In this document: positions 1-42,022 of the stretch, in pieces
Numbering within the stretch: the stretch's first letter is position 1
Layout: the number at the start of each line of letters is the position of its first letter
Source of the DNA: an uncultured Anaerolineales bacterium
GTDB lineage: Bacteria > Planctomycetota > Phycisphaerae > FEN-1346
DNA: 42,022 nt
Reading direction: 5' to 3'
Assembly (NCBI GenBank): GCA_964353455.1
Contig: CAYGWP010000582.1
Location: 1-42,022, forward strand
The notes under the pieces: generated by a model
The model's input: only the letters and a program-made list of their open reading frames with translations
Told to the model about the DNA's origin: nothing
Databases searched by the model: none
Program-made: the position numbers and the translations under genes

Positions 1-442
1 GCACGTAGTCCATCTCGAGGTACGACTCGGGGGGGACGGCCGACCGGGTCTTGTACCATTCGGGCGGGTCCTGGCGCGGCCAGGCGACGGCCTGTCCGGT
101 GTTATCGCGTTGGACCTTGGCATCGATGGCCCACTCGGCCAGCGCCCGCGCGAACGTGTCGTCGCTCCTGAGGAGTTCGGCCGCGAGTGCAGCAAGGGCC
201 GGCGTGAGGCCGCCTTTCCTGGCGGCAAGCGAGAGCCGCTCGCCGGCAATCACCGGGCCATCGCCGGCCGCGTCGGACAGGAGCGCCTTCAGTGCCGCGG
301 GGTCCTCGGCCGCAGGCGCGGACTCGGCAGCCGCGGCAGGGGCGGACTTGGCTGCGGCAAGGGCGGCCGTCGGCAGAAGGAGTGCGGCAAGCGCGCACGG
401 CAGGATTGTCGCTCGAGCCCGGTCGTGACAGCGGGCCGGCAT
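1..442 (-). CDS. Secreted protein, 5' part only (runs off the window)
   Basis: Not in the ORF track because it has no stop in the window. Read manually from ATG at 442: MPARCHDRARATILPCALAALLLPTAALAAAKSAP...SYLEMDYV. Open to the edge, GC-rich third positions, signal-peptide-like N-terminus. Confidence 0.7.
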   Translation of the reverse strand, partial: MPARCHDRARATILPCALAALLLPTAALAAAKSAPAAAAESAPAAEDPAALKALLSDAAGDGPVIAGERLSLAARKGGLTPALAALAAELLRSDDTFARALAEWAIDAKVQRDNTGQAVAWPRQDPPEWYKTRSAVPPESYLEMDYV

Positions 443-458
443 AATGCACCTCGTCAGA

Positions 459-1118
459 CTACTTCTCCCCCACCGTGAAACCTGCCATGTCAAAACCGTC
501 GGCCGTGGCGACGGCGGCGGCGGAGCAGACGGGTTTTTCGAGGTCAGCGAACGCGCCGCCATCGACGGCCCAGCGAGCGGCCTCTTCGGCGGTGGCGGCC
601 TGGAAATCGCTCACCAGTTCGATCCGCGGCTCGTTCGCCTCATAGGTGGCGAAGTAGAACGCCTTGCCGGCCGCAAGGGGCATCGCGCGGACCAGAAGAG
701 CGTCCTTTCGGACGATGCCGGCCCAGCCGACGTCGGCGCCAACGGCCACGGCGACGGCGATGCGCGGGGTGCTATAGTCGTCCTTTTCGTAGTCCAGAAT
801 AAGGAGCGACTCGGCCATCGCATCGCGGATGCTCATGCCGGAGGCGATCTTCTCGGCGATGGGGTCGGTCTGCGACCCGTTGGTGGCTACGGCCACGGGG
901 CGGCCCTCGGCGGGGCTGGCCGCCACGCGGACGGCGTTATATGCGATGTATGGATTCTTGAAGATATCTTTCTCGTGTCCCTCGATGGGGACGACCGCGA
1001 GGCCGCGCGAGGTCTTCACGGTACGCCGGTTCGGAAACGAGCGCGACGAGACGCGGTAAAGGACGGCGTTGCGGTTCTGGGGGCTACGGCCGACGGCAAC
1101 GATGCGTCCGACGTACAT
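459..1118 (-). CDS. purO: IMP cyclohydrolase, archaeal type (PurO)
   Basis: Motifs MYVGR, YRVSSRSFPNR, KNPYIAYN, TNGSQTD and DYEKDDYSTPRIA match the PurO/MJ0626 family. RBS AAGGAG upstream. Confidence 0.92.
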   Translation of the reverse strand: MYVGRIVAVGRSPQNRNAVLYRVSSRSFPNRRTVKTSRGLAVVPIEGHEKDIFKNPYIAYNAVRVAASPAEGRPVAVATNGSQTDPIAEKIASGMSIRDAMAESLLILDYEKDDYSTPRIAVAVAVGADVGWAGIVRKDALLVRAMPLAAGKAFYFATYEANEPRIELVSDFQAATAEEAARWAVDGGAFADLEKPVCSAAAVATADGFDMAGFTVGEK

Positions 1119-1144
1119 GGTGGCAGTCTCCTTGGTTGCGTGTG

Positions 1145-1168
1145 TGCGCGGCCCGTACGGGCCGCGCA
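1145..1168. repeat. Perfect 24-bp palindrome (possible hairpin or operator) between DUF502 and purO
   Basis: tgcgcggcccgt|acgggccgcgca. Confidence 0.6.
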
Positions 1169-1202
1169 GATATCTTGCCCCAGCGCCGCGCGAGCGCGCT
1201 CG

Positions 1203-1958
1203 TTACGGTTGCGGCTCGGGATTCTTGCCGCCCCCAGCCGACTCGGCGATGGCGCTGGCCTCCTCGTGCGTCACCTGGAGCGCGGCGGTCAGCGATTCGA
1301 CCCGCTCGGCGGGTGGCAGTATCACGCCCGCCGAGATGACATACTGGAACGCCTCATCGACCGAGATGTCGAGTTCCACCGCATCATCGCGGGCCACCAT
1401 CACGACGTACCCCGTGATGGGGGCCGGCGTGAACGGGACGAAGACCGACAGGAGTTCGGTGCCGGTGCGACTGCATAGCCCCTGGAGTCCGCGGCCGGTG
1501 ACGAAGCCGACCATCCATAGCCCCTTGCGCGGAAACTCGACGGCAACGACGCGGCGGAACTCGACCTTGCCCTCGGAGAAGAAGAACTCGGAGACCTGCT
1601 TGGCCCCAGGGTAAATCTTTCGCAGGATCGGCAGGCGGACGACGTACGATTCCATCAACCGCACCAGGCGCCCACCCAAGAACGTGCCGACGATGTACGC
1701 CACCAGGCACAGGAGGATTACCGCCCCGACGATGCCTAGCCAGTAGAGCCAGTAGGCGGCGTACCAAGCCTCGACCTCTTCGAGCGGGATGCGGGAGGTC
1801 CAGTGGACCGCGTGAATGATGAGCCAGTTGACGTGGCGGCCGGCGTACTGGTTCAGAAGATCTAGGCCGAGGCTGAGGACGACAAGCGTGAGGAGCGCCG
1901 GCAGCAGGGTGGCCAGCCCTCGCCAGAACGAACGCCGGATACCTCGGACAAGACCCAT
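1203..1958 (-). CDS. DUF502 family membrane protein
   Basis: Two N-terminal TM segments; motifs RLPILRKIY, VAVEFPRKG, VFVPFTPAPITGY, SVDEAFQYVISAG. Confidence 0.88.
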   Translation of the reverse strand: MGLVRGIRRSFWRGLATLLPALLTLVVLSLGLDLLNQYAGRHVNWLIIHAVHWTSRIPLEEVEAWYAAYWLYWLGIVGAVILLCLVAYIVGTFLGGRLVRLMESYVVRLPILRKIYPGAKQVSEFFFSEGKVEFRRVVAVEFPRKGLWMVGFVTGRGLQGLCSRTGTELLSVFVPFTPAPITGYVVMVARDDAVELDISVDEAFQYVISAGVILPPAERVESLTAALQVTHEEASAIAESAGGGKNPEPQP

Positions 1959-2069
1959 CGAAAACCCCTTTCGCGCGCCACTGTACCACGGCCGGTGCGG
2001 AATTGCAACGGCCGCAGCGCGCCGGCGATATCCACCGCATCACCCGGAGGCCACGATAGAAGAACATTC

Positions 2070-2092
2070 AGGCACAAGAAGGCACAAGAAGG
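2070..2092. repeat. 10-bp tandem direct repeat abutting a -35 box
   Basis: aggcacaaga aggcacaaga agg, followed directly by TTGACA. Confidence 0.75.
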
Positions 2093-2120
2093 TTGACAAC
2101 TCTGGGGTACAGAACATAAT
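2093..2120 (+). promoter_or_regulatory. Sigma70-type promoter
   Basis: TTGACA-N16-CATAAT upstream of the CDS at 2216. Confidence 0.65.
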
Positions 2121-2215
2121 ACTGAAATGCGGCCTGCGACGGTCGCGGGCTAAGGCCACGTGGGGAATCCCGGCTGGCACATCCGCCTCAACGATGACGC
2201 GTAAGGAAGTCCGCC

Positions 2216-3433
2216 ATGAACGCGAAAGTGATTCCCGCAATCGCCTTGCTGGTGGTGATTGCGCTTTGCATCGGAACCGTTTCGGCAGGTGAGCCTGGCA
2301 GCGCCAAGTGGACTCTCGCTGTCGGCGAGGAAGTTTGGGGCCTAGCCCTTGCGCCTGACGGTACAGTGTACCTCAGCGCGACGCACAAACTGCACGCGGT
2401 TTCGCCAGATGGGAAGAAGAAATGGGCCACAGACCTCGGAGGCCCGGACCACCACAACCCTCCGTCCATTGGCACGGACGGTACGGTCTATGTTTCCGAG
2501 AGCGGTGGATCACTTCATGCCATGTCGCCTGACGGAAAGGAGAAATGGCGGTACGATCACCCTGGCAAGGGGTCGAACGTCCTTAGCGAGCGCCTGACGG
2601 CCATACTTGGCCCTTGCGCAATCGGGTCGGATGGCACGCTCTACCTGAAATCCATGGATTGCACCGTGCATGCCGTGGGCACGGATGGGAAGAAGAGGTG
2701 GAGTTTGCGGTGCGGCATGTTGGGAACGGAAGTTCCCTGCCTAGCCAGCGATGGCACGCTCTACGTCGTTGGAAACGAAACCGAACATTGGAACCAGGGG
2801 GTCCATGCCCTCGATGCCGGCGGCAAGATGAGATGGTTTGCCAAGGTGGATAGGTATGTTGACGGCGCCCCGGCGGTTGGTTCGGACGGTACCGTGTATG
2901 TTGTCTCAAGCACCGATGAATCAACCGGCAAGCTTTTCGCGATCAGCCGCGACGGCAAGAACCGATGGGAGTTTAAGACGGGCGGCGGCAAGGGCGATCC
3001 CCTTCGCCATAGGTGCTCGCCCAGCATCGGCCCCGATGGCACCATATACACAGGCACTGCCCAGAAGGCTGGGGGACAGCCGGGAATCCTCTACGCGGTG
3101 AAACCCGATGGGACAGAGAAATGGCATTTCGCAACGAAAGGCCAGAACGCTGGACCCGCGACCATCGGAAAAGATGGTAACGTGTATTTCTGCTCGGACA
3201 ACATACTCTACGCCCTCACGACCGATGGGGCGAAGAAGTGGGAGTTCAAGACCGATGGAAAGTTCGCCTCATCGCCCACGATCGCACCAGACGGGACAAT
3301 CTACGTGGTTTCCGATAAGGGGACGCTCTACGCGGTCGAATCCAGCTCGAAGGGCCTGGCCGATTCTCCCTGGCCGATGGAAGGGCACGACTCCCGGCGG
3401 ACCGGCCGGGCAACTGGCGCGAAGACGGATTAA
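2216..3433 (+). CDS. Secreted PQQ-like (BamB-type) beta-propeller repeat protein
   Basis: Signal peptide; about 8 repeats of P-x-I-G-x-DGT-x-Y...LxA-x-x-x-DG-x-x-KW; C-terminal LADSPWPMEGHD..RTGR. More A/T-ending codons than its neighbours. Confidence 0.88.
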   Translation: MNAKVIPAIALLVVIALCIGTVSAGEPGSAKWTLAVGEEVWGLALAPDGTVYLSATHKLHAVSPDGKKKWATDLGGPDHHNPPSIGTDGTVYVSESGGSLHAMSPDGKEKWRYDHPGKGSNVLSERLTAILGPCAIGSDGTLYLKSMDCTVHAVGTDGKKRWSLRCGMLGTEVPCLASDGTLYVVGNETEHWNQGVHALDAGGKMRWFAKVDRYVDGAPAVGSDGTVYVVSSTDESTGKLFAISRDGKNRWEFKTGGGKGDPLRHRCSPSIGPDGTIYTGTAQKAGGQPGILYAVKPDGTEKWHFATKGQNAGPATIGKDGNVYFCSDNILYALTTDGAKKWEFKTDGKFASSPTIAPDGTIYVVSDKGTLYAVESSSKGLADSPWPMEGHDSRRTGRATGAKTD

Positions 3434-3841
3434 AAGAGTCTCCAACCTCACCGACGCCGAGGACGGCTTCCTCAAGGGCAAGCGAATCCTGATCCACGAC
3501 CGCGACCCGCTGTTCACCGAGAAGTTCCAGGAGACGCTCCGGGTGGCCGGCGTGCGGTGCCTCAAGATGCCCAGTGTAGTCCGAACTTGAATTCCTTCAG
3601 CGAGTCGTGGATACGGGCAGCGAAGAGAGAGTGCCTGGACAAGATCGTCTTCTTCAGCGAGCGTCAAATCCGCTACGTCCTCGAGCAGTATGTCTAGCAC
3701 CATAACCTTGAGCGTCCGCACAAGGGCCTGGAGTACCGCCGGCCTATGGAGCCGGACACGGCCCCGCCGCGCGACGGCCCGGTCGAGTGCCGCGAACGCC
3801 TCGGCGGCCTGCTGAAGATCTACTACCGCGAGGCGGCGTAG
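3434..3841 (+). pseudogene. Integrase core domain (DDE, rve-like) remnant: 5'-truncated, frameshifted, premature stop
   Basis: NLTDAEDGFLKGKRILIHDRDPLFTEKF...CLKMP, then a frameshift near 3575 to SPNLNSFSESWIRAAKRECLD...YV*(TAG 3695-3697)HHNLERPHKGL...VECRERLGGLLKIYYREAA*. Confidence 0.88.
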
Positions 3842-4073
3842 CCTCGGCTGAAACATGAAACCTCTGCTGTTTCTCAATGAATGCAGGGAGAAATGCCTCT
3901 GCCGAACAGGCGCGTCTCCGCGGCCGGCGCAGGCGGTTGCATCGGGCCGTCGGGATTCTTGGCCCGAAGGGCATAAGTTCTTGCGGTAGTGGTGCAACGT
4001 AGGTCCCCGATGCGGCTTACGCCGCTGCGTCCCATCTCTCCCAGAAGGCGTCTCTGATGTGAAGCGGTAGCGA

Positions 4074-4101
4074 GCGCGCGTAATGGGTCAGTTACGTGCG
4101 C
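4074..4101. promoter_or_regulatory. Inverted repeat, 10-bp arms and 8-bp spacer (operator or recombination-site-like)
   Basis: gcgcgcgtaa-tgggtcag-ttacgtgcgc (1 mismatch), just upstream of the mla promoter. Confidence 0.4.
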
Positions 4102-4124
4102 CTGCGAGCGCGCCCCCAATTTGC

Positions 4125-4153
4125 TTTGCACACCGGGGCAGGATGGGTATAAT
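4125..4153 (+). promoter_or_regulatory. Sigma70-type promoter for the mla operon
   Basis: TTGCAC-N16-TATAAT (perfect -10 at 4148-4153). Confidence 0.6.
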
Positions 4154-4209
4154 CCGCTCTATTCGGCCGGCTCCAGCCGGCGTAGTGTCAGAACAGGTCG
4201 GAACAGGCA

Positions 4210-4587
4210 ATGAAACGCACCATAGCGGTTGCGGTGGTGGTTTTCTCGACACTGGCGGCAGGCTGCGGGCCGAGCCGCGAGGAGACCCTGAAGCAACTCA
4301 GGACCGACGACCCGCGCGTCCAGACCGACACGATCGCGCGTGTGGCCCTGGCGGGCGACAAGTCGATGGCGGGCGAACTCATCAACCTCCTGGATAGCGA
4401 GGATGACGGCGTCCGCTTTATGGCCGCGGTGGGCCTGCACCGGCTTACCGGCAGGAGTTCGGGCATCATCTTCATCACGGAGCCCGAGAAACGGGCCGCG
4501 TGCGTCAGGGAATGGCGCGAGTGGCGGGAGGCCGAGCAGCAGCCCTCGGCCGCAGGCAAGGCGGCGGGGGCGAACGCGAAGCCGTAG
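4210..4587 (+). CDS. HEAT-repeat lipoprotein
   Basis: Lipobox LAAGC; HEAT-like LINLLDSEDDGVRFMAAVGLHRLTG. Confidence 0.8.
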   Translation: MKRTIAVAVVVFSTLAAGCGPSREETLKQLRTDDPRVQTDTIARVALAGDKSMAGELINLLDSEDDGVRFMAAVGLHRLTGRSSGIIFITEPEKRAACVREWREWREAEQQPSAAGKAAGANAKP

Positions 4588-4631
4588 CCGGCATTCAGCC
4601 GGTCGCCGCGGCGACCGCATGTGGAGCCTTG

Positions 4632-4994
4632 ATGATGGGTACACGTATTGAGGCCTCGGAAGACCTGACGCTCGAGATCCGCCAGGAGGGCGGCGCGACG
4701 ATCGTCTCGGCGCGCGGCGAGGTGACGGTCTTCTCGTCCCCCGCCCTGCGCGAGACGCTCCGGAAGATCACCGACGGCCGCCCGGCGAGGCTCGTGCTTG
4801 ACCTGGCAGAGACACGGTACATCGATTCCAGCGGCGTGGCCACGCTCGTCGAGGCACTCCAGACCATCCAGCGGTACAAAGGGCGGCTGGTCCTGACGGG
4901 GATGAACCAGCGTGTGCGCGGCGTGTTTGAGATTGCGCGCCTCGACAGCATCTTCCCGATAGCCGGCAGCGTCCAGGAGGCATTGAAGGCGTGA
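4632..4994 (+). CDS. STAS domain protein (anti-sigma antagonist / MlaB-like)
   Basis: LVLDLAETRYIDSSGVATLV...VRGVFEIARLDSIF. Start re-placed after the GGAG RBS; stop overlaps the mlaE start. Confidence 0.88.
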   Translation: MMGTRIEASEDLTLEIRQEGGATIVSARGEVTVFSSPALRETLRKITDGRPARLVLDLAETRYIDSSGVATLVEALQTIQRYKGRLVLTGMNQRVRGVFEIARLDSIFPIAGSVQEALKA

Positions 4995-5800
4995 GCGCCA
5001 CATCCCCTCTGCGGTGCCTTGAGCGGATCGGCTCTCAAGGGGAAGGGCTGTTGGCCTATCTCGGCGGGCTGGGGTACCTCGCGTTAGACACGCTGAAGTT
5101 GACCGCCCTCGGGATCTTCGTGCGGCCGCGCATCAAGGCCGACGAGACGTTCTTCCAGATGATCCGCCTGGGCGTGCGCGCGATCCCGATCATCGTCCTC
5201 GTGCAGACGTTCGTGGGCATGATCCTGGCGTTTCAACTCTCGCCCGTGCTGGACGACTACGGCCAGTTGGACAAGGTGGCCACGGTCGTCTCGGTCGCCG
5301 TCTTCCGCGAACTGGGGCCGCTCATCACGGCGGTGGTGCTGACGGGGTTCGCGGGCGCGGCCATTGCGGCGGAACTCGGAACGATGGTCGTGGGCGAAGA
5401 GATCGCGGCCCTGCGCACGAGCGCAATCCATCCCATCCGGTTCCTCGTCGTGCCGCGCGTCATCGCTTGCATCCTGATGACCGTGTCGCTGACGATCGTG
5501 GCCGACATCGTCGGAACGTTCGGCGGCGGCCTGGTGGACCGCTACGTCCTGATGCGCGACCCGACGGCGTATTACCACACGGTCCTCGACAGCCTGCTCG
5601 TCAAGGACGTGCTGACGGGCCTGATAAAGAGCGGCATCTTCGGATTCATCATCGTGCTGGTCTCGTGCTACGAGGGTCTGGGCGCGACGCGCAGCGCCGG
5701 GGGCGTTGGCCGCGCGACCACGCGCAGCGTCGTGTTATCAATATTCCTGATTATTGCGGCCGACTGCGCGTTCACGGCGATGTTTTACTTCTTGTGGTAG
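4991..5800 (+). CDS. mlaE: MlaE-family ABC permease
   Basis: RELGPLITAVVLTGFAGAAIAAELGTM; GVGRATTRSVV. Confidence 0.93.
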   Translation: MSATSPLRCLERIGSQGEGLLAYLGGLGYLALDTLKLTALGIFVRPRIKADETFFQMIRLGVRAIPIIVLVQTFVGMILAFQLSPVLDDYGQLDKVATVVSVAVFRELGPLITAVVLTGFAGAAIAAELGTMVVGEEIAALRTSAIHPIRFLVVPRVIACILMTVSLTIVADIVGTFGGGLVDRYVLMRDPTAYYHTVLDSLLVKDVLTGLIKSGIFGFIIVLVSCYEGLGATRSAGGVGRATTRSVVLSIFLIIAADCAFTAMFYFLW

Positions 5801-5862
5801 GAAACTCGCCCCGCAACTCGAAGATTCGACTCGGCGAACGGGGCGGCTGACCAAGAGCAACC

Positions 5863-6684
5863 ATGCCGACAACAAGCGAACCTGTTCTCGAACTTCGCAA
5901 CGTGCAGAAGTTCTTCGGCGAGCGCCAGGTCCTGAAGGACATCGAACTTCGGGTGGCGCCGGGCGAAACGCTCGTCATCATCGGCGTGTCGGGCTGCGGC
6001 AAGTCAACGCTCCTGAGGACGATCATCGGCGAAGAGAAACCAGACAGCGGCCACGTGTTCCTCGACGGCGAGGACGCCTGCTGCGCGGGGCCGAAGGACC
6101 TCGACCGCATCCGCCGCAGGTTTGGCATCCTCTTTCAGTCGGGGGCGCTTTACTCATCTATGACGGTGGGCGAGAACGTGGCCCTGCCCTTGCGGGAACA
6201 CTCGGACCTGGACGAGAAGATCATCAAGATGGTCGTCAAGATGAAGTTGGAGATGGTGGGCCTGAGGGACTTCGAGGACCTGATGCCGGCCCAGATTTCG
6301 GACGGCATGAGGAAGCGCGTGGGCCTGGCGCGGGCCATCGCCCTTGACCCCGAGATCCTGTTTTACGACGAGCCCACGGCCGGCCTGGACCCGATCGCCA
6401 CGGGGGCAATCGACCAACTGGTGATCGACCTCAGGACGAAACTTGGCGTCACGAGCCTTGTGGTGACGCACGACATGGAGAGCGCGTTCCGAACGGCCGA
6501 CCGGATCGCGATGCTCTATAACGGCGAGTTCATCGCCGTCGGGCCGCCGGGCGATTTCCAGAACCCAACGGACCCGCGGGTGCGGCAGTTCGTGAAGGGG
6601 CTGGCCGACGGGCCGATACCGCTGCGCCTGTCGAAGACGGATTACCTGTCGGACCTCATGGGCACGATGCCGGACGCCCCGTAG
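5863..6684 (+). CDS. mlaF: MlaF-family ABC ATPase
   Basis: Walker A GVSGCGKS; Q-loop FQSGALY; signature ISDGM; Walker B ILFYDEPTAGLDP; switch VTHD. Confidence 0.93.
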   Translation: MPTTSEPVLELRNVQKFFGERQVLKDIELRVAPGETLVIIGVSGCGKSTLLRTIIGEEKPDSGHVFLDGEDACCAGPKDLDRIRRRFGILFQSGALYSSMTVGENVALPLREHSDLDEKIIKMVVKMKLEMVGLRDFEDLMPAQISDGMRKRVGLARAIALDPEILFYDEPTAGLDPIATGAIDQLVIDLRTKLGVTSLVVTHDMESAFRTADRIAMLYNGEFIAVGPPGDFQNPTDPRVRQFVKGLADGPIPLRLSKTDYLSDLMGTMPDAP

Positions 6685-6713
6685 CGGCGGCCGAGAGAAC
6701 TTAGGAGACGGCT

Positions 6714-8006
6714 ATGCCTTATCGTCCGGCTCGCAATCGCGTGATTGCCGGAGCGTTCCTGGTGGCGGCGATGGCCGCCTGTCTCGTGGTGCTCATCCTG
6801 GTCGGCAAGTGGGACGTCTTCACAGAGGAGCCCCAGGGCCTCCACATCCGGTTCCGCTCCGCGCCGAACATCAGGGTAGGCGGCCCCGTGCTGCTGGCGG
6901 GCCATCTGGTCGGCCAGATCGAAGCGATCGCGCTGGTGAAGACCCCCTGCCCGCCCGGCGACAAGCGCGGCGACTGTTACATGGTGGACGTGCTCGCCCG
7001 CATCCCGGCCAAGTACGGCATCCGCAAGGACGCCCGCATCTTCATCTCGCAGGCGCTGGTGGGCCAGTCGGCTTCGCTGAATATCGAGGACGTCGGGATG
7101 GGCGCTGCGGTCACGGACTTCATTGAGGGCCGCGAGACCTCGGCCTTCGCCGGAGCGGGCGACGAACTGGCCGGCGCCATCGGCATCGGCCCCGAACAGC
7201 GCAAAGACATACAGAAATTCCTCGCCAACATGAGCAAGTTCTCCGACACGGTAAATACCGACGGCAAGGCAATCCTAGAACAACTCAAGGGCGTCGGCGC
7301 TGCCCTGAAGAAAGTCAACGACATACTCGATGAGAACCGCGACAACGTCAAGTCCGCCATCGCCAACGCCAAGAGCGCGAGCAAGAACGTCAAGAGCGCG
7401 AGCAAGAAGATTGATAAGGGCGCCGGCGAGGTCGTCGATGAAGTGAAAACGACCGTCAGGAGCGCCCGCACCATCGTCGAGGAGAACCGCGACGACATCC
7501 GCAAGGCGGTCGCCAACGTCCGCGGCGTCACCGAGAGCGCCAAGAAGGACATCGATAAGATCATCGCCAACGTCCGCACGGGCTCAAAGGGCATGAAGAA
7601 GGCCGTCGACGACTTCGAGTTCGTCACCTCGCGCGCCAAGGCCCTCATCGTCACGAACGGCGCAACCCTCTCCGGCACGCTCCAGAACTTCCACGAGACG
7701 AGCGAATACCTGAAGGCCCTCGCCAAGGAGGTCCGCCGCGCGCCCTGGCGAATGTTCTCCACGCCCGACAAGAAGGAGGTCGAGTCCATCAACCTCTACG
7801 ATGCGGCACGCGCGTTCGCCTCGGCCGCCACCGACCTCGATGGCACGGCCGACACGCTCGAAGTCATGATCGAAGCGAAGAAGCAGGGGATCGACGTTGA
7901 CCCGGAGGCCCTCAAGGGGATGCTGGACCGCCTCAAGGAAACGTTCAAGAACTACCAGCAGGCCGAGGATGGGCTGCTCAAGGAGTTCCAGCGCATCCAG
8001 AAGTAG
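6714..8006 (+). CDS. mlaD: MCE/MlaD-family protein with long helical C-terminus
   Basis: N-terminal TM; MCE motif IRVGGPVLLAGHLVGQI and ALVGQSASLNI; helical repeats (DENRDNVKSAIAN / EENRDDIRKAVAN); VRRAPWR motif. Confidence 0.85.
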   Translation: MPYRPARNRVIAGAFLVAAMAACLVVLILVGKWDVFTEEPQGLHIRFRSAPNIRVGGPVLLAGHLVGQIEAIALVKTPCPPGDKRGDCYMVDVLARIPAKYGIRKDARIFISQALVGQSASLNIEDVGMGAAVTDFIEGRETSAFAGAGDELAGAIGIGPEQRKDIQKFLANMSKFSDTVNTDGKAILEQLKGVGAALKKVNDILDENRDNVKSAIANAKSASKNVKSASKKIDKGAGEVVDEVKTTVRSARTIVEENRDDIRKAVANVRGVTESAKKDIDKIIANVRTGSKGMKKAVDDFEFVTSRAKALIVTNGATLSGTLQNFHETSEYLKALAKEVRRAPWRMFSTPDKKEVESINLYDAARAFASAATDLDGTADTLEVMIEAKKQGIDVDPEALKGMLDRLKETFKNYQQAEDGLLKEFQRIQK

Positions 8007-8098
8007 CATCGCGCGGCGGGTCTCCCCTGGCACGGCCCGCCTAAGGCGGGACGGCCGACCGGCCGCGCAAAACCGCGCAGGGCGGCGCGGGGGGCAGA

Positions 8099-9238
8099 AT
8101 GGATTACGACGTCGTGGTCGTCGGCGCCGGGCCGGCGGGCTCGTGTGCCGCCAAGTTCCTCGCCGATGAGGGCGCCCGCGTCGCCCTCATCGACGGCGCG
8201 CGATTCCCCCGCCCCAAGCCGTGCGCCGGATGGGTGAACGCCAAGGCGATCGGCGAGTTCCCGTTCCTTGACGCCGTGCGGCGGAAAGTGAAGGCGATGC
8301 CGTTTCGGCGCCTCGTGTTCCACTCGCCGGACCAGGCGTACACGGCCGAGTTCTCCTGCCGCGGGCACGCCGGCTATGTCGTCCGTCGCGAGAAGTTCGA
8401 TGCCGCACTCGTGCGCCTCGCCGAGAAGGCCGGAGCCCAGACGTTGCTTGGCCGCAAGGTTGTCACCATAGAAAGCGGCGAGAACGGCGTCGCGGCCGTC
8501 CTGGTCGGCGGCAAGCACATCGCGGGGCGCATACTTGTCGGGGCCGACGGCGTCCACAGCATCGTCGCCAGGGCCACGGGCCTCAGGCCGCGCTGGGCGC
8601 CCGAGCAACTCGTCTATTGCCTCTCGAAGACGCTGCCCCTGACGGCCCGCCGGCGGACCGCCTGTTTCGGGAACGCCGCCGTACACGTCTCGCTCGCGTT
8701 CGGATCGGCCCCCGGATACGCATGGGCCTTTCCGGGATCCGACTGCCTGAGCATCGGCATAGGTGTGCGCGGCTGGGACGCCCAGCGCCTGCGGCCGCTG
8801 TATGACGCGTGGGTGGCGGGGCTGAGGTCGCACGGCATGCTGCCGCCCGGCGCGAGGGCCGATAACCCCGATGGTGCTACCGTGCCGGCGGGGGCGGCGC
8901 TTGAGTTCGAGAGCCACGTCGGCAAGCGCACCATCCTCATCGGCGATGCCGGCGGATTCGCCTGCGCCGCCACCGGCGAGGGGATTTACCCGGCCGTCAT
9001 GAGCGCCTCGATCGCGACGAAGAGCATCCTTAAGGCACTCGAGGCCGACCGCACCAAGAAGAAGGGGGTGCACTGCCAGGACGAACTCCAGGCCTTCAAG
9101 CACCAGTGGCGGCAGCAAATGGCGGCATATCTACAGATGCCGAACGTCAACGTGACGTTCCTCCTGCCGCTGATCTACACGAACCAGGAAATCGCGAACC
9201 GATTCGGGCGGGCGTTCCTGTTCGGGGAAAACCTTTGA
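8099..9238 (+). CDS. Geranylgeranyl reductase-family FAD-dependent oxidoreductase
   Basis: YDVVVVGAGPAGS, FPRPKPCAG, RREKFD, GADG, GYAWAFP, GDAGGF, TGEGI. Confidence 0.88.
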   Translation: MDYDVVVVGAGPAGSCAAKFLADEGARVALIDGARFPRPKPCAGWVNAKAIGEFPFLDAVRRKVKAMPFRRLVFHSPDQAYTAEFSCRGHAGYVVRREKFDAALVRLAEKAGAQTLLGRKVVTIESGENGVAAVLVGGKHIAGRILVGADGVHSIVARATGLRPRWAPEQLVYCLSKTLPLTARRRTACFGNAAVHVSLAFGSAPGYAWAFPGSDCLSIGIGVRGWDAQRLRPLYDAWVAGLRSHGMLPPGARADNPDGATVPAGAALEFESHVGKRTILIGDAGGFACAATGEGIYPAVMSASIATKSILKALEADRTKKKGVHCQDELQAFKHQWRQQMAAYLQMPNVNVTFLLPLIYTNQEIANRFGRAFLFGENL

Positions 9239-9325
9239 AGTGCGGAGTGCGGATTGCGGAATGCGGAGTGAACAGAGTGCGCTGTGCGGCAACTCCTCCT
9301 CACTCCGCACTCCGAACTCCGCACT
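9239..9325. repeat. Heptamer tandem-repeat element with inverted arms
   Basis: Left arm agtgcgg agtgcgg attgcgg aatgcgg agtg (9239-9270); 30-bp spacer; right arm cactccg cactccg aactccg cact (9301-9325). Starts immediately after the TGA at 9236-9238. Confidence 0.9.
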
Positions 9326-9331
9326 AGTAAC

Positions 9332-9406
9332 TGGAGCCACCCTGGGGATTCGGACCCCAAACCCCCGCTTTACGAAAGCGGTGCTCTACCGTTGAGCTAG
9401 GGTGGC
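9332..9406 (-). tRNA. tRNA-Thr(CGT)
   Basis: GCCACCCTAGCTCAACGGTAGAGCACCGCTTTCGTAAAGCGGGGGTTTGGGGTCCGAATCCCCAGGGTGGCTCCA. Full cloverleaf, anticodon CGT, encoded CCA; T-loop TCCGAAT. Confidence 0.93.
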
Positions 9407-9420
9407 TCGCAGAATGCCGG

Positions 9421-9450
9421 ATTATATCGGCAAGATGCGGCCGGAATCAA
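9421..9450 (-). promoter_or_regulatory. Promoter of tRNA-Thr
   Basis: Minus strand TTGATT-N18-TATAAT, ending 14 nt before the tRNA 5' end. Confidence 0.6.
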
Positions 9451-9478
9451 CGGCTTTTGTGCGGCTGAGGAGGTTGGC

Positions 9479-10474
9479 ATGCGCATCTCCCTGTTGCGTG
9501 CCGCTGCCTTTCTCGTTTGCGCCACCGTGGCGCTGGGCGCAAGCAAGGCCTCCGTGGATCAACCCCCCGACGGCGACTACCGCCAGGCCATGCGCCAGTT
9601 CGTCCAGGACATCAGCGCCTACGCCAAGGGCCTGCGGCCCAGATTCGCCATCATCCCGCAGAACGGCCAGGAACTCCTGACGACCAACGGCGAGGCCAAC
9701 GGCCCCCTGGCCAAGGCGTACACCTCGGCCATCGACGGCGTCGGCCGCGAGGACCTCTTCTACGGCTACAACCGCGACAACGTCGCCACGCCCGCCGCAG
9801 ACCGCGATTACATGCTCGCCTTCACAGACCTGGCCAGGCGCATGAACCTCACCGTCATGGTGACCGACTACTGCTCGAAGCAGGCGCGGATGGACGATTC
9901 CTACGCCCAGAACGCCAAGCGCGGGTACATCTCGTTCGCCGCCAACCGGCGAGACCTCGACGACATCCCCGCGTATCCGAAGACGCCGTACAACGCCAGC
10001 ACCAGCGACGTCCGCCTCCTGAAGGACGCCAGGAACTTCCTCTACCTCATCGATCCCGGCCGTTTCAAGACCAAGAAGAAGTTCCTCGACGCCGTCCGCG
10101 CCACCAACCACGACCTGGTGGTGGTGGACCTCTTCTGGGACGTCGCGGCCCTGACGGCCGCCGATGTGACGGCCATGAAGCGCAAGGCCAACGGCCGCGC
10201 GCGCCTCGCCGTCGCCTACATGAGCATCGGCGAGGCCGAGGACTACCGCTACTACTGGAAGCCGGAATGGAAGCGGAACCCGCCGGCGTGGCTCGGCAAG
10301 ATCAACCCCGACTGGGCCGGCTGCTACAAGGTCCACTACTGGGACAAGAACTGGCAGGACATCATCTTCGGCAACAACTCGTCGTACCTGAAGAAGGTCC
10401 TGGATGCGGGCTTCGACGGCGCGTACCTGGACATCATCGATGCATTTGAATATTTCGAGGAAGGCGGCAGGTAG
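9479..10474 (+). CDS. Secreted MJ1477/TM1410-family putative glycoside hydrolase (endo-alpha-1,4-polygalactosaminidase-like, GH114-related)
   Basis: Signal peptide; IIPQNGQEL, IDGVGREDLFYG, AYMSIGEAEDYRYYW, GFDGAYLDIIDAFEYFE. Confidence 0.85.
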   Translation: MRISLLRAAAFLVCATVALGASKASVDQPPDGDYRQAMRQFVQDISAYAKGLRPRFAIIPQNGQELLTTNGEANGPLAKAYTSAIDGVGREDLFYGYNRDNVATPAADRDYMLAFTDLARRMNLTVMVTDYCSKQARMDDSYAQNAKRGYISFAANRRDLDDIPAYPKTPYNASTSDVRLLKDARNFLYLIDPGRFKTKKKFLDAVRATNHDLVVVDLFWDVAALTAADVTAMKRKANGRARLAVAYMSIGEAEDYRYYWKPEWKRNPPAWLGKINPDWAGCYKVHYWDKNWQDIIFGNNSSYLKKVLDAGFDGAYLDIIDAFEYFEEGGR

Positions 10475-10491
10475 CCTTCCCGGGAATCGTG

Positions 10492-11313
10492 CTACGGCGG
10501 CGGGGGTGCGGGCTTCGCATCAGGCGCCTTCTTCGACGGCGCCTCTTCCTTCTGCGGCTTCAGGAGAAACCGCGAGAACCGGCTCTCGATGACCTTGCCC
10601 GACTTATCGACGCTCAGCGTCGCCATCGGTATAGCGTTGCCCCCCGAATAGACCCGCTTCAGGACGAACTCCGTCCTCCCGTCCGGGTCCGGGGCGCTCC
10701 GCGTAAGGACGCAGTCCTGCGTAAAGGCAAGCATCTCCGGGTAGTCCAGGTTGGCCGGCGCCGCCATGAACGAGACCTTCTGAATCTCGCCGGGCTTCGG
10801 CAGCAGCCGCGGGGCATAGTACAGGAAACCAGGATACGAGAGCACCACCCCTTGGGGCACCGTCACGTCCTTGGTGCTCTGGAGGGGCGTGTTGAGCGGC
10901 TTCTGGTCCTTGTCGGCGTAGCCCGTGATGCCGACCTTCACGGAAGAAGCGGAGAACTCGAACGTCCCCTCCATGAGTTTGAAGGACGCCATGCGCGTGA
11001 CGGCTTTGCCCCGCTGGGGCCGCGGCTGGTCGGCGCCCTTATAGACCATCTGGGCGTCGAAGCCGGCATCCTTGCTGCCCATGGGCGCCTGGAACTCCTG
11101 CTCCAGGATGGCCACGTCCCTGACGGTGGTGGCCTTGAGGCGCATCCGCCCGACCTTCTGAAGCGGGTCGCCGGAATAGACGTCGTAGAGGAACTGCTCG
11201 GTCGTGATGGTCGCCGCGGCGACCGGCGGCGCCTGCGCGTCCGACCGTCCCGCCCCGGCGCCGAGCGCCACGCAGCAGATCGCCGCCGTCATCACCCATG
11301 GAGGTGATCGCAT
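10492..11313 (-). CDS. Hypothetical secreted protein
   Basis: Typical codon usage, signal peptide (AAICCVALGAGAG), Pro/Lys-rich tail. Start could also be the GTG at 11325. Confidence 0.75.
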   Translation of the reverse strand: MRSPPWVMTAAICCVALGAGAGRSDAQAPPVAAATITTEQFLYDVYSGDPLQKVGRMRLKATTVRDVAILEQEFQAPMGSKDAGFDAQMVYKGADQPRPQRGKAVTRMASFKLMEGTFEFSASSVKVGITGYADKDQKPLNTPLQSTKDVTVPQGVVLSYPGFLYYAPRLLPKPGEIQKVSFMAAPANLDYPEMLAFTQDCVLTRSAPDPDGRTEFVLKRVYSGGNAIPMATLSVDKSGKVIESRFSRFLLKPQKEEAPSKKAPDAKPAPPPP

Positions 11314-11321
11314 ACATTCCC

Positions 11322-13013
11322 TCACAATCGCCCCGACCTCAGGATTGCGAACGCCAGCCAGGCGCCGAGAAACCCCGCAACGAGAAAACCGAGAATCCCC
11401 AGGACAGAGATGTCGGTGTCAAACACCTTCGGCCCGACGCGGGCCTGGAGGAGCACCGCGGACCCGAGGATCGAGGCCGCCACGATCATCGCGAACGCGA
11501 TCCGGTTCGACGACCGGTCCAGTTCCGTGATGAACCGTTCGAGGTTCTCGTGGCGGAAGAGGATCTGTAGCCGCCCGCGCATCACCTTCCGGGCCAGTTG
11601 CCTGAGTTGCCGCGGCCCCTGCTCGGCCAGCGTCACCAGGTGGTAGGCCGCGGCCGCGCCCTCGTGCAGGAGGTGCTTCGGCGAGAACTTCTCGGTCACG
11701 AGGCCGTGGATCTTCGGCTTGACGACCTCAACGAGGCTCATGTCCGGGTCAAGGTCCATCGCCACGCCGCCCACGGTGACGAGGCTCTTGCCGAGAAGTA
11801 TCAGATCGCGCGGCAGGATGACGCGGTGGCGGCGGGCTGCGGCCGTGATCTCCTCAAACAGGCTCTTCAGGTCCAGCCGCTTGATGGGAATTCCAGCATA
11901 CTTATCTACAAGTCCAGCCAAGTCGGCCTTCAGGCGCTCGGCGTCCACATCGTCCGGCAAGGCCGCCAGGTCGTCCAGGACGTCCATGACGATGTCGAAG
12001 TCGCGGTGCATTGCGGCGATGAGGCCGGTGGCCAGTTTCGACCGCATCTGCTCGCTCATCCGGCCGACCTGCCCGAAGTCCAGCACGCCGATCGTCTCCG
12101 GCGGCTGCACCACGAGGTTCCCGGGATGCGGATCGGCATGGAAGAGGCCCAACTCGAAGTACTGGCGCATGAAGCAGTCGGCCAGGTGGGAGGCCAGGCG
12201 CTTGCGGTCGGCGCCGGCGGCGGCCATCGCCCCGGTATCGTAGATCGGGATGCCTTCCAGGCGTTCCATCGTCAGCACGCCGGCAGTCGTGAGGTTCCAG
12301 AGGACGCGCGGCACGCGGATGCCTGCGGTGCCGGCGAACGCCTCGCCGAAGCGCTGCATGTTCGAGGCCTCGGCGATGAAGTCCGTCTCGCGGCGGACCG
12401 TCTGTGCGAACTCCTCCACCAGGAGGATCGGCCGGAAGATGCGGTACTCCGGCACATAGCGGTCGGCCAGTTCCGCCAGGCGGCCGAGGATGGCAATGTC
12501 GGATTCCAGCGTGTCGCGGATGCCCGGCCTCCGGACCTTCACGACGACGCGTATGCCTTCAAGAGTCCGGGCGTCGTAGGCCTGCGCGATGCTGCCGGCC
12601 GCAAACGGCTCGGCCGGGAACTGGCTGAAGAACCGCTCGACCGGGCCGCCGAGTTCGCGCTCGATCATCTCGCTCGCCTCGGCGGTCGGAAACGGCCGCA
12701 CGCGGTCCTGGAGTTTCCGGAATTCCTCGATGTAAGCCGGCGGCAGAAGGTCCGCGCGGCTCGCGAGCACCTGCCCGAGTTTGACGTACGTGGCCCCCAG
12801 TTCCTCAAGCACGTGGGCCACGCGCGCCGCCATCGTCGGCTCCGCCACTTCCTCCGTCGAAGGCGCCCGCAGCATGCGTTTGCGGAACGGGACAAAGCGG
12901 TCCAGGTGCAGGCTGACCACGAGCCAGCCGAAGCCGTGCTTCGAGAGGACGCCGCCGACCTGGCTCAGGCGGCCGAGGTTCTTCAACTGACGCCCGAACG
13001 GAATCAGGGTCAT
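11322..13013 (-). CDS. UbiB/AarF (ABC1) family atypical kinase
   Basis: KLGQ (KxGQ), AAGSIAQ, VVKVRRPG, FHADPHPGN, LDFGQVG; two C-terminal TM helices. Confidence 0.93.
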   Translation of the reverse strand: MTLIPFGRQLKNLGRLSQVGGVLSKHGFGWLVVSLHLDRFVPFRKRMLRAPSTEEVAEPTMAARVAHVLEELGATYVKLGQVLASRADLLPPAYIEEFRKLQDRVRPFPTAEASEMIERELGGPVERFFSQFPAEPFAAGSIAQAYDARTLEGIRVVVKVRRPGIRDTLESDIAILGRLAELADRYVPEYRIFRPILLVEEFAQTVRRETDFIAEASNMQRFGEAFAGTAGIRVPRVLWNLTTAGVLTMERLEGIPIYDTGAMAAAGADRKRLASHLADCFMRQYFELGLFHADPHPGNLVVQPPETIGVLDFGQVGRMSEQMRSKLATGLIAAMHRDFDIVMDVLDDLAALPDDVDAERLKADLAGLVDKYAGIPIKRLDLKSLFEEITAAARRHRVILPRDLILLGKSLVTVGGVAMDLDPDMSLVEVVKPKIHGLVTEKFSPKHLLHEGAAAAYHLVTLAEQGPRQLRQLARKVMRGRLQILFRHENLERFITELDRSSNRIAFAMIVAASILGSAVLLQARVGPKVFDTDISVLGILGFLVAGFLGAWLAFAILRSGRL

Positions 13014-13093
13014 GCGACACTGCCTCCGCCTGAAGTTGGGACCGTGGCATTATAAGGCCGACTCGGCCACCCCTCACGTGGAAAATGGCGCAA

Positions 13094-13846
13094 TCACCAC
13101 GGCCCCGGCTCGTCGTAGTCGGCCGTGGCGACGACGGCCACATAGACCGCGGCGGCGCCGCCGGACTTCAGGACCTCCGTGCACTCGGCAACGGTCGTGC
13201 CGCTTGTCATCACATCATCCACGAGGAGGACGGCCTTGCCCTGAAGGTCAGAAGCGCGGCGGCCGACCTGGAATGCCCCGCGGACGTTCCTCCGCCGTTC
13301 GCCCGCCGGCAAGCCGCTCTGGTGCGGCGTCGGCCGCACGCGCAGGAGCCGTCGCCGGACCCGCGCCTTGCCGCCCGACTCGGCCACCGCGCCGGCCAGC
13401 AACTCCGCCTGGTTGTAGCCGCGCATGGCCTGCCGCGTCCAGTGCAGCGGCACGGGAACGATGAGGTCAACCGTATCGGCCCAGGGCGCCATGGCCAGAC
13501 GCTCCCCCAGCAGCCGCCCGAGGACCGCGGCGATCTGGGCCCGCCCCTGATACTTGTAGCGCAGGATCAGCCCACGCAGGGGGTCCGCGTACTGGCCGAT
13601 GCGGACGGTCGCATCATGCTGGATGGGATACAGGCGGCAGAACATGCACCCCTGTTCATCCGCCGTGTGAGGGCCGGCGTGGCGGCCGCAGCGCGGGCAG
13701 TACGGCGCGGCCACAAGAGCGGCGAGCGCCCGGCCGCAGGGATCGCAGAACGGAAATCGCCGGTCGGCCGGCGCCGGCCCGTCGCACGCCGCGCAGTGCG
13801 TCGGGAGCATCAGTTGGCGGAACGCCGCCAGGAGCGGGCCAAACAT
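13094..13846 (-). CDS. comF: ComF-family protein (zinc ribbon plus phosphoribosyltransferase fold)
   Basis: Four CxxC pairs; IVPVPLH, RGYNQAELLA, NVRGAF, LLVDDVMTSGTT. Start placed at ATG 13846, 6 nt after TATAAT. Confidence 0.88.
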   Translation of the reverse strand: MFGPLLAAFRQLMLPTHCAACDGPAPADRRFPFCDPCGRALAALVAAPYCPRCGRHAGPHTADEQGCMFCRLYPIQHDATVRIGQYADPLRGLILRYKYQGRAQIAAVLGRLLGERLAMAPWADTVDLIVPVPLHWTRQAMRGYNQAELLAGAVAESGGKARVRRRLLRVRPTPHQSGLPAGERRRNVRGAFQVGRRASDLQGKAVLLVDDVMTSGTTVAECTEVLKSGGAAAVYVAVVATADYDEPGPW

Positions 13847-14020
13847 GGCGGCATTATAACGTGTGCCGTGGCAGCGCGCGGGCAAAATCAGTGTGATCCC
13901 CGGCGTATTCACGGGTGGCTAACGATGAACGAAGCCAGCGCGGCCTTGTCTGGCGGAGGGTTTTGCGATATGCTTGCCTGACGCGTTAAGGGGCCGGGGG
14001 GCCCTCGAGGTCGATACGGA

Positions 14021-15208
14021 ATGCGGATCCTTTACCGCTACATCCTGATGGAGATGCTGAAGGCGCTGGCGCTGGCGGTGGCGGCAGTGTCGGGGGTGGT
14101 CTGCTTTGCGCTGGTTCTGTCGGCGCTCCAGCAGCACGGCATGGGTCCGGCTTCATCGCTTCTGTACATGGTGCTCTCGTGGCCGGGAGCGGTGCACCTG
14201 GCCCTGCCGCTGGCATCGGTGCTGGCGGCAACGCTGGTCTATGGCCGGCTGGCGGCCGACAACGAACTCATGGCCTGCCGCGCAAGCGGCATCCCCCTCT
14301 CGAGCCTCTTCTGGCCGACGATCCTGCTGGCCCTTGTGGCCGCGGCCGCGCACCTGGGCCTGGCGTCCTGGCCCATGCCCGAAAGCAGTTATGCCGCCAA
14401 GTGCCTCGCCCGTGCCGACATCGAGCGGTTCTTCTTCACGCGACTCCAGACGACCGGCACGATCCGCCTGAAGGAAACCAACTTCCAGATCACCGTGGAC
14501 CGCGTCGTCGGCGACATGCTCTACGGGCCGACCCTGAAGTACCGCGACTCGAAGAACGGCCAGACCTACTGCTATGCCCCATACGGGCGCGTGGAGTTCG
14601 ACTCGAAGAACAACCGCGCCAAACTCGCCCTCTGGGAAGCCCTCATCGTGGATGAGACCCACGCCTCGCCGATCCGGGCCACGCACGTCGTGTCGGTGGA
14701 AGTGCCGTCCTACACGCCGCGCAGCGAAGACGACCTGACGCTCTGGTACCTCCTGGCGGTCCAGCACAACCCTGCGCTGTCGGACCGTGTGCGCACGCTG
14801 GGCGAGGGGGCCTCGCCGCAGACCGTCCAGCGGATGAAGGAGTCGGCGCGGGCGCGGGCGCTGTCGGAGTTGCACGGACGACTGGCGGCGGCCCTCGGAT
14901 GCTTCGGACTCGTGCTGCTGGGGGCCGGCCTGGGCGTCTATTTCCACAGCGGGCACCTCCTGACGGCGTTCGGCGTCGCCCTTGCGCCCTGGCTGGGGTC
15001 CACGGTCCTCACGATGGCGGGCATGAAGTGGGTCGCCCGGACGCCCGCCTCGCCCGACAGCATCGTCTGGGCCATCTGGGCGCCGAACGTCCTTGTGACG
15101 GCCGCCAGTCTCCTGTTCCTGGGTTACCTCATCTGGATCTGGTCGAGCCCGCTACGGTGGCGGGTCCTGACGGCCATACGGCCCGTAGGGGGAGGACGGC
15201 GCGGATGA
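14021..15208 (+). CDS. lptF: LptF/LptG-family permease (LptF-like)
   Basis: MRILYRYIL, YGRLAADNELMACRASGI, WAPNV; 3+3 TM layout. Confidence 0.85.
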   Translation: MRILYRYILMEMLKALALAVAAVSGVVCFALVLSALQQHGMGPASSLLYMVLSWPGAVHLALPLASVLAATLVYGRLAADNELMACRASGIPLSSLFWPTILLALVAAAAHLGLASWPMPESSYAAKCLARADIERFFFTRLQTTGTIRLKETNFQITVDRVVGDMLYGPTLKYRDSKNGQTYCYAPYGRVEFDSKNNRAKLALWEALIVDETHASPIRATHVVSVEVPSYTPRSEDDLTLWYLLAVQHNPALSDRVRTLGEGASPQTVQRMKESARARALSELHGRLAAALGCFGLVLLGAGLGVYFHSGHLLTAFGVALAPWLGSTVLTMAGMKWVARTPASPDSIVWAIWAPNVLVTAASLLFLGYLIWIWSSPLRWRVLTAIRPVGGGRRG

Positions 15209-16365
15209 TCAAGATCCTCGACCGCTACATCCTCCAGACGTTCCTGGTGTCGCTGGCCATCGTGCTGGTGGCGATGATGGGCCTGTCGCTCCTGCTGGAC
15301 CTGGTCTTTAACATCGGCAAGTTCCTCGACCTCTCGACCGAGGTCGGCAGGATCGGTTACTGGGGCGTGCTGGCCGGCATCTGCGACTACTACTTCTACA
15401 AGATGTTCGACTACTTCCAGATGCTGGCTGCGCCGAGCCTGCTGGTGGCGGCGGCGGCGTCGCTCGTGCGCCTCTCGCGCGGGCGGGAACTGGTGGGCGT
15501 CAAGGCGGCGGGCGTCAGCCTGTACCGCGTCCTCTGGCCGATGATCGTCGTCGCACTCGTCGTGGACGGCTTCTACCTCTTGAACCAGGAACTCGTCATT
15601 CCGCGGATCGTCGTTGAACTGTCGCGCGACCCGGACGAGACGGAGGTCCAGGACAAGTTCCCGGTCGATTTCATCCGCGACGAGAACAACAACATCATTT
15701 ACGCGCCCATCTTTGACCCTGCCACAAAGGAGATGCTTGCCGAGCCAAAGAAGTTCGCGAGCGGCACCGTCGCCTTCATGGCCAGGGTGCGGATATTCCT
15801 GAGGGACTCAAAGTACCTGACTCGCGGCACGATCGAGGCCGAGCGGGCCGTCTGGGACGCCACCGAACACGCCTGGCGGTTGACGAAGGGCCTGAGGTTG
15901 CCCCCCCCCAGGGAGACCGACTTGCTGGACCGCGCCCCGGCGGAGTCGGAAGGGACGCCCCTTTCCATCTACTACACCAACGTCGGGCCGGACGAAATCC
16001 AGCGACACCGACGCAGCGACTTCCACCGCTACATGTCGTACTCGGAGCTGAAGGCCCTGGCCGAAGACCCGATGCGCGGCAACCGCCGCCAACTCCAGGT
16101 TGCGATGCACCAGCACGTGACCGGGCCGATCATGAACATCCTGTTGTTGCTCCTGGGCCTGCCGTTCGTCGCCGGTCGCGACGACCGCAACTACTTCGCC
16201 GGCATCGGGGTGGCGGTGGGCCTCGTGATAGGCGTGTTCGCCCTGTCATTCGCCTCGACGGCCTTCGGGAACGCCGGCCACATCGGCCCCCTGCTGGCCG
16301 CCTGGCTGCCGGTGTTTGTGGTCCTGCCGGCCAGCATCCTCTCGATGGAATCCCTGCGGACGTAA
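15205..16365 (+). CDS. lptG: LptF/LptG-family permease (LptG-like)
   Basis: MIKILDRYIL, RELVGVKAAGVSLYR, PLLAAWLP. ATGA overlap with the upstream gene. Confidence 0.85.
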   Translation: MIKILDRYILQTFLVSLAIVLVAMMGLSLLLDLVFNIGKFLDLSTEVGRIGYWGVLAGICDYYFYKMFDYFQMLAAPSLLVAAAASLVRLSRGRELVGVKAAGVSLYRVLWPMIVVALVVDGFYLLNQELVIPRIVVELSRDPDETEVQDKFPVDFIRDENNNIIYAPIFDPATKEMLAEPKKFASGTVAFMARVRIFLRDSKYLTRGTIEAERAVWDATEHAWRLTKGLRLPPPRETDLLDRAPAESEGTPLSIYYTNVGPDEIQRHRRSDFHRYMSYSELKALAEDPMRGNRRQLQVAMHQHVTGPIMNILLLLLGLPFVAGRDDRNYFAGIGVAVGLVIGVFALSFASTAFGNAGHIGPLLAAWLPVFVVLPASILSMESLRT

Positions 16366-16439
16366 CGGCAGTTCAGCCTGTCACACGACCTCTCTCGTTG
16401 CGGCGGCAATGCTTGCCCGCGATGGTCACGGGGCCTGGG

Positions 16440-16469
16440 GTTCCCCAAATTCGTGTTCCCCAAATTCGT
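16440..16469. repeat. Perfect 15-bp tandem direct repeat overlapping a -35 box
   Basis: gttccccaaattcgt x2; the last T is the first T of TTGACA. Confidence 0.85.
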
Positions 16470-16497
16470 TGACAGGCGGTGGCGGCCGCTCTACAAT
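16469..16497 (+). promoter_or_regulatory. Sigma70-type promoter for the GT4-GH57 genes
   Basis: TTGACA-N17-TACAAT. Confidence 0.75.
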
Positions 16498-16599
16498 TGC
16501 AGTGTTGAGGGGTGTTGGCACGGCGCACAACGTGGACGAGAGGGGTTGGCGGGGTTTGCGCGCTTCTTCCGAGAAACGCGCAGGGTGAGAGTGTCGGCG

Positions 16600-17970
16600 A
16601 TGCGTATCCTCATGTTAGGGTGGGAGTTTCCGCCTTTCATCAGCGGCGGCCTGGGAACCGCCTGCTACGGCTTGGCCAAGGCCCTCGGCGAATTGGGCAC
16701 CGAAATCCTCTTCATCCTGCCGCGCTGCAAGGCGGACCAGCAATTCGACCGCGTGCGGATCCTCTCAACGCCCGAGAATCGCCCCGGCCGCGCGGCCCAC
16801 ACGTACTGGACCGTCGAAGGCCTGGAGCACGTGCGGCTGATCCCGGTGTCCGCCGCCCTCAGTCCATACAAGTCCGAGGAAGAGTACCTGAAGGAGGAGC
16901 GCGAGCGGCGCGAGCGTGGCAAGGCCGTCACGGAGGATGCCGATGGCGTGGCGAAGTCCCCCCCGCCCTTAACGGACTGGCGGGCGCCGGCCTCGGCGTC
17001 CGTGCCCACCAGCCTCGGCCTCATATCGAGCCCCGACATCTACGGCGGAGACCTTTTCACCGAGGTCCACCGCTACGCGCGGATCGTGGCGGAGATCGCG
17101 CGGCATCACGAGTTCGACGTCATCCACGCGCACGACTGGATGACGTACCCGGCAGGCCTGTCGGTGGCGGCCTTGAGCGGCAAGCCCCTCGTGGTCCACA
17201 TCCACTCGACGGAGTTCGACCGCAGCGGCACGAACGTCAACCAAAGGGTCTATGACATCGAGCGGGCGGGGCTGCACGGCGCCGGGCGGGTCATCTGCGT
17301 CAGCCGCTTCACGCGAGACATCGTCACGAGCCGCTACGGAGTGCCGGAGTCGAAGTGCCGCGTGGTCTATAACGCCATCACCGTCAACGGCGAGCCGATC
17401 CCATCGACCGTCAAGTCGATCGAGAAGGACGACAAGATCGTCCTCTTCCTGGGGCGAATCACGATGCAGAAGGGGCCGGAGTACTTCCTTGCAGCGGCCA
17501 AGAAGGTCATCCAGGTAATGGACAACGTGAAGTTCGTCATGGCCGGGTCGGGCGACATGATCCGACGAATGATCGAACTTGCGGCGGCCATGGGCATCGG
17601 GCACCGCGTGACCTTCACGGGCTTCCTGCGGGGCGACGACGTGGACCGGATCTACGAGATGGCGGACCTGTACGTGATGCCCTCTGTGAGCGAGCCGTTC
17701 GGCCTTGCGCCGCTTGAGGCGCTGTCGCACGACGTGCCGGTGCTCATCTCGAAGCAGAGCGGCGTGTCGGAAGTGCTGACGCACGCGCTGAAGGTTGACT
17801 TCTGGGACATCAACGAAATGGCCAATAAGATCATCGCGGTGCTGCGGCATCCGCCGCTCCAGAAGACCCTGAGGGAGCACGGGGCGTTCGAGGTCCGGAA
17901 GTTCGCCTGGTCCGATGCCGCCAGATCGTGCGTGGATGTCTATCACGAAGCCGTCGAAGGCAAGAGATAA
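16600..17970 (+). CDS. GT4-family glycosyltransferase (glycogen synthase-like)
   Basis: MRILMLGWEFPPFISGGLG, IHAHDWMT, LFLGRITMQKG, PSVSEPFGLAPLEA. Confidence 0.9.
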   Translation: MRILMLGWEFPPFISGGLGTACYGLAKALGELGTEILFILPRCKADQQFDRVRILSTPENRPGRAAHTYWTVEGLEHVRLIPVSAALSPYKSEEEYLKEERERRERGKAVTEDADGVAKSPPPLTDWRAPASASVPTSLGLISSPDIYGGDLFTEVHRYARIVAEIARHHEFDVIHAHDWMTYPAGLSVAALSGKPLVVHIHSTEFDRSGTNVNQRVYDIERAGLHGAGRVICVSRFTRDIVTSRYGVPESKCRVVYNAITVNGEPIPSTVKSIEKDDKIVLFLGRITMQKGPEYFLAAAKKVIQVMDNVKFVMAGSGDMIRRMIELAAAMGIGHRVTFTGFLRGDDVDRIYEMADLYVMPSVSEPFGLAPLEALSHDVPVLISKQSGVSEVLTHALKVDFWDINEMANKIIAVLRHPPLQKTLREHGAFEVRKFAWSDAARSCVDVYHEAVEGKR

Positions 17971-19145
17971 TGGCGAGCGTGTGTTTCTATTTTCAAGTCC
18001 ATCAGCCGTTCCGCCTGCGCCGGTATAGCGTGTTTGATTCCGACCCGAATTACTTCGACGAGTACAAGAACGCCGAAATCTGCCGCAAGGTCTCCCAGAA
18101 ATCCTACCTGCCTGCAAACCGGCTGATGCTCGAACTCATCCGGCGCTACGGCAGCGCATTCTCGGTCTCGTACTCCATCACGGGGGTGGCGCTGGAGCAG
18201 TTCCAGCGGTGGGCGCCCGATGCGGTCGATTCGTTCCGGGCGCTCGTGGATACCGGGCAGGTGGAAATCCTGGCCGAGACGTACTACCACAGCCTGGCCT
18301 TCCTGTACAGCCGCGAGGAATTCCGCGAGCAGGTTGTGGCACACTCGGCCAAGATCGCCGAGACGTTCGGCGTCCGGCCGAAGGTGTTCCGGAACACGGA
18401 ACTTATCTACAATAATGACCTGGCCCACTTCGTCCAGGAGATGGGCTTCCTGGGCATCTGCGCCGAGGGGGCCGACCACATCCTCGGCTACCGCAGCCCG
18501 AACTTCGTGTACCGGCCGGTCGGAACGGACCGCATCGCGCTCTTGCTGAAGAACTACCGCCTCTCCGACGACATCGCCTTCCGCTTCTCGGACCGCAACT
18601 GGAAAGAGTGGCCCCTGAAGGCCGAAAAGTTCGCCTCGTGGGTCAACGAGGTCAACGGCAACGGGTACATCATCAACCTCTTCATGGACTACGAGACGTT
18701 CGGCGAGCACCAGTGGGCCGACTCAGGCATCTTCGACTTCATGTACCATCTGCCCGAGTTCGTCCTGAAGCACCCCGACAACAACTTTATGACCCTCTCG
18801 CGGGCGGTGCAGACGTACGCGCCCGTGGCCGAACTCGACATCCCGCACATGGTCTCGTGGGCCGACATGGAGAGGGACCTATCGGCCTGGCTCGGCAACG
18901 CCATGCAGTCCAACGCCCTCCACGAACTCTACCGCCTTGAGGAGGCCGTCAAGGCCTCCGGCGACCCGCAACTGCTGCACGACTGGCGGCGGCTCCAGAC
19001 TTCCGACCACTTCTACTACATGTGCACCAAGTGGTTCGCCGACGGCGACGTGCACAAATCTTTCATTCCATGCGAATCCCCGTACGATTCCTACATCAAC
19101 TTCATGAACGCCCTCGACAACGTCCGCTCGCGGCTAAGGCGGTGA
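17970..19145 (+). CDS. GH57 alpha-amylase-like glycoside hydrolase
   Basis: YFQVHQP, ETYYHSL, FRNTELIY, FMDYETFGEHQW, LQTSDHFYYM. TAATG coupling to the GT4 gene. Confidence 0.92.
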   Translation: MASVCFYFQVHQPFRLRRYSVFDSDPNYFDEYKNAEICRKVSQKSYLPANRLMLELIRRYGSAFSVSYSITGVALEQFQRWAPDAVDSFRALVDTGQVEILAETYYHSLAFLYSREEFREQVVAHSAKIAETFGVRPKVFRNTELIYNNDLAHFVQEMGFLGICAEGADHILGYRSPNFVYRPVGTDRIALLLKNYRLSDDIAFRFSDRNWKEWPLKAEKFASWVNEVNGNGYIINLFMDYETFGEHQWADSGIFDFMYHLPEFVLKHPDNNFMTLSRAVQTYAPVAELDIPHMVSWADMERDLSAWLGNAMQSNALHELYRLEEAVKASGDPQLLHDWRRLQTSDHFYYMCTKWFADGDVHKSFIPCESPYDSYINFMNALDNVRSRLRR

Positions 19146-19215
19146 GTGGCGCCGACGGCGGATGGTCCTTGCCCTTTTCATCTGCAAGGGTAAGATAATA
19201 GGCGGAGGTGTTGCC

Positions 19216-19455
19216 ATGAATCGCACGTTTCATCTGACGGCCGTGATCTGGCGAGAGGGAAAAATGTACGTCTCCCGTTGTCCCGAGATTGGCGTGGCTT
19301 CTTACGGCAGAACTCCCGCCATCGCCCGCAAATCTCTCCAAGAGGCAGTAGAACTATGGATCGCCAACGCCCGCAAACTGGGAATTCTTAGCGACATTCA
19401 ACCGTCCCTTGAGAAGGAAGAACGTTACACCGCCCGGCTGGAAGTGGCCATTTGA
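19216..19455 (+). CDS. hicB: HicB-family antitoxin
   Basis: AVIWREGKMYVSRCPEIGVASYGRT...LQEAVELW. GGAGG RBS. Confidence 0.85.
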   Translation: MNRTFHLTAVIWREGKMYVSRCPEIGVASYGRTPAIARKSLQEAVELWIANARKLGILSDIQPSLEKEERYTARLEVAI

Positions 19456-19458
19456 GCC

Positions 19459-19642
19459 ATGACCAAGTTGCCATCCCTCTCATCCAGACAGATTATGCAA
19501 GCCCTGAGCCGGGCGGGATTTGTCGAGGCCCCTCGCAGAGGTAAGGCACGCCAAGGAAGCGTGGCTCCAGGCTGCCCGCGAGGCAGGCAAGCCAATCCCC
19601 CCGCCGCGCTATCGCCCCGCCATTTACCAGGCATCGCGCTGA
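19459..19642 (+). pseudogene. HicA toxin 5' fragment fused out of frame to the 3' end of a second HicB-like gene
   Basis: Frame A: MTKLPSLSSRQIMQALSRAGFVEAPRRGK (similarity ends just before the expected GSH). Frame B from about 19532: LAEVRHAKEAWLQAAREAGKPIPPPRYRPAIYQASR* (TGA 19640-19642). Confidence 0.75.
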
Positions 19643-19644
19643 GG

Positions 19645-19702
19645 CGCACTTCGCACTTCGCACTCCGTACTCCGCGTTCGGCGCTCCGCATTCCGCACTC
19701 CG
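19645..19702. repeat. Heptamer tandem tract, 8 degenerate units
   Basis: cgcactt cgcactt cgcactc cgtactc cgcgttc ggcgctc cgcattc cgcactc cg; same unit as the right arm at 9301-9325. Confidence 0.88.
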
Positions 19703-19802
19703 TGTTCCTTGCCTGCCCGGCCGCAGGGACCGGATTCGTGTTGCGTTTCGGTTGCATGCGGCAAATCGTCTTAAAGTCAGACCAAATCGAAAGGGGGTTT
19801 AT

Positions 19803-20537
19803 ATGACCACGGAAGAACTGGCCCGCGCGAAGCGCCGCAACTGCCACCTGCTCATCTGTGCCGCCGTCTGCCTGGGGATGATTTTCGCATTGGCTTTCCT
19901 CCCTCAACCCGGCCTGCTCGGCACAGCGCAAGCCGCTGACCCAGTCAACCCCTATGAGGCTGAGATCACCCGGTTGCAAGCCGAGGTCAACCTGCTTAAG
20001 CGGGAGAACGAGCCGCCTGCCGTCCATGATTGGACCGTTCCTCAGATCATCATAATGATTGTTCAGGTTGTAATCGCAGGGGGAATGCTGTGGACCGCCA
20101 TCCTGTCCTACAAAACAGCCAATAAGGCTCGAATGGTGGCGAAGCGGTCGCTGGCCGTGACCATGTGGGCTGGCATAGTCGCCGAAGCGCAATGGGGACC
20201 CAACGAATTGCCGGGTACCGGCACCACGATACACAATGAACTTCTCAGGATGACGTTGAAGAATCCTGGTCCGGGGCCAGCCCGATTGCACGGTCTTTAC
20301 CGTGAGGAAAAACTCGTAGACGGTCTTCAGAATATCAGGCTCTTCCCCGGCACGGCGTTCGACGGGCCCTTTGCCGAACTTGCGAAATTGCTCAAAAAGG
20401 ATCCTACGAAGGATTTTGTCTGCTATTTCCTATATACCGACGATCTGAAGCGACATTGGCAGCAATATTATCGGATCAACGCAAGCCGATATGCGTGCGT
20501 TCCCATGGACACGGTACGCATGCCTTCCCTTCCCTGA
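19803..20537 (+). CDS. Hypothetical membrane protein (2 TM, short coiled coil), lower GC
   Basis: AAGGGG RBS; two hydrophobic segments; atypical codon usage; no recognised motif. Confidence 0.7.
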   Translation: MTTEELARAKRRNCHLLICAAVCLGMIFALAFLPQPGLLGTAQAADPVNPYEAEITRLQAEVNLLKRENEPPAVHDWTVPQIIIMIVQVVIAGGMLWTAILSYKTANKARMVAKRSLAVTMWAGIVAEAQWGPNELPGTGTTIHNELLRMTLKNPGPGPARLHGLYREEKLVDGLQNIRLFPGTAFDGPFAELAKLLKKDPTKDFVCYFLYTDDLKRHWQQYYRINASRYACVPMDTVRMPSLP

Positions 20538-20604
20538 TCTGCTTGATAGGGCGAATGGCAACGACGGCGTATAATGTTGGAGTCATATCAGAGGAGAAAA
20601 AACC

Positions 20605-21069
20605 ATGCAGAAAGTCAAAGTAATTCCGCTTATGGTCGGGTTGATCGGGTTGACGGTCTTGATGCTGTTCCCAATCTGGAACGTGACGTATAGGAATGAC
20701 GCAGGCCTTGATCAATACGTGCTGAAGGACGACGTCGTAAAGCAAACTCGCCAAGACGAGGGGGTAGTCACGCTGAACACGGCCGCTAAGAGGGGATTCT
20801 TATTCGGAGGAATCCCGAAGGTCGGATTGGACTTGGACCGATCCGCGCCAACACCTCAAGACTTCGAGCGTTTGCAAATCAAGGCTGACGCTGATGGTAT
20901 CAAGAAATGGGATTGCCCTTGGCAAGTCGTAAGCTACGTTTCGGGAACTGCCGACTACAAGCGTATGCTTATCGAAGCAGCGGTGGTCATATTCCTAAGC
21001 TTCGCATGGTACTTGACATTTTACCTTTACAAGAGAAAAAAAGCATGGGGAGGGGGTGCGGGGACGTGA
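20605..21069 (+). CDS. Hypothetical membrane protein (N- and C-terminal TM), lower GC
   Basis: GAGGAG RBS; TATAAT at 20570-20575; hydrophobic segments at both ends. Confidence 0.72.
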   Translation: MQKVKVIPLMVGLIGLTVLMLFPIWNVTYRNDAGLDQYVLKDDVVKQTRQDEGVVTLNTAAKRGFLFGGIPKVGLDLDRSAPTPQDFERLQIKADADGIKKWDCPWQVVSYVSGTADYKRMLIEAAVVIFLSFAWYLTFYLYKRKKAWGGGAGT

Positions 21070-21077
21070 TACTTATC

Positions 21078-21212
21078 TGGGGAGTTCCGGGGACCGCACT
21101 CTGCCTACGACGCTCGCGGCCTGACAGCCTGCCCGCTCCCTGACGGTCGCGCCTCGGTTTTTCACTCCGCATTCCCTTCGGCTGCGCTCAGGGCAGGCCC
21201 CACTCCGCGCTC
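21078..21212. repeat. Stack of REP-like and heptamer repeats
   Basis: ggggagttccggggac; cccgctccctgacggtcgcgcctcgg (21132-21157); heptamers cactccg cattcc ... cactccg cgctc interrupted by cttcggctgcgctcagggcagg. Confidence 0.6.
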
Positions 21213-21218
21213 AAACAA

Positions 21219-21247
21219 TTGAATTGGCCCTGTCGCCGCCTTATAAT
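21219..21247 (+). promoter_or_regulatory. Sigma70-type promoter for the GH15 gene
   Basis: TTGAAT-N17-TATAAT; GGAGGG RBS before the GTG at 21283. Confidence 0.75.
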
Positions 21248-21282
21248 CTCATGCGCACGAGGGGCAGGGCGGGAGGGTTACG

Positions 21283-23643
21283 GTGCCGCGCGATATCCCT
21301 GTCGGAAACGGCAACCTGCTGGTCTGCTTCGATTCCGACTATCAAATCCGCGACATCTACTACCCCTACGTGGGGCAGGAAAACCACGCAGGCTGGGGAC
21401 CCTGCCGATTCGGCGTATTCGCCGACGGCCGCATCGCCTGGACTTCCGACCCGGGGTGGCAGAAGTCCCTCGAGTACATGCGGGAAACCCTGGCCACACA
21501 GATCACGCTCACCAACGACGGCCTGAAGGTCCACATGGTGTGCAACGACTGCGTGGACTTTAACCGCAACGTCTTCATCAAGAGAGTCGAGGTCACGAAC
21601 CGCGGCGACAAGCGGCGCGAAATCCGCCTCTTCCTTCAGCAGGACCTCTCGATGTACGGGTCGAAGGTGGGCGACACGGCCTACTACGACCCGCGCCTGT
21701 CGGCCGTGGTCCATTACCGCGGCGCGCGGTACATCCTGGCCTCGTTCTGCCGCAGGATGCCCGACGGCAAAGACCGGCACGGCTGCGACAGTTTCGCCAC
21801 GGGCACGTGCGGGTTCCGCGGCGCTGAAGGCACCTGGCGCGACGCCGAGGACGGCGTCCTCTCCGGCAACCCCATCAGCCAGGGGGCCGTCGATTCCACC
21901 ATCGGCCTCTCGGTCACCCTCGAACCCGGGGCGAGCGAAATCGTCTTCTACTACCTGGTGGCGGCCCAGTCCTGGCACGAACTCCACGACCTCCACGCCA
22001 TCGTCCAGGCCCGGTCGCCGGCGGCCATGCTCGAACGGACCGTCGGCTACTGGCGGGCCTGGGTCAACGGACCGGCCTTCAACTTCGGCAACCTGCCGCC
22101 CAGGGTCCGCGACCTCTTCAAGCGCAGCCTCCTGGTGGTCCGCACGCAGATCGACAACCGCGGCGCCATCATCGCCGCCACCGATTCCGACGTCCTCCAG
22201 TTCTCTCGCGACACCTACTCCTACATGTGGCCCCGCGACGGCGCCCTCGTGTGCCACGCCCTCGACCTCGCAGGGTTCCCCGATGTCACGCGCCGCTTCT
22301 ACACCTGGTGCCGCGACGTCCTCACCGCGGAAGGGTACCTTTTGCACAAGTACAACCCCGACGGCACGCCGGCCTCGTCGTGGCACCCGTGGGTGGTCGA
22401 TGGCAAGGAGCGGCTGCCCATCCAGGAGGACCAGACGGCCGTGGTCCTGTGGTCGCTCTGGCGGCACTTCTGGCTGTACCGCGACGTGGAGTACGTCCGG
22501 CCCCTCTACCATTCGCTCATCTGCAAGGCCGCCGACTTCATGGTCAACTTCCGCGACCCCGAGACGCACCTGCCCCTGCCCTCTTACGACCTGTGGGAAG
22601 AGAGGTACGGCGTCCACACGTACACGACGGCGACGGTGTACGGGGGGCTGATTGCGGCCCGGAACTTCGCCCAGACATTCAGCGACGCCGAGCGGGCCGA
22701 GCGCTACGACCGCGCGGCAATCGAGGTCCGCGAAGCGATGGCCAAGCACCTCTGGAGCGACAGCCTTCAGCGGTTCATACGGCGACTGGTCCCGACCGAC
22801 AAGGGCGGATGGGAGGTCGATTCCACCATCGACGCCAGCCTCTTCGCGGTCTTCAAGTTCCACGCCTTCGAGGCCAACGACCCGCGCGTCAAGAGCACCA
22901 TGGACGCCGTCTCAAAGGCCCTCTGGGTCAACACCCCCGTCGGCGGCATCGCGCGGTACCAGAACGACACCTACTATCGCGTCACGAGTGATAAGCGCGC
23001 CGTGCCGGGCAACCCGTGGTTCGTCTGCACGATCTGGATGGCCGACTATTACATTTCGCGCGGCTCGACGATCGAGGAACTCAAGGAAGCCCTCCCCATC
23101 TTCGAGTGGGCCGCCAGCCACGCGCTCCCCTCCGGCGTCCTGGCCGAGCAGGTTGACCCGTACACCAACCGCCCCCTCTCCGTCAGCCCGCTCACGTGGA
23201 GTCATGGCACGTTCGTCCTGACTTTGATGAAATACCTCCAGAAACTGGAGGACCTGCACCGATGCCCGACGTGCGGCCGCAGCATCTTCCGGATGGACCG
23301 CGGCGGCCGGCACCAGATCCGCAGCCACTCCTGGCTCGAGGCCCACGAGGTCTCCGAGGTGGACGAGCAGACGCCCGACCTCGTCAGCGTCGGCACCTTC
23401 AGCGAGGACGGACGCCGCGTCACACTCTCCGTCAACACCCGCGACTGCGTCGGCTGCGGCGTGTGCCTGGCAAGATGCCAGCCGAGAATCTTTGAAATGT
23501 GCAATGATAAATCCTTCATCAGCGTACGGCGGCTGGCCGCGTGCGTCCTCTGCCGAGAGTGCGAAACGTATTGCCCGATCCGCGTGGTCCGCCTGAACGT
23601 TGAGCCGACCGACCAGGCCGCCGCCAAACCGTCGAATGGTTAG
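21283..23643 (+). CDS. GH15 glucoamylase-like hydrolase with C-terminal CxxC and 2x[4Fe-4S] ferredoxin domain
   Basis: YSYMWPRDG, DLWEE (acid), LAEQ (base), SVSPLTWSH; then CPTCG, CVGCGVCLARCQ and CVLCRECETYCP. Confidence 0.9.
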   Translation: MPRDIPVGNGNLLVCFDSDYQIRDIYYPYVGQENHAGWGPCRFGVFADGRIAWTSDPGWQKSLEYMRETLATQITLTNDGLKVHMVCNDCVDFNRNVFIKRVEVTNRGDKRREIRLFLQQDLSMYGSKVGDTAYYDPRLSAVVHYRGARYILASFCRRMPDGKDRHGCDSFATGTCGFRGAEGTWRDAEDGVLSGNPISQGAVDSTIGLSVTLEPGASEIVFYYLVAAQSWHELHDLHAIVQARSPAAMLERTVGYWRAWVNGPAFNFGNLPPRVRDLFKRSLLVVRTQIDNRGAIIAATDSDVLQFSRDTYSYMWPRDGALVCHALDLAGFPDVTRRFYTWCRDVLTAEGYLLHKYNPDGTPASSWHPWVVDGKERLPIQEDQTAVVLWSLWRHFWLYRDVEYVRPLYHSLICKAADFMVNFRDPETHLPLPSYDLWEERYGVHTYTTATVYGGLIAARNFAQTFSDAERAERYDRAAIEVREAMAKHLWSDSLQRFIRRLVPTDKGGWEVDSTIDASLFAVFKFHAFEANDPRVKSTMDAVSKALWVNTPVGGIARYQNDTYYRVTSDKRAVPGNPWFVCTIWMADYYISRGSTIEELKEALPIFEWAASHALPSGVLAEQVDPYTNRPLSVSPLTWSHGTFVLTLMKYLQKLEDLHRCPTCGRSIFRMDRGGRHQIRSHSWLEAHEVSEVDEQTPDLVSVGTFSEDGRRVTLSVNTRDCVGCGVCLARCQPRIFEMCNDKSFISVRRLAACVLCRECETYCPIRVVRLNVEPTDQAAAKPSNG

Positions 23644-23657
23644 CGCCTCGATTCGGG

Positions 23658-23741
23658 GGGTGGCACGGCCACGCTGTTGGGTGGCCGTGGTAACATCCGA
23701 ACGGCTGACCACGGTCACGCAACAGCGTGACCGTGCCACCC
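23658..23741. repeat. REP doublet (REPIN-like): two inverted 32-bp units, each an internal hairpin
   Basis: gggtggcacggccacgctgttgggtggccgtg ... cacggtcacgcaacagcgtgaccgtgccaccc (3 mismatches between arms). Confidence 0.82.
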
Positions 23742-23771
23742 GGCAAGGCCGGGCCGCTACGGGGGTTATCC

Positions 23772-25781
23772 ATGCACCTTGACGCCGCCGCACTCCGAGA
23801 CCGTGACCGCTCGCTCGCCGCCGAGTGGCTCATCGCCGACGGCGCAGGCGGATACGCATCCTCCACGCCGCTCCTCTGCGGCACGCGGCGATACCACGGA
23901 CTCTGGGTCCCCGCCATGCGTCCGCCCGTTGACCGGCGGGTCGTCTTGTCGCACATCGACGAGAGAATCCAGACCGACGGCGTCGAGACCTTCCTCTCAA
24001 CCACCGAGTACGGCAGCGGCTTCTTCCCCGACGGCTCGCCCGCCGCCGAATCGTTCGACTCCGAGCCCCTGCCGCGCCTCGTCTCCAGCGCCGGCGGCAC
24101 GACGGTCCAGCGCGAGGTCGTCCTACTCAGGGACGGCGCCGGCGTGTGCATCGTGTACCGAGTCCGCTCCGAGAAGCACTGGACGCTGGCCCTCTCGCCG
24201 ATGCTGGCCTTGCGGTCGATGCACCACCTCGTCCACCGCCACGATGCGTTCCGCGTCGAGGAACTCGCCGCGGCCGGCGGCTTCCGCGTCATCACGGAGG
24301 GGTTGCCCGGCGTGTTTCTCTGGCTCGACATGCCCGGCGGCAAGGGCGCGAAGTCCGTGGAGGTCTCCGCGGAGACCGGCCCGCTCTGGTACTTCGGCGT
24401 CCTGAGGCGCGTGGAGCGCGAGCGCGGCTTCGACCACTTCGAGGACCTCCTCACGCCGGGCCGCTGGACGATCTCCGGCACAGGTCCGGCCGAGTGGCGC
24501 CTGGCCTGCTCGTTCGAACCGCCGCGCAAGATCGACGTCGGGGCGGAACTAAGGTCGCTCATCACACGCCGCGCCGACCTGGCGGTCCGCGCTGGGGCCG
24601 AGATGGACCAGCGCCTTTCGCGCCTGGCCGTGGCAGCCGATGCCTTCATCGTCCGCCGCCGCGTCGGCACAGAGGACTTGGCCACCGTCATCGCCGGCTA
24701 CCACTGGTTCGGCGACTGGGGCCGCGACACCCTCATCGCCCTACCGGGCCTGGCCATGGAAACGGGCCGCCTCGACGTGGCCGAGAAAATCCTGCGGGCC
24801 TTCGCCGGGCGTACGCCCGACGGCCTCGTCCCGAACTGTTACGACGAGAACACCGGCCAAGCCCAGTACAACACAGTCGATGCGAGCCTGTGGTTCCTCC
24901 AGGCGACCGCCGCCTTCGCTCGGGCCGGCGGCAGCGAACGGTTCGTCCGCGAGGAACTCTGGCCCGCCGCATGCCAGATCTCGGAGCGGTATCGACGCGG
25001 CACGGCCTTCGGCATCCACGCCGACTCCGACGGCCTCATCACCGCCGGGTCGCCGGAGACGCAACTCACGTGGATGGATGCCACCAGCCGCGGCCGGCCT
25101 GTCACGCCGCGCTACGGCAAGGCCGTCGAGATCAACGCCCTCTGGATCTCCGGCCTGGGCGAGATGCAGGAGTTGGCATCGCGTCTGCGCCTCGCGCCGC
25201 CGCCCGCCGCAGCCGACCTGGAGCGCACGAGCCGCGCGTTCGCCAACCTCTTCTGGAACCCCGAGCGCCGCTGCCTGTACGACTGCGTATTCCCGGACGG
25301 CCGGCGCGACCCGTCGGTGCGACCGAACCAGATATTCGCCGTCGGCCTGCCGCACGCGCCACTCTCCGGGGAGCAGGCGAAGGCCGTCGTCCGGACGGTC
25401 CGCAAAAAATTGCTGACGCCCAGGGGCCTGCGGACACTCGCGCCCGACGACCCGGCCTATCGCGGTCGCTACGCCGGCGGACCCGACGAGCGCGATGCCG
25501 CCTACCACCAGGGGACCGTCTGGCCGTGGCTCCTCGGTCCGTACGTCGATGCCTCGTTTGCGGTGGAGGACCAGCGGTGCGCCCGCGGCGAGGCACGGCA
25601 GATCCTGGGCGGACTCCTCGACTCGATGGATGAGGCGGGGCTCGGATACATCAGCGAGATTTTCGACGGCGACCCCCCGCCAGACGGATGGGCGGGCCGC
25701 GGCTGCATCGCCCAAGCCTGGAGCGTCGCGGCAGCCATCCACATCTGGAAATGCCTCGCCCTGACCGGAGGCCTGACGTAA
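23772..25781 (+). CDS. Glycogen debranching enzyme / amylo-alpha-1,6-glucosidase (GH133-like)
   Basis: EWLIADGAGGYASS, TRRYHGL, IAGYHWFGDWGRDT, TWMDA, GKAVEINALW, RPNQ, YHQGTVWPWL, SEIFDGD, AQAWS. Confidence 0.93.
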   Translation: MHLDAAALRDRDRSLAAEWLIADGAGGYASSTPLLCGTRRYHGLWVPAMRPPVDRRVVLSHIDERIQTDGVETFLSTTEYGSGFFPDGSPAAESFDSEPLPRLVSSAGGTTVQREVVLLRDGAGVCIVYRVRSEKHWTLALSPMLALRSMHHLVHRHDAFRVEELAAAGGFRVITEGLPGVFLWLDMPGGKGAKSVEVSAETGPLWYFGVLRRVERERGFDHFEDLLTPGRWTISGTGPAEWRLACSFEPPRKIDVGAELRSLITRRADLAVRAGAEMDQRLSRLAVAADAFIVRRRVGTEDLATVIAGYHWFGDWGRDTLIALPGLAMETGRLDVAEKILRAFAGRTPDGLVPNCYDENTGQAQYNTVDASLWFLQATAAFARAGGSERFVREELWPAACQISERYRRGTAFGIHADSDGLITAGSPETQLTWMDATSRGRPVTPRYGKAVEINALWISGLGEMQELASRLRLAPPPAAADLERTSRAFANLFWNPERRCLYDCVFPDGRRDPSVRPNQIFAVGLPHAPLSGEQAKAVVRTVRKKLLTPRGLRTLAPDDPAYRGRYAGGPDERDAAYHQGTVWPWLLGPYVDASFAVEDQRCARGEARQILGGLLDSMDEAGLGYISEIFDGDPPPDGWAGRGCIAQAWSVAAAIHIWKCLALTGGLT

Positions 25782-27376
25782 TGAATTGTGGATTGTGGAT
25801 TGTGGATTGTGGATTGCGGCGTTCAGCCGCGACTCGAAGTCGAGCACGTTTAGCCGCGACTCGAAGAGGAGCGCGTTGGATCGGGTTGGCGGTGGCTCTA
25901 GTCGCCGCCATTCATGCAACCTCCTCGGCGCAGGCGCAAGTTGATACAACCGTCGCCATCGATACCCCCGACAACGTTGCGCGGCCGGGCGCCTATGCAC
26001 CAGTGCGGATTCGTGCGACGAATCGGACGGCCCGGTCGATCTGGGAAGTTCGCCTCACGAGCGGCGGGCCGGTCGATGTGGTCGTCTCCTGGCGCATCGC
26101 CCCCGGCGAGACGGCCGAGAAGATCCTCCCCGTGTTCTACGCCGGCGGAGACCTGCGGCTTTCCGTCGAGTTCGCCGACGCCGCTGGCAACGTCATTGCC
26201 AATGCCGCCCCCGTGCCGCCGCCCGTCCACGAGGTCTCCGCGAAGACGGCCCTCATGGGCCTCCCCGTCAACCTGGCCGAACCGGACGAGATGGCGCAGG
26301 AAGCCGTGCGCGGGGTCCTCGGCGCCGAATCGCTCCGCCTTGTTCGCCTCGCGCCGGAAGCGATGGCGATGGCCCTCCGGTGCGGGATGCTCGATGCGAT
26401 CTTCTCGGACGCCCCGCCCGCCGCCACCGGCCGCGCGGCCGTCGCAAGGCCGGGACCGCCCCGCACGGTCGTCATGGCTACGGCGCTGCCTTTCGGGGCT
26501 CAAGATGTCGTGCAGCCGGAGGCCTCGCGGCTCTTCGCATCGAGCATCTGGCCCGCCGAGGACCGGCGGCGCCTTTGGCTCTGGCTCGGAGTCTTCGCGC
26601 TGGCCGTCCTCGCCGCGGGGGTCCTCGTGCCGGGACGGAAAGCCGGCCACGGCACGAGCCGTACCCGTGCCAGGGCGGTGGTCGCCACGGCGATTCTCGT
26701 GATCGTCGCGGCTGTCGCCGCGGCGACCATCCTCTTCTTCGGCGATGTACGCCTGGCGCGGGTCCGCGACGCCCGCGTGTTCTACATCGACCCCTTCCGG
26801 ACGGACGCAGGTCTCGAACATTTCGTGCTCCTTGAGTCGCGCGGGGGGGCGCCGGCGAATTTCGTCCTCGCGCAGCCCGGCACATCGCCTTTTCCCGTGC
26901 CGGTGCTCGCGGGCTCGGAGGACTTCTTCCGCAAGGGCGGCACGCTGCACGTGGGGAGCGAGGAGTACTTTGAGAGCCGCGAGCCGTGGCTGCTCGTTCA
27001 CGTTCTCTCGACGGCCGAGTGGCGCGGTGGGCAGTCTTGCCCACCGCGCGAATTGCGGCCGACGCGGGCGGACTTGGCGGCGGTCGCCAGGCGAGCCGAC
27101 GTTGTCGCCGCCCTGCTGGTCGATGGCAGCGTCGCCACCGATGCCGCCGGCCGGTCGCAGCCCCTGGAGGCCTGGGCCGTCGAGTGGAAGGCCGACGCCG
27201 ACCCGCGTCTCGCCTACGCCGGCCGCAGCCTCTCCTGGTGGGACCGCGACCGCCGCGAGGGCGACGGAAAGGTCCTCCTCGTCTGGTGGCACGACGCCGC
27301 CTGTCCCCCCGCCGAGGCCCCGCCGAGTTTGGGGGACCGGTCATTCCCGACGCTGGCGGTCTATTCGGCCGAGTGA
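25781..27376 (+). CDS. Hypothetical membrane/secreted protein (signal-like segment plus two internal TM); start uncertain
   Basis: TAATG coupling to the debranching enzyme gene; typical codon usage after about 25900; N-terminus is built from repeats. Confidence 0.7.
   Translation: MNCGLWIVDCGLRRSAATRSRARLAATRRGARWIGLAVALVAAIHATSSAQAQVDTTVAIDTPDNVARPGAYAPVRIRATNRTARSIWEVRLTSGGPVDVVVSWRIAPGETAEKILPVFYAGGDLRLSVEFADAAGNVIANAAPVPPPVHEVSAKTALMGLPVNLAEPDEMAQEAVRGVLGAESLRLVRLAPEAMAMALRCGMLDAIFSDAPPAATGRAAVARPGPPRTVVMATALPFGAQDVVQPEASRLFASSIWPAEDRRRLWLWLGVFALAVLAAGVLVPGRKAGHGTSRTRARAVVATAILVIVAAVAAATILFFGDVRLARVRDARVFYIDPFRTDAGLEHFVLLESRGGAPANFVLAQPGTSPFPVPVLAGSEDFFRKGGTLHVGSEEYFESREPWLLVHVLSTAEWRGGQSCPPRELRPTRADLAAVARRADVVAALLVDGSVATDAAGRSQPLEAWAVEWKADADPRLAYAGRSLSWWDRDRREGDGKVLLVWWHDAACPPAEAPPSLGDRSFPTLAVYSAE
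25784..25877 (+). repeat. Heptamer tract (5 units) followed by a 27-bp tandem duplication
   Basis: aattgtg gattgtg gattgtg gattgtg gattgcg; then cgttcagccgcgactcgaagtcgagca / cgtttagccgcgactcgaagaggagcg. Confidence 0.88.
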
Positions 27377-27401
27377 TCGCAAGTCAAGTGATCGCAAGTC
27401 A
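27372..27401. repeat. Perfect 15-bp tandem duplication containing the upstream stop codon
   Basis: agTGAtcgcaagtca x2. Confidence 0.85.
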
Positions 27402-27420
27402 ATTATATGGAGAAGGTCCG

Positions 27421-30336
27421 ATGCATCCATGGCGAACCGCCTTTCTCGGAGTATGCTGCCTCTTGACCGCCGCTACCTGTCACGCGGCGCCTGTGCCTGA
27501 AGCCGCCGACCCGCTCGATGCTGCAACGATAGTCTGGGATTCGCCGAGCAAGGATTCCTCCGGCTCCATGCCGCTCGGTAACGGCGACATCGGCCTCAAC
27601 GTGTGGGTTGAGACCGGCGGCGACCTCGTGTTCTACGTAAGCAAGACCGATGCGTGGGATGCCCTGGGGCGGCTCCTGAAACTCGGGCGGGTGCGCGTGA
27701 AGTTCTCGCCGAACCCGTTTGCGGCCGGCGCGCCCTTCCGCCAAACGCTGCGACTCCGGCAAGGGGAGATCGAGATCGTCGCCGGGCCGCCGGCCGAAGC
27801 CGTTACGGTCCGACTCTGGGTCGATGCCAACTTGCCGGTCGTCCGCCTCACGGCCGACGGCGCAAAGCCGCTGGCTATGCAGGTCAACCTGGAGGTCTGG
27901 CGAACTCAAGAAGGGCCGCTGGAGGGAAAGAACCGCGATTCCGCCCGCGGCATCCTCGGCGCCCCGACACCGCTGGTCGCCACGCCCGACACCGTCCTTG
28001 ATGCCGCCGGCGATCGCCTCGTCTGGTATCACCGCAACACAAGTTCCTGCTGGCCGATCACGATGAAGGTCCAGGGCCTCGAGAGCCTCGTGAAGCCGAC
28101 GGACGACCCCCTCATCAGCCGCACCTTCGGCGGCTGCATCAAGGGCGACGGCCTCGCGAAGGACGGTCCCACAACGCTCCGCTCGAAGCAGCCCGCCCGC
28201 AACCACTCCGTCGCCATCTACATCCTCAAGCCCGAAGCACCCGTGACGAACGATGAGTGGCTTGCGGCGCTGGACCGCCTCATCGCCCGCGTCGATGAAG
28301 TCCGGCCCGAGAGGGCCCGCGAGGCCCATCTTCGCTGGTGGGATGATTTCTGGAACCGCAGTTGGATCCGCGTGTCGGGGGCGGCGGCGCCAGGAGGCCC
28401 GCAGATCACCGCGAACGACCTGCCGCTTCGGATCGGCGCCTCCAGCAGCGGCGGCAACCGATTCGTCGGCGACATCGCAAGGCCGATGGTCTTCAGCCGC
28501 GCGCTTACGCCCCAGGAGGTCGCGGCCCTCGCCGACGGCAAGGATCAAGCCCTCCAGCGGGACCCGGCCCTCGTCGGATTCTGGACCTTCGACAACCTGA
28601 AGGACGGCGCCTTCGGGAGCGCCGCCCCCGGCGAGAACCTCCCCGCCAAGATGGTCGGCGAGGTCGCGGTGGTCGATTCCCCCGCCCGCCAGTCCGTAGG
28701 GCGGGCCGTGCGGCTCGGCGGCAAGGGATACCTGGAGGTGGCCGACAATCCGCGTCTGCACCTTACGACCGGCTGCACGCTTGCCGCATGGGTGGCCGTG
28801 GCGGCATCCAACAGCGCCGACGGCCGCATCATCGACAAGTCCAGGGCCGGCACCAGCAATGGCTACCTCCTCGATACATATCCAAGGAATTCGCTGCGGA
28901 TGATCACCGAGCCCGGGACGCTCATCCACAAGGACGCGCTGAAACCCGGCGAGTGGACCCACGTGGCCGCCACGTTCGACTCGGCGGGCGACCTGCGGCT
29001 GTACGTGAACGGCAGGCAGGTGGCCGCCGAGACGATCGGCGCAACCGGCGGCGCGAACGTCGTCACTCAAGGGTACACCCTCCAGCGGTTCATAAACGCC
29101 TGCGCCGGACGCGGAGCCATGCCGATAAAGTTCAACGGCTCGATCTTCACGGTTGATATTCCAGGGACGGACGGGGACTACCGGAGATGGGGCGGATGCT
29201 ACTGGTTCCAGAACACCCGCCTCCCCTACTGGTCAATGGCGGCCTGCGGCGACTTCGACCTCATGCAGCCACTGTTTAAGATGTACATGAATGCCCTGCC
29301 TTTCAGAAAGGCCGTTACCCGGCTTTACCACAACCACGACGGCGCGGTCTACGACGAGACCATCTACTTCTGGGGCACCCCCTGCAACGACGACTACGGC
29401 TGGAAGCACGAAGGGCACCCCGTGTCGCTCATGGTCAACCAGTACATCCGCCGCCACTGGGAAGGCGGGCTGGAACTCGCGATGATGATGCTTGACCATT
29501 TCGATTACACCGAGGACAAGGCGTTCGGCAGGTCAACGCTGGTCCCCTTCGCCGATGCAATCGCCACCTTCTACGACAAGCACTATCCGCGAGAGACCGA
29601 CGGGCGACTGCGGATCGAGCCCGCCCAGTCGCTCGAGACGTGGTGGACGGCCGTCAACCCGATGCCCGAGGTGGCGGGCCTTCGGGCCGTCCTGCCGCGG
29701 CTCATCGCCCTGCCGGAGGACCTCGCCACGCCGACGCAGCGCGAGAACTGGAGGCGCCTGCTCGGGCAGGTCCCGCCCATTCCGCTGCGACAGGCCGACG
29801 GCAAGACCATCCTTGCGCCGGCGCAGGAATTCTCGAACCGTCATAACTGCGAGAACCCGGAACTCTACGCCGTCTTCCCGTACCGCCTCTACGGCGTGGG
29901 CAAGCCGGACCTGGAGATGGCGCGGGCGAGTTTCGCCGCACGCGAGGTCAAGGGCAGCCGCGGATGGCAGCAGGACCCGGTGCAGGCCGCCATTCTCGGC
30001 CTCGCGGACCAGGCCGCCCAGTTCATCGCTCGACGATTCGCCACCAAAGACTCCGGCAGCCGATTCCCCGCATTCTGGGGACCGAACTTCGACTGGGTCC
30101 CCGACCAGGACCACGGGGCAAACGGCATGATGGGCCTCGAGGCGATGCTCCTCCAGGCAGACGGCCGCAAGATCTACGTCCTCCCCGCGTGGCCGAAGGC
30201 CTGGGACGTCGAGTTTGCGCTCCGCGCGCCCTATAGCACGACCGTCGAGTGCCTCTATCGGGGCGGCAAGGTCGAGCGATTGAAGGTGACCCCGGCCTCG
30301 CGCGAAAAAGACGTGACAGTGCTCCCGCCGCAGTAA
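27421..30336 (+). CDS. Secreted GH95-like (DUF5703-type) glycoside hydrolase with an inserted LamG-like domain
   Basis: Signal peptide; GSMPLGNGDIGLNVW; LamG-like WTHVAATFD..LRLYVNG; PIKFNGSIF, YWFQNTRLPYW, ENPELYAVFPY, NFDWVPDQDHG, LPAWPKAWDVEF. GGAGAAGG RBS. Confidence 0.82.
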   Translation: MHPWRTAFLGVCCLLTAATCHAAPVPEAADPLDAATIVWDSPSKDSSGSMPLGNGDIGLNVWVETGGDLVFYVSKTDAWDALGRLLKLGRVRVKFSPNPFAAGAPFRQTLRLRQGEIEIVAGPPAEAVTVRLWVDANLPVVRLTADGAKPLAMQVNLEVWRTQEGPLEGKNRDSARGILGAPTPLVATPDTVLDAAGDRLVWYHRNTSSCWPITMKVQGLESLVKPTDDPLISRTFGGCIKGDGLAKDGPTTLRSKQPARNHSVAIYILKPEAPVTNDEWLAALDRLIARVDEVRPERAREAHLRWWDDFWNRSWIRVSGAAAPGGPQITANDLPLRIGASSSGGNRFVGDIARPMVFSRALTPQEVAALADGKDQALQRDPALVGFWTFDNLKDGAFGSAAPGENLPAKMVGEVAVVDSPARQSVGRAVRLGGKGYLEVADNPRLHLTTGCTLAAWVAVAASNSADGRIIDKSRAGTSNGYLLDTYPRNSLRMITEPGTLIHKDALKPGEWTHVAATFDSAGDLRLYVNGRQVAAETIGATGGANVVTQGYTLQRFINACAGRGAMPIKFNGSIFTVDIPGTDGDYRRWGGCYWFQNTRLPYWSMAACGDFDLMQPLFKMYMNALPFRKAVTRLYHNHDGAVYDETIYFWGTPCNDDYGWKHEGHPVSLMVNQYIRRHWEGGLELAMMMLDHFDYTEDKAFGRSTLVPFADAIATFYDKHYPRETDGRLRIEPAQSLETWWTAVNPMPEVAGLRAVLPRLIALPEDLATPTQRENWRRLLGQVPPIPLRQADGKTILAPAQEFSNRHNCENPELYAVFPYRLYGVGKPDLEMARASFAAREVKGSRGWQQDPVQAAILGLADQAAQFIARRFATKDSGSRFPAFWGPNFDWVPDQDHGANGMMGLEAMLLQADGRKIYVLPAWPKAWDVEFALRAPYSTTVECLYRGGKVERLKVTPASREKDVTVLPPQ

Positions 30337-30354
30337 CCCGCCGCCACGTTATTC

Positions 30355-30383
30355 TTGCCGCGCGGCAGGGCCGACGCTACCAT
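30355..30383 (+). promoter_or_regulatory. Promoter, probably leaderless transcript
   Basis: TTGCCG-N17-TACCAT-N7-ATG(30391); no Shine-Dalgarno. Confidence 0.55.
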
Positions 30384-30390
30384 ACGCGGC

Positions 30391-31827
30391 ATGGCTCGGG
30401 TCATCTCTCGGTGGCTGCTCTGTGGAGTTCTGGCGGCGACGGTCGCCGCGGCGACAGAGCCTGCGGCGCCGGCTCGCCAGGGCGAAGTGCAGCAAAGCCC
30501 GGCCGACACAACGGTCGCGCCGCCGGAGGCCGAATCGCCCGGTTGGGGACCTCCCAGCGGCGGTCTCTCCATCTCCCTTTCGCTCGATGGCGACGTCTCG
30601 AGCGGCGGGAACCTCAAGGTGAGCGTCAGCCTGAAGAGCGCTGCCGGAAACCCCGTCGCGCTTCCGCCCGCGAAGGACGTTTTCGGCTGGCTTCTCGTGG
30701 CCCAGAGCACGCCGGGGTCGAAGAAGGCGTACTACAGCGAGAAGATTTCCTTCGCCGGCGCCGGCAAGGACTGGCCGGCGGAAATCGGCGGCGATAAGAT
30801 GGTTACTTATAAGTCGATTGATCTATCCAAGTCGGCCGCGTACGCCTCCGAGGACGCCAAGCGCCTCCTCACGGCCTACGTCTCCCAGGCGGGCGAGGGC
30901 CTCCCCAAGCCCGCCGGCAAGATGAGCGCCGTCCTCATGCCCGGCCGCGCGATGGCCAAGTTCACCCTCTGCATCCCGGCAACGGGCGCCGCACCGACGC
31001 TCGTGACGAGCGCCGCCGCGGAAATCCTCGTCGGGCCGCCGGACTTTAAGTCGCTCTCGCCCGAGGCCCGCCAGGCTTTCATCGTGGACCTCCTGAAGCA
31101 ATACGACCGCGATGCGTGGTCGGGCCAGCAGGCCCACGACACGGCCGTGCGGCTCGGCAAAGATGTTCTGGACGCGATCATTCCGCCGGCGCTCCAGACG
31201 CGACGACCGTCGCACGCGCGGCTGTGGCTCGCCACCACGCTGGCCGACATCGCCGACGAGCGGGCCGTCAATGCCCTCATCAAACTCCTCGATGACCCCA
31301 TGGGCGGCGTGCGGTACGTCGCGGCATATCACGGGGTGAAGCAGAGAGATGCGCGGCTTGACAAGGCCATCATCGACAAGGTCCAGTCATCGAAAGATGC
31401 GGGCCTGGCAACGTGGGCGCTCCAGGGTTTCATGGTCTTCCGCGGCAGCGCTCCGGATGAACTTGTGAAGGCCACTTTGGAGAGCGACGACCCGAAGGCC
31501 CGCGTGATTGCCGCCGAGATGCTGGCCAAGCACGCGGGCGATACGAACGTGGGGCGCCTCGCCGCGCTCCTCGCGGATAAGGACGAGCGGGTCCGGTCCA
31601 CGGCGGCGACGATGCTCGCCAAGTATAAGAGCCGCACCCCCGCGGTTATCGCGGGACTCGTGAAGGCCCTGGACAAGCCGGGCGAGAACGCGCGCTTGAG
31701 GGTATGCGCGGCCCTTTCGGAACTCACCGGCCGAAGCGGCCCGTACGACCCGGCAGCCGACCAGGCGGCGCGCGACAAAACCCTCGCCGACTGGCGCGCC
31801 TGGTTCGAGAAGCAAAGTGCAAAGTGA
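30391..31827 (+). CDS. Secreted HEAT-repeat protein
   Basis: Signal peptide; HEAT repeats AVNALIKLLDDP..VR, LAALLADKDERVRSTAA, VCAALSELTG...WRAWF. Confidence 0.82.
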   Translation: MARVISRWLLCGVLAATVAAATEPAAPARQGEVQQSPADTTVAPPEAESPGWGPPSGGLSISLSLDGDVSSGGNLKVSVSLKSAAGNPVALPPAKDVFGWLLVAQSTPGSKKAYYSEKISFAGAGKDWPAEIGGDKMVTYKSIDLSKSAAYASEDAKRLLTAYVSQAGEGLPKPAGKMSAVLMPGRAMAKFTLCIPATGAAPTLVTSAAAEILVGPPDFKSLSPEARQAFIVDLLKQYDRDAWSGQQAHDTAVRLGKDVLDAIIPPALQTRRPSHARLWLATTLADIADERAVNALIKLLDDPMGGVRYVAAYHGVKQRDARLDKAIIDKVQSSKDAGLATWALQGFMVFRGSAPDELVKATLESDDPKARVIAAEMLAKHAGDTNVGRLAALLADKDERVRSTAATMLAKYKSRTPAVIAGLVKALDKPGENARLRVCAALSELTGRSGPYDPAADQAARDKTLADWRAWFEKQSAK

Positions 31828-31841
31828 AAAGTGAAAAGTTG
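31814..31841 (+). repeat. Heptamer tract (4 units) supplying the last codons and stop of the HEAT gene
   Basis: aaagtgc aaagTGA aaagtga aaagttg. Confidence 0.8.
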
Positions 31842-31921
31842 ACGCCGTTCACAGTTAGCCGCCGCGCTTGCGCGGCGCGTTCTGAACTCACACGCACATG
31901 CACGCACAGGAGGTACCAACG

Positions 31922-33148
31922 ATGAGGTCACTCGCAGCAGCGTTCGCAGTGTTGGCACTTGTAGCGGGGTGCGCCAAGCAGGACCAGCGTCCTGCCCCGG
32001 GGTCGTTCGGCGACGACGTCGAGTTCCTCCAGCCGCGCGGCGGCGCACTGGTGCTGTCGGACGCGACCGGCATGGCCCGGGTGGCCGTCTCGCCGCTTCT
32101 CCAGGGCCGCGTGATGACCAGCACGTCCGACGGCCCCGCCGGCATGAGTTACGGCTGGATCAACCGCGACCTGATCGCCTCGGGCGTCAAGCGCGCCCAC
32201 TTCAACCCATACGGCGGCGAGGACCGGTTCTGGATGGGCCCCGAGGGCGGACAGTTCTCCATCTTCTTCTCGAAGGACGAGCCGTTTGACCTCGACCACT
32301 GGTACACGCCGCCGGCCCTCGACATCCGGCCCTGGAACCTCGTGTCGAAGAGCCGCGGCGAGGCCCAGTTCCGTAGCGCGCTCGAGCTAAAGAACTACTC
32401 CGGCACGAAGTTCGACGTGACGGTTGACCGCACGGTGCGGGTCCTGGAACCCGCCGACGTATGGAAGCATCTGGCCGTTGCCCCGGCCACCCCCGCCGTG
32501 CGGATGGTGGCGTTCGAATCGGTCAACCGCATCACGAACGCCGGCAAGGACCCGTGGAAGAAGGAGTCGGGCCTCCTCTCGATCTGGATTCTCGGGATGT
32601 TCAATCCCTCGCCGACGCTGACGGTGGTGGCGCCCTTCAGGCCCGGGGCCGAATCGGAACTGGGTCCGGTCGTCAATGCCGACTACTTCGGCCGCGTGCC
32701 GCCCGAGCGCCTGGTCGTCCGCGGCAGCATCGCCTTCTTCAGCGGCGACGGCAAGTTCCGCAGCAAGATCGGCCTCAGCCCGAAACGCGCCCGGCCGGTC
32801 CTCGGCAGTTACGATGCCACCAACGGCGTCCTCACGATCGTCCAGTTTACGATGCCTGCGGCGCCGGCCGACTACGTCAACTCGATGTGGGAAATCCAGA
32901 AGAACCCCTACGCCGGCGACGTGGCCAACAGTTACAACGACGGTCCGCCCAAGGAGGGCGTGAAGCCCATGGGGCCGTTCTACGAACTGGAATCCTCATC
33001 GCCTGCGGCGGCGCTGGAGCCGGGCAAGAGCATGGAGCACGTGCACCGGACGATCCACCTGCGCGGGCCGGAGGCGGAACTGGACCGCATCGCCCGCGAG
33101 GTGCTCGGCGTGGGCCTCAAGGACATCGTCACAGCGCTGCCGAGGTAA
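31922..33148 (+). CDS. DUF6786-like lipoprotein
   Basis: Lipobox LVAGC; LQGRVMTST, GGEDRFWMGPEGGQFS, SIWILGMF, NSYNDGP, FYELESSSP. GGAGG RBS. Confidence 0.8.
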   Translation: MRSLAAAFAVLALVAGCAKQDQRPAPGSFGDDVEFLQPRGGALVLSDATGMARVAVSPLLQGRVMTSTSDGPAGMSYGWINRDLIASGVKRAHFNPYGGEDRFWMGPEGGQFSIFFSKDEPFDLDHWYTPPALDIRPWNLVSKSRGEAQFRSALELKNYSGTKFDVTVDRTVRVLEPADVWKHLAVAPATPAVRMVAFESVNRITNAGKDPWKKESGLLSIWILGMFNPSPTLTVVAPFRPGAESELGPVVNADYFGRVPPERLVVRGSIAFFSGDGKFRSKIGLSPKRARPVLGSYDATNGVLTIVQFTMPAAPADYVNSMWEIQKNPYAGDVANSYNDGPPKEGVKPMGPFYELESSSPAAALEPGKSMEHVHRTIHLRGPEAELDRIAREVLGVGLKDIVTALPR

Positions 33149-33217
33149 CACGGCCAGCCGCGCCAATACCGGAGTTTCGCTGTCGGATCAGGAACAGCAA
33201 GCGGAAAGGAGAATCAC

Positions 33218-34597
33218 ATGGCATGCGTTACGCGCCGTGGGTTTTTGGGAGCCCTCGGCCTCGGCGCCGCCGCCTGCGCGGTCCGCCCCGCCTGGCTGGC
33301 GGCCGCCGCACCGGCGAAGAAGCCGAACTTCGTCATCGTCTTCACCGACGACCAGGGCCACGGAGACCTGAGTTGCTACGGCTCGAAGACCATCCACACG
33401 CCGCGGCTGGACCAGATGGCCCGCGAAGGGCTGAAACTGACCAGTTTCTACGTGCAGCCGGTGTGCGGGCCGTCGCGCGCGGCCCTGATGACCGGATGCT
33501 ACCCCACCCGTGTCATCCGCAGATGGACGTTGGCGCCGGGGGAGATCACGATTGCCGAGGTCCTGAAGTCGGCCGGCTACGCCACCTGCTGCATCGGCAA
33601 GTGGGACCTCTCTGGCCGCCAGTTCGTGGAAGGCCGCCTGCCGACCGACCAGGGCTTCGACTACTACTTCGGCACGCTGGGCGCCACCGACTCGGGCCAC
33701 GTGGTTTTCTATCGCAACAAGGAGAAGGTCGGCGAGACCGACGACATGGGCAGCCTGACCAAGCGCTATACGGACGAGGCCATCGACTTCATCCGCCAGC
33801 ACAAGGACGGGCCGTTCTTCCTGTACCTGCCGCACAGCATGCCGCACGTGAAGATCGGCGCCTCCGAGCAATTCCGCGGCAAGTCCAAGGGCGGCCTCTA
33901 CGGCGACGTCATCGAGGAGTTGGACTGGAACACCGGCCGCCTCATTGATGCCCTGAAGGAACTGGGGCTGGCCGAAAACACGATCGTCCTCTTTACCAGC
34001 GACAATGGCCCGTGGCTTGTCAAGGGCGACATGGCCGGTTCGGCCGGCCCGCTGCACGGCGGGAAGGCGACTGCGTGGGAGGGCGGCTTCCGGGTGCCCG
34101 GCATCTTCTGGGGCGGGCGGATACCCGGCGGCCGCGAGAGCGGCGAACTGGTCGCCTCCATCGACCTGATGCCGACCTTCGCCAAGATGGCCGGCGCGGC
34201 GGCGCCGACCGACCGCGTCATCGACGGCTGCGACCAGGGGCAATTCCTGACCGGGGCCTCCGACAAGTCGGCGCGCGACACGTTCCTGTACTACACCGGG
34301 GATCAACTCCGGGCGGTGCGAAAGGGACGGTGGAAACTCTTTGTCGCCAAAGGGGCCGCCAAGGACACGCCGGCGCCGGACAAGGTCGAACTCTACGACC
34401 TGGAGGCCGACATCGGCGAGACCAACAATGTGGCCGCTGCACATCCCGACGTGGTCAAGCAACTCTCGGAACTGGCCGCCAAGGCCCTCGAAGACATCGG
34501 CGAGGGAAACCAGCCCGGCAAGGGCGCACGTGTGGAAGCAAGCGCCCTTAAGACCGCCGAGGAAAAGGCTGCGCCCAAGAAGAAGAAAAAGACCTGA
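33218..34597 (+). CDS. Tat-exported formylglycine-dependent sulfatase (S1)
   Basis: TRRGFLG Tat motif; PNFVIVFTDDQG, CGPSRAALMTG (CxPxR), GKWDL, FTSDNG, WEGGFRVP, ELYDLEADIGE. Confidence 0.93.
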   Translation: MACVTRRGFLGALGLGAAACAVRPAWLAAAAPAKKPNFVIVFTDDQGHGDLSCYGSKTIHTPRLDQMAREGLKLTSFYVQPVCGPSRAALMTGCYPTRVIRRWTLAPGEITIAEVLKSAGYATCCIGKWDLSGRQFVEGRLPTDQGFDYYFGTLGATDSGHVVFYRNKEKVGETDDMGSLTKRYTDEAIDFIRQHKDGPFFLYLPHSMPHVKIGASEQFRGKSKGGLYGDVIEELDWNTGRLIDALKELGLAENTIVLFTSDNGPWLVKGDMAGSAGPLHGGKATAWEGGFRVPGIFWGGRIPGGRESGELVASIDLMPTFAKMAGAAAPTDRVIDGCDQGQFLTGASDKSARDTFLYYTGDQLRAVRKGRWKLFVAKGAAKDTPAPDKVELYDLEADIGETNNVAAAHPDVVKQLSELAAKALEDIGEGNQPGKGARVEASALKTAEEKAAPKKKKKT

Positions 34598-34653
34598 AGA
34601 GGGACCGGCTGGACCCATACCCAGACTCATTGCCCAAACCGCAGGAGCATGCC

Positions 34654-36426
34654 ATGAGCGATTGCGAGTGCCACAAACCCGGTTGTTGCGACGGGCCGAA
34701 CCGGCGGGAGTTCCTCTCGATGCTCGGGGCGGGCGCAGCGGCGGCGATGGCCGGCGGAATCCCGCGCGAGGCGGGGGCGGCCGAGACGCCGGACCTTGAG
34801 AAACTCGTCCCGGCCGACAAGAAACTCCCGCCCGAGTGGATAAGATCGCTCTACGACCAGGCGCTGTCCGCCGAGCAGATCGCGGCGTTGAAGCCCAATG
34901 AGCCATCGGACCTCAAGCCCTGGGCGTGGTGGTCGTTCGACGACAAGGAGGCCAAGGATCGCACCGGGCGGTTCCCGATCACGCAGATTGCCGGCGGCAC
35001 CACGGTGGAAGGCGGCAAGCTCGTGCTCGATGGCAAGAACGGGATGATGCTCTGCAAGACCGGGAAAGAAGCCCCCTTCGCTTACGAGACACCGGCCCGG
35101 CCGGCGAACCCGCCGGCGAACTGGCTGACCTACCACCTGGCCCACCCCGGTCCCGGCAATGCCAGGCCCGGCGATCCGAACTGCGCCTTCTTTTGGAAAG
35201 GCCGATATCACCTTCACTACATCTACACCCACAAGGATGGGTACTCCTTCGCCCACGTCTCCAGCGGGGACATGCTGCACTGGAAGTGGCACCCGACGAC
35301 GCTCACGCCGCCCAAGACCGGGCACGGCATGTTCAGCGGCACCGGCTTCTTCACCAAGGAGGGCAAGCCGGCCATCATTTATCATGGGCAGGGATCGGGC
35401 AGAAACCAGATCGCCGTCGCCGAAGACGACCAGTTGGAGAAGTGGAGCGTGCCCATGGCGCTGGAGCCGAAGATTCGACCCGGCCAGGATGGCAGCAAGA
35501 TCGCCAACTGGGATCCGGATGCCTGGGTGGACGGCGATACCTACTATGCGCTCTCTGGCGGCTCCCCCGGCAGTGGCAAGCCGCCCACATTGTTCAAGTC
35601 GCCTGATCTGAAGACCTGGGAGTATCTCGGGCTGTTCCTGAGCCATGATATGCCGGACGTCCAGAAGGACGAAGATGTCTCCTGTCCGAACTTCTTCAAG
35701 ATCGGCGGCAAACACATGCTGCTCTGCATCAGCCACAACAAAGGCTGCCGCTATTACCTTGGCGAGTGGAAGAACGAGCGTTTCACGCCCGACTTTCATG
35801 CGCGCATGAACTGGCATGGCCGGGACGTTTTTGCCCCGGAAAGCGTGCTGACGCCCGATGGCCGACGCGTCATGTGGGCTTGGTGTATTCTCGATGGCCC
35901 CCAGAGCGGTATCCAGTCGCTCCCTCGCGAACTCAGCCTGCCCGAGGACGGCGTTCTACGCATCAAGCCGCTCCGGGAACTGGAGACGCTCCGTTATGAC
36001 GAGAAGAGCGAAGCCAACATCACCGTGAAGGGCGACGGCATTCACACGCTCAAGGAGATTGCCGGCGACACCCTTGAACTCAAAATTACGATCAAGCCTG
36101 GCCAAGCCAAGCAGGTTGGCATCCGGGTGTACTGCGACAAGGAGGGCAACGGCGGTTTCCCGATCACGGTCGAACCCGAGAGCAAGACCTTGAATCTTGG
36201 CGCCATAAAGGTGCCGTTCGAGTTGAAACCCGGGGAAGATCTGGAACTGCGCGTCTTCCTGGATAAGAGCGTGATCGAGGTGTTCGCCAACGACCGCCAA
36301 GCCGCCGTCGCCTCCCACACGTACGCTCCAGGAAACCTTAGCGTCAGCCTATTCAGCAAGGGCGGAGATGTTGTGGTGAAGGACGTCAAGGGCTGGAGGA
36401 TGAGGTCAATCTACGCGGGACAGTAA
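34654..36426 (+). CDS. Tat-exported GH32-like glycoside hydrolase (apparently chimeric N-terminus)
   Basis: NRREFL Tat motif; GDPNCAF, MFSG, WDPD, SCPNFF, FAPES, QSLPRELSL, LRVFLDKSVIEVFAND. Confidence 0.85.
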   Translation: MSDCECHKPGCCDGPNRREFLSMLGAGAAAAMAGGIPREAGAAETPDLEKLVPADKKLPPEWIRSLYDQALSAEQIAALKPNEPSDLKPWAWWSFDDKEAKDRTGRFPITQIAGGTTVEGGKLVLDGKNGMMLCKTGKEAPFAYETPARPANPPANWLTYHLAHPGPGNARPGDPNCAFFWKGRYHLHYIYTHKDGYSFAHVSSGDMLHWKWHPTTLTPPKTGHGMFSGTGFFTKEGKPAIIYHGQGSGRNQIAVAEDDQLEKWSVPMALEPKIRPGQDGSKIANWDPDAWVDGDTYYALSGGSPGSGKPPTLFKSPDLKTWEYLGLFLSHDMPDVQKDEDVSCPNFFKIGGKHMLLCISHNKGCRYYLGEWKNERFTPDFHARMNWHGRDVFAPESVLTPDGRRVMWAWCILDGPQSGIQSLPRELSLPEDGVLRIKPLRELETLRYDEKSEANITVKGDGIHTLKEIAGDTLELKITIKPGQAKQVGIRVYCDKEGNGGFPITVEPESKTLNLGAIKVPFELKPGEDLELRVFLDKSVIEVFANDRQAAVASHTYAPGNLSVSLFSKGGDVVVKDVKGWRMRSIYAGQ

Positions 36427-36637
36427 CGGCGCCCGGGGGGCTTTCCGGGGACACCCATACTCGATCTCTCGCCGCCCGGTCTCGTCGGCTCGCTGTGCTC
36501 GCCTCCTCGACCAGCCCGGGACCCATGGTAACATTCGCCACAACCTTCATCAACATACAAGGGGTTACACTTGACCCGGCCGCGCCGGCCGCTAGACTCG
36601 TCTTCTGTCGGACGCACGTCATTCCGGGAGATCGGCC

Positions 36638-37258
36638 ATGAAACACGTCTGTTGGACAGTTGCGGCAGCGATCCTCTTCTGCGTCACCATCTACGCGGCC
36701 CAGGAGCGCGTGCTCTTTGAGGACCGTTTCGCGGGCAAGCTGGGCAACGGGTGGACCTGGCTTCGCGAGAACCCGAAGACATGGCGGACCGCCGACGGGG
36801 CGCTCGAGATACGCGTCGAGCCGGGCAATGCCGGTTCGGTCAAGAACGCGCTGCTCCGGAAGCCCCCCGACCGCACGAAGGGCAAGATCGCCATCGAGGT
36901 CACCGTCACCTTCACGACGCCGCCCACGGTCCAGTACGAGCAGGCCGGCATCACGTGGTATCGCGATGGCAAGCCCGTCTTCAAGTTCGTCCACGAGCAG
37001 ATCGACGGCAAGACCTACATCATCCCCGGCAAGAAGCCTGCCCCCGAGAAGACGGTGCAGCTTCGCCTCGTCGTCACGAAGGACCGCTTTACGGCCCAGT
37101 TCCGGCCCGACGCCAAGGGCGACTTCCAGACGGCCGCCGAGGGCGCCCTCGCGCCCGGCGGCGACGAGCAGGTCAGCATCCAGTGTTACAACGGCCCGGA
37201 GGCGGACGAGCACTGGATTCGCTTCGACGATTTCCGGATCATCGAATTAACGGATTGA
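36638..37258 (+). CDS. Secreted concanavalin-like beta-sandwich protein (DUF1349-like)
   Basis: Signal peptide; WTWLREN, QYEQAGI, FDDFRI. Promoter-like TTGACC-N16-TAGACT at 36571. Confidence 0.72.
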   Translation: MKHVCWTVAAAILFCVTIYAAQERVLFEDRFAGKLGNGWTWLRENPKTWRTADGALEIRVEPGNAGSVKNALLRKPPDRTKGKIAIEVTVTFTTPPTVQYEQAGITWYRDGKPVFKFVHEQIDGKTYIIPGKKPAPEKTVQLRLVVTKDRFTAQFRPDAKGDFQTAAEGALAPGGDEQVSIQCYNGPEADEHWIRFDDFRIIELTD

Positions 37259-37348
37259 ACCGCCGAGAACGCGGAGAGAAACTGCGTAGGCTTCTTGTAA
37301 GAGAATCAGGGAGGGCGTTCTCTGCGTTTCTCGGCGGCCTCCGCGGTT
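37258..37348. repeat. Inverted-arm element made of 9-10-bp CGC(A/C/G)GAGA-type units
   Basis: aaccgccgagaacgcggagagaaac ... gttctctgcgtttctcggcggcctccgcggtt; overlaps the stop at 37256-37258. Confidence 0.75.
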
Positions 37349-37375
37349 AAGGTTTTTTGAGCAAAGGAAACGGCC

Positions 37376-40300
37376 ATGCGTTCAATGCGCCGGCGTGAGT
37401 TTATTGAGCGGACCGTGGCAGCAAGCGTTGCCGTGGCCGCGATGGGCCAGGCGAGACTTCCGGGCCGTAGCGCGGGGCAATGCGTCCTGGCGGTCAGGGA
37501 CAGGATTTCATCCGGGGAATTTCGAGTGAGCGGAAGGGCTCCGCTGGGCGGCCAGAGAAGGGCGAGGCGTACGTGGGTTCTGGTCATGGCGGTTGCGATC
37601 GGCGTCGCGCTCGGGCTGGCGGCCCCCCGTGCCCACGCCACCGGATGGGCTCCTAACGTCGGGCAGGGGGCCGACATCGTCATGATGGACCTGCGCTGGC
37701 CCCGCTGGGACGAGGGAACCTATTACTGTTTCTGGTACGTCAAGTTCTTTCCCAACCGGTACTGCACTTTCTACGGCGGCCTGGCGACCCACGGCGACAA
37801 GGTCACCCCAGGGATGTTCATGTCCTACTGGGGCGGCATAACGAACATTCACGAGGGGGAGTATTTCTACCGGCACGGCTACGGGGCCGAAGGCGCGAAG
37901 GGCGGCGCCAACGGCAAGCCGCCCTTCCTGCGCCCTGGATCGTGGTATCGCATGGTCCTGCGCGTCTTTCCGCCCTTGCGGGGCGGCGAGAAGGAGACAT
38001 ATGTTGGCTGGTGGGTCAAAGACGTGGAGAAAAACCAGTGGCACACCCACAGCATCGTGAGCATCCCGTCCCGTGAAACGGGGGTCATGGGAAACAGCGG
38101 CTTTGTCGAGGCCCTGGCGCCCGAGAGCGTCCACCGCGCGTTCGAGTACCGCCTCGGCTACTACCGCCTGGAGGGGAAGTGGTTCCCGTCGAACGAAGTC
38201 GGCTCGCAGAGCCCGTCGCAGTTCCGGCTCATCGAGGATGGGACGGTCGTGCGCTTCGACCGTCCGGTCGAGGGCGATACGGGCTCCCGCAAGGAGAAGA
38301 CGTCCTTCGCCGCCCGGCAGCCGGGCGCGCCCGTTCTCGATGCGCCGGCGGTCGAGGGGGTCGAGGCCCGCGCGTGGGGAAGCCAGGTGACCGTCGAGTG
38401 GCGCATCCCCCCCAACGCGGCGCCGCAACTGGGGTATGCCCTGGAGGTGTTCGCCGAGGACGCGGCAGCGGGCCCCCGGCTGGCGGCCTTCGAGGACACC
38501 GCGCCGCACGTCCACGCCAAGCGCCTGGATACCGACCGGCCACCCGGAAGCGTGCGGCTGACCGTGACGGACATCTTCGATCAGAGGAAGTCCATAACGG
38601 TTCCCGTCAGGCAGGCGGCGCTCGCGCCCGCCGCCGAGGCCGCCGGGCTCCGCCCCGGGCTGGGGTATCTGTACTACGAGGCGCCGCAGGATGCCCGATG
38701 GGAGCGCCTGCCGGATTTTTCGGCCCTGGAGCCGATCAGGCGGGGCTGCGTACTTGCCCTGGACGACACCGTTCGGCAGGATCGTGACAAACTCTACGCG
38801 CTGCGCTACCAGGGGTATCTTCGGGCTCCCGCCGACGGGTTGTACGTGCTGTCGATAGGAACCTGCGACGGCAGCCGCCTGAGCGTGGATGGCAAGGTTG
38901 TGGCGGAGCGAGATGGAATCCACAGCACATCCGTAAGGCAGTACCCGATCGCCTTGAGCAGGGGTCTGCACACCTTCGAGATGGCCTATTTCAAGGGCCC
39001 GGACGCTTATCTCGCAGACAAGATTCTGGTGGCGTGGGAAGGTCCGGGTTTTGGGCTCCGTAACCTCTCCCGGGACGATCTCATGGCCCGTGACAGCGGC
39101 GATCTGCCTGCCCTTGCCATCGAGGTGGTCGGCGCGGTTTCCTCGGGCGTGCTGGAGGACAACCTCGTTGAGGTTCGCGGGCGCATCGAGCGGCACGGGC
39201 GCCGGATCGACAGGGTGCAACTCTTCCGCGGCCGCCAGTTGCTTGAGACGGTTTCGGGGACCGATTCCGGCGGCACGGACCGGATCGCCTTCAAGGTCCT
39301 GCTGCCGGAGGGCGACAACCCGCTCCGGGCGCGCCTGTGGTATGACGGCGGCTCGTCGGTCGAGTCCAACGTGCTGACCCTGAAGGCGCAAAACCGGACG
39401 GACGGCCCGTGGAAGTTCGATGTTCTGGGGGAAGACGTCTTTCCCATGGGGGCCCGGCATCGAGAGGGCCGGATGTCATTCGCGGGGGAGGGATTCTGTT
39501 TCGGACACCAGCCGGTCACGGGGGACTTCAGCCTGACCGCCCGGATCGCGGACATCCACCTGACCACCCCGGAAACGGGCGTCCATGCGGCAAACTGGCT
39601 GGGCCTGTTGGTCAAGAACAGGAAAACGAACCAGCCGTTCTCGGGAGACTACTTCGGCATCTATCGCACGGCCGGCCAGGGCATGCGGGGTCCGGCGGAT
39701 TTCCCGGACCTTGCCGCCAGCAGGCTGAGCATCGTCTCGTTTCCGGCGGATCATCCGTGGCTCAGGCTTGTCCGCCGTGGAAAGCGATTCCAGACCTTCA
39801 CCTCCCCGGACGGGAACGTGTGGCACAAGGCGATGGAGCGCATCATGCCGGGGTTCCCGGAGGAGGCCAGCGCGGGCGTGGTGTTCCAGGCGGTGCCGGG
39901 CAAGGGCCGCAGCCTCTTCGCCGGCGCGATGGACTGCCTGACCCTGGAACCCGGCCCTGTCGCGGAGGAGCCCCGGGCCAAGCCGCGGCCGGAGGACCTG
40001 CCCCAGGCGAATCGTGTCACCGCGCTGGTCCAGGCCGCGCAGGACCCCCGGATCCTGTATGCGCGGAGCAACGGCGCGGGACTGCTGAAATCAACGGACC
40101 GCGGGCAGACGTGGCGCCCCGTGGACGAGGGGCTTGCCTCGCCGGACGCCCGGGCGGTCCGGTCCGTGGCCGTGCATCCGAAGGACGCCTCAACCGTTCT
40201 GCGCGCGGGCGGCGCCGTGGTGGACGGCGCCCTCAGGAGCGGGCTGTGGAAGAGCACGGATGGCGGCAAGGTGTGGCGGCTGATCACGCGGGAGATCGAC

Positions 40301-41095
40301 TTCGACGGCCGGGGACCCGCCACGATTTTCGGCGAGGTCGTCTCGTTCTGCCCGGAAGACCCCCGGTTGGTCGCCGCCGGCGGGGAGACGAGCGGCCTGT
40401 TCCTGAGCACCGATGCGGGAGAGACCTGGAAGCCCGCCGGCCTCCAGGGCGAGCGAATCGCCTGCCTGGGCTTTGTCCCCGTGACGCGGCAGAAAGACGG
40501 GCAACTGATCGTTGGGACCATCGCGGACAGCGAGTTCGCAACGCTGGGCCTGGGCCAGGTGGCCTCGCCGGGCAAGGCGCCCGGGCGGATCTACGCCGTC
40601 TCGCTGCGGGACGGGAAAGTGAGAAAGCAGGTGCAGTGCGAGTTGCCGGACTTCGGCGTAACGAACATCGCCTTTGACGTGCACGAAAACTTCATGAACT
40701 TCGCGACCAACCGTGGCGTGTACTACACGTGGGTACACGGCACCGTGTTCGAACTGCGTCTGCACAAGATGCCTGCGGACGTGCTGTTCACGGCCATCGG
40801 CTCGCAGCCGCATTCCGACTGGAGCGCGGCAACGTATGCGGCGCCCTTTTCGGGAACGGGGCCAAGCCCGCTTTATGTCACGACGGACCGGAGCCGCAAC
40901 TGGTCCGTCGTGTCCGCCGACGCGCGTGCGACGGGCAGTCGCGAGGAGATCCGCCTGAATGCGGGAGTATCCTGCGTCGTGCGCGATGCCGGGGGAAAAG
41001 ACACCCTCTATCTGTGCAACCGATACGGGATTCTCAAGAGCACGGACGGGGGAAAGAGTTACGCGCTCGTCTATGGCAACGCTCGCGAACGCTGA
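37376..41095 (+). CDS. Large secreted multidomain protein (DUF3472-like N-terminus, PA14, beta-sandwich, BNR/Asp-box propeller); start uncertain
   Basis: PA14-like YALRYQGYL..DGSRLSVDG; Asp-boxes KSTDRGQTW, KSTDGGKVW, LSTDAGETW, KSTDGGKSY; two successive signal-like segments. Confidence 0.8.
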   Translation: MRSMRRREFIERTVAASVAVAAMGQARLPGRSAGQCVLAVRDRISSGEFRVSGRAPLGGQRRARRTWVLVMAVAIGVALGLAAPRAHATGWAPNVGQGADIVMMDLRWPRWDEGTYYCFWYVKFFPNRYCTFYGGLATHGDKVTPGMFMSYWGGITNIHEGEYFYRHGYGAEGAKGGANGKPPFLRPGSWYRMVLRVFPPLRGGEKETYVGWWVKDVEKNQWHTHSIVSIPSRETGVMGNSGFVEALAPESVHRAFEYRLGYYRLEGKWFPSNEVGSQSPSQFRLIEDGTVVRFDRPVEGDTGSRKEKTSFAARQPGAPVLDAPAVEGVEARAWGSQVTVEWRIPPNAAPQLGYALEVFAEDAAAGPRLAAFEDTAPHVHAKRLDTDRPPGSVRLTVTDIFDQRKSITVPVRQAALAPAAEAAGLRPGLGYLYYEAPQDARWERLPDFSALEPIRRGCVLALDDTVRQDRDKLYALRYQGYLRAPADGLYVLSIGTCDGSRLSVDGKVVAERDGIHSTSVRQYPIALSRGLHTFEMAYFKGPDAYLADKILVAWEGPGFGLRNLSRDDLMARDSGDLPALAIEVVGAVSSGVLEDNLVEVRGRIERHGRRIDRVQLFRGRQLLETVSGTDSGGTDRIAFKVLLPEGDNPLRARLWYDGGSSVESNVLTLKAQNRTDGPWKFDVLGEDVFPMGARHREGRMSFAGEGFCFGHQPVTGDFSLTARIADIHLTTPETGVHAANWLGLLVKNRKTNQPFSGDYFGIYRTAGQGMRGPADFPDLAASRLSIVSFPADHPWLRLVRRGKRFQTFTSPDGNVWHKAMERIMPGFPEEASAGVVFQAVPGKGRSLFAGAMDCLTLEPGPVAEEPRAKPRPEDLPQANRVTALVQAAQDPRILYARSNGAGLLKSTDRGQTWRPVDEGLASPDARAVRSVAVHPKDASTVLRAGGAVVDGALRSGLWKSTDGGKVWRLITREIDFDGRGPATIFGEVVSFCPEDPRLVAAGGETSGLFLSTDAGETWKPAGLQGERIACLGFVPVTRQKDGQLIVGTIADSEFATLGLGQVASPGKAPGRIYAVSLRDGKVRKQVQCELPDFGVTNIAFDVHENFMNFATNRGVYYTWVHGTVFELRLHKMPADVLFTAIGSQPHSDWSAATYAAPFSGTGPSPLYVTTDRSRNWSVVSADARATGSREEIRLNAGVSCVVRDAGGKDTLYLCNRYGILKSTDGGKSYALVYGNARER

Positions 41096-41138
41096 CAGGA
41101 ACGCGGTCCTCAACAGGATGGGCTGTCGGCCTGCTCGC

Positions 41139-41167
41139 TTGACGTGACCGGTGGGGCCAGCTACCAT
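41139..41167 (+). promoter_or_regulatory. Orphan sigma70-type promoter
   Basis: TTGACG-N17-TACCAT followed by ATG 41178 (MNARPRRWAGVLSVVGA...); no intact gene follows. Confidence 0.45.
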
Positions 41168-41249
41168 CGGGCGTGTCATGAATGCCCGCCCGCGCCGCTG
41201 GGCCGGGGTCTTAAGTGTTGTTGGGGCGGGCCCGGAGAAACCGGGGGAT

Positions 41250-41523
41250 CACGACGGATACGCGTCTTGCCCACGCCGTCTTTCCAATGATAACCGCTGA
41301 CAAAGCACCCGCCGGGCCAGCGCACGACCGAAAGCTTCAGATCCTTCATCGCCTCGATCACGTCCTTGCGGAAGCCGTTTCCATCTGACAGGGGCGAGCC
41401 CGGTCCAAACAGACCCCCGTAGATCTGCCGGTGAAAATGCTCGATAAAGCCTCCGAAGATCATCGGGCTGTAAGGCTTTGACGGCGCGGCGGTGTCTATC
41501 GTGACGACCGCTACTGTACATCT
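41250..41523 (-). pseudogene. GH51 alpha-L-arabinofuranosidase N-terminal fragment
   Basis: VTIDTAAP..YSPMIFGGFIEHFHRQIYGG...GFRKDVIEAMKDL..VVRWPGGCFVSGYHWKDGVG. In-frame stop upstream; similarity is lost after about 85 codons. Confidence 0.85.
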
Positions 41524-41643
41524 TCAGCGCAAATGGCACAATCAAGCCCTCGGCGCAAGTGAGGGGGTTTCGGTCCGGTCGGGATCCTTCGGTCCGGGCA
41601 TTCCCTTGTCCTTGCGCCGGCAACGCGCCAGCGTCTTTGCTTT

Positions 41644-41790
41644 GAGTTCCTGCCCGACGCCCTGCCGATGACAAACTCTGCCTTCCGCGCATTCCGCTAC
41701 GCGGCAGACCATCCGGCGCTCAAGGGCCGGGACCTGACGCACAAGGGCACGATCACCGACCGCGCCGCGCAAGGCCTTGACGTCCATCAC
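41644..41790 (+). pseudogene. Probable 3' remnant of an aryl-sulfate sulfotransferase-like gene
   Basis: LPDALPMTNSAFRAFRYAADHPALKGRDLTHKGTI resembles the FRAxRY..D.P.LxGxDL C-terminal motif of ASST-like proteins (from recall). Confidence 0.5.
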
Positions 41791-41996
41791 CAGTGCCGGC
41801 CGCCCGGAGATTGTCCGCAAGGGAAAGGCGACGGCGGAGAACGCCGCGGTGACAATCGCGATGACCGTCCACTACGCGACGACCAGCGCGAGAAATGAAC
41901 GCACACAATCGGAGACGCAAATGAAAAGACAGTCAGGCGATAATGGTTGCAGAAACCGGGATAACGCGTTATAGGATAAGCGGTTGTGTTCAAGGT

Positions 41997-42022
41997 GCCG
42001 GAGTGGCGGAATTGGCAGACGC
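41997..42022 (+). tRNA. tRNA, 5' part only, most likely tRNA-Leu
   Basis: GCCGGAG TG GCGGAATTGGCAGACGC is a class II Leu-type acceptor strand and D-arm. The anticodon lies outside the window. Confidence 0.8.

Follow-up and report, generated by a model that had tools for sequence, protein, structure and literature searches.

We identify a glycoside hydrolase family 15 (GH15) glucoamylase-type enzyme that continues, in one polypeptide, into a C-terminal ferredoxin-fold domain. The gene lies in a 42,022-nucleotide stretch of DNA from an uncultured bacterium of the Phycisphaerae (Planctomycetota), hereafter the window. The fusion is genuine and has been maintained by selection in no fewer than two Planctomycetota classes, Fe–S binding by the tail is credible from its conserved cysteines and modeled fold, and among the readings of its function we tentatively place first, as the most likely, a sensing module for redox, O2 or iron status. 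The gene and its parts are as follows.

21283..23643, forward strand: GH15 glucoamylase-type enzyme with C-terminal Fe–S module, a single open reading frame (ORF), stop included
21283..22077, forward strand: N-terminal β-sandwich of bacterial/archaeal-type GH15, residues ~1–265 (AF2, Foldseek, TIGR01577)
22081..22098, forward strand: NFGNLP loop, N267–P272, between N-domain and barrel, kept with the tail and degenerate without it
22126..23217, forward strand: GH15 (α/α)6-barrel catalytic domain, residues 282–645 (PF00723)
22588..22602, forward strand: DLWEE, residues 436–440, with W438, E439 and E440 invariant in 60/60 aligned homologs
23140..23151, forward strand: LAEQ, residues 620–623, with A621, E622 and Q623 invariant in 60/60
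23248..23379, forward strand: CxxC knuckle and linker, residues 656–699 (conservation, dN/dS, AF2)
23380..23598, forward strand: ferredoxin-fold domain, residues 700–772, a β-hairpin extension and then a 2×[4Fe–4S]-type core (AF2, fold match, phmmer)
23446..23478, forward strand: motif 1, CVGCGVCLARC, with C722, C725, C728 and C732 all present in 121/121 homologs
23542..23577, forward strand: motif 2, CVLCRECETYCP, with C754, C757, C760 and C764-P765, of which C754, C760 and C764 are present in 121/121

The ORF runs from a GTG start to a TGA stop and encodes 786 amino acids with zero internal stops, and homologs begin at the same MPRD N-terminus. No signal peptide is visible in the N-terminal sequence, so the protein is probably cytoplasmic. 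Residues 282–645 match the GH15 family at 104.2 bits, well above the curated Pfam cut-off of 22 (PF00723, E 9.7e-30), and the AF2 model of the full protein (pLDDT 84.5, pTM 0.80) has the prokaryotic GH15 fold, an (α/α)6 barrel preceded by a β-sandwich whose strands span residues 13–228 (pLDDT mostly >85). The best Foldseek match is the bacterial glucoamylase 1lf6_A (E 6.5e-26, TM 0.73 on the target, 18% identity), with further matches to 1ug9 and 9ju0, and the window protein shares with this Thermoanaerobacterium-type glucoamylase both the two-domain architecture and the WEE and AEQ motifs. The best-fitting subfamily is TIGR01577 ‘oligosaccharide amylase’, an NCBIfam hypothetical equivalog to which residues 12–651 align over model positions 1–613 of 616; the score of 326.5 bits lies under the cut-off of 820.7, and the window protein is therefore not an equivalog of that subfamily. 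Both catalytic glutamates of the GH15 WEE and (A/S)EQ motifs are present (E439/E440 and E622), we take E439 to be the general acid and E622 the general base by homology, and W438, E439 and E440 are also kept in every catalytically intact row of a further alignment. GH15 enzymes carry out inverting exo-hydrolysis of α-glucosidic bonds, as glucoamylases, glucodextranases or trehalases, and to our knowledge this chemistry requires no redox cofactor. The window enzyme is a predicted cytoplasmic GH15 exo-α-glucosidase of the glucoamylase or ‘oligosaccharide amylase’ type, and its neighboring genes, the sole guide to its substrate, point to maltooligosaccharide, glycogen or trehalose.

GH15 enzymes of the 1LF6 and archaeal types stop soon after the PLTWSH helix, whereas the window protein is extended by some 130 conserved residues, among them 10 cysteines. 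The earlier note had read this gene as a GH15–ferredoxin fusion with intact catalytic motifs and an extension of about 140 residues past SVSPLTWSH, and each part holds: the 786-residue frame is unbroken, nine tail cysteines are invariant and a ferredoxin fold is predicted, DLWEE and LAEQ are invariant in 60/60 homologs, and 145 residues follow SVSPLTWSH (residues 633–641, 23179–23205) to the C-terminus. Its placements of SVSPLTWSH, CPTC, CVGCGVCLARC, CVLCRECETYCP, DLWEE and LAEQ were likewise all confirmed in the ORF.

The tail carries the paired motifs of a dicluster ferredoxin, C722-x2-C-x2-C-x3-C732 and C754-x2-C-x2-C-x3-C764-P, and the sequence of the window's domain supplies every ligand that two [4Fe–4S] clusters require. 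AF2 models the tail as a ferredoxin fold with pLDDT 86–95 over the domain, and structural comparison recovers the (βαβ)2 topology, with the closest match to 7bkb_L at Z-score 8.6 and rmsd 1.9 Å over 64 aligned residues, followed by PsaC (Z-score 8.4), FwdG (5t5i_G, Z-score 8.3) and a Zn-containing 7Fe ferredoxin (2vkr, Z-score 7.9) whose alignment extends deepest into the N-terminal hairpin, beginning at model residue 62. In all, 48 chains match at Z-score ≥5, and among the matches listed all are Fe–S ferredoxin domains. A phmmer search matches the tail to the MvhB polyferredoxin (9sw6_G, E 5e-9), and an ESM Atlas look-up with the tail gave no usable match. Matches to Pfam Fer4-clan families at residues 717–768 all fall under their gathering thresholds (Fer4_10 23.1/25.5, Fer4 19.6/21.1, Fer4_9 18.8/27, Fer4_7 17/27), yet these sub-threshold matches are real. 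Relatives exceed gathering (fragment P0124, Fer4_7 30.8/27), and many homologs carry precomputed Fer4 families. The domain thus resembles MvhB, PsaC, FwdG and 7bkb_L in its two CxxCxxCxxxC(P) motifs and its fold (Z-scores 8.3–8.6, rmsd 1.5–1.9 Å, 61–64 residues). Those proteins are free carriers or oxidoreductase subunits, whereas the window's domain is fused to a hydrolase without a redox step, and unlike MvhB, PsaC and FwdG it follows a CxxC knuckle and β-hairpin and scores under Fer4 gathering. Together, nine cysteines invariant in 121/121 homologs and the modeled ferredoxin fold (pLDDT 86–95, Z-score 8.6) make predicted Fe–S binding credible.

The fused architecture recurs widely. Within the window's family every sampled genome has the tail (21/21, from 12 genera); so do 63/101 sampled Tepidisphaerales genomes (62/100 without an unpublished one, G480) and 15 genomes of a low-GC family of another class, f39, within a 401-genome phylum sample. 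The cultured Tepidisphaerales strain Fontivita pretiosa B-254 carries the fusion. A single fused ORF is present at 45/80 related loci and in hundreds of independent assemblies overall; a homolog search restricted to residues 650–786 returned 56 proteins, all from the window's own clade. Across 66 pairs from that clade, dN/dS is 0.24 in the catalytic core, 0.17 in the knuckle and linker (the minimum of the gene), 0.28 in the Fer4 domain and ~1 in the last 14 residues, so that constraint on the tail (0.17–0.28) is comparable to that on the core. Logan contigs from four sediment-metagenome runs, one of which may be the source sample of the window itself, span the junction (22923–23388, 23294–23458 and 23442–23737).

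A lost stop, frameshift or assembly chimera joining a GH15 gene to a neighboring ferredoxin gene is a practically negligible explanation for these data. We found no support for it: two long-read metagenome-assembled genomes have broken frames (L029, L073), but these are truncations, not fusions. The same ORF in hundreds of assemblies, among them that of a cultured strain whose genome is complete (L037), the bridged junction and the selection on the tail rule out such an origin. No split form was seen among 26 unfused relatives: 25 have no separate ferredoxin ORF within 1.5 kb downstream, and at the remaining locus, L076, the downstream motif match is a 30-residue opposite-strand frame that we take for chance. 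A metagenome scan with P0130, a 91-residue, stand-alone-looking ferredoxin, returned only an unrelated HdrA-like polyferredoxin. The earlier note had proposed surveying GH15 plus Fer4 architectures across genomes and inspecting reads over 23200–23450, and had held that separate ORFs in close relatives or unconserved cysteines would undo the fusion. The survey finds it in 21/21 family genomes, 63/101 Tepidisphaerales genomes and 15 f39 genomes; contigs from four runs bridge the interval; the gene is one ORF in 21/21 family genomes and at 45/80 related loci; and the nine tail cysteines are kept in 121/121 homologs.

These nine invariant cysteines comprise the CxxC pair and seven of the eight motif cysteines. 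The eighth position, 757, is C in 59, D in 56, N in 3 and K in 3 of the 121 homologs. From ferredoxin topology we presume that C722, C725, C728 and C764 ligate cluster I and that C732, C754, C757 and C760 ligate cluster II. C722, C725 and C728 are invariant in all three tail variants and C764-P765 in 37/37 rows, single-cluster variant included, whereas C732 is absent in the low-GC family; only the cluster I ligands are invariant across all variants. Cluster II has four cysteines in the window's lineage, three cysteines with Asp, Asn or Lys in Tepidisphaerales, and is lost in the low-GC family. The ‘two complete CxxCxxCxxxC motifs’ of the earlier note therefore stand for the window's lineage and do not extend to the other lineages, where cluster I ligands alone are universal. 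Pyrococcus furiosus ferredoxin has an Asp ligand. Desulfovibrio africanus FdIII pairs a stable 4Fe cluster with a reactive 3Fe cluster (PMC13111528), and the cluster of the NO sensor NsrR is ligated by three Cys and an Asp (PMC5411485). The Tepidisphaerales tail, CxxCxxCxxxC with CxxDxxCxxxCP (Asp in 56/121), has a full site next to a site whose fourth ligand is not Cys, as would a protein in which a stable 4Fe cluster accompanies a reactive 3Fe/4Fe one; the parallel, known here from sequence, concerns relatives of the window protein, which itself has Cys at 757.

Not all relatives keep the tail. The tree suggests an ancestral tail that later disappeared from Phycisphaeraceae, in which 25 loci are unfused with catalytic residues as in the fused forms, and from a tail-less paralog that shares a genome with a fused copy (50% identity, catalytic residues kept). 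A loop in the enzyme body follows the same pattern. The counts for N(F/Y)GNLP are 13/13 rows of the window clade, 32/32 of the Tepidisphaerales type and 3/3 of the low-GC type; all 25 unfused Phycisphaeraceae rows and the tail-less paralog from the shared genome have an altered version. Because it is kept where the tail is kept and degenerate where the tail is lost, the loop may be where the tail docks; this is a lead, not proof, from two independent losses. A docking run of the GH15 body (residues 1–672) against the Fer4 domain (residues 698–786) with two 4Fe–4S clusters scored 0.00 and is evidence neither way. A rare sister group of pseudo-enzymes has lost WEE, AEQ and WPRD and keeps the CxxC and all 8 motif cysteines, with NFGNLP in 3/4, which shows that the value of the module is independent of hydrolysis. 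One of these, P0128, has nothing closer than 36% identity in the 401-genome phylum sample, and a protein search with it recovered just two relatives (55% and 51% identity), both metagenome singletons.

These losses bear on whether the tail could be a structural Fe–S or Zn module that stabilizes the protein, holds an oligomer or aids binding to glycogen granules and carries no signal, a role we consider unlikely. Invariant cysteines and a linker dN/dS of 0.17 would be expected of a structural element too. Related GH15 enzymes are nonetheless stable without the tail, as at the 25 unfused Phycisphaeraceae loci and in the same-genome paralog, a costly and oxygen-sensitive cofactor would be odd for plain stability, and a purely structural site would not tolerate a cluster II that has been remodeled (Asp, Asn or Lys) or lost. 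In favor of a structural role, the CxxC supplies two ligands per chain, as would suit a metal site between two subunits, phmmer gives weak matches to C2H2 fingers among PDB sequences (2i13_A, E 5e-5; 1mey_C, E 1.6e-4), and the Zn-containing 2vkr is one of the top fold matches.

The knuckle itself, CPTC (C661/C664, 23263–23274), is kept in 121/121 homologs. In the window protein the spacing C661-x2-C664-x12-H677-x4-H682 is that of a classical C2H2 finger, and in the window's clade H677 is present in 47/59 and H682 in 52/59, whereas both are absent in the Tepidisphaerales clade. No zf-C2H2 match to the window protein appears in Pfam at E ≤1, and the AF2 model has no confident helix after the knuckle. 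Pairing of C661/C664 with the core cysteines C41, C87, C343 or C582 was rejected, as those are equally conserved in unfused forms without CxxC.

A CxxC beside a ferredoxin domain recalls redox control of plant starch-degrading enzymes by the ferredoxin–thioredoxin system. By this analogy the Fe–S domain would reduce a C661–C664 disulfide and so switch the enzyme, a one-chain counterpart of ferredoxin:thioredoxin control over starch enzymes in the chloroplast. The shared idea is to tie storage-glucan breakdown to reduction of the ferredoxin pool, with the CxxC dithiol as a possible switch; the difference is that in plants separate proteins relay the signal to regulatory disulfides, whereas here the ferredoxin-like unit sits in the enzyme chain. 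Conservation of the CxxC in 121/121 homologs, its co-occurrence with the Fer4 domain at 43/45 fused loci and its retention in pseudo-enzymes fit such a relay. We nevertheless judge it very unlikely: two fused loci (L048, L050) have no CxxC; a CxxC persists in eight unfused relatives that have no Fe–S domain, and in seven of these a nearby third Cys or a His makes it more like a metal knuckle; and two His in the window's clade stand at zinc-finger spacing from the pair.

We examined the genomic context of the fusion, which in the window includes three further α-glucan genes.

16453..17970, forward strand: glycogen/starch-synthase-like glycosyltransferase, GT4/GT5 (Glycos_transf_1, Glyco_transf_5)
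17928..19145, forward strand: GH57 α-glucan-active enzyme (PF03065, E 3e-75)
23727..25781, forward strand: glycogen debranching enzyme with GDE_N and GDE_C, amylo-α-1,6-glucosidase type (PF06202, E 9e-112; PF12439, E 2e-45)

The synthase and GH57 genes lie ~2–5 kb upstream of the fused gene; a GT4/GT5 synthase is also upstream in L018, L020 and L093, and a GH57 gene in L018, L020, L023, L024 and L093. The debranching enzyme follows directly downstream at 10/11 window-clade loci; in the window a palindromic repeat overlaps its first 15 codons, and translation probably begins at the ATG at 23772. An archaeal glycogen cluster, that of Sulfolobus, also combines GH15, glycogen synthase, GH57 and GH133, the four classes seen here (PMC11046441). 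The pairing with the debranching enzyme is absent at the Tepidisphaerales and f39 loci, and the conserved f39 neighbors are an ammonium transporter, RtcB and archease, with no glucan or redox genes among them. The glycogen-cluster setting described in the earlier note thus applies to the window's family and not to Tepidisphaerales or f39. No conserved oxidoreductase gene lies beside the fused gene in any of the three lineages; a hybrid-cluster protein gene beside the Fontivita copy was rejected as a redox partner, being present at 1/80 loci.

This context weighs on the distinctly unlikely possibility that the tail is a tethered electron carrier for another enzyme and that the GH15 body, whether or not it is active, functions chiefly as an α-glucan anchor or scaffold. 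All the solved structures closest to the domain are electron-transfer units (MvhB at E 5e-9, PsaC, FwdG), the predicted disorder of residues 674–697 is tether-like, and the pseudo-enzymes, although catalytically dead, have the complete tail. Against this reading, no oxidoreductase neighbor is conserved in the three lineages; a two-cluster wire has shrunk to a single cluster in f39 and been modified in Tepidisphaerales; within the window's clade no other segment of the gene is under stronger constraint than the supposed tether; and we know of no step from glycogen to glucose that needs electrons.

We favor, tentatively, the reading that the module stands outside hydrolysis and reports the redox, O2 or iron status of the cell. 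Cluster I would be the essential reporter, trading electrons with the ferredoxin pool or being damaged by O2 or NO, and its state would determine if the tail takes up an ordered position on the enzyme body, possibly through contact with the NFGNLP loop. Ordering of the tail would in turn gate glycogen or maltodextrin breakdown, or enzyme stability, during oxic/anoxic or fermentative shifts, and cluster II would be an accessory that lineages remodel or drop. A non-catalytic role fits the lack of any cofactor requirement in GH15 and the intact catalytic residues of unfused relatives and the paralog. A sensor-like role in particular is consistent with the invariance of cluster I ligands alone across variants, with the missing oxidoreductase neighbor, and, by analogy to FdIII and NsrR, with a Cys/Asp/Asn/Lys position 757 that recalls reactive or convertible clusters. 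It also fits hosts that span oxygen gradients: the runs best matching the window are sediment metagenomes, and two sources describe Fontivita pretiosa as a facultative anaerobe and Humisphaera as a microaerobe or aerobe (PMC13514998), and many Phycisphaerae as facultative anaerobes or fermenters (PMC11266412). Pseudo-enzymes that keep the tail would resemble a dedicated Fe–S sensor derived from an enzyme, by analogy to aconitase and IRP1. Against a sensor stand the Fer4 scores under gathering, the missing glycogen-cluster context in Tepidisphaerales and f39, and the electron-transfer rather than sensory roles of MvhB, PsaC and FwdG. Low modeled confidence at residues 674–697 (pLDDT <50) means that the tail could be freely tethered, which would equally suit an electron carrier, and the pseudo-enzymes also fit a tail role unrelated to regulating GH15.

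Fe–S clusters with regulatory or structural rather than catalytic roles occur in Bacillus subtilis glutamine PRPP amidotransferase, aconitase/IRP1 and endonuclease III/MutY. The fusion shares with these a predicted cofactor outside the reaction chemistry and, IRP1-like, a dead relative that keeps the cluster site; it differs in that their clusters lie inside the catalytic fold, whereas here a separate ferredoxin domain is appended. Our literature search turned up no CAZy-family glycoside hydrolase with an Fe–S domain and no published description of a GH15–Fe–S fusion. The earlier note's impression that the fusion had not been described accordingly holds for papers, but automatic annotation has already recorded the architecture, which JGI pipelines call ‘GH15 family glucan-1,4-alpha-glucosidase/ferredoxin’. 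It is possible, though doubtful, that the Fe–S domain switches the activity or lifetime of the hydrolase that carries it; this would be a first among glycoside hydrolases and would couple the cell's ferredoxin, O2 or iron state directly to the mobilization of glycogen stores, with the dead relatives acting as IRP1-like α-glucan-binding Fe–S sensors or regulators.

Descriptions of bacterial α-glucan metabolism usually invoke allosteric or transcriptional regulation. Should the domain gate activity, the fusion would be a new regulatory principle for this metabolism and a new, very direct tie of carbon-store use to redox balance at oxic/anoxic boundaries; should its role be purely structural, the fusion is no more than an oddity of domain architecture. 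The question is approachable, as the gene occurs in a facultative anaerobe available in culture, Fontivita pretiosa B-254, and natural controls exist in the unfused same-genome paralog, the one-cluster and Asp-ligand variants and the catalytically dead forms. As a minor observation, one RNA run (X24) contains only 0.06 of the sequence words.

The GH15 glucoamylase gene with a C-terminal ferredoxin tail (GH15-Fd) lies at window positions 21283–23643 on the forward strand as a single 786-aa open reading frame that begins with GTG and has no internal stops. Reading this frame confirmed all of the motif placements proposed in the earlier note:

Motifs in GH15-Fd, from the ORF translation
Residues 436–440, + strand: DLWEE
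Residues 620–623, + strand: LAEQ
Residues 633–641, + strand: SVSPLTWSH
Residues 661–664, + strand: CPTC
Residues 722–732, + strand: CVGCGVCLARC
Residues 754–765, + strand: CVLCRECETYCP

Pfam GH15 (PF00723) scores 104 bits over residues 282–645 (cut-off 22), and several Fer4-clan families match residues 717–768, each below its gathering score. The best NCBIfam model, TIGR01577 'oligosaccharide amylase', aligns end-to-end over residues 12–651 but reaches 326 bits, below its cut-off of 820. Direct reading of the N-terminus revealed no signal-peptide features, from which we presume the enzyme to be cytoplasmic.

Four independent lines of evidence, namely other assemblies, genome surveys, junction contigs and selection, establish that the GH15–ferredoxin fusion is real and exclude an artefact as its source. 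The best 120 database homologues are 686–922 aa long and 53–93% identical, with query coverage of 98–100% in 116, and among 121 sequences including the query the CxxCxxCxxxC motif occurs twice in 59, once in 62 and is missing from none. Conservation across genomes, which the earlier note had proposed to examine, is complete in the window's own family (21 of 21 genomes, 12 genera); the tail is present in 0 of 5 genomes from the other sampled family of the window's order, 1 of 14 from other families of its class, and 63 of 101 from the order holding Fontivita pretiosa (62 of 100 without the unpublished genome G480). Across a 401-genome sample of the phylum, full-length tail matches were confined to the window's genome and 15 genomes of a low-GC family in a different class (f39). 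The junction is bridged without rearrangement at 22923–23388, 23294–23458 and 23442–23737 by contigs from four sediment-metagenome runs, one of which may be the source sample, providing the sequence support that the earlier note had thought worth seeking. Over 66 pairs from 12 coding sequences of the window's clade, dN/dS is 0.24 in the core and 0.28 in the ferredoxin domain, falls to 0.17 at residues 656–699 and is about 1 across the final 14 residues.

We scanned genome contigs for related loci and kept the best 80 of 544 stretches, comprising 45 with an in-frame ferredoxin motif (44 complete, one running off a contig end), 26 complete without the motif, and 9 interrupted by a contig end or a frame break. 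Separate GH15 and ferredoxin genes in relatives, named at the outset as grounds for doubt, were not seen: in 25 of the 26 complete unfused loci the 1.5 kb downstream contain no ORF with a ferredoxin motif, and at the remaining locus, L076, the motif is matched only by a 30-aa frame on the opposite strand, which was taken for chance. By title, all 80 loci belong to Planctomycetota except several 'uncultured Anaerolineales' binned assemblies, whose loci fall within the window's clade and whose labels are probably wrong.

The appended domain matches iron–sulfur ferredoxins in fold and ligands, and the enzyme carrying it is conserved and under selection. The AlphaFold2 prediction for the full-length protein (pLDDT 84.5, pTM 0.80) reveals a β-sandwich, an (α/α)6 barrel, a low-confidence stretch at residues 674–697 and then a small α/β domain, with the bacterial glucoamylase 1lf6_A as best solved match. 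Modelled alone, the tail reaches pLDDT 86–95 across the ferredoxin domain and matches 2×[4Fe-4S] ferredoxin units with Z-scores of 8.6–7.9 (7bkb_L, PsaC, FwdG and the Zn-containing 7Fe ferredoxin 2vkr); among the matches listed, the 2vkr alignment extends furthest into the β-hairpin preceding the ferredoxin core. The nearest solved chain by sequence is the MvhB polyferredoxin (E 5e-9). Loss of cysteine conservation, which would have spoken against a functional domain, was not observed, as C661, C664, C722, C725, C728, C732, C754, C760 and C764 are invariant in 121 homologues; at position 757, 59 have Cys, 56 Asp, 3 Asn and 3 Lys.

Tails fall into three natural variants. Variant A, in the window's clade, has eight cysteines, sufficient for two full sites. 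Variant B, in the Tepidisphaerales, combines CxxCxxCxxxC with Cxx(D/N/K/R)xxCxxxCP; among its carriers are the cultured Fontivita pretiosa B-254, whose genome is complete (L037, orthologue at 6001–8472), and a Humisphaera MAG (L039). Variant C, in f39 (GC 0.39–0.45 versus 0.65 in the window), retains only CxxCxxC and a distal C-C-P. The two complete motifs described initially thus hold for the window's clade but not for variants B and C. Across a 37-tail alignment of all three variants, the invariant positions are C722, G724, C725, C728, K743 and C764-P765, and we take the four cysteines, by standard ferredoxin topology, to be exactly the ligands of one cluster, cluster I; cluster I is thus indispensable and cluster II adjustable. 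The preceding CxxC knuckle is missing from only two of 45 fused loci (L048 and L050). A ferredoxin-to-dithiol relay acting through this CxxC is, in our estimate, highly doubtful. In the window's clade, His follows the CxxC at +12 in 47 of 59 sequences and at +17 in 52 of 59, a spacing typical of classical zinc fingers, in line with weak matches to solved C2H2 fingers; these His residues are absent from variant B. We consider it unlikely that the tail serves only as a metal module for structure or oligomerisation.

GH15 hydrolysis needs no electrons, and for this reason our first, still tentative, choice is that the ferredoxin module would report redox, O2 or iron status and that its state would gate the enzyme or its stability. 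A tethered electron carrier is improbable, and no oxidoreductase was found as a conserved neighbour of GH15-Fd in the window's clade, the Tepidisphaerales or f39. As a conserved redox partner we considered and rejected the hybrid-cluster (prismane) protein gene directly 3′ of Fontivita pretiosa GH15-Fd (L037 8666–9970), which occurs at only 1 of 80 loci. The reporter or gate reading fits the invariance of cluster I, the non-Cys variants of cluster II, the lack of a partner gene and the oxic and anoxic lifestyles of the hosts: Fontivita pretiosa is listed as a facultative anaerobe and Humisphaera as a microaerobe or aerobe (PMC13514998, Table 1), a genome survey describes Phycisphaerae as largely facultative anaerobes or fermenters (PMC11266412), and the best-matching sequencing runs are sediment metagenomes. 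D. africanus FdIII (PMC13111528) and NsrR (PMC5411485) offer precedents for a reactive or sensing cluster with a non-Cys ligand.

A catalytically dead sister group bears on the tail's role. With the tail as query, a search of 1.84 billion representatives gave 176 matches at E ≤ 1e-3, 22 of them at or below 1e-10, including four full-length proteins of 712–764 aa with the same architecture and ~34% identity, and a further protein search added two relatives. All six pseudo-enzymes (P0128, P0275, P0276, P0131, P0132 and P0134) are metagenome singletons in which WEE is replaced by YRR, WQR, WNR, WQT, HHK or WSN and the AEQ and WPRD stretches are likewise replaced, yet each retains the CxxC and all eight ferredoxin cysteines, so the tail's value is independent of hydrolysis. 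The group was not found in the 401-genome phylum sample.

To place gain and loss of the tail, we used a maximum-likelihood tree of core columns only, tail excluded (79 rows, quick search, LG+G4), rooted by assumption on the pseudo-enzyme group, whose long branches make the starred branches of such a quick tree less trustworthy. An unfused Phycisphaeraceae clade of 25 rows is nested among tail-bearing lineages, and the tail label requires three changes. The CxxC survives in seven early-branching members of this clade; within a few residues of it there is a third Cys in five, a His in one and neither in the remaining one. In these Phycisphaeraceae-type MAG loci (L057, L058, L061, L070, L072, L079 and L084) the protein ends in a short Cys-rich knuckle such as C-x2-C-x5-C, which, given their early branching, looks like a remnant left by loss of the ferredoxin domain. 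The nested clade and its CxxC keepers read best as an ancestral fusion that was later lost in Phycisphaeraceae, in L002 (a paralogue from the window's own genome) and in L046, a truncated copy. All 48 fused rows retain a core loop, NFGNLP (residues 267–272; NYGNLP in one low-GC row), as do 3 of 4 pseudo-enzymes; the loop is altered in both independent unfused lineages, making it a candidate contact for the tail.

The window's genome is 90% complete and encodes L002 (contig C343:230–2263, − strand) as a second GH15 that is 50% identical over residues 1–685, with intact catalytic residues and neither CxxC nor ferredoxin tail, a natural control for the fused copy. Two GH15-like genes are present in 14 of the 16 f39 genomes that match at the search threshold used.

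In the window, 83 bp separate GH15-Fd from the glycogen debranching gene (GDE_N + GDE_C) downstream of it; upstream are genes for a GH57 enzyme and for a GT4/GT5 that resembles glycogen synthases. The same enzymes make up the archaeal-type glycogen cluster, where a GH15 mutant is reported to accumulate glycogen (PMC11046441). The glycogen setting first noted holds in the window's clade, where 10 of 11 loci retain the GH15-Fd/debranching pair and the GT and GH57 lie upstream in only some, but not elsewhere: the gene adjoins purB-like and unrelated genes in Tepidisphaerales, and an ammonium transporter and RtcB in f39. Two ORFs separate GH57 from GH15-Fd:

19752–20537, + strand: 261-aa ORF, no Pfam family
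20605–21069, + strand: 154-aa ORF, no Pfam family

Because neither has a counterpart in the best 80 of 544 related loci and the GH57–GH15 gap is only ~750 bp in L018 and ~170 bp in L020, they look like a local insertion splitting the cluster.

Among the papers listed by full-text literature searches, we found no description of a GH15 or glucoamylase fusion to a ferredoxin or 4Fe-4S domain. The Phycisphaerae survey (PMC11266412) never mentions GH15, glucoamylase or ferredoxin, and the searched part of an α-glucan review (PMC11046441) mentions iron–sulfur once, in another context. The fusion is conserved and undescribed in the literature, as the earlier note had supposed, and its function we infer; in automatic annotation, however, JGI product names already make the architecture visible.

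The spacer between the GH15-Fd stop and the debranching gene (23658–23741) is an imperfect ~85-bp palindrome that matches itself on both strands. It has at least 80 matches in the genome, those listed lying on some 45 contigs with most loci on both strands, and depth over it rises from ~10–25 to 270–2400 in four metagenome runs. We class it with REP- or MITE-like intergenic repeats, and between these two genes it may serve as a terminator or RNA-stability element. In the stretch 23727–23774, the GTG annotated as start of the debranching ORF falls within the repeat, and an in-frame ATG at 23772 (MHLD...) is more likely the true start. Downstream of the glycogen genes, positions 25688–41095 hold a run of polysaccharide-related genes:

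Genes identified by Pfam
26986–30336: DUF5703 + laminin-G + GH95-like
34630–36426: GH32
Within 25688–41095: HEAT-repeat protein; DUF6786
Within 25688–41095: 1239-aa BNR/PA14/DUF3472 protein

In two long-read MAG chromosomes (L029 and L073) the fused-gene frame ends at 622 and 539 aa while tblastn similarity runs on to residue 778, and these broken frames are probably assembly indel errors or recent pseudogenes.
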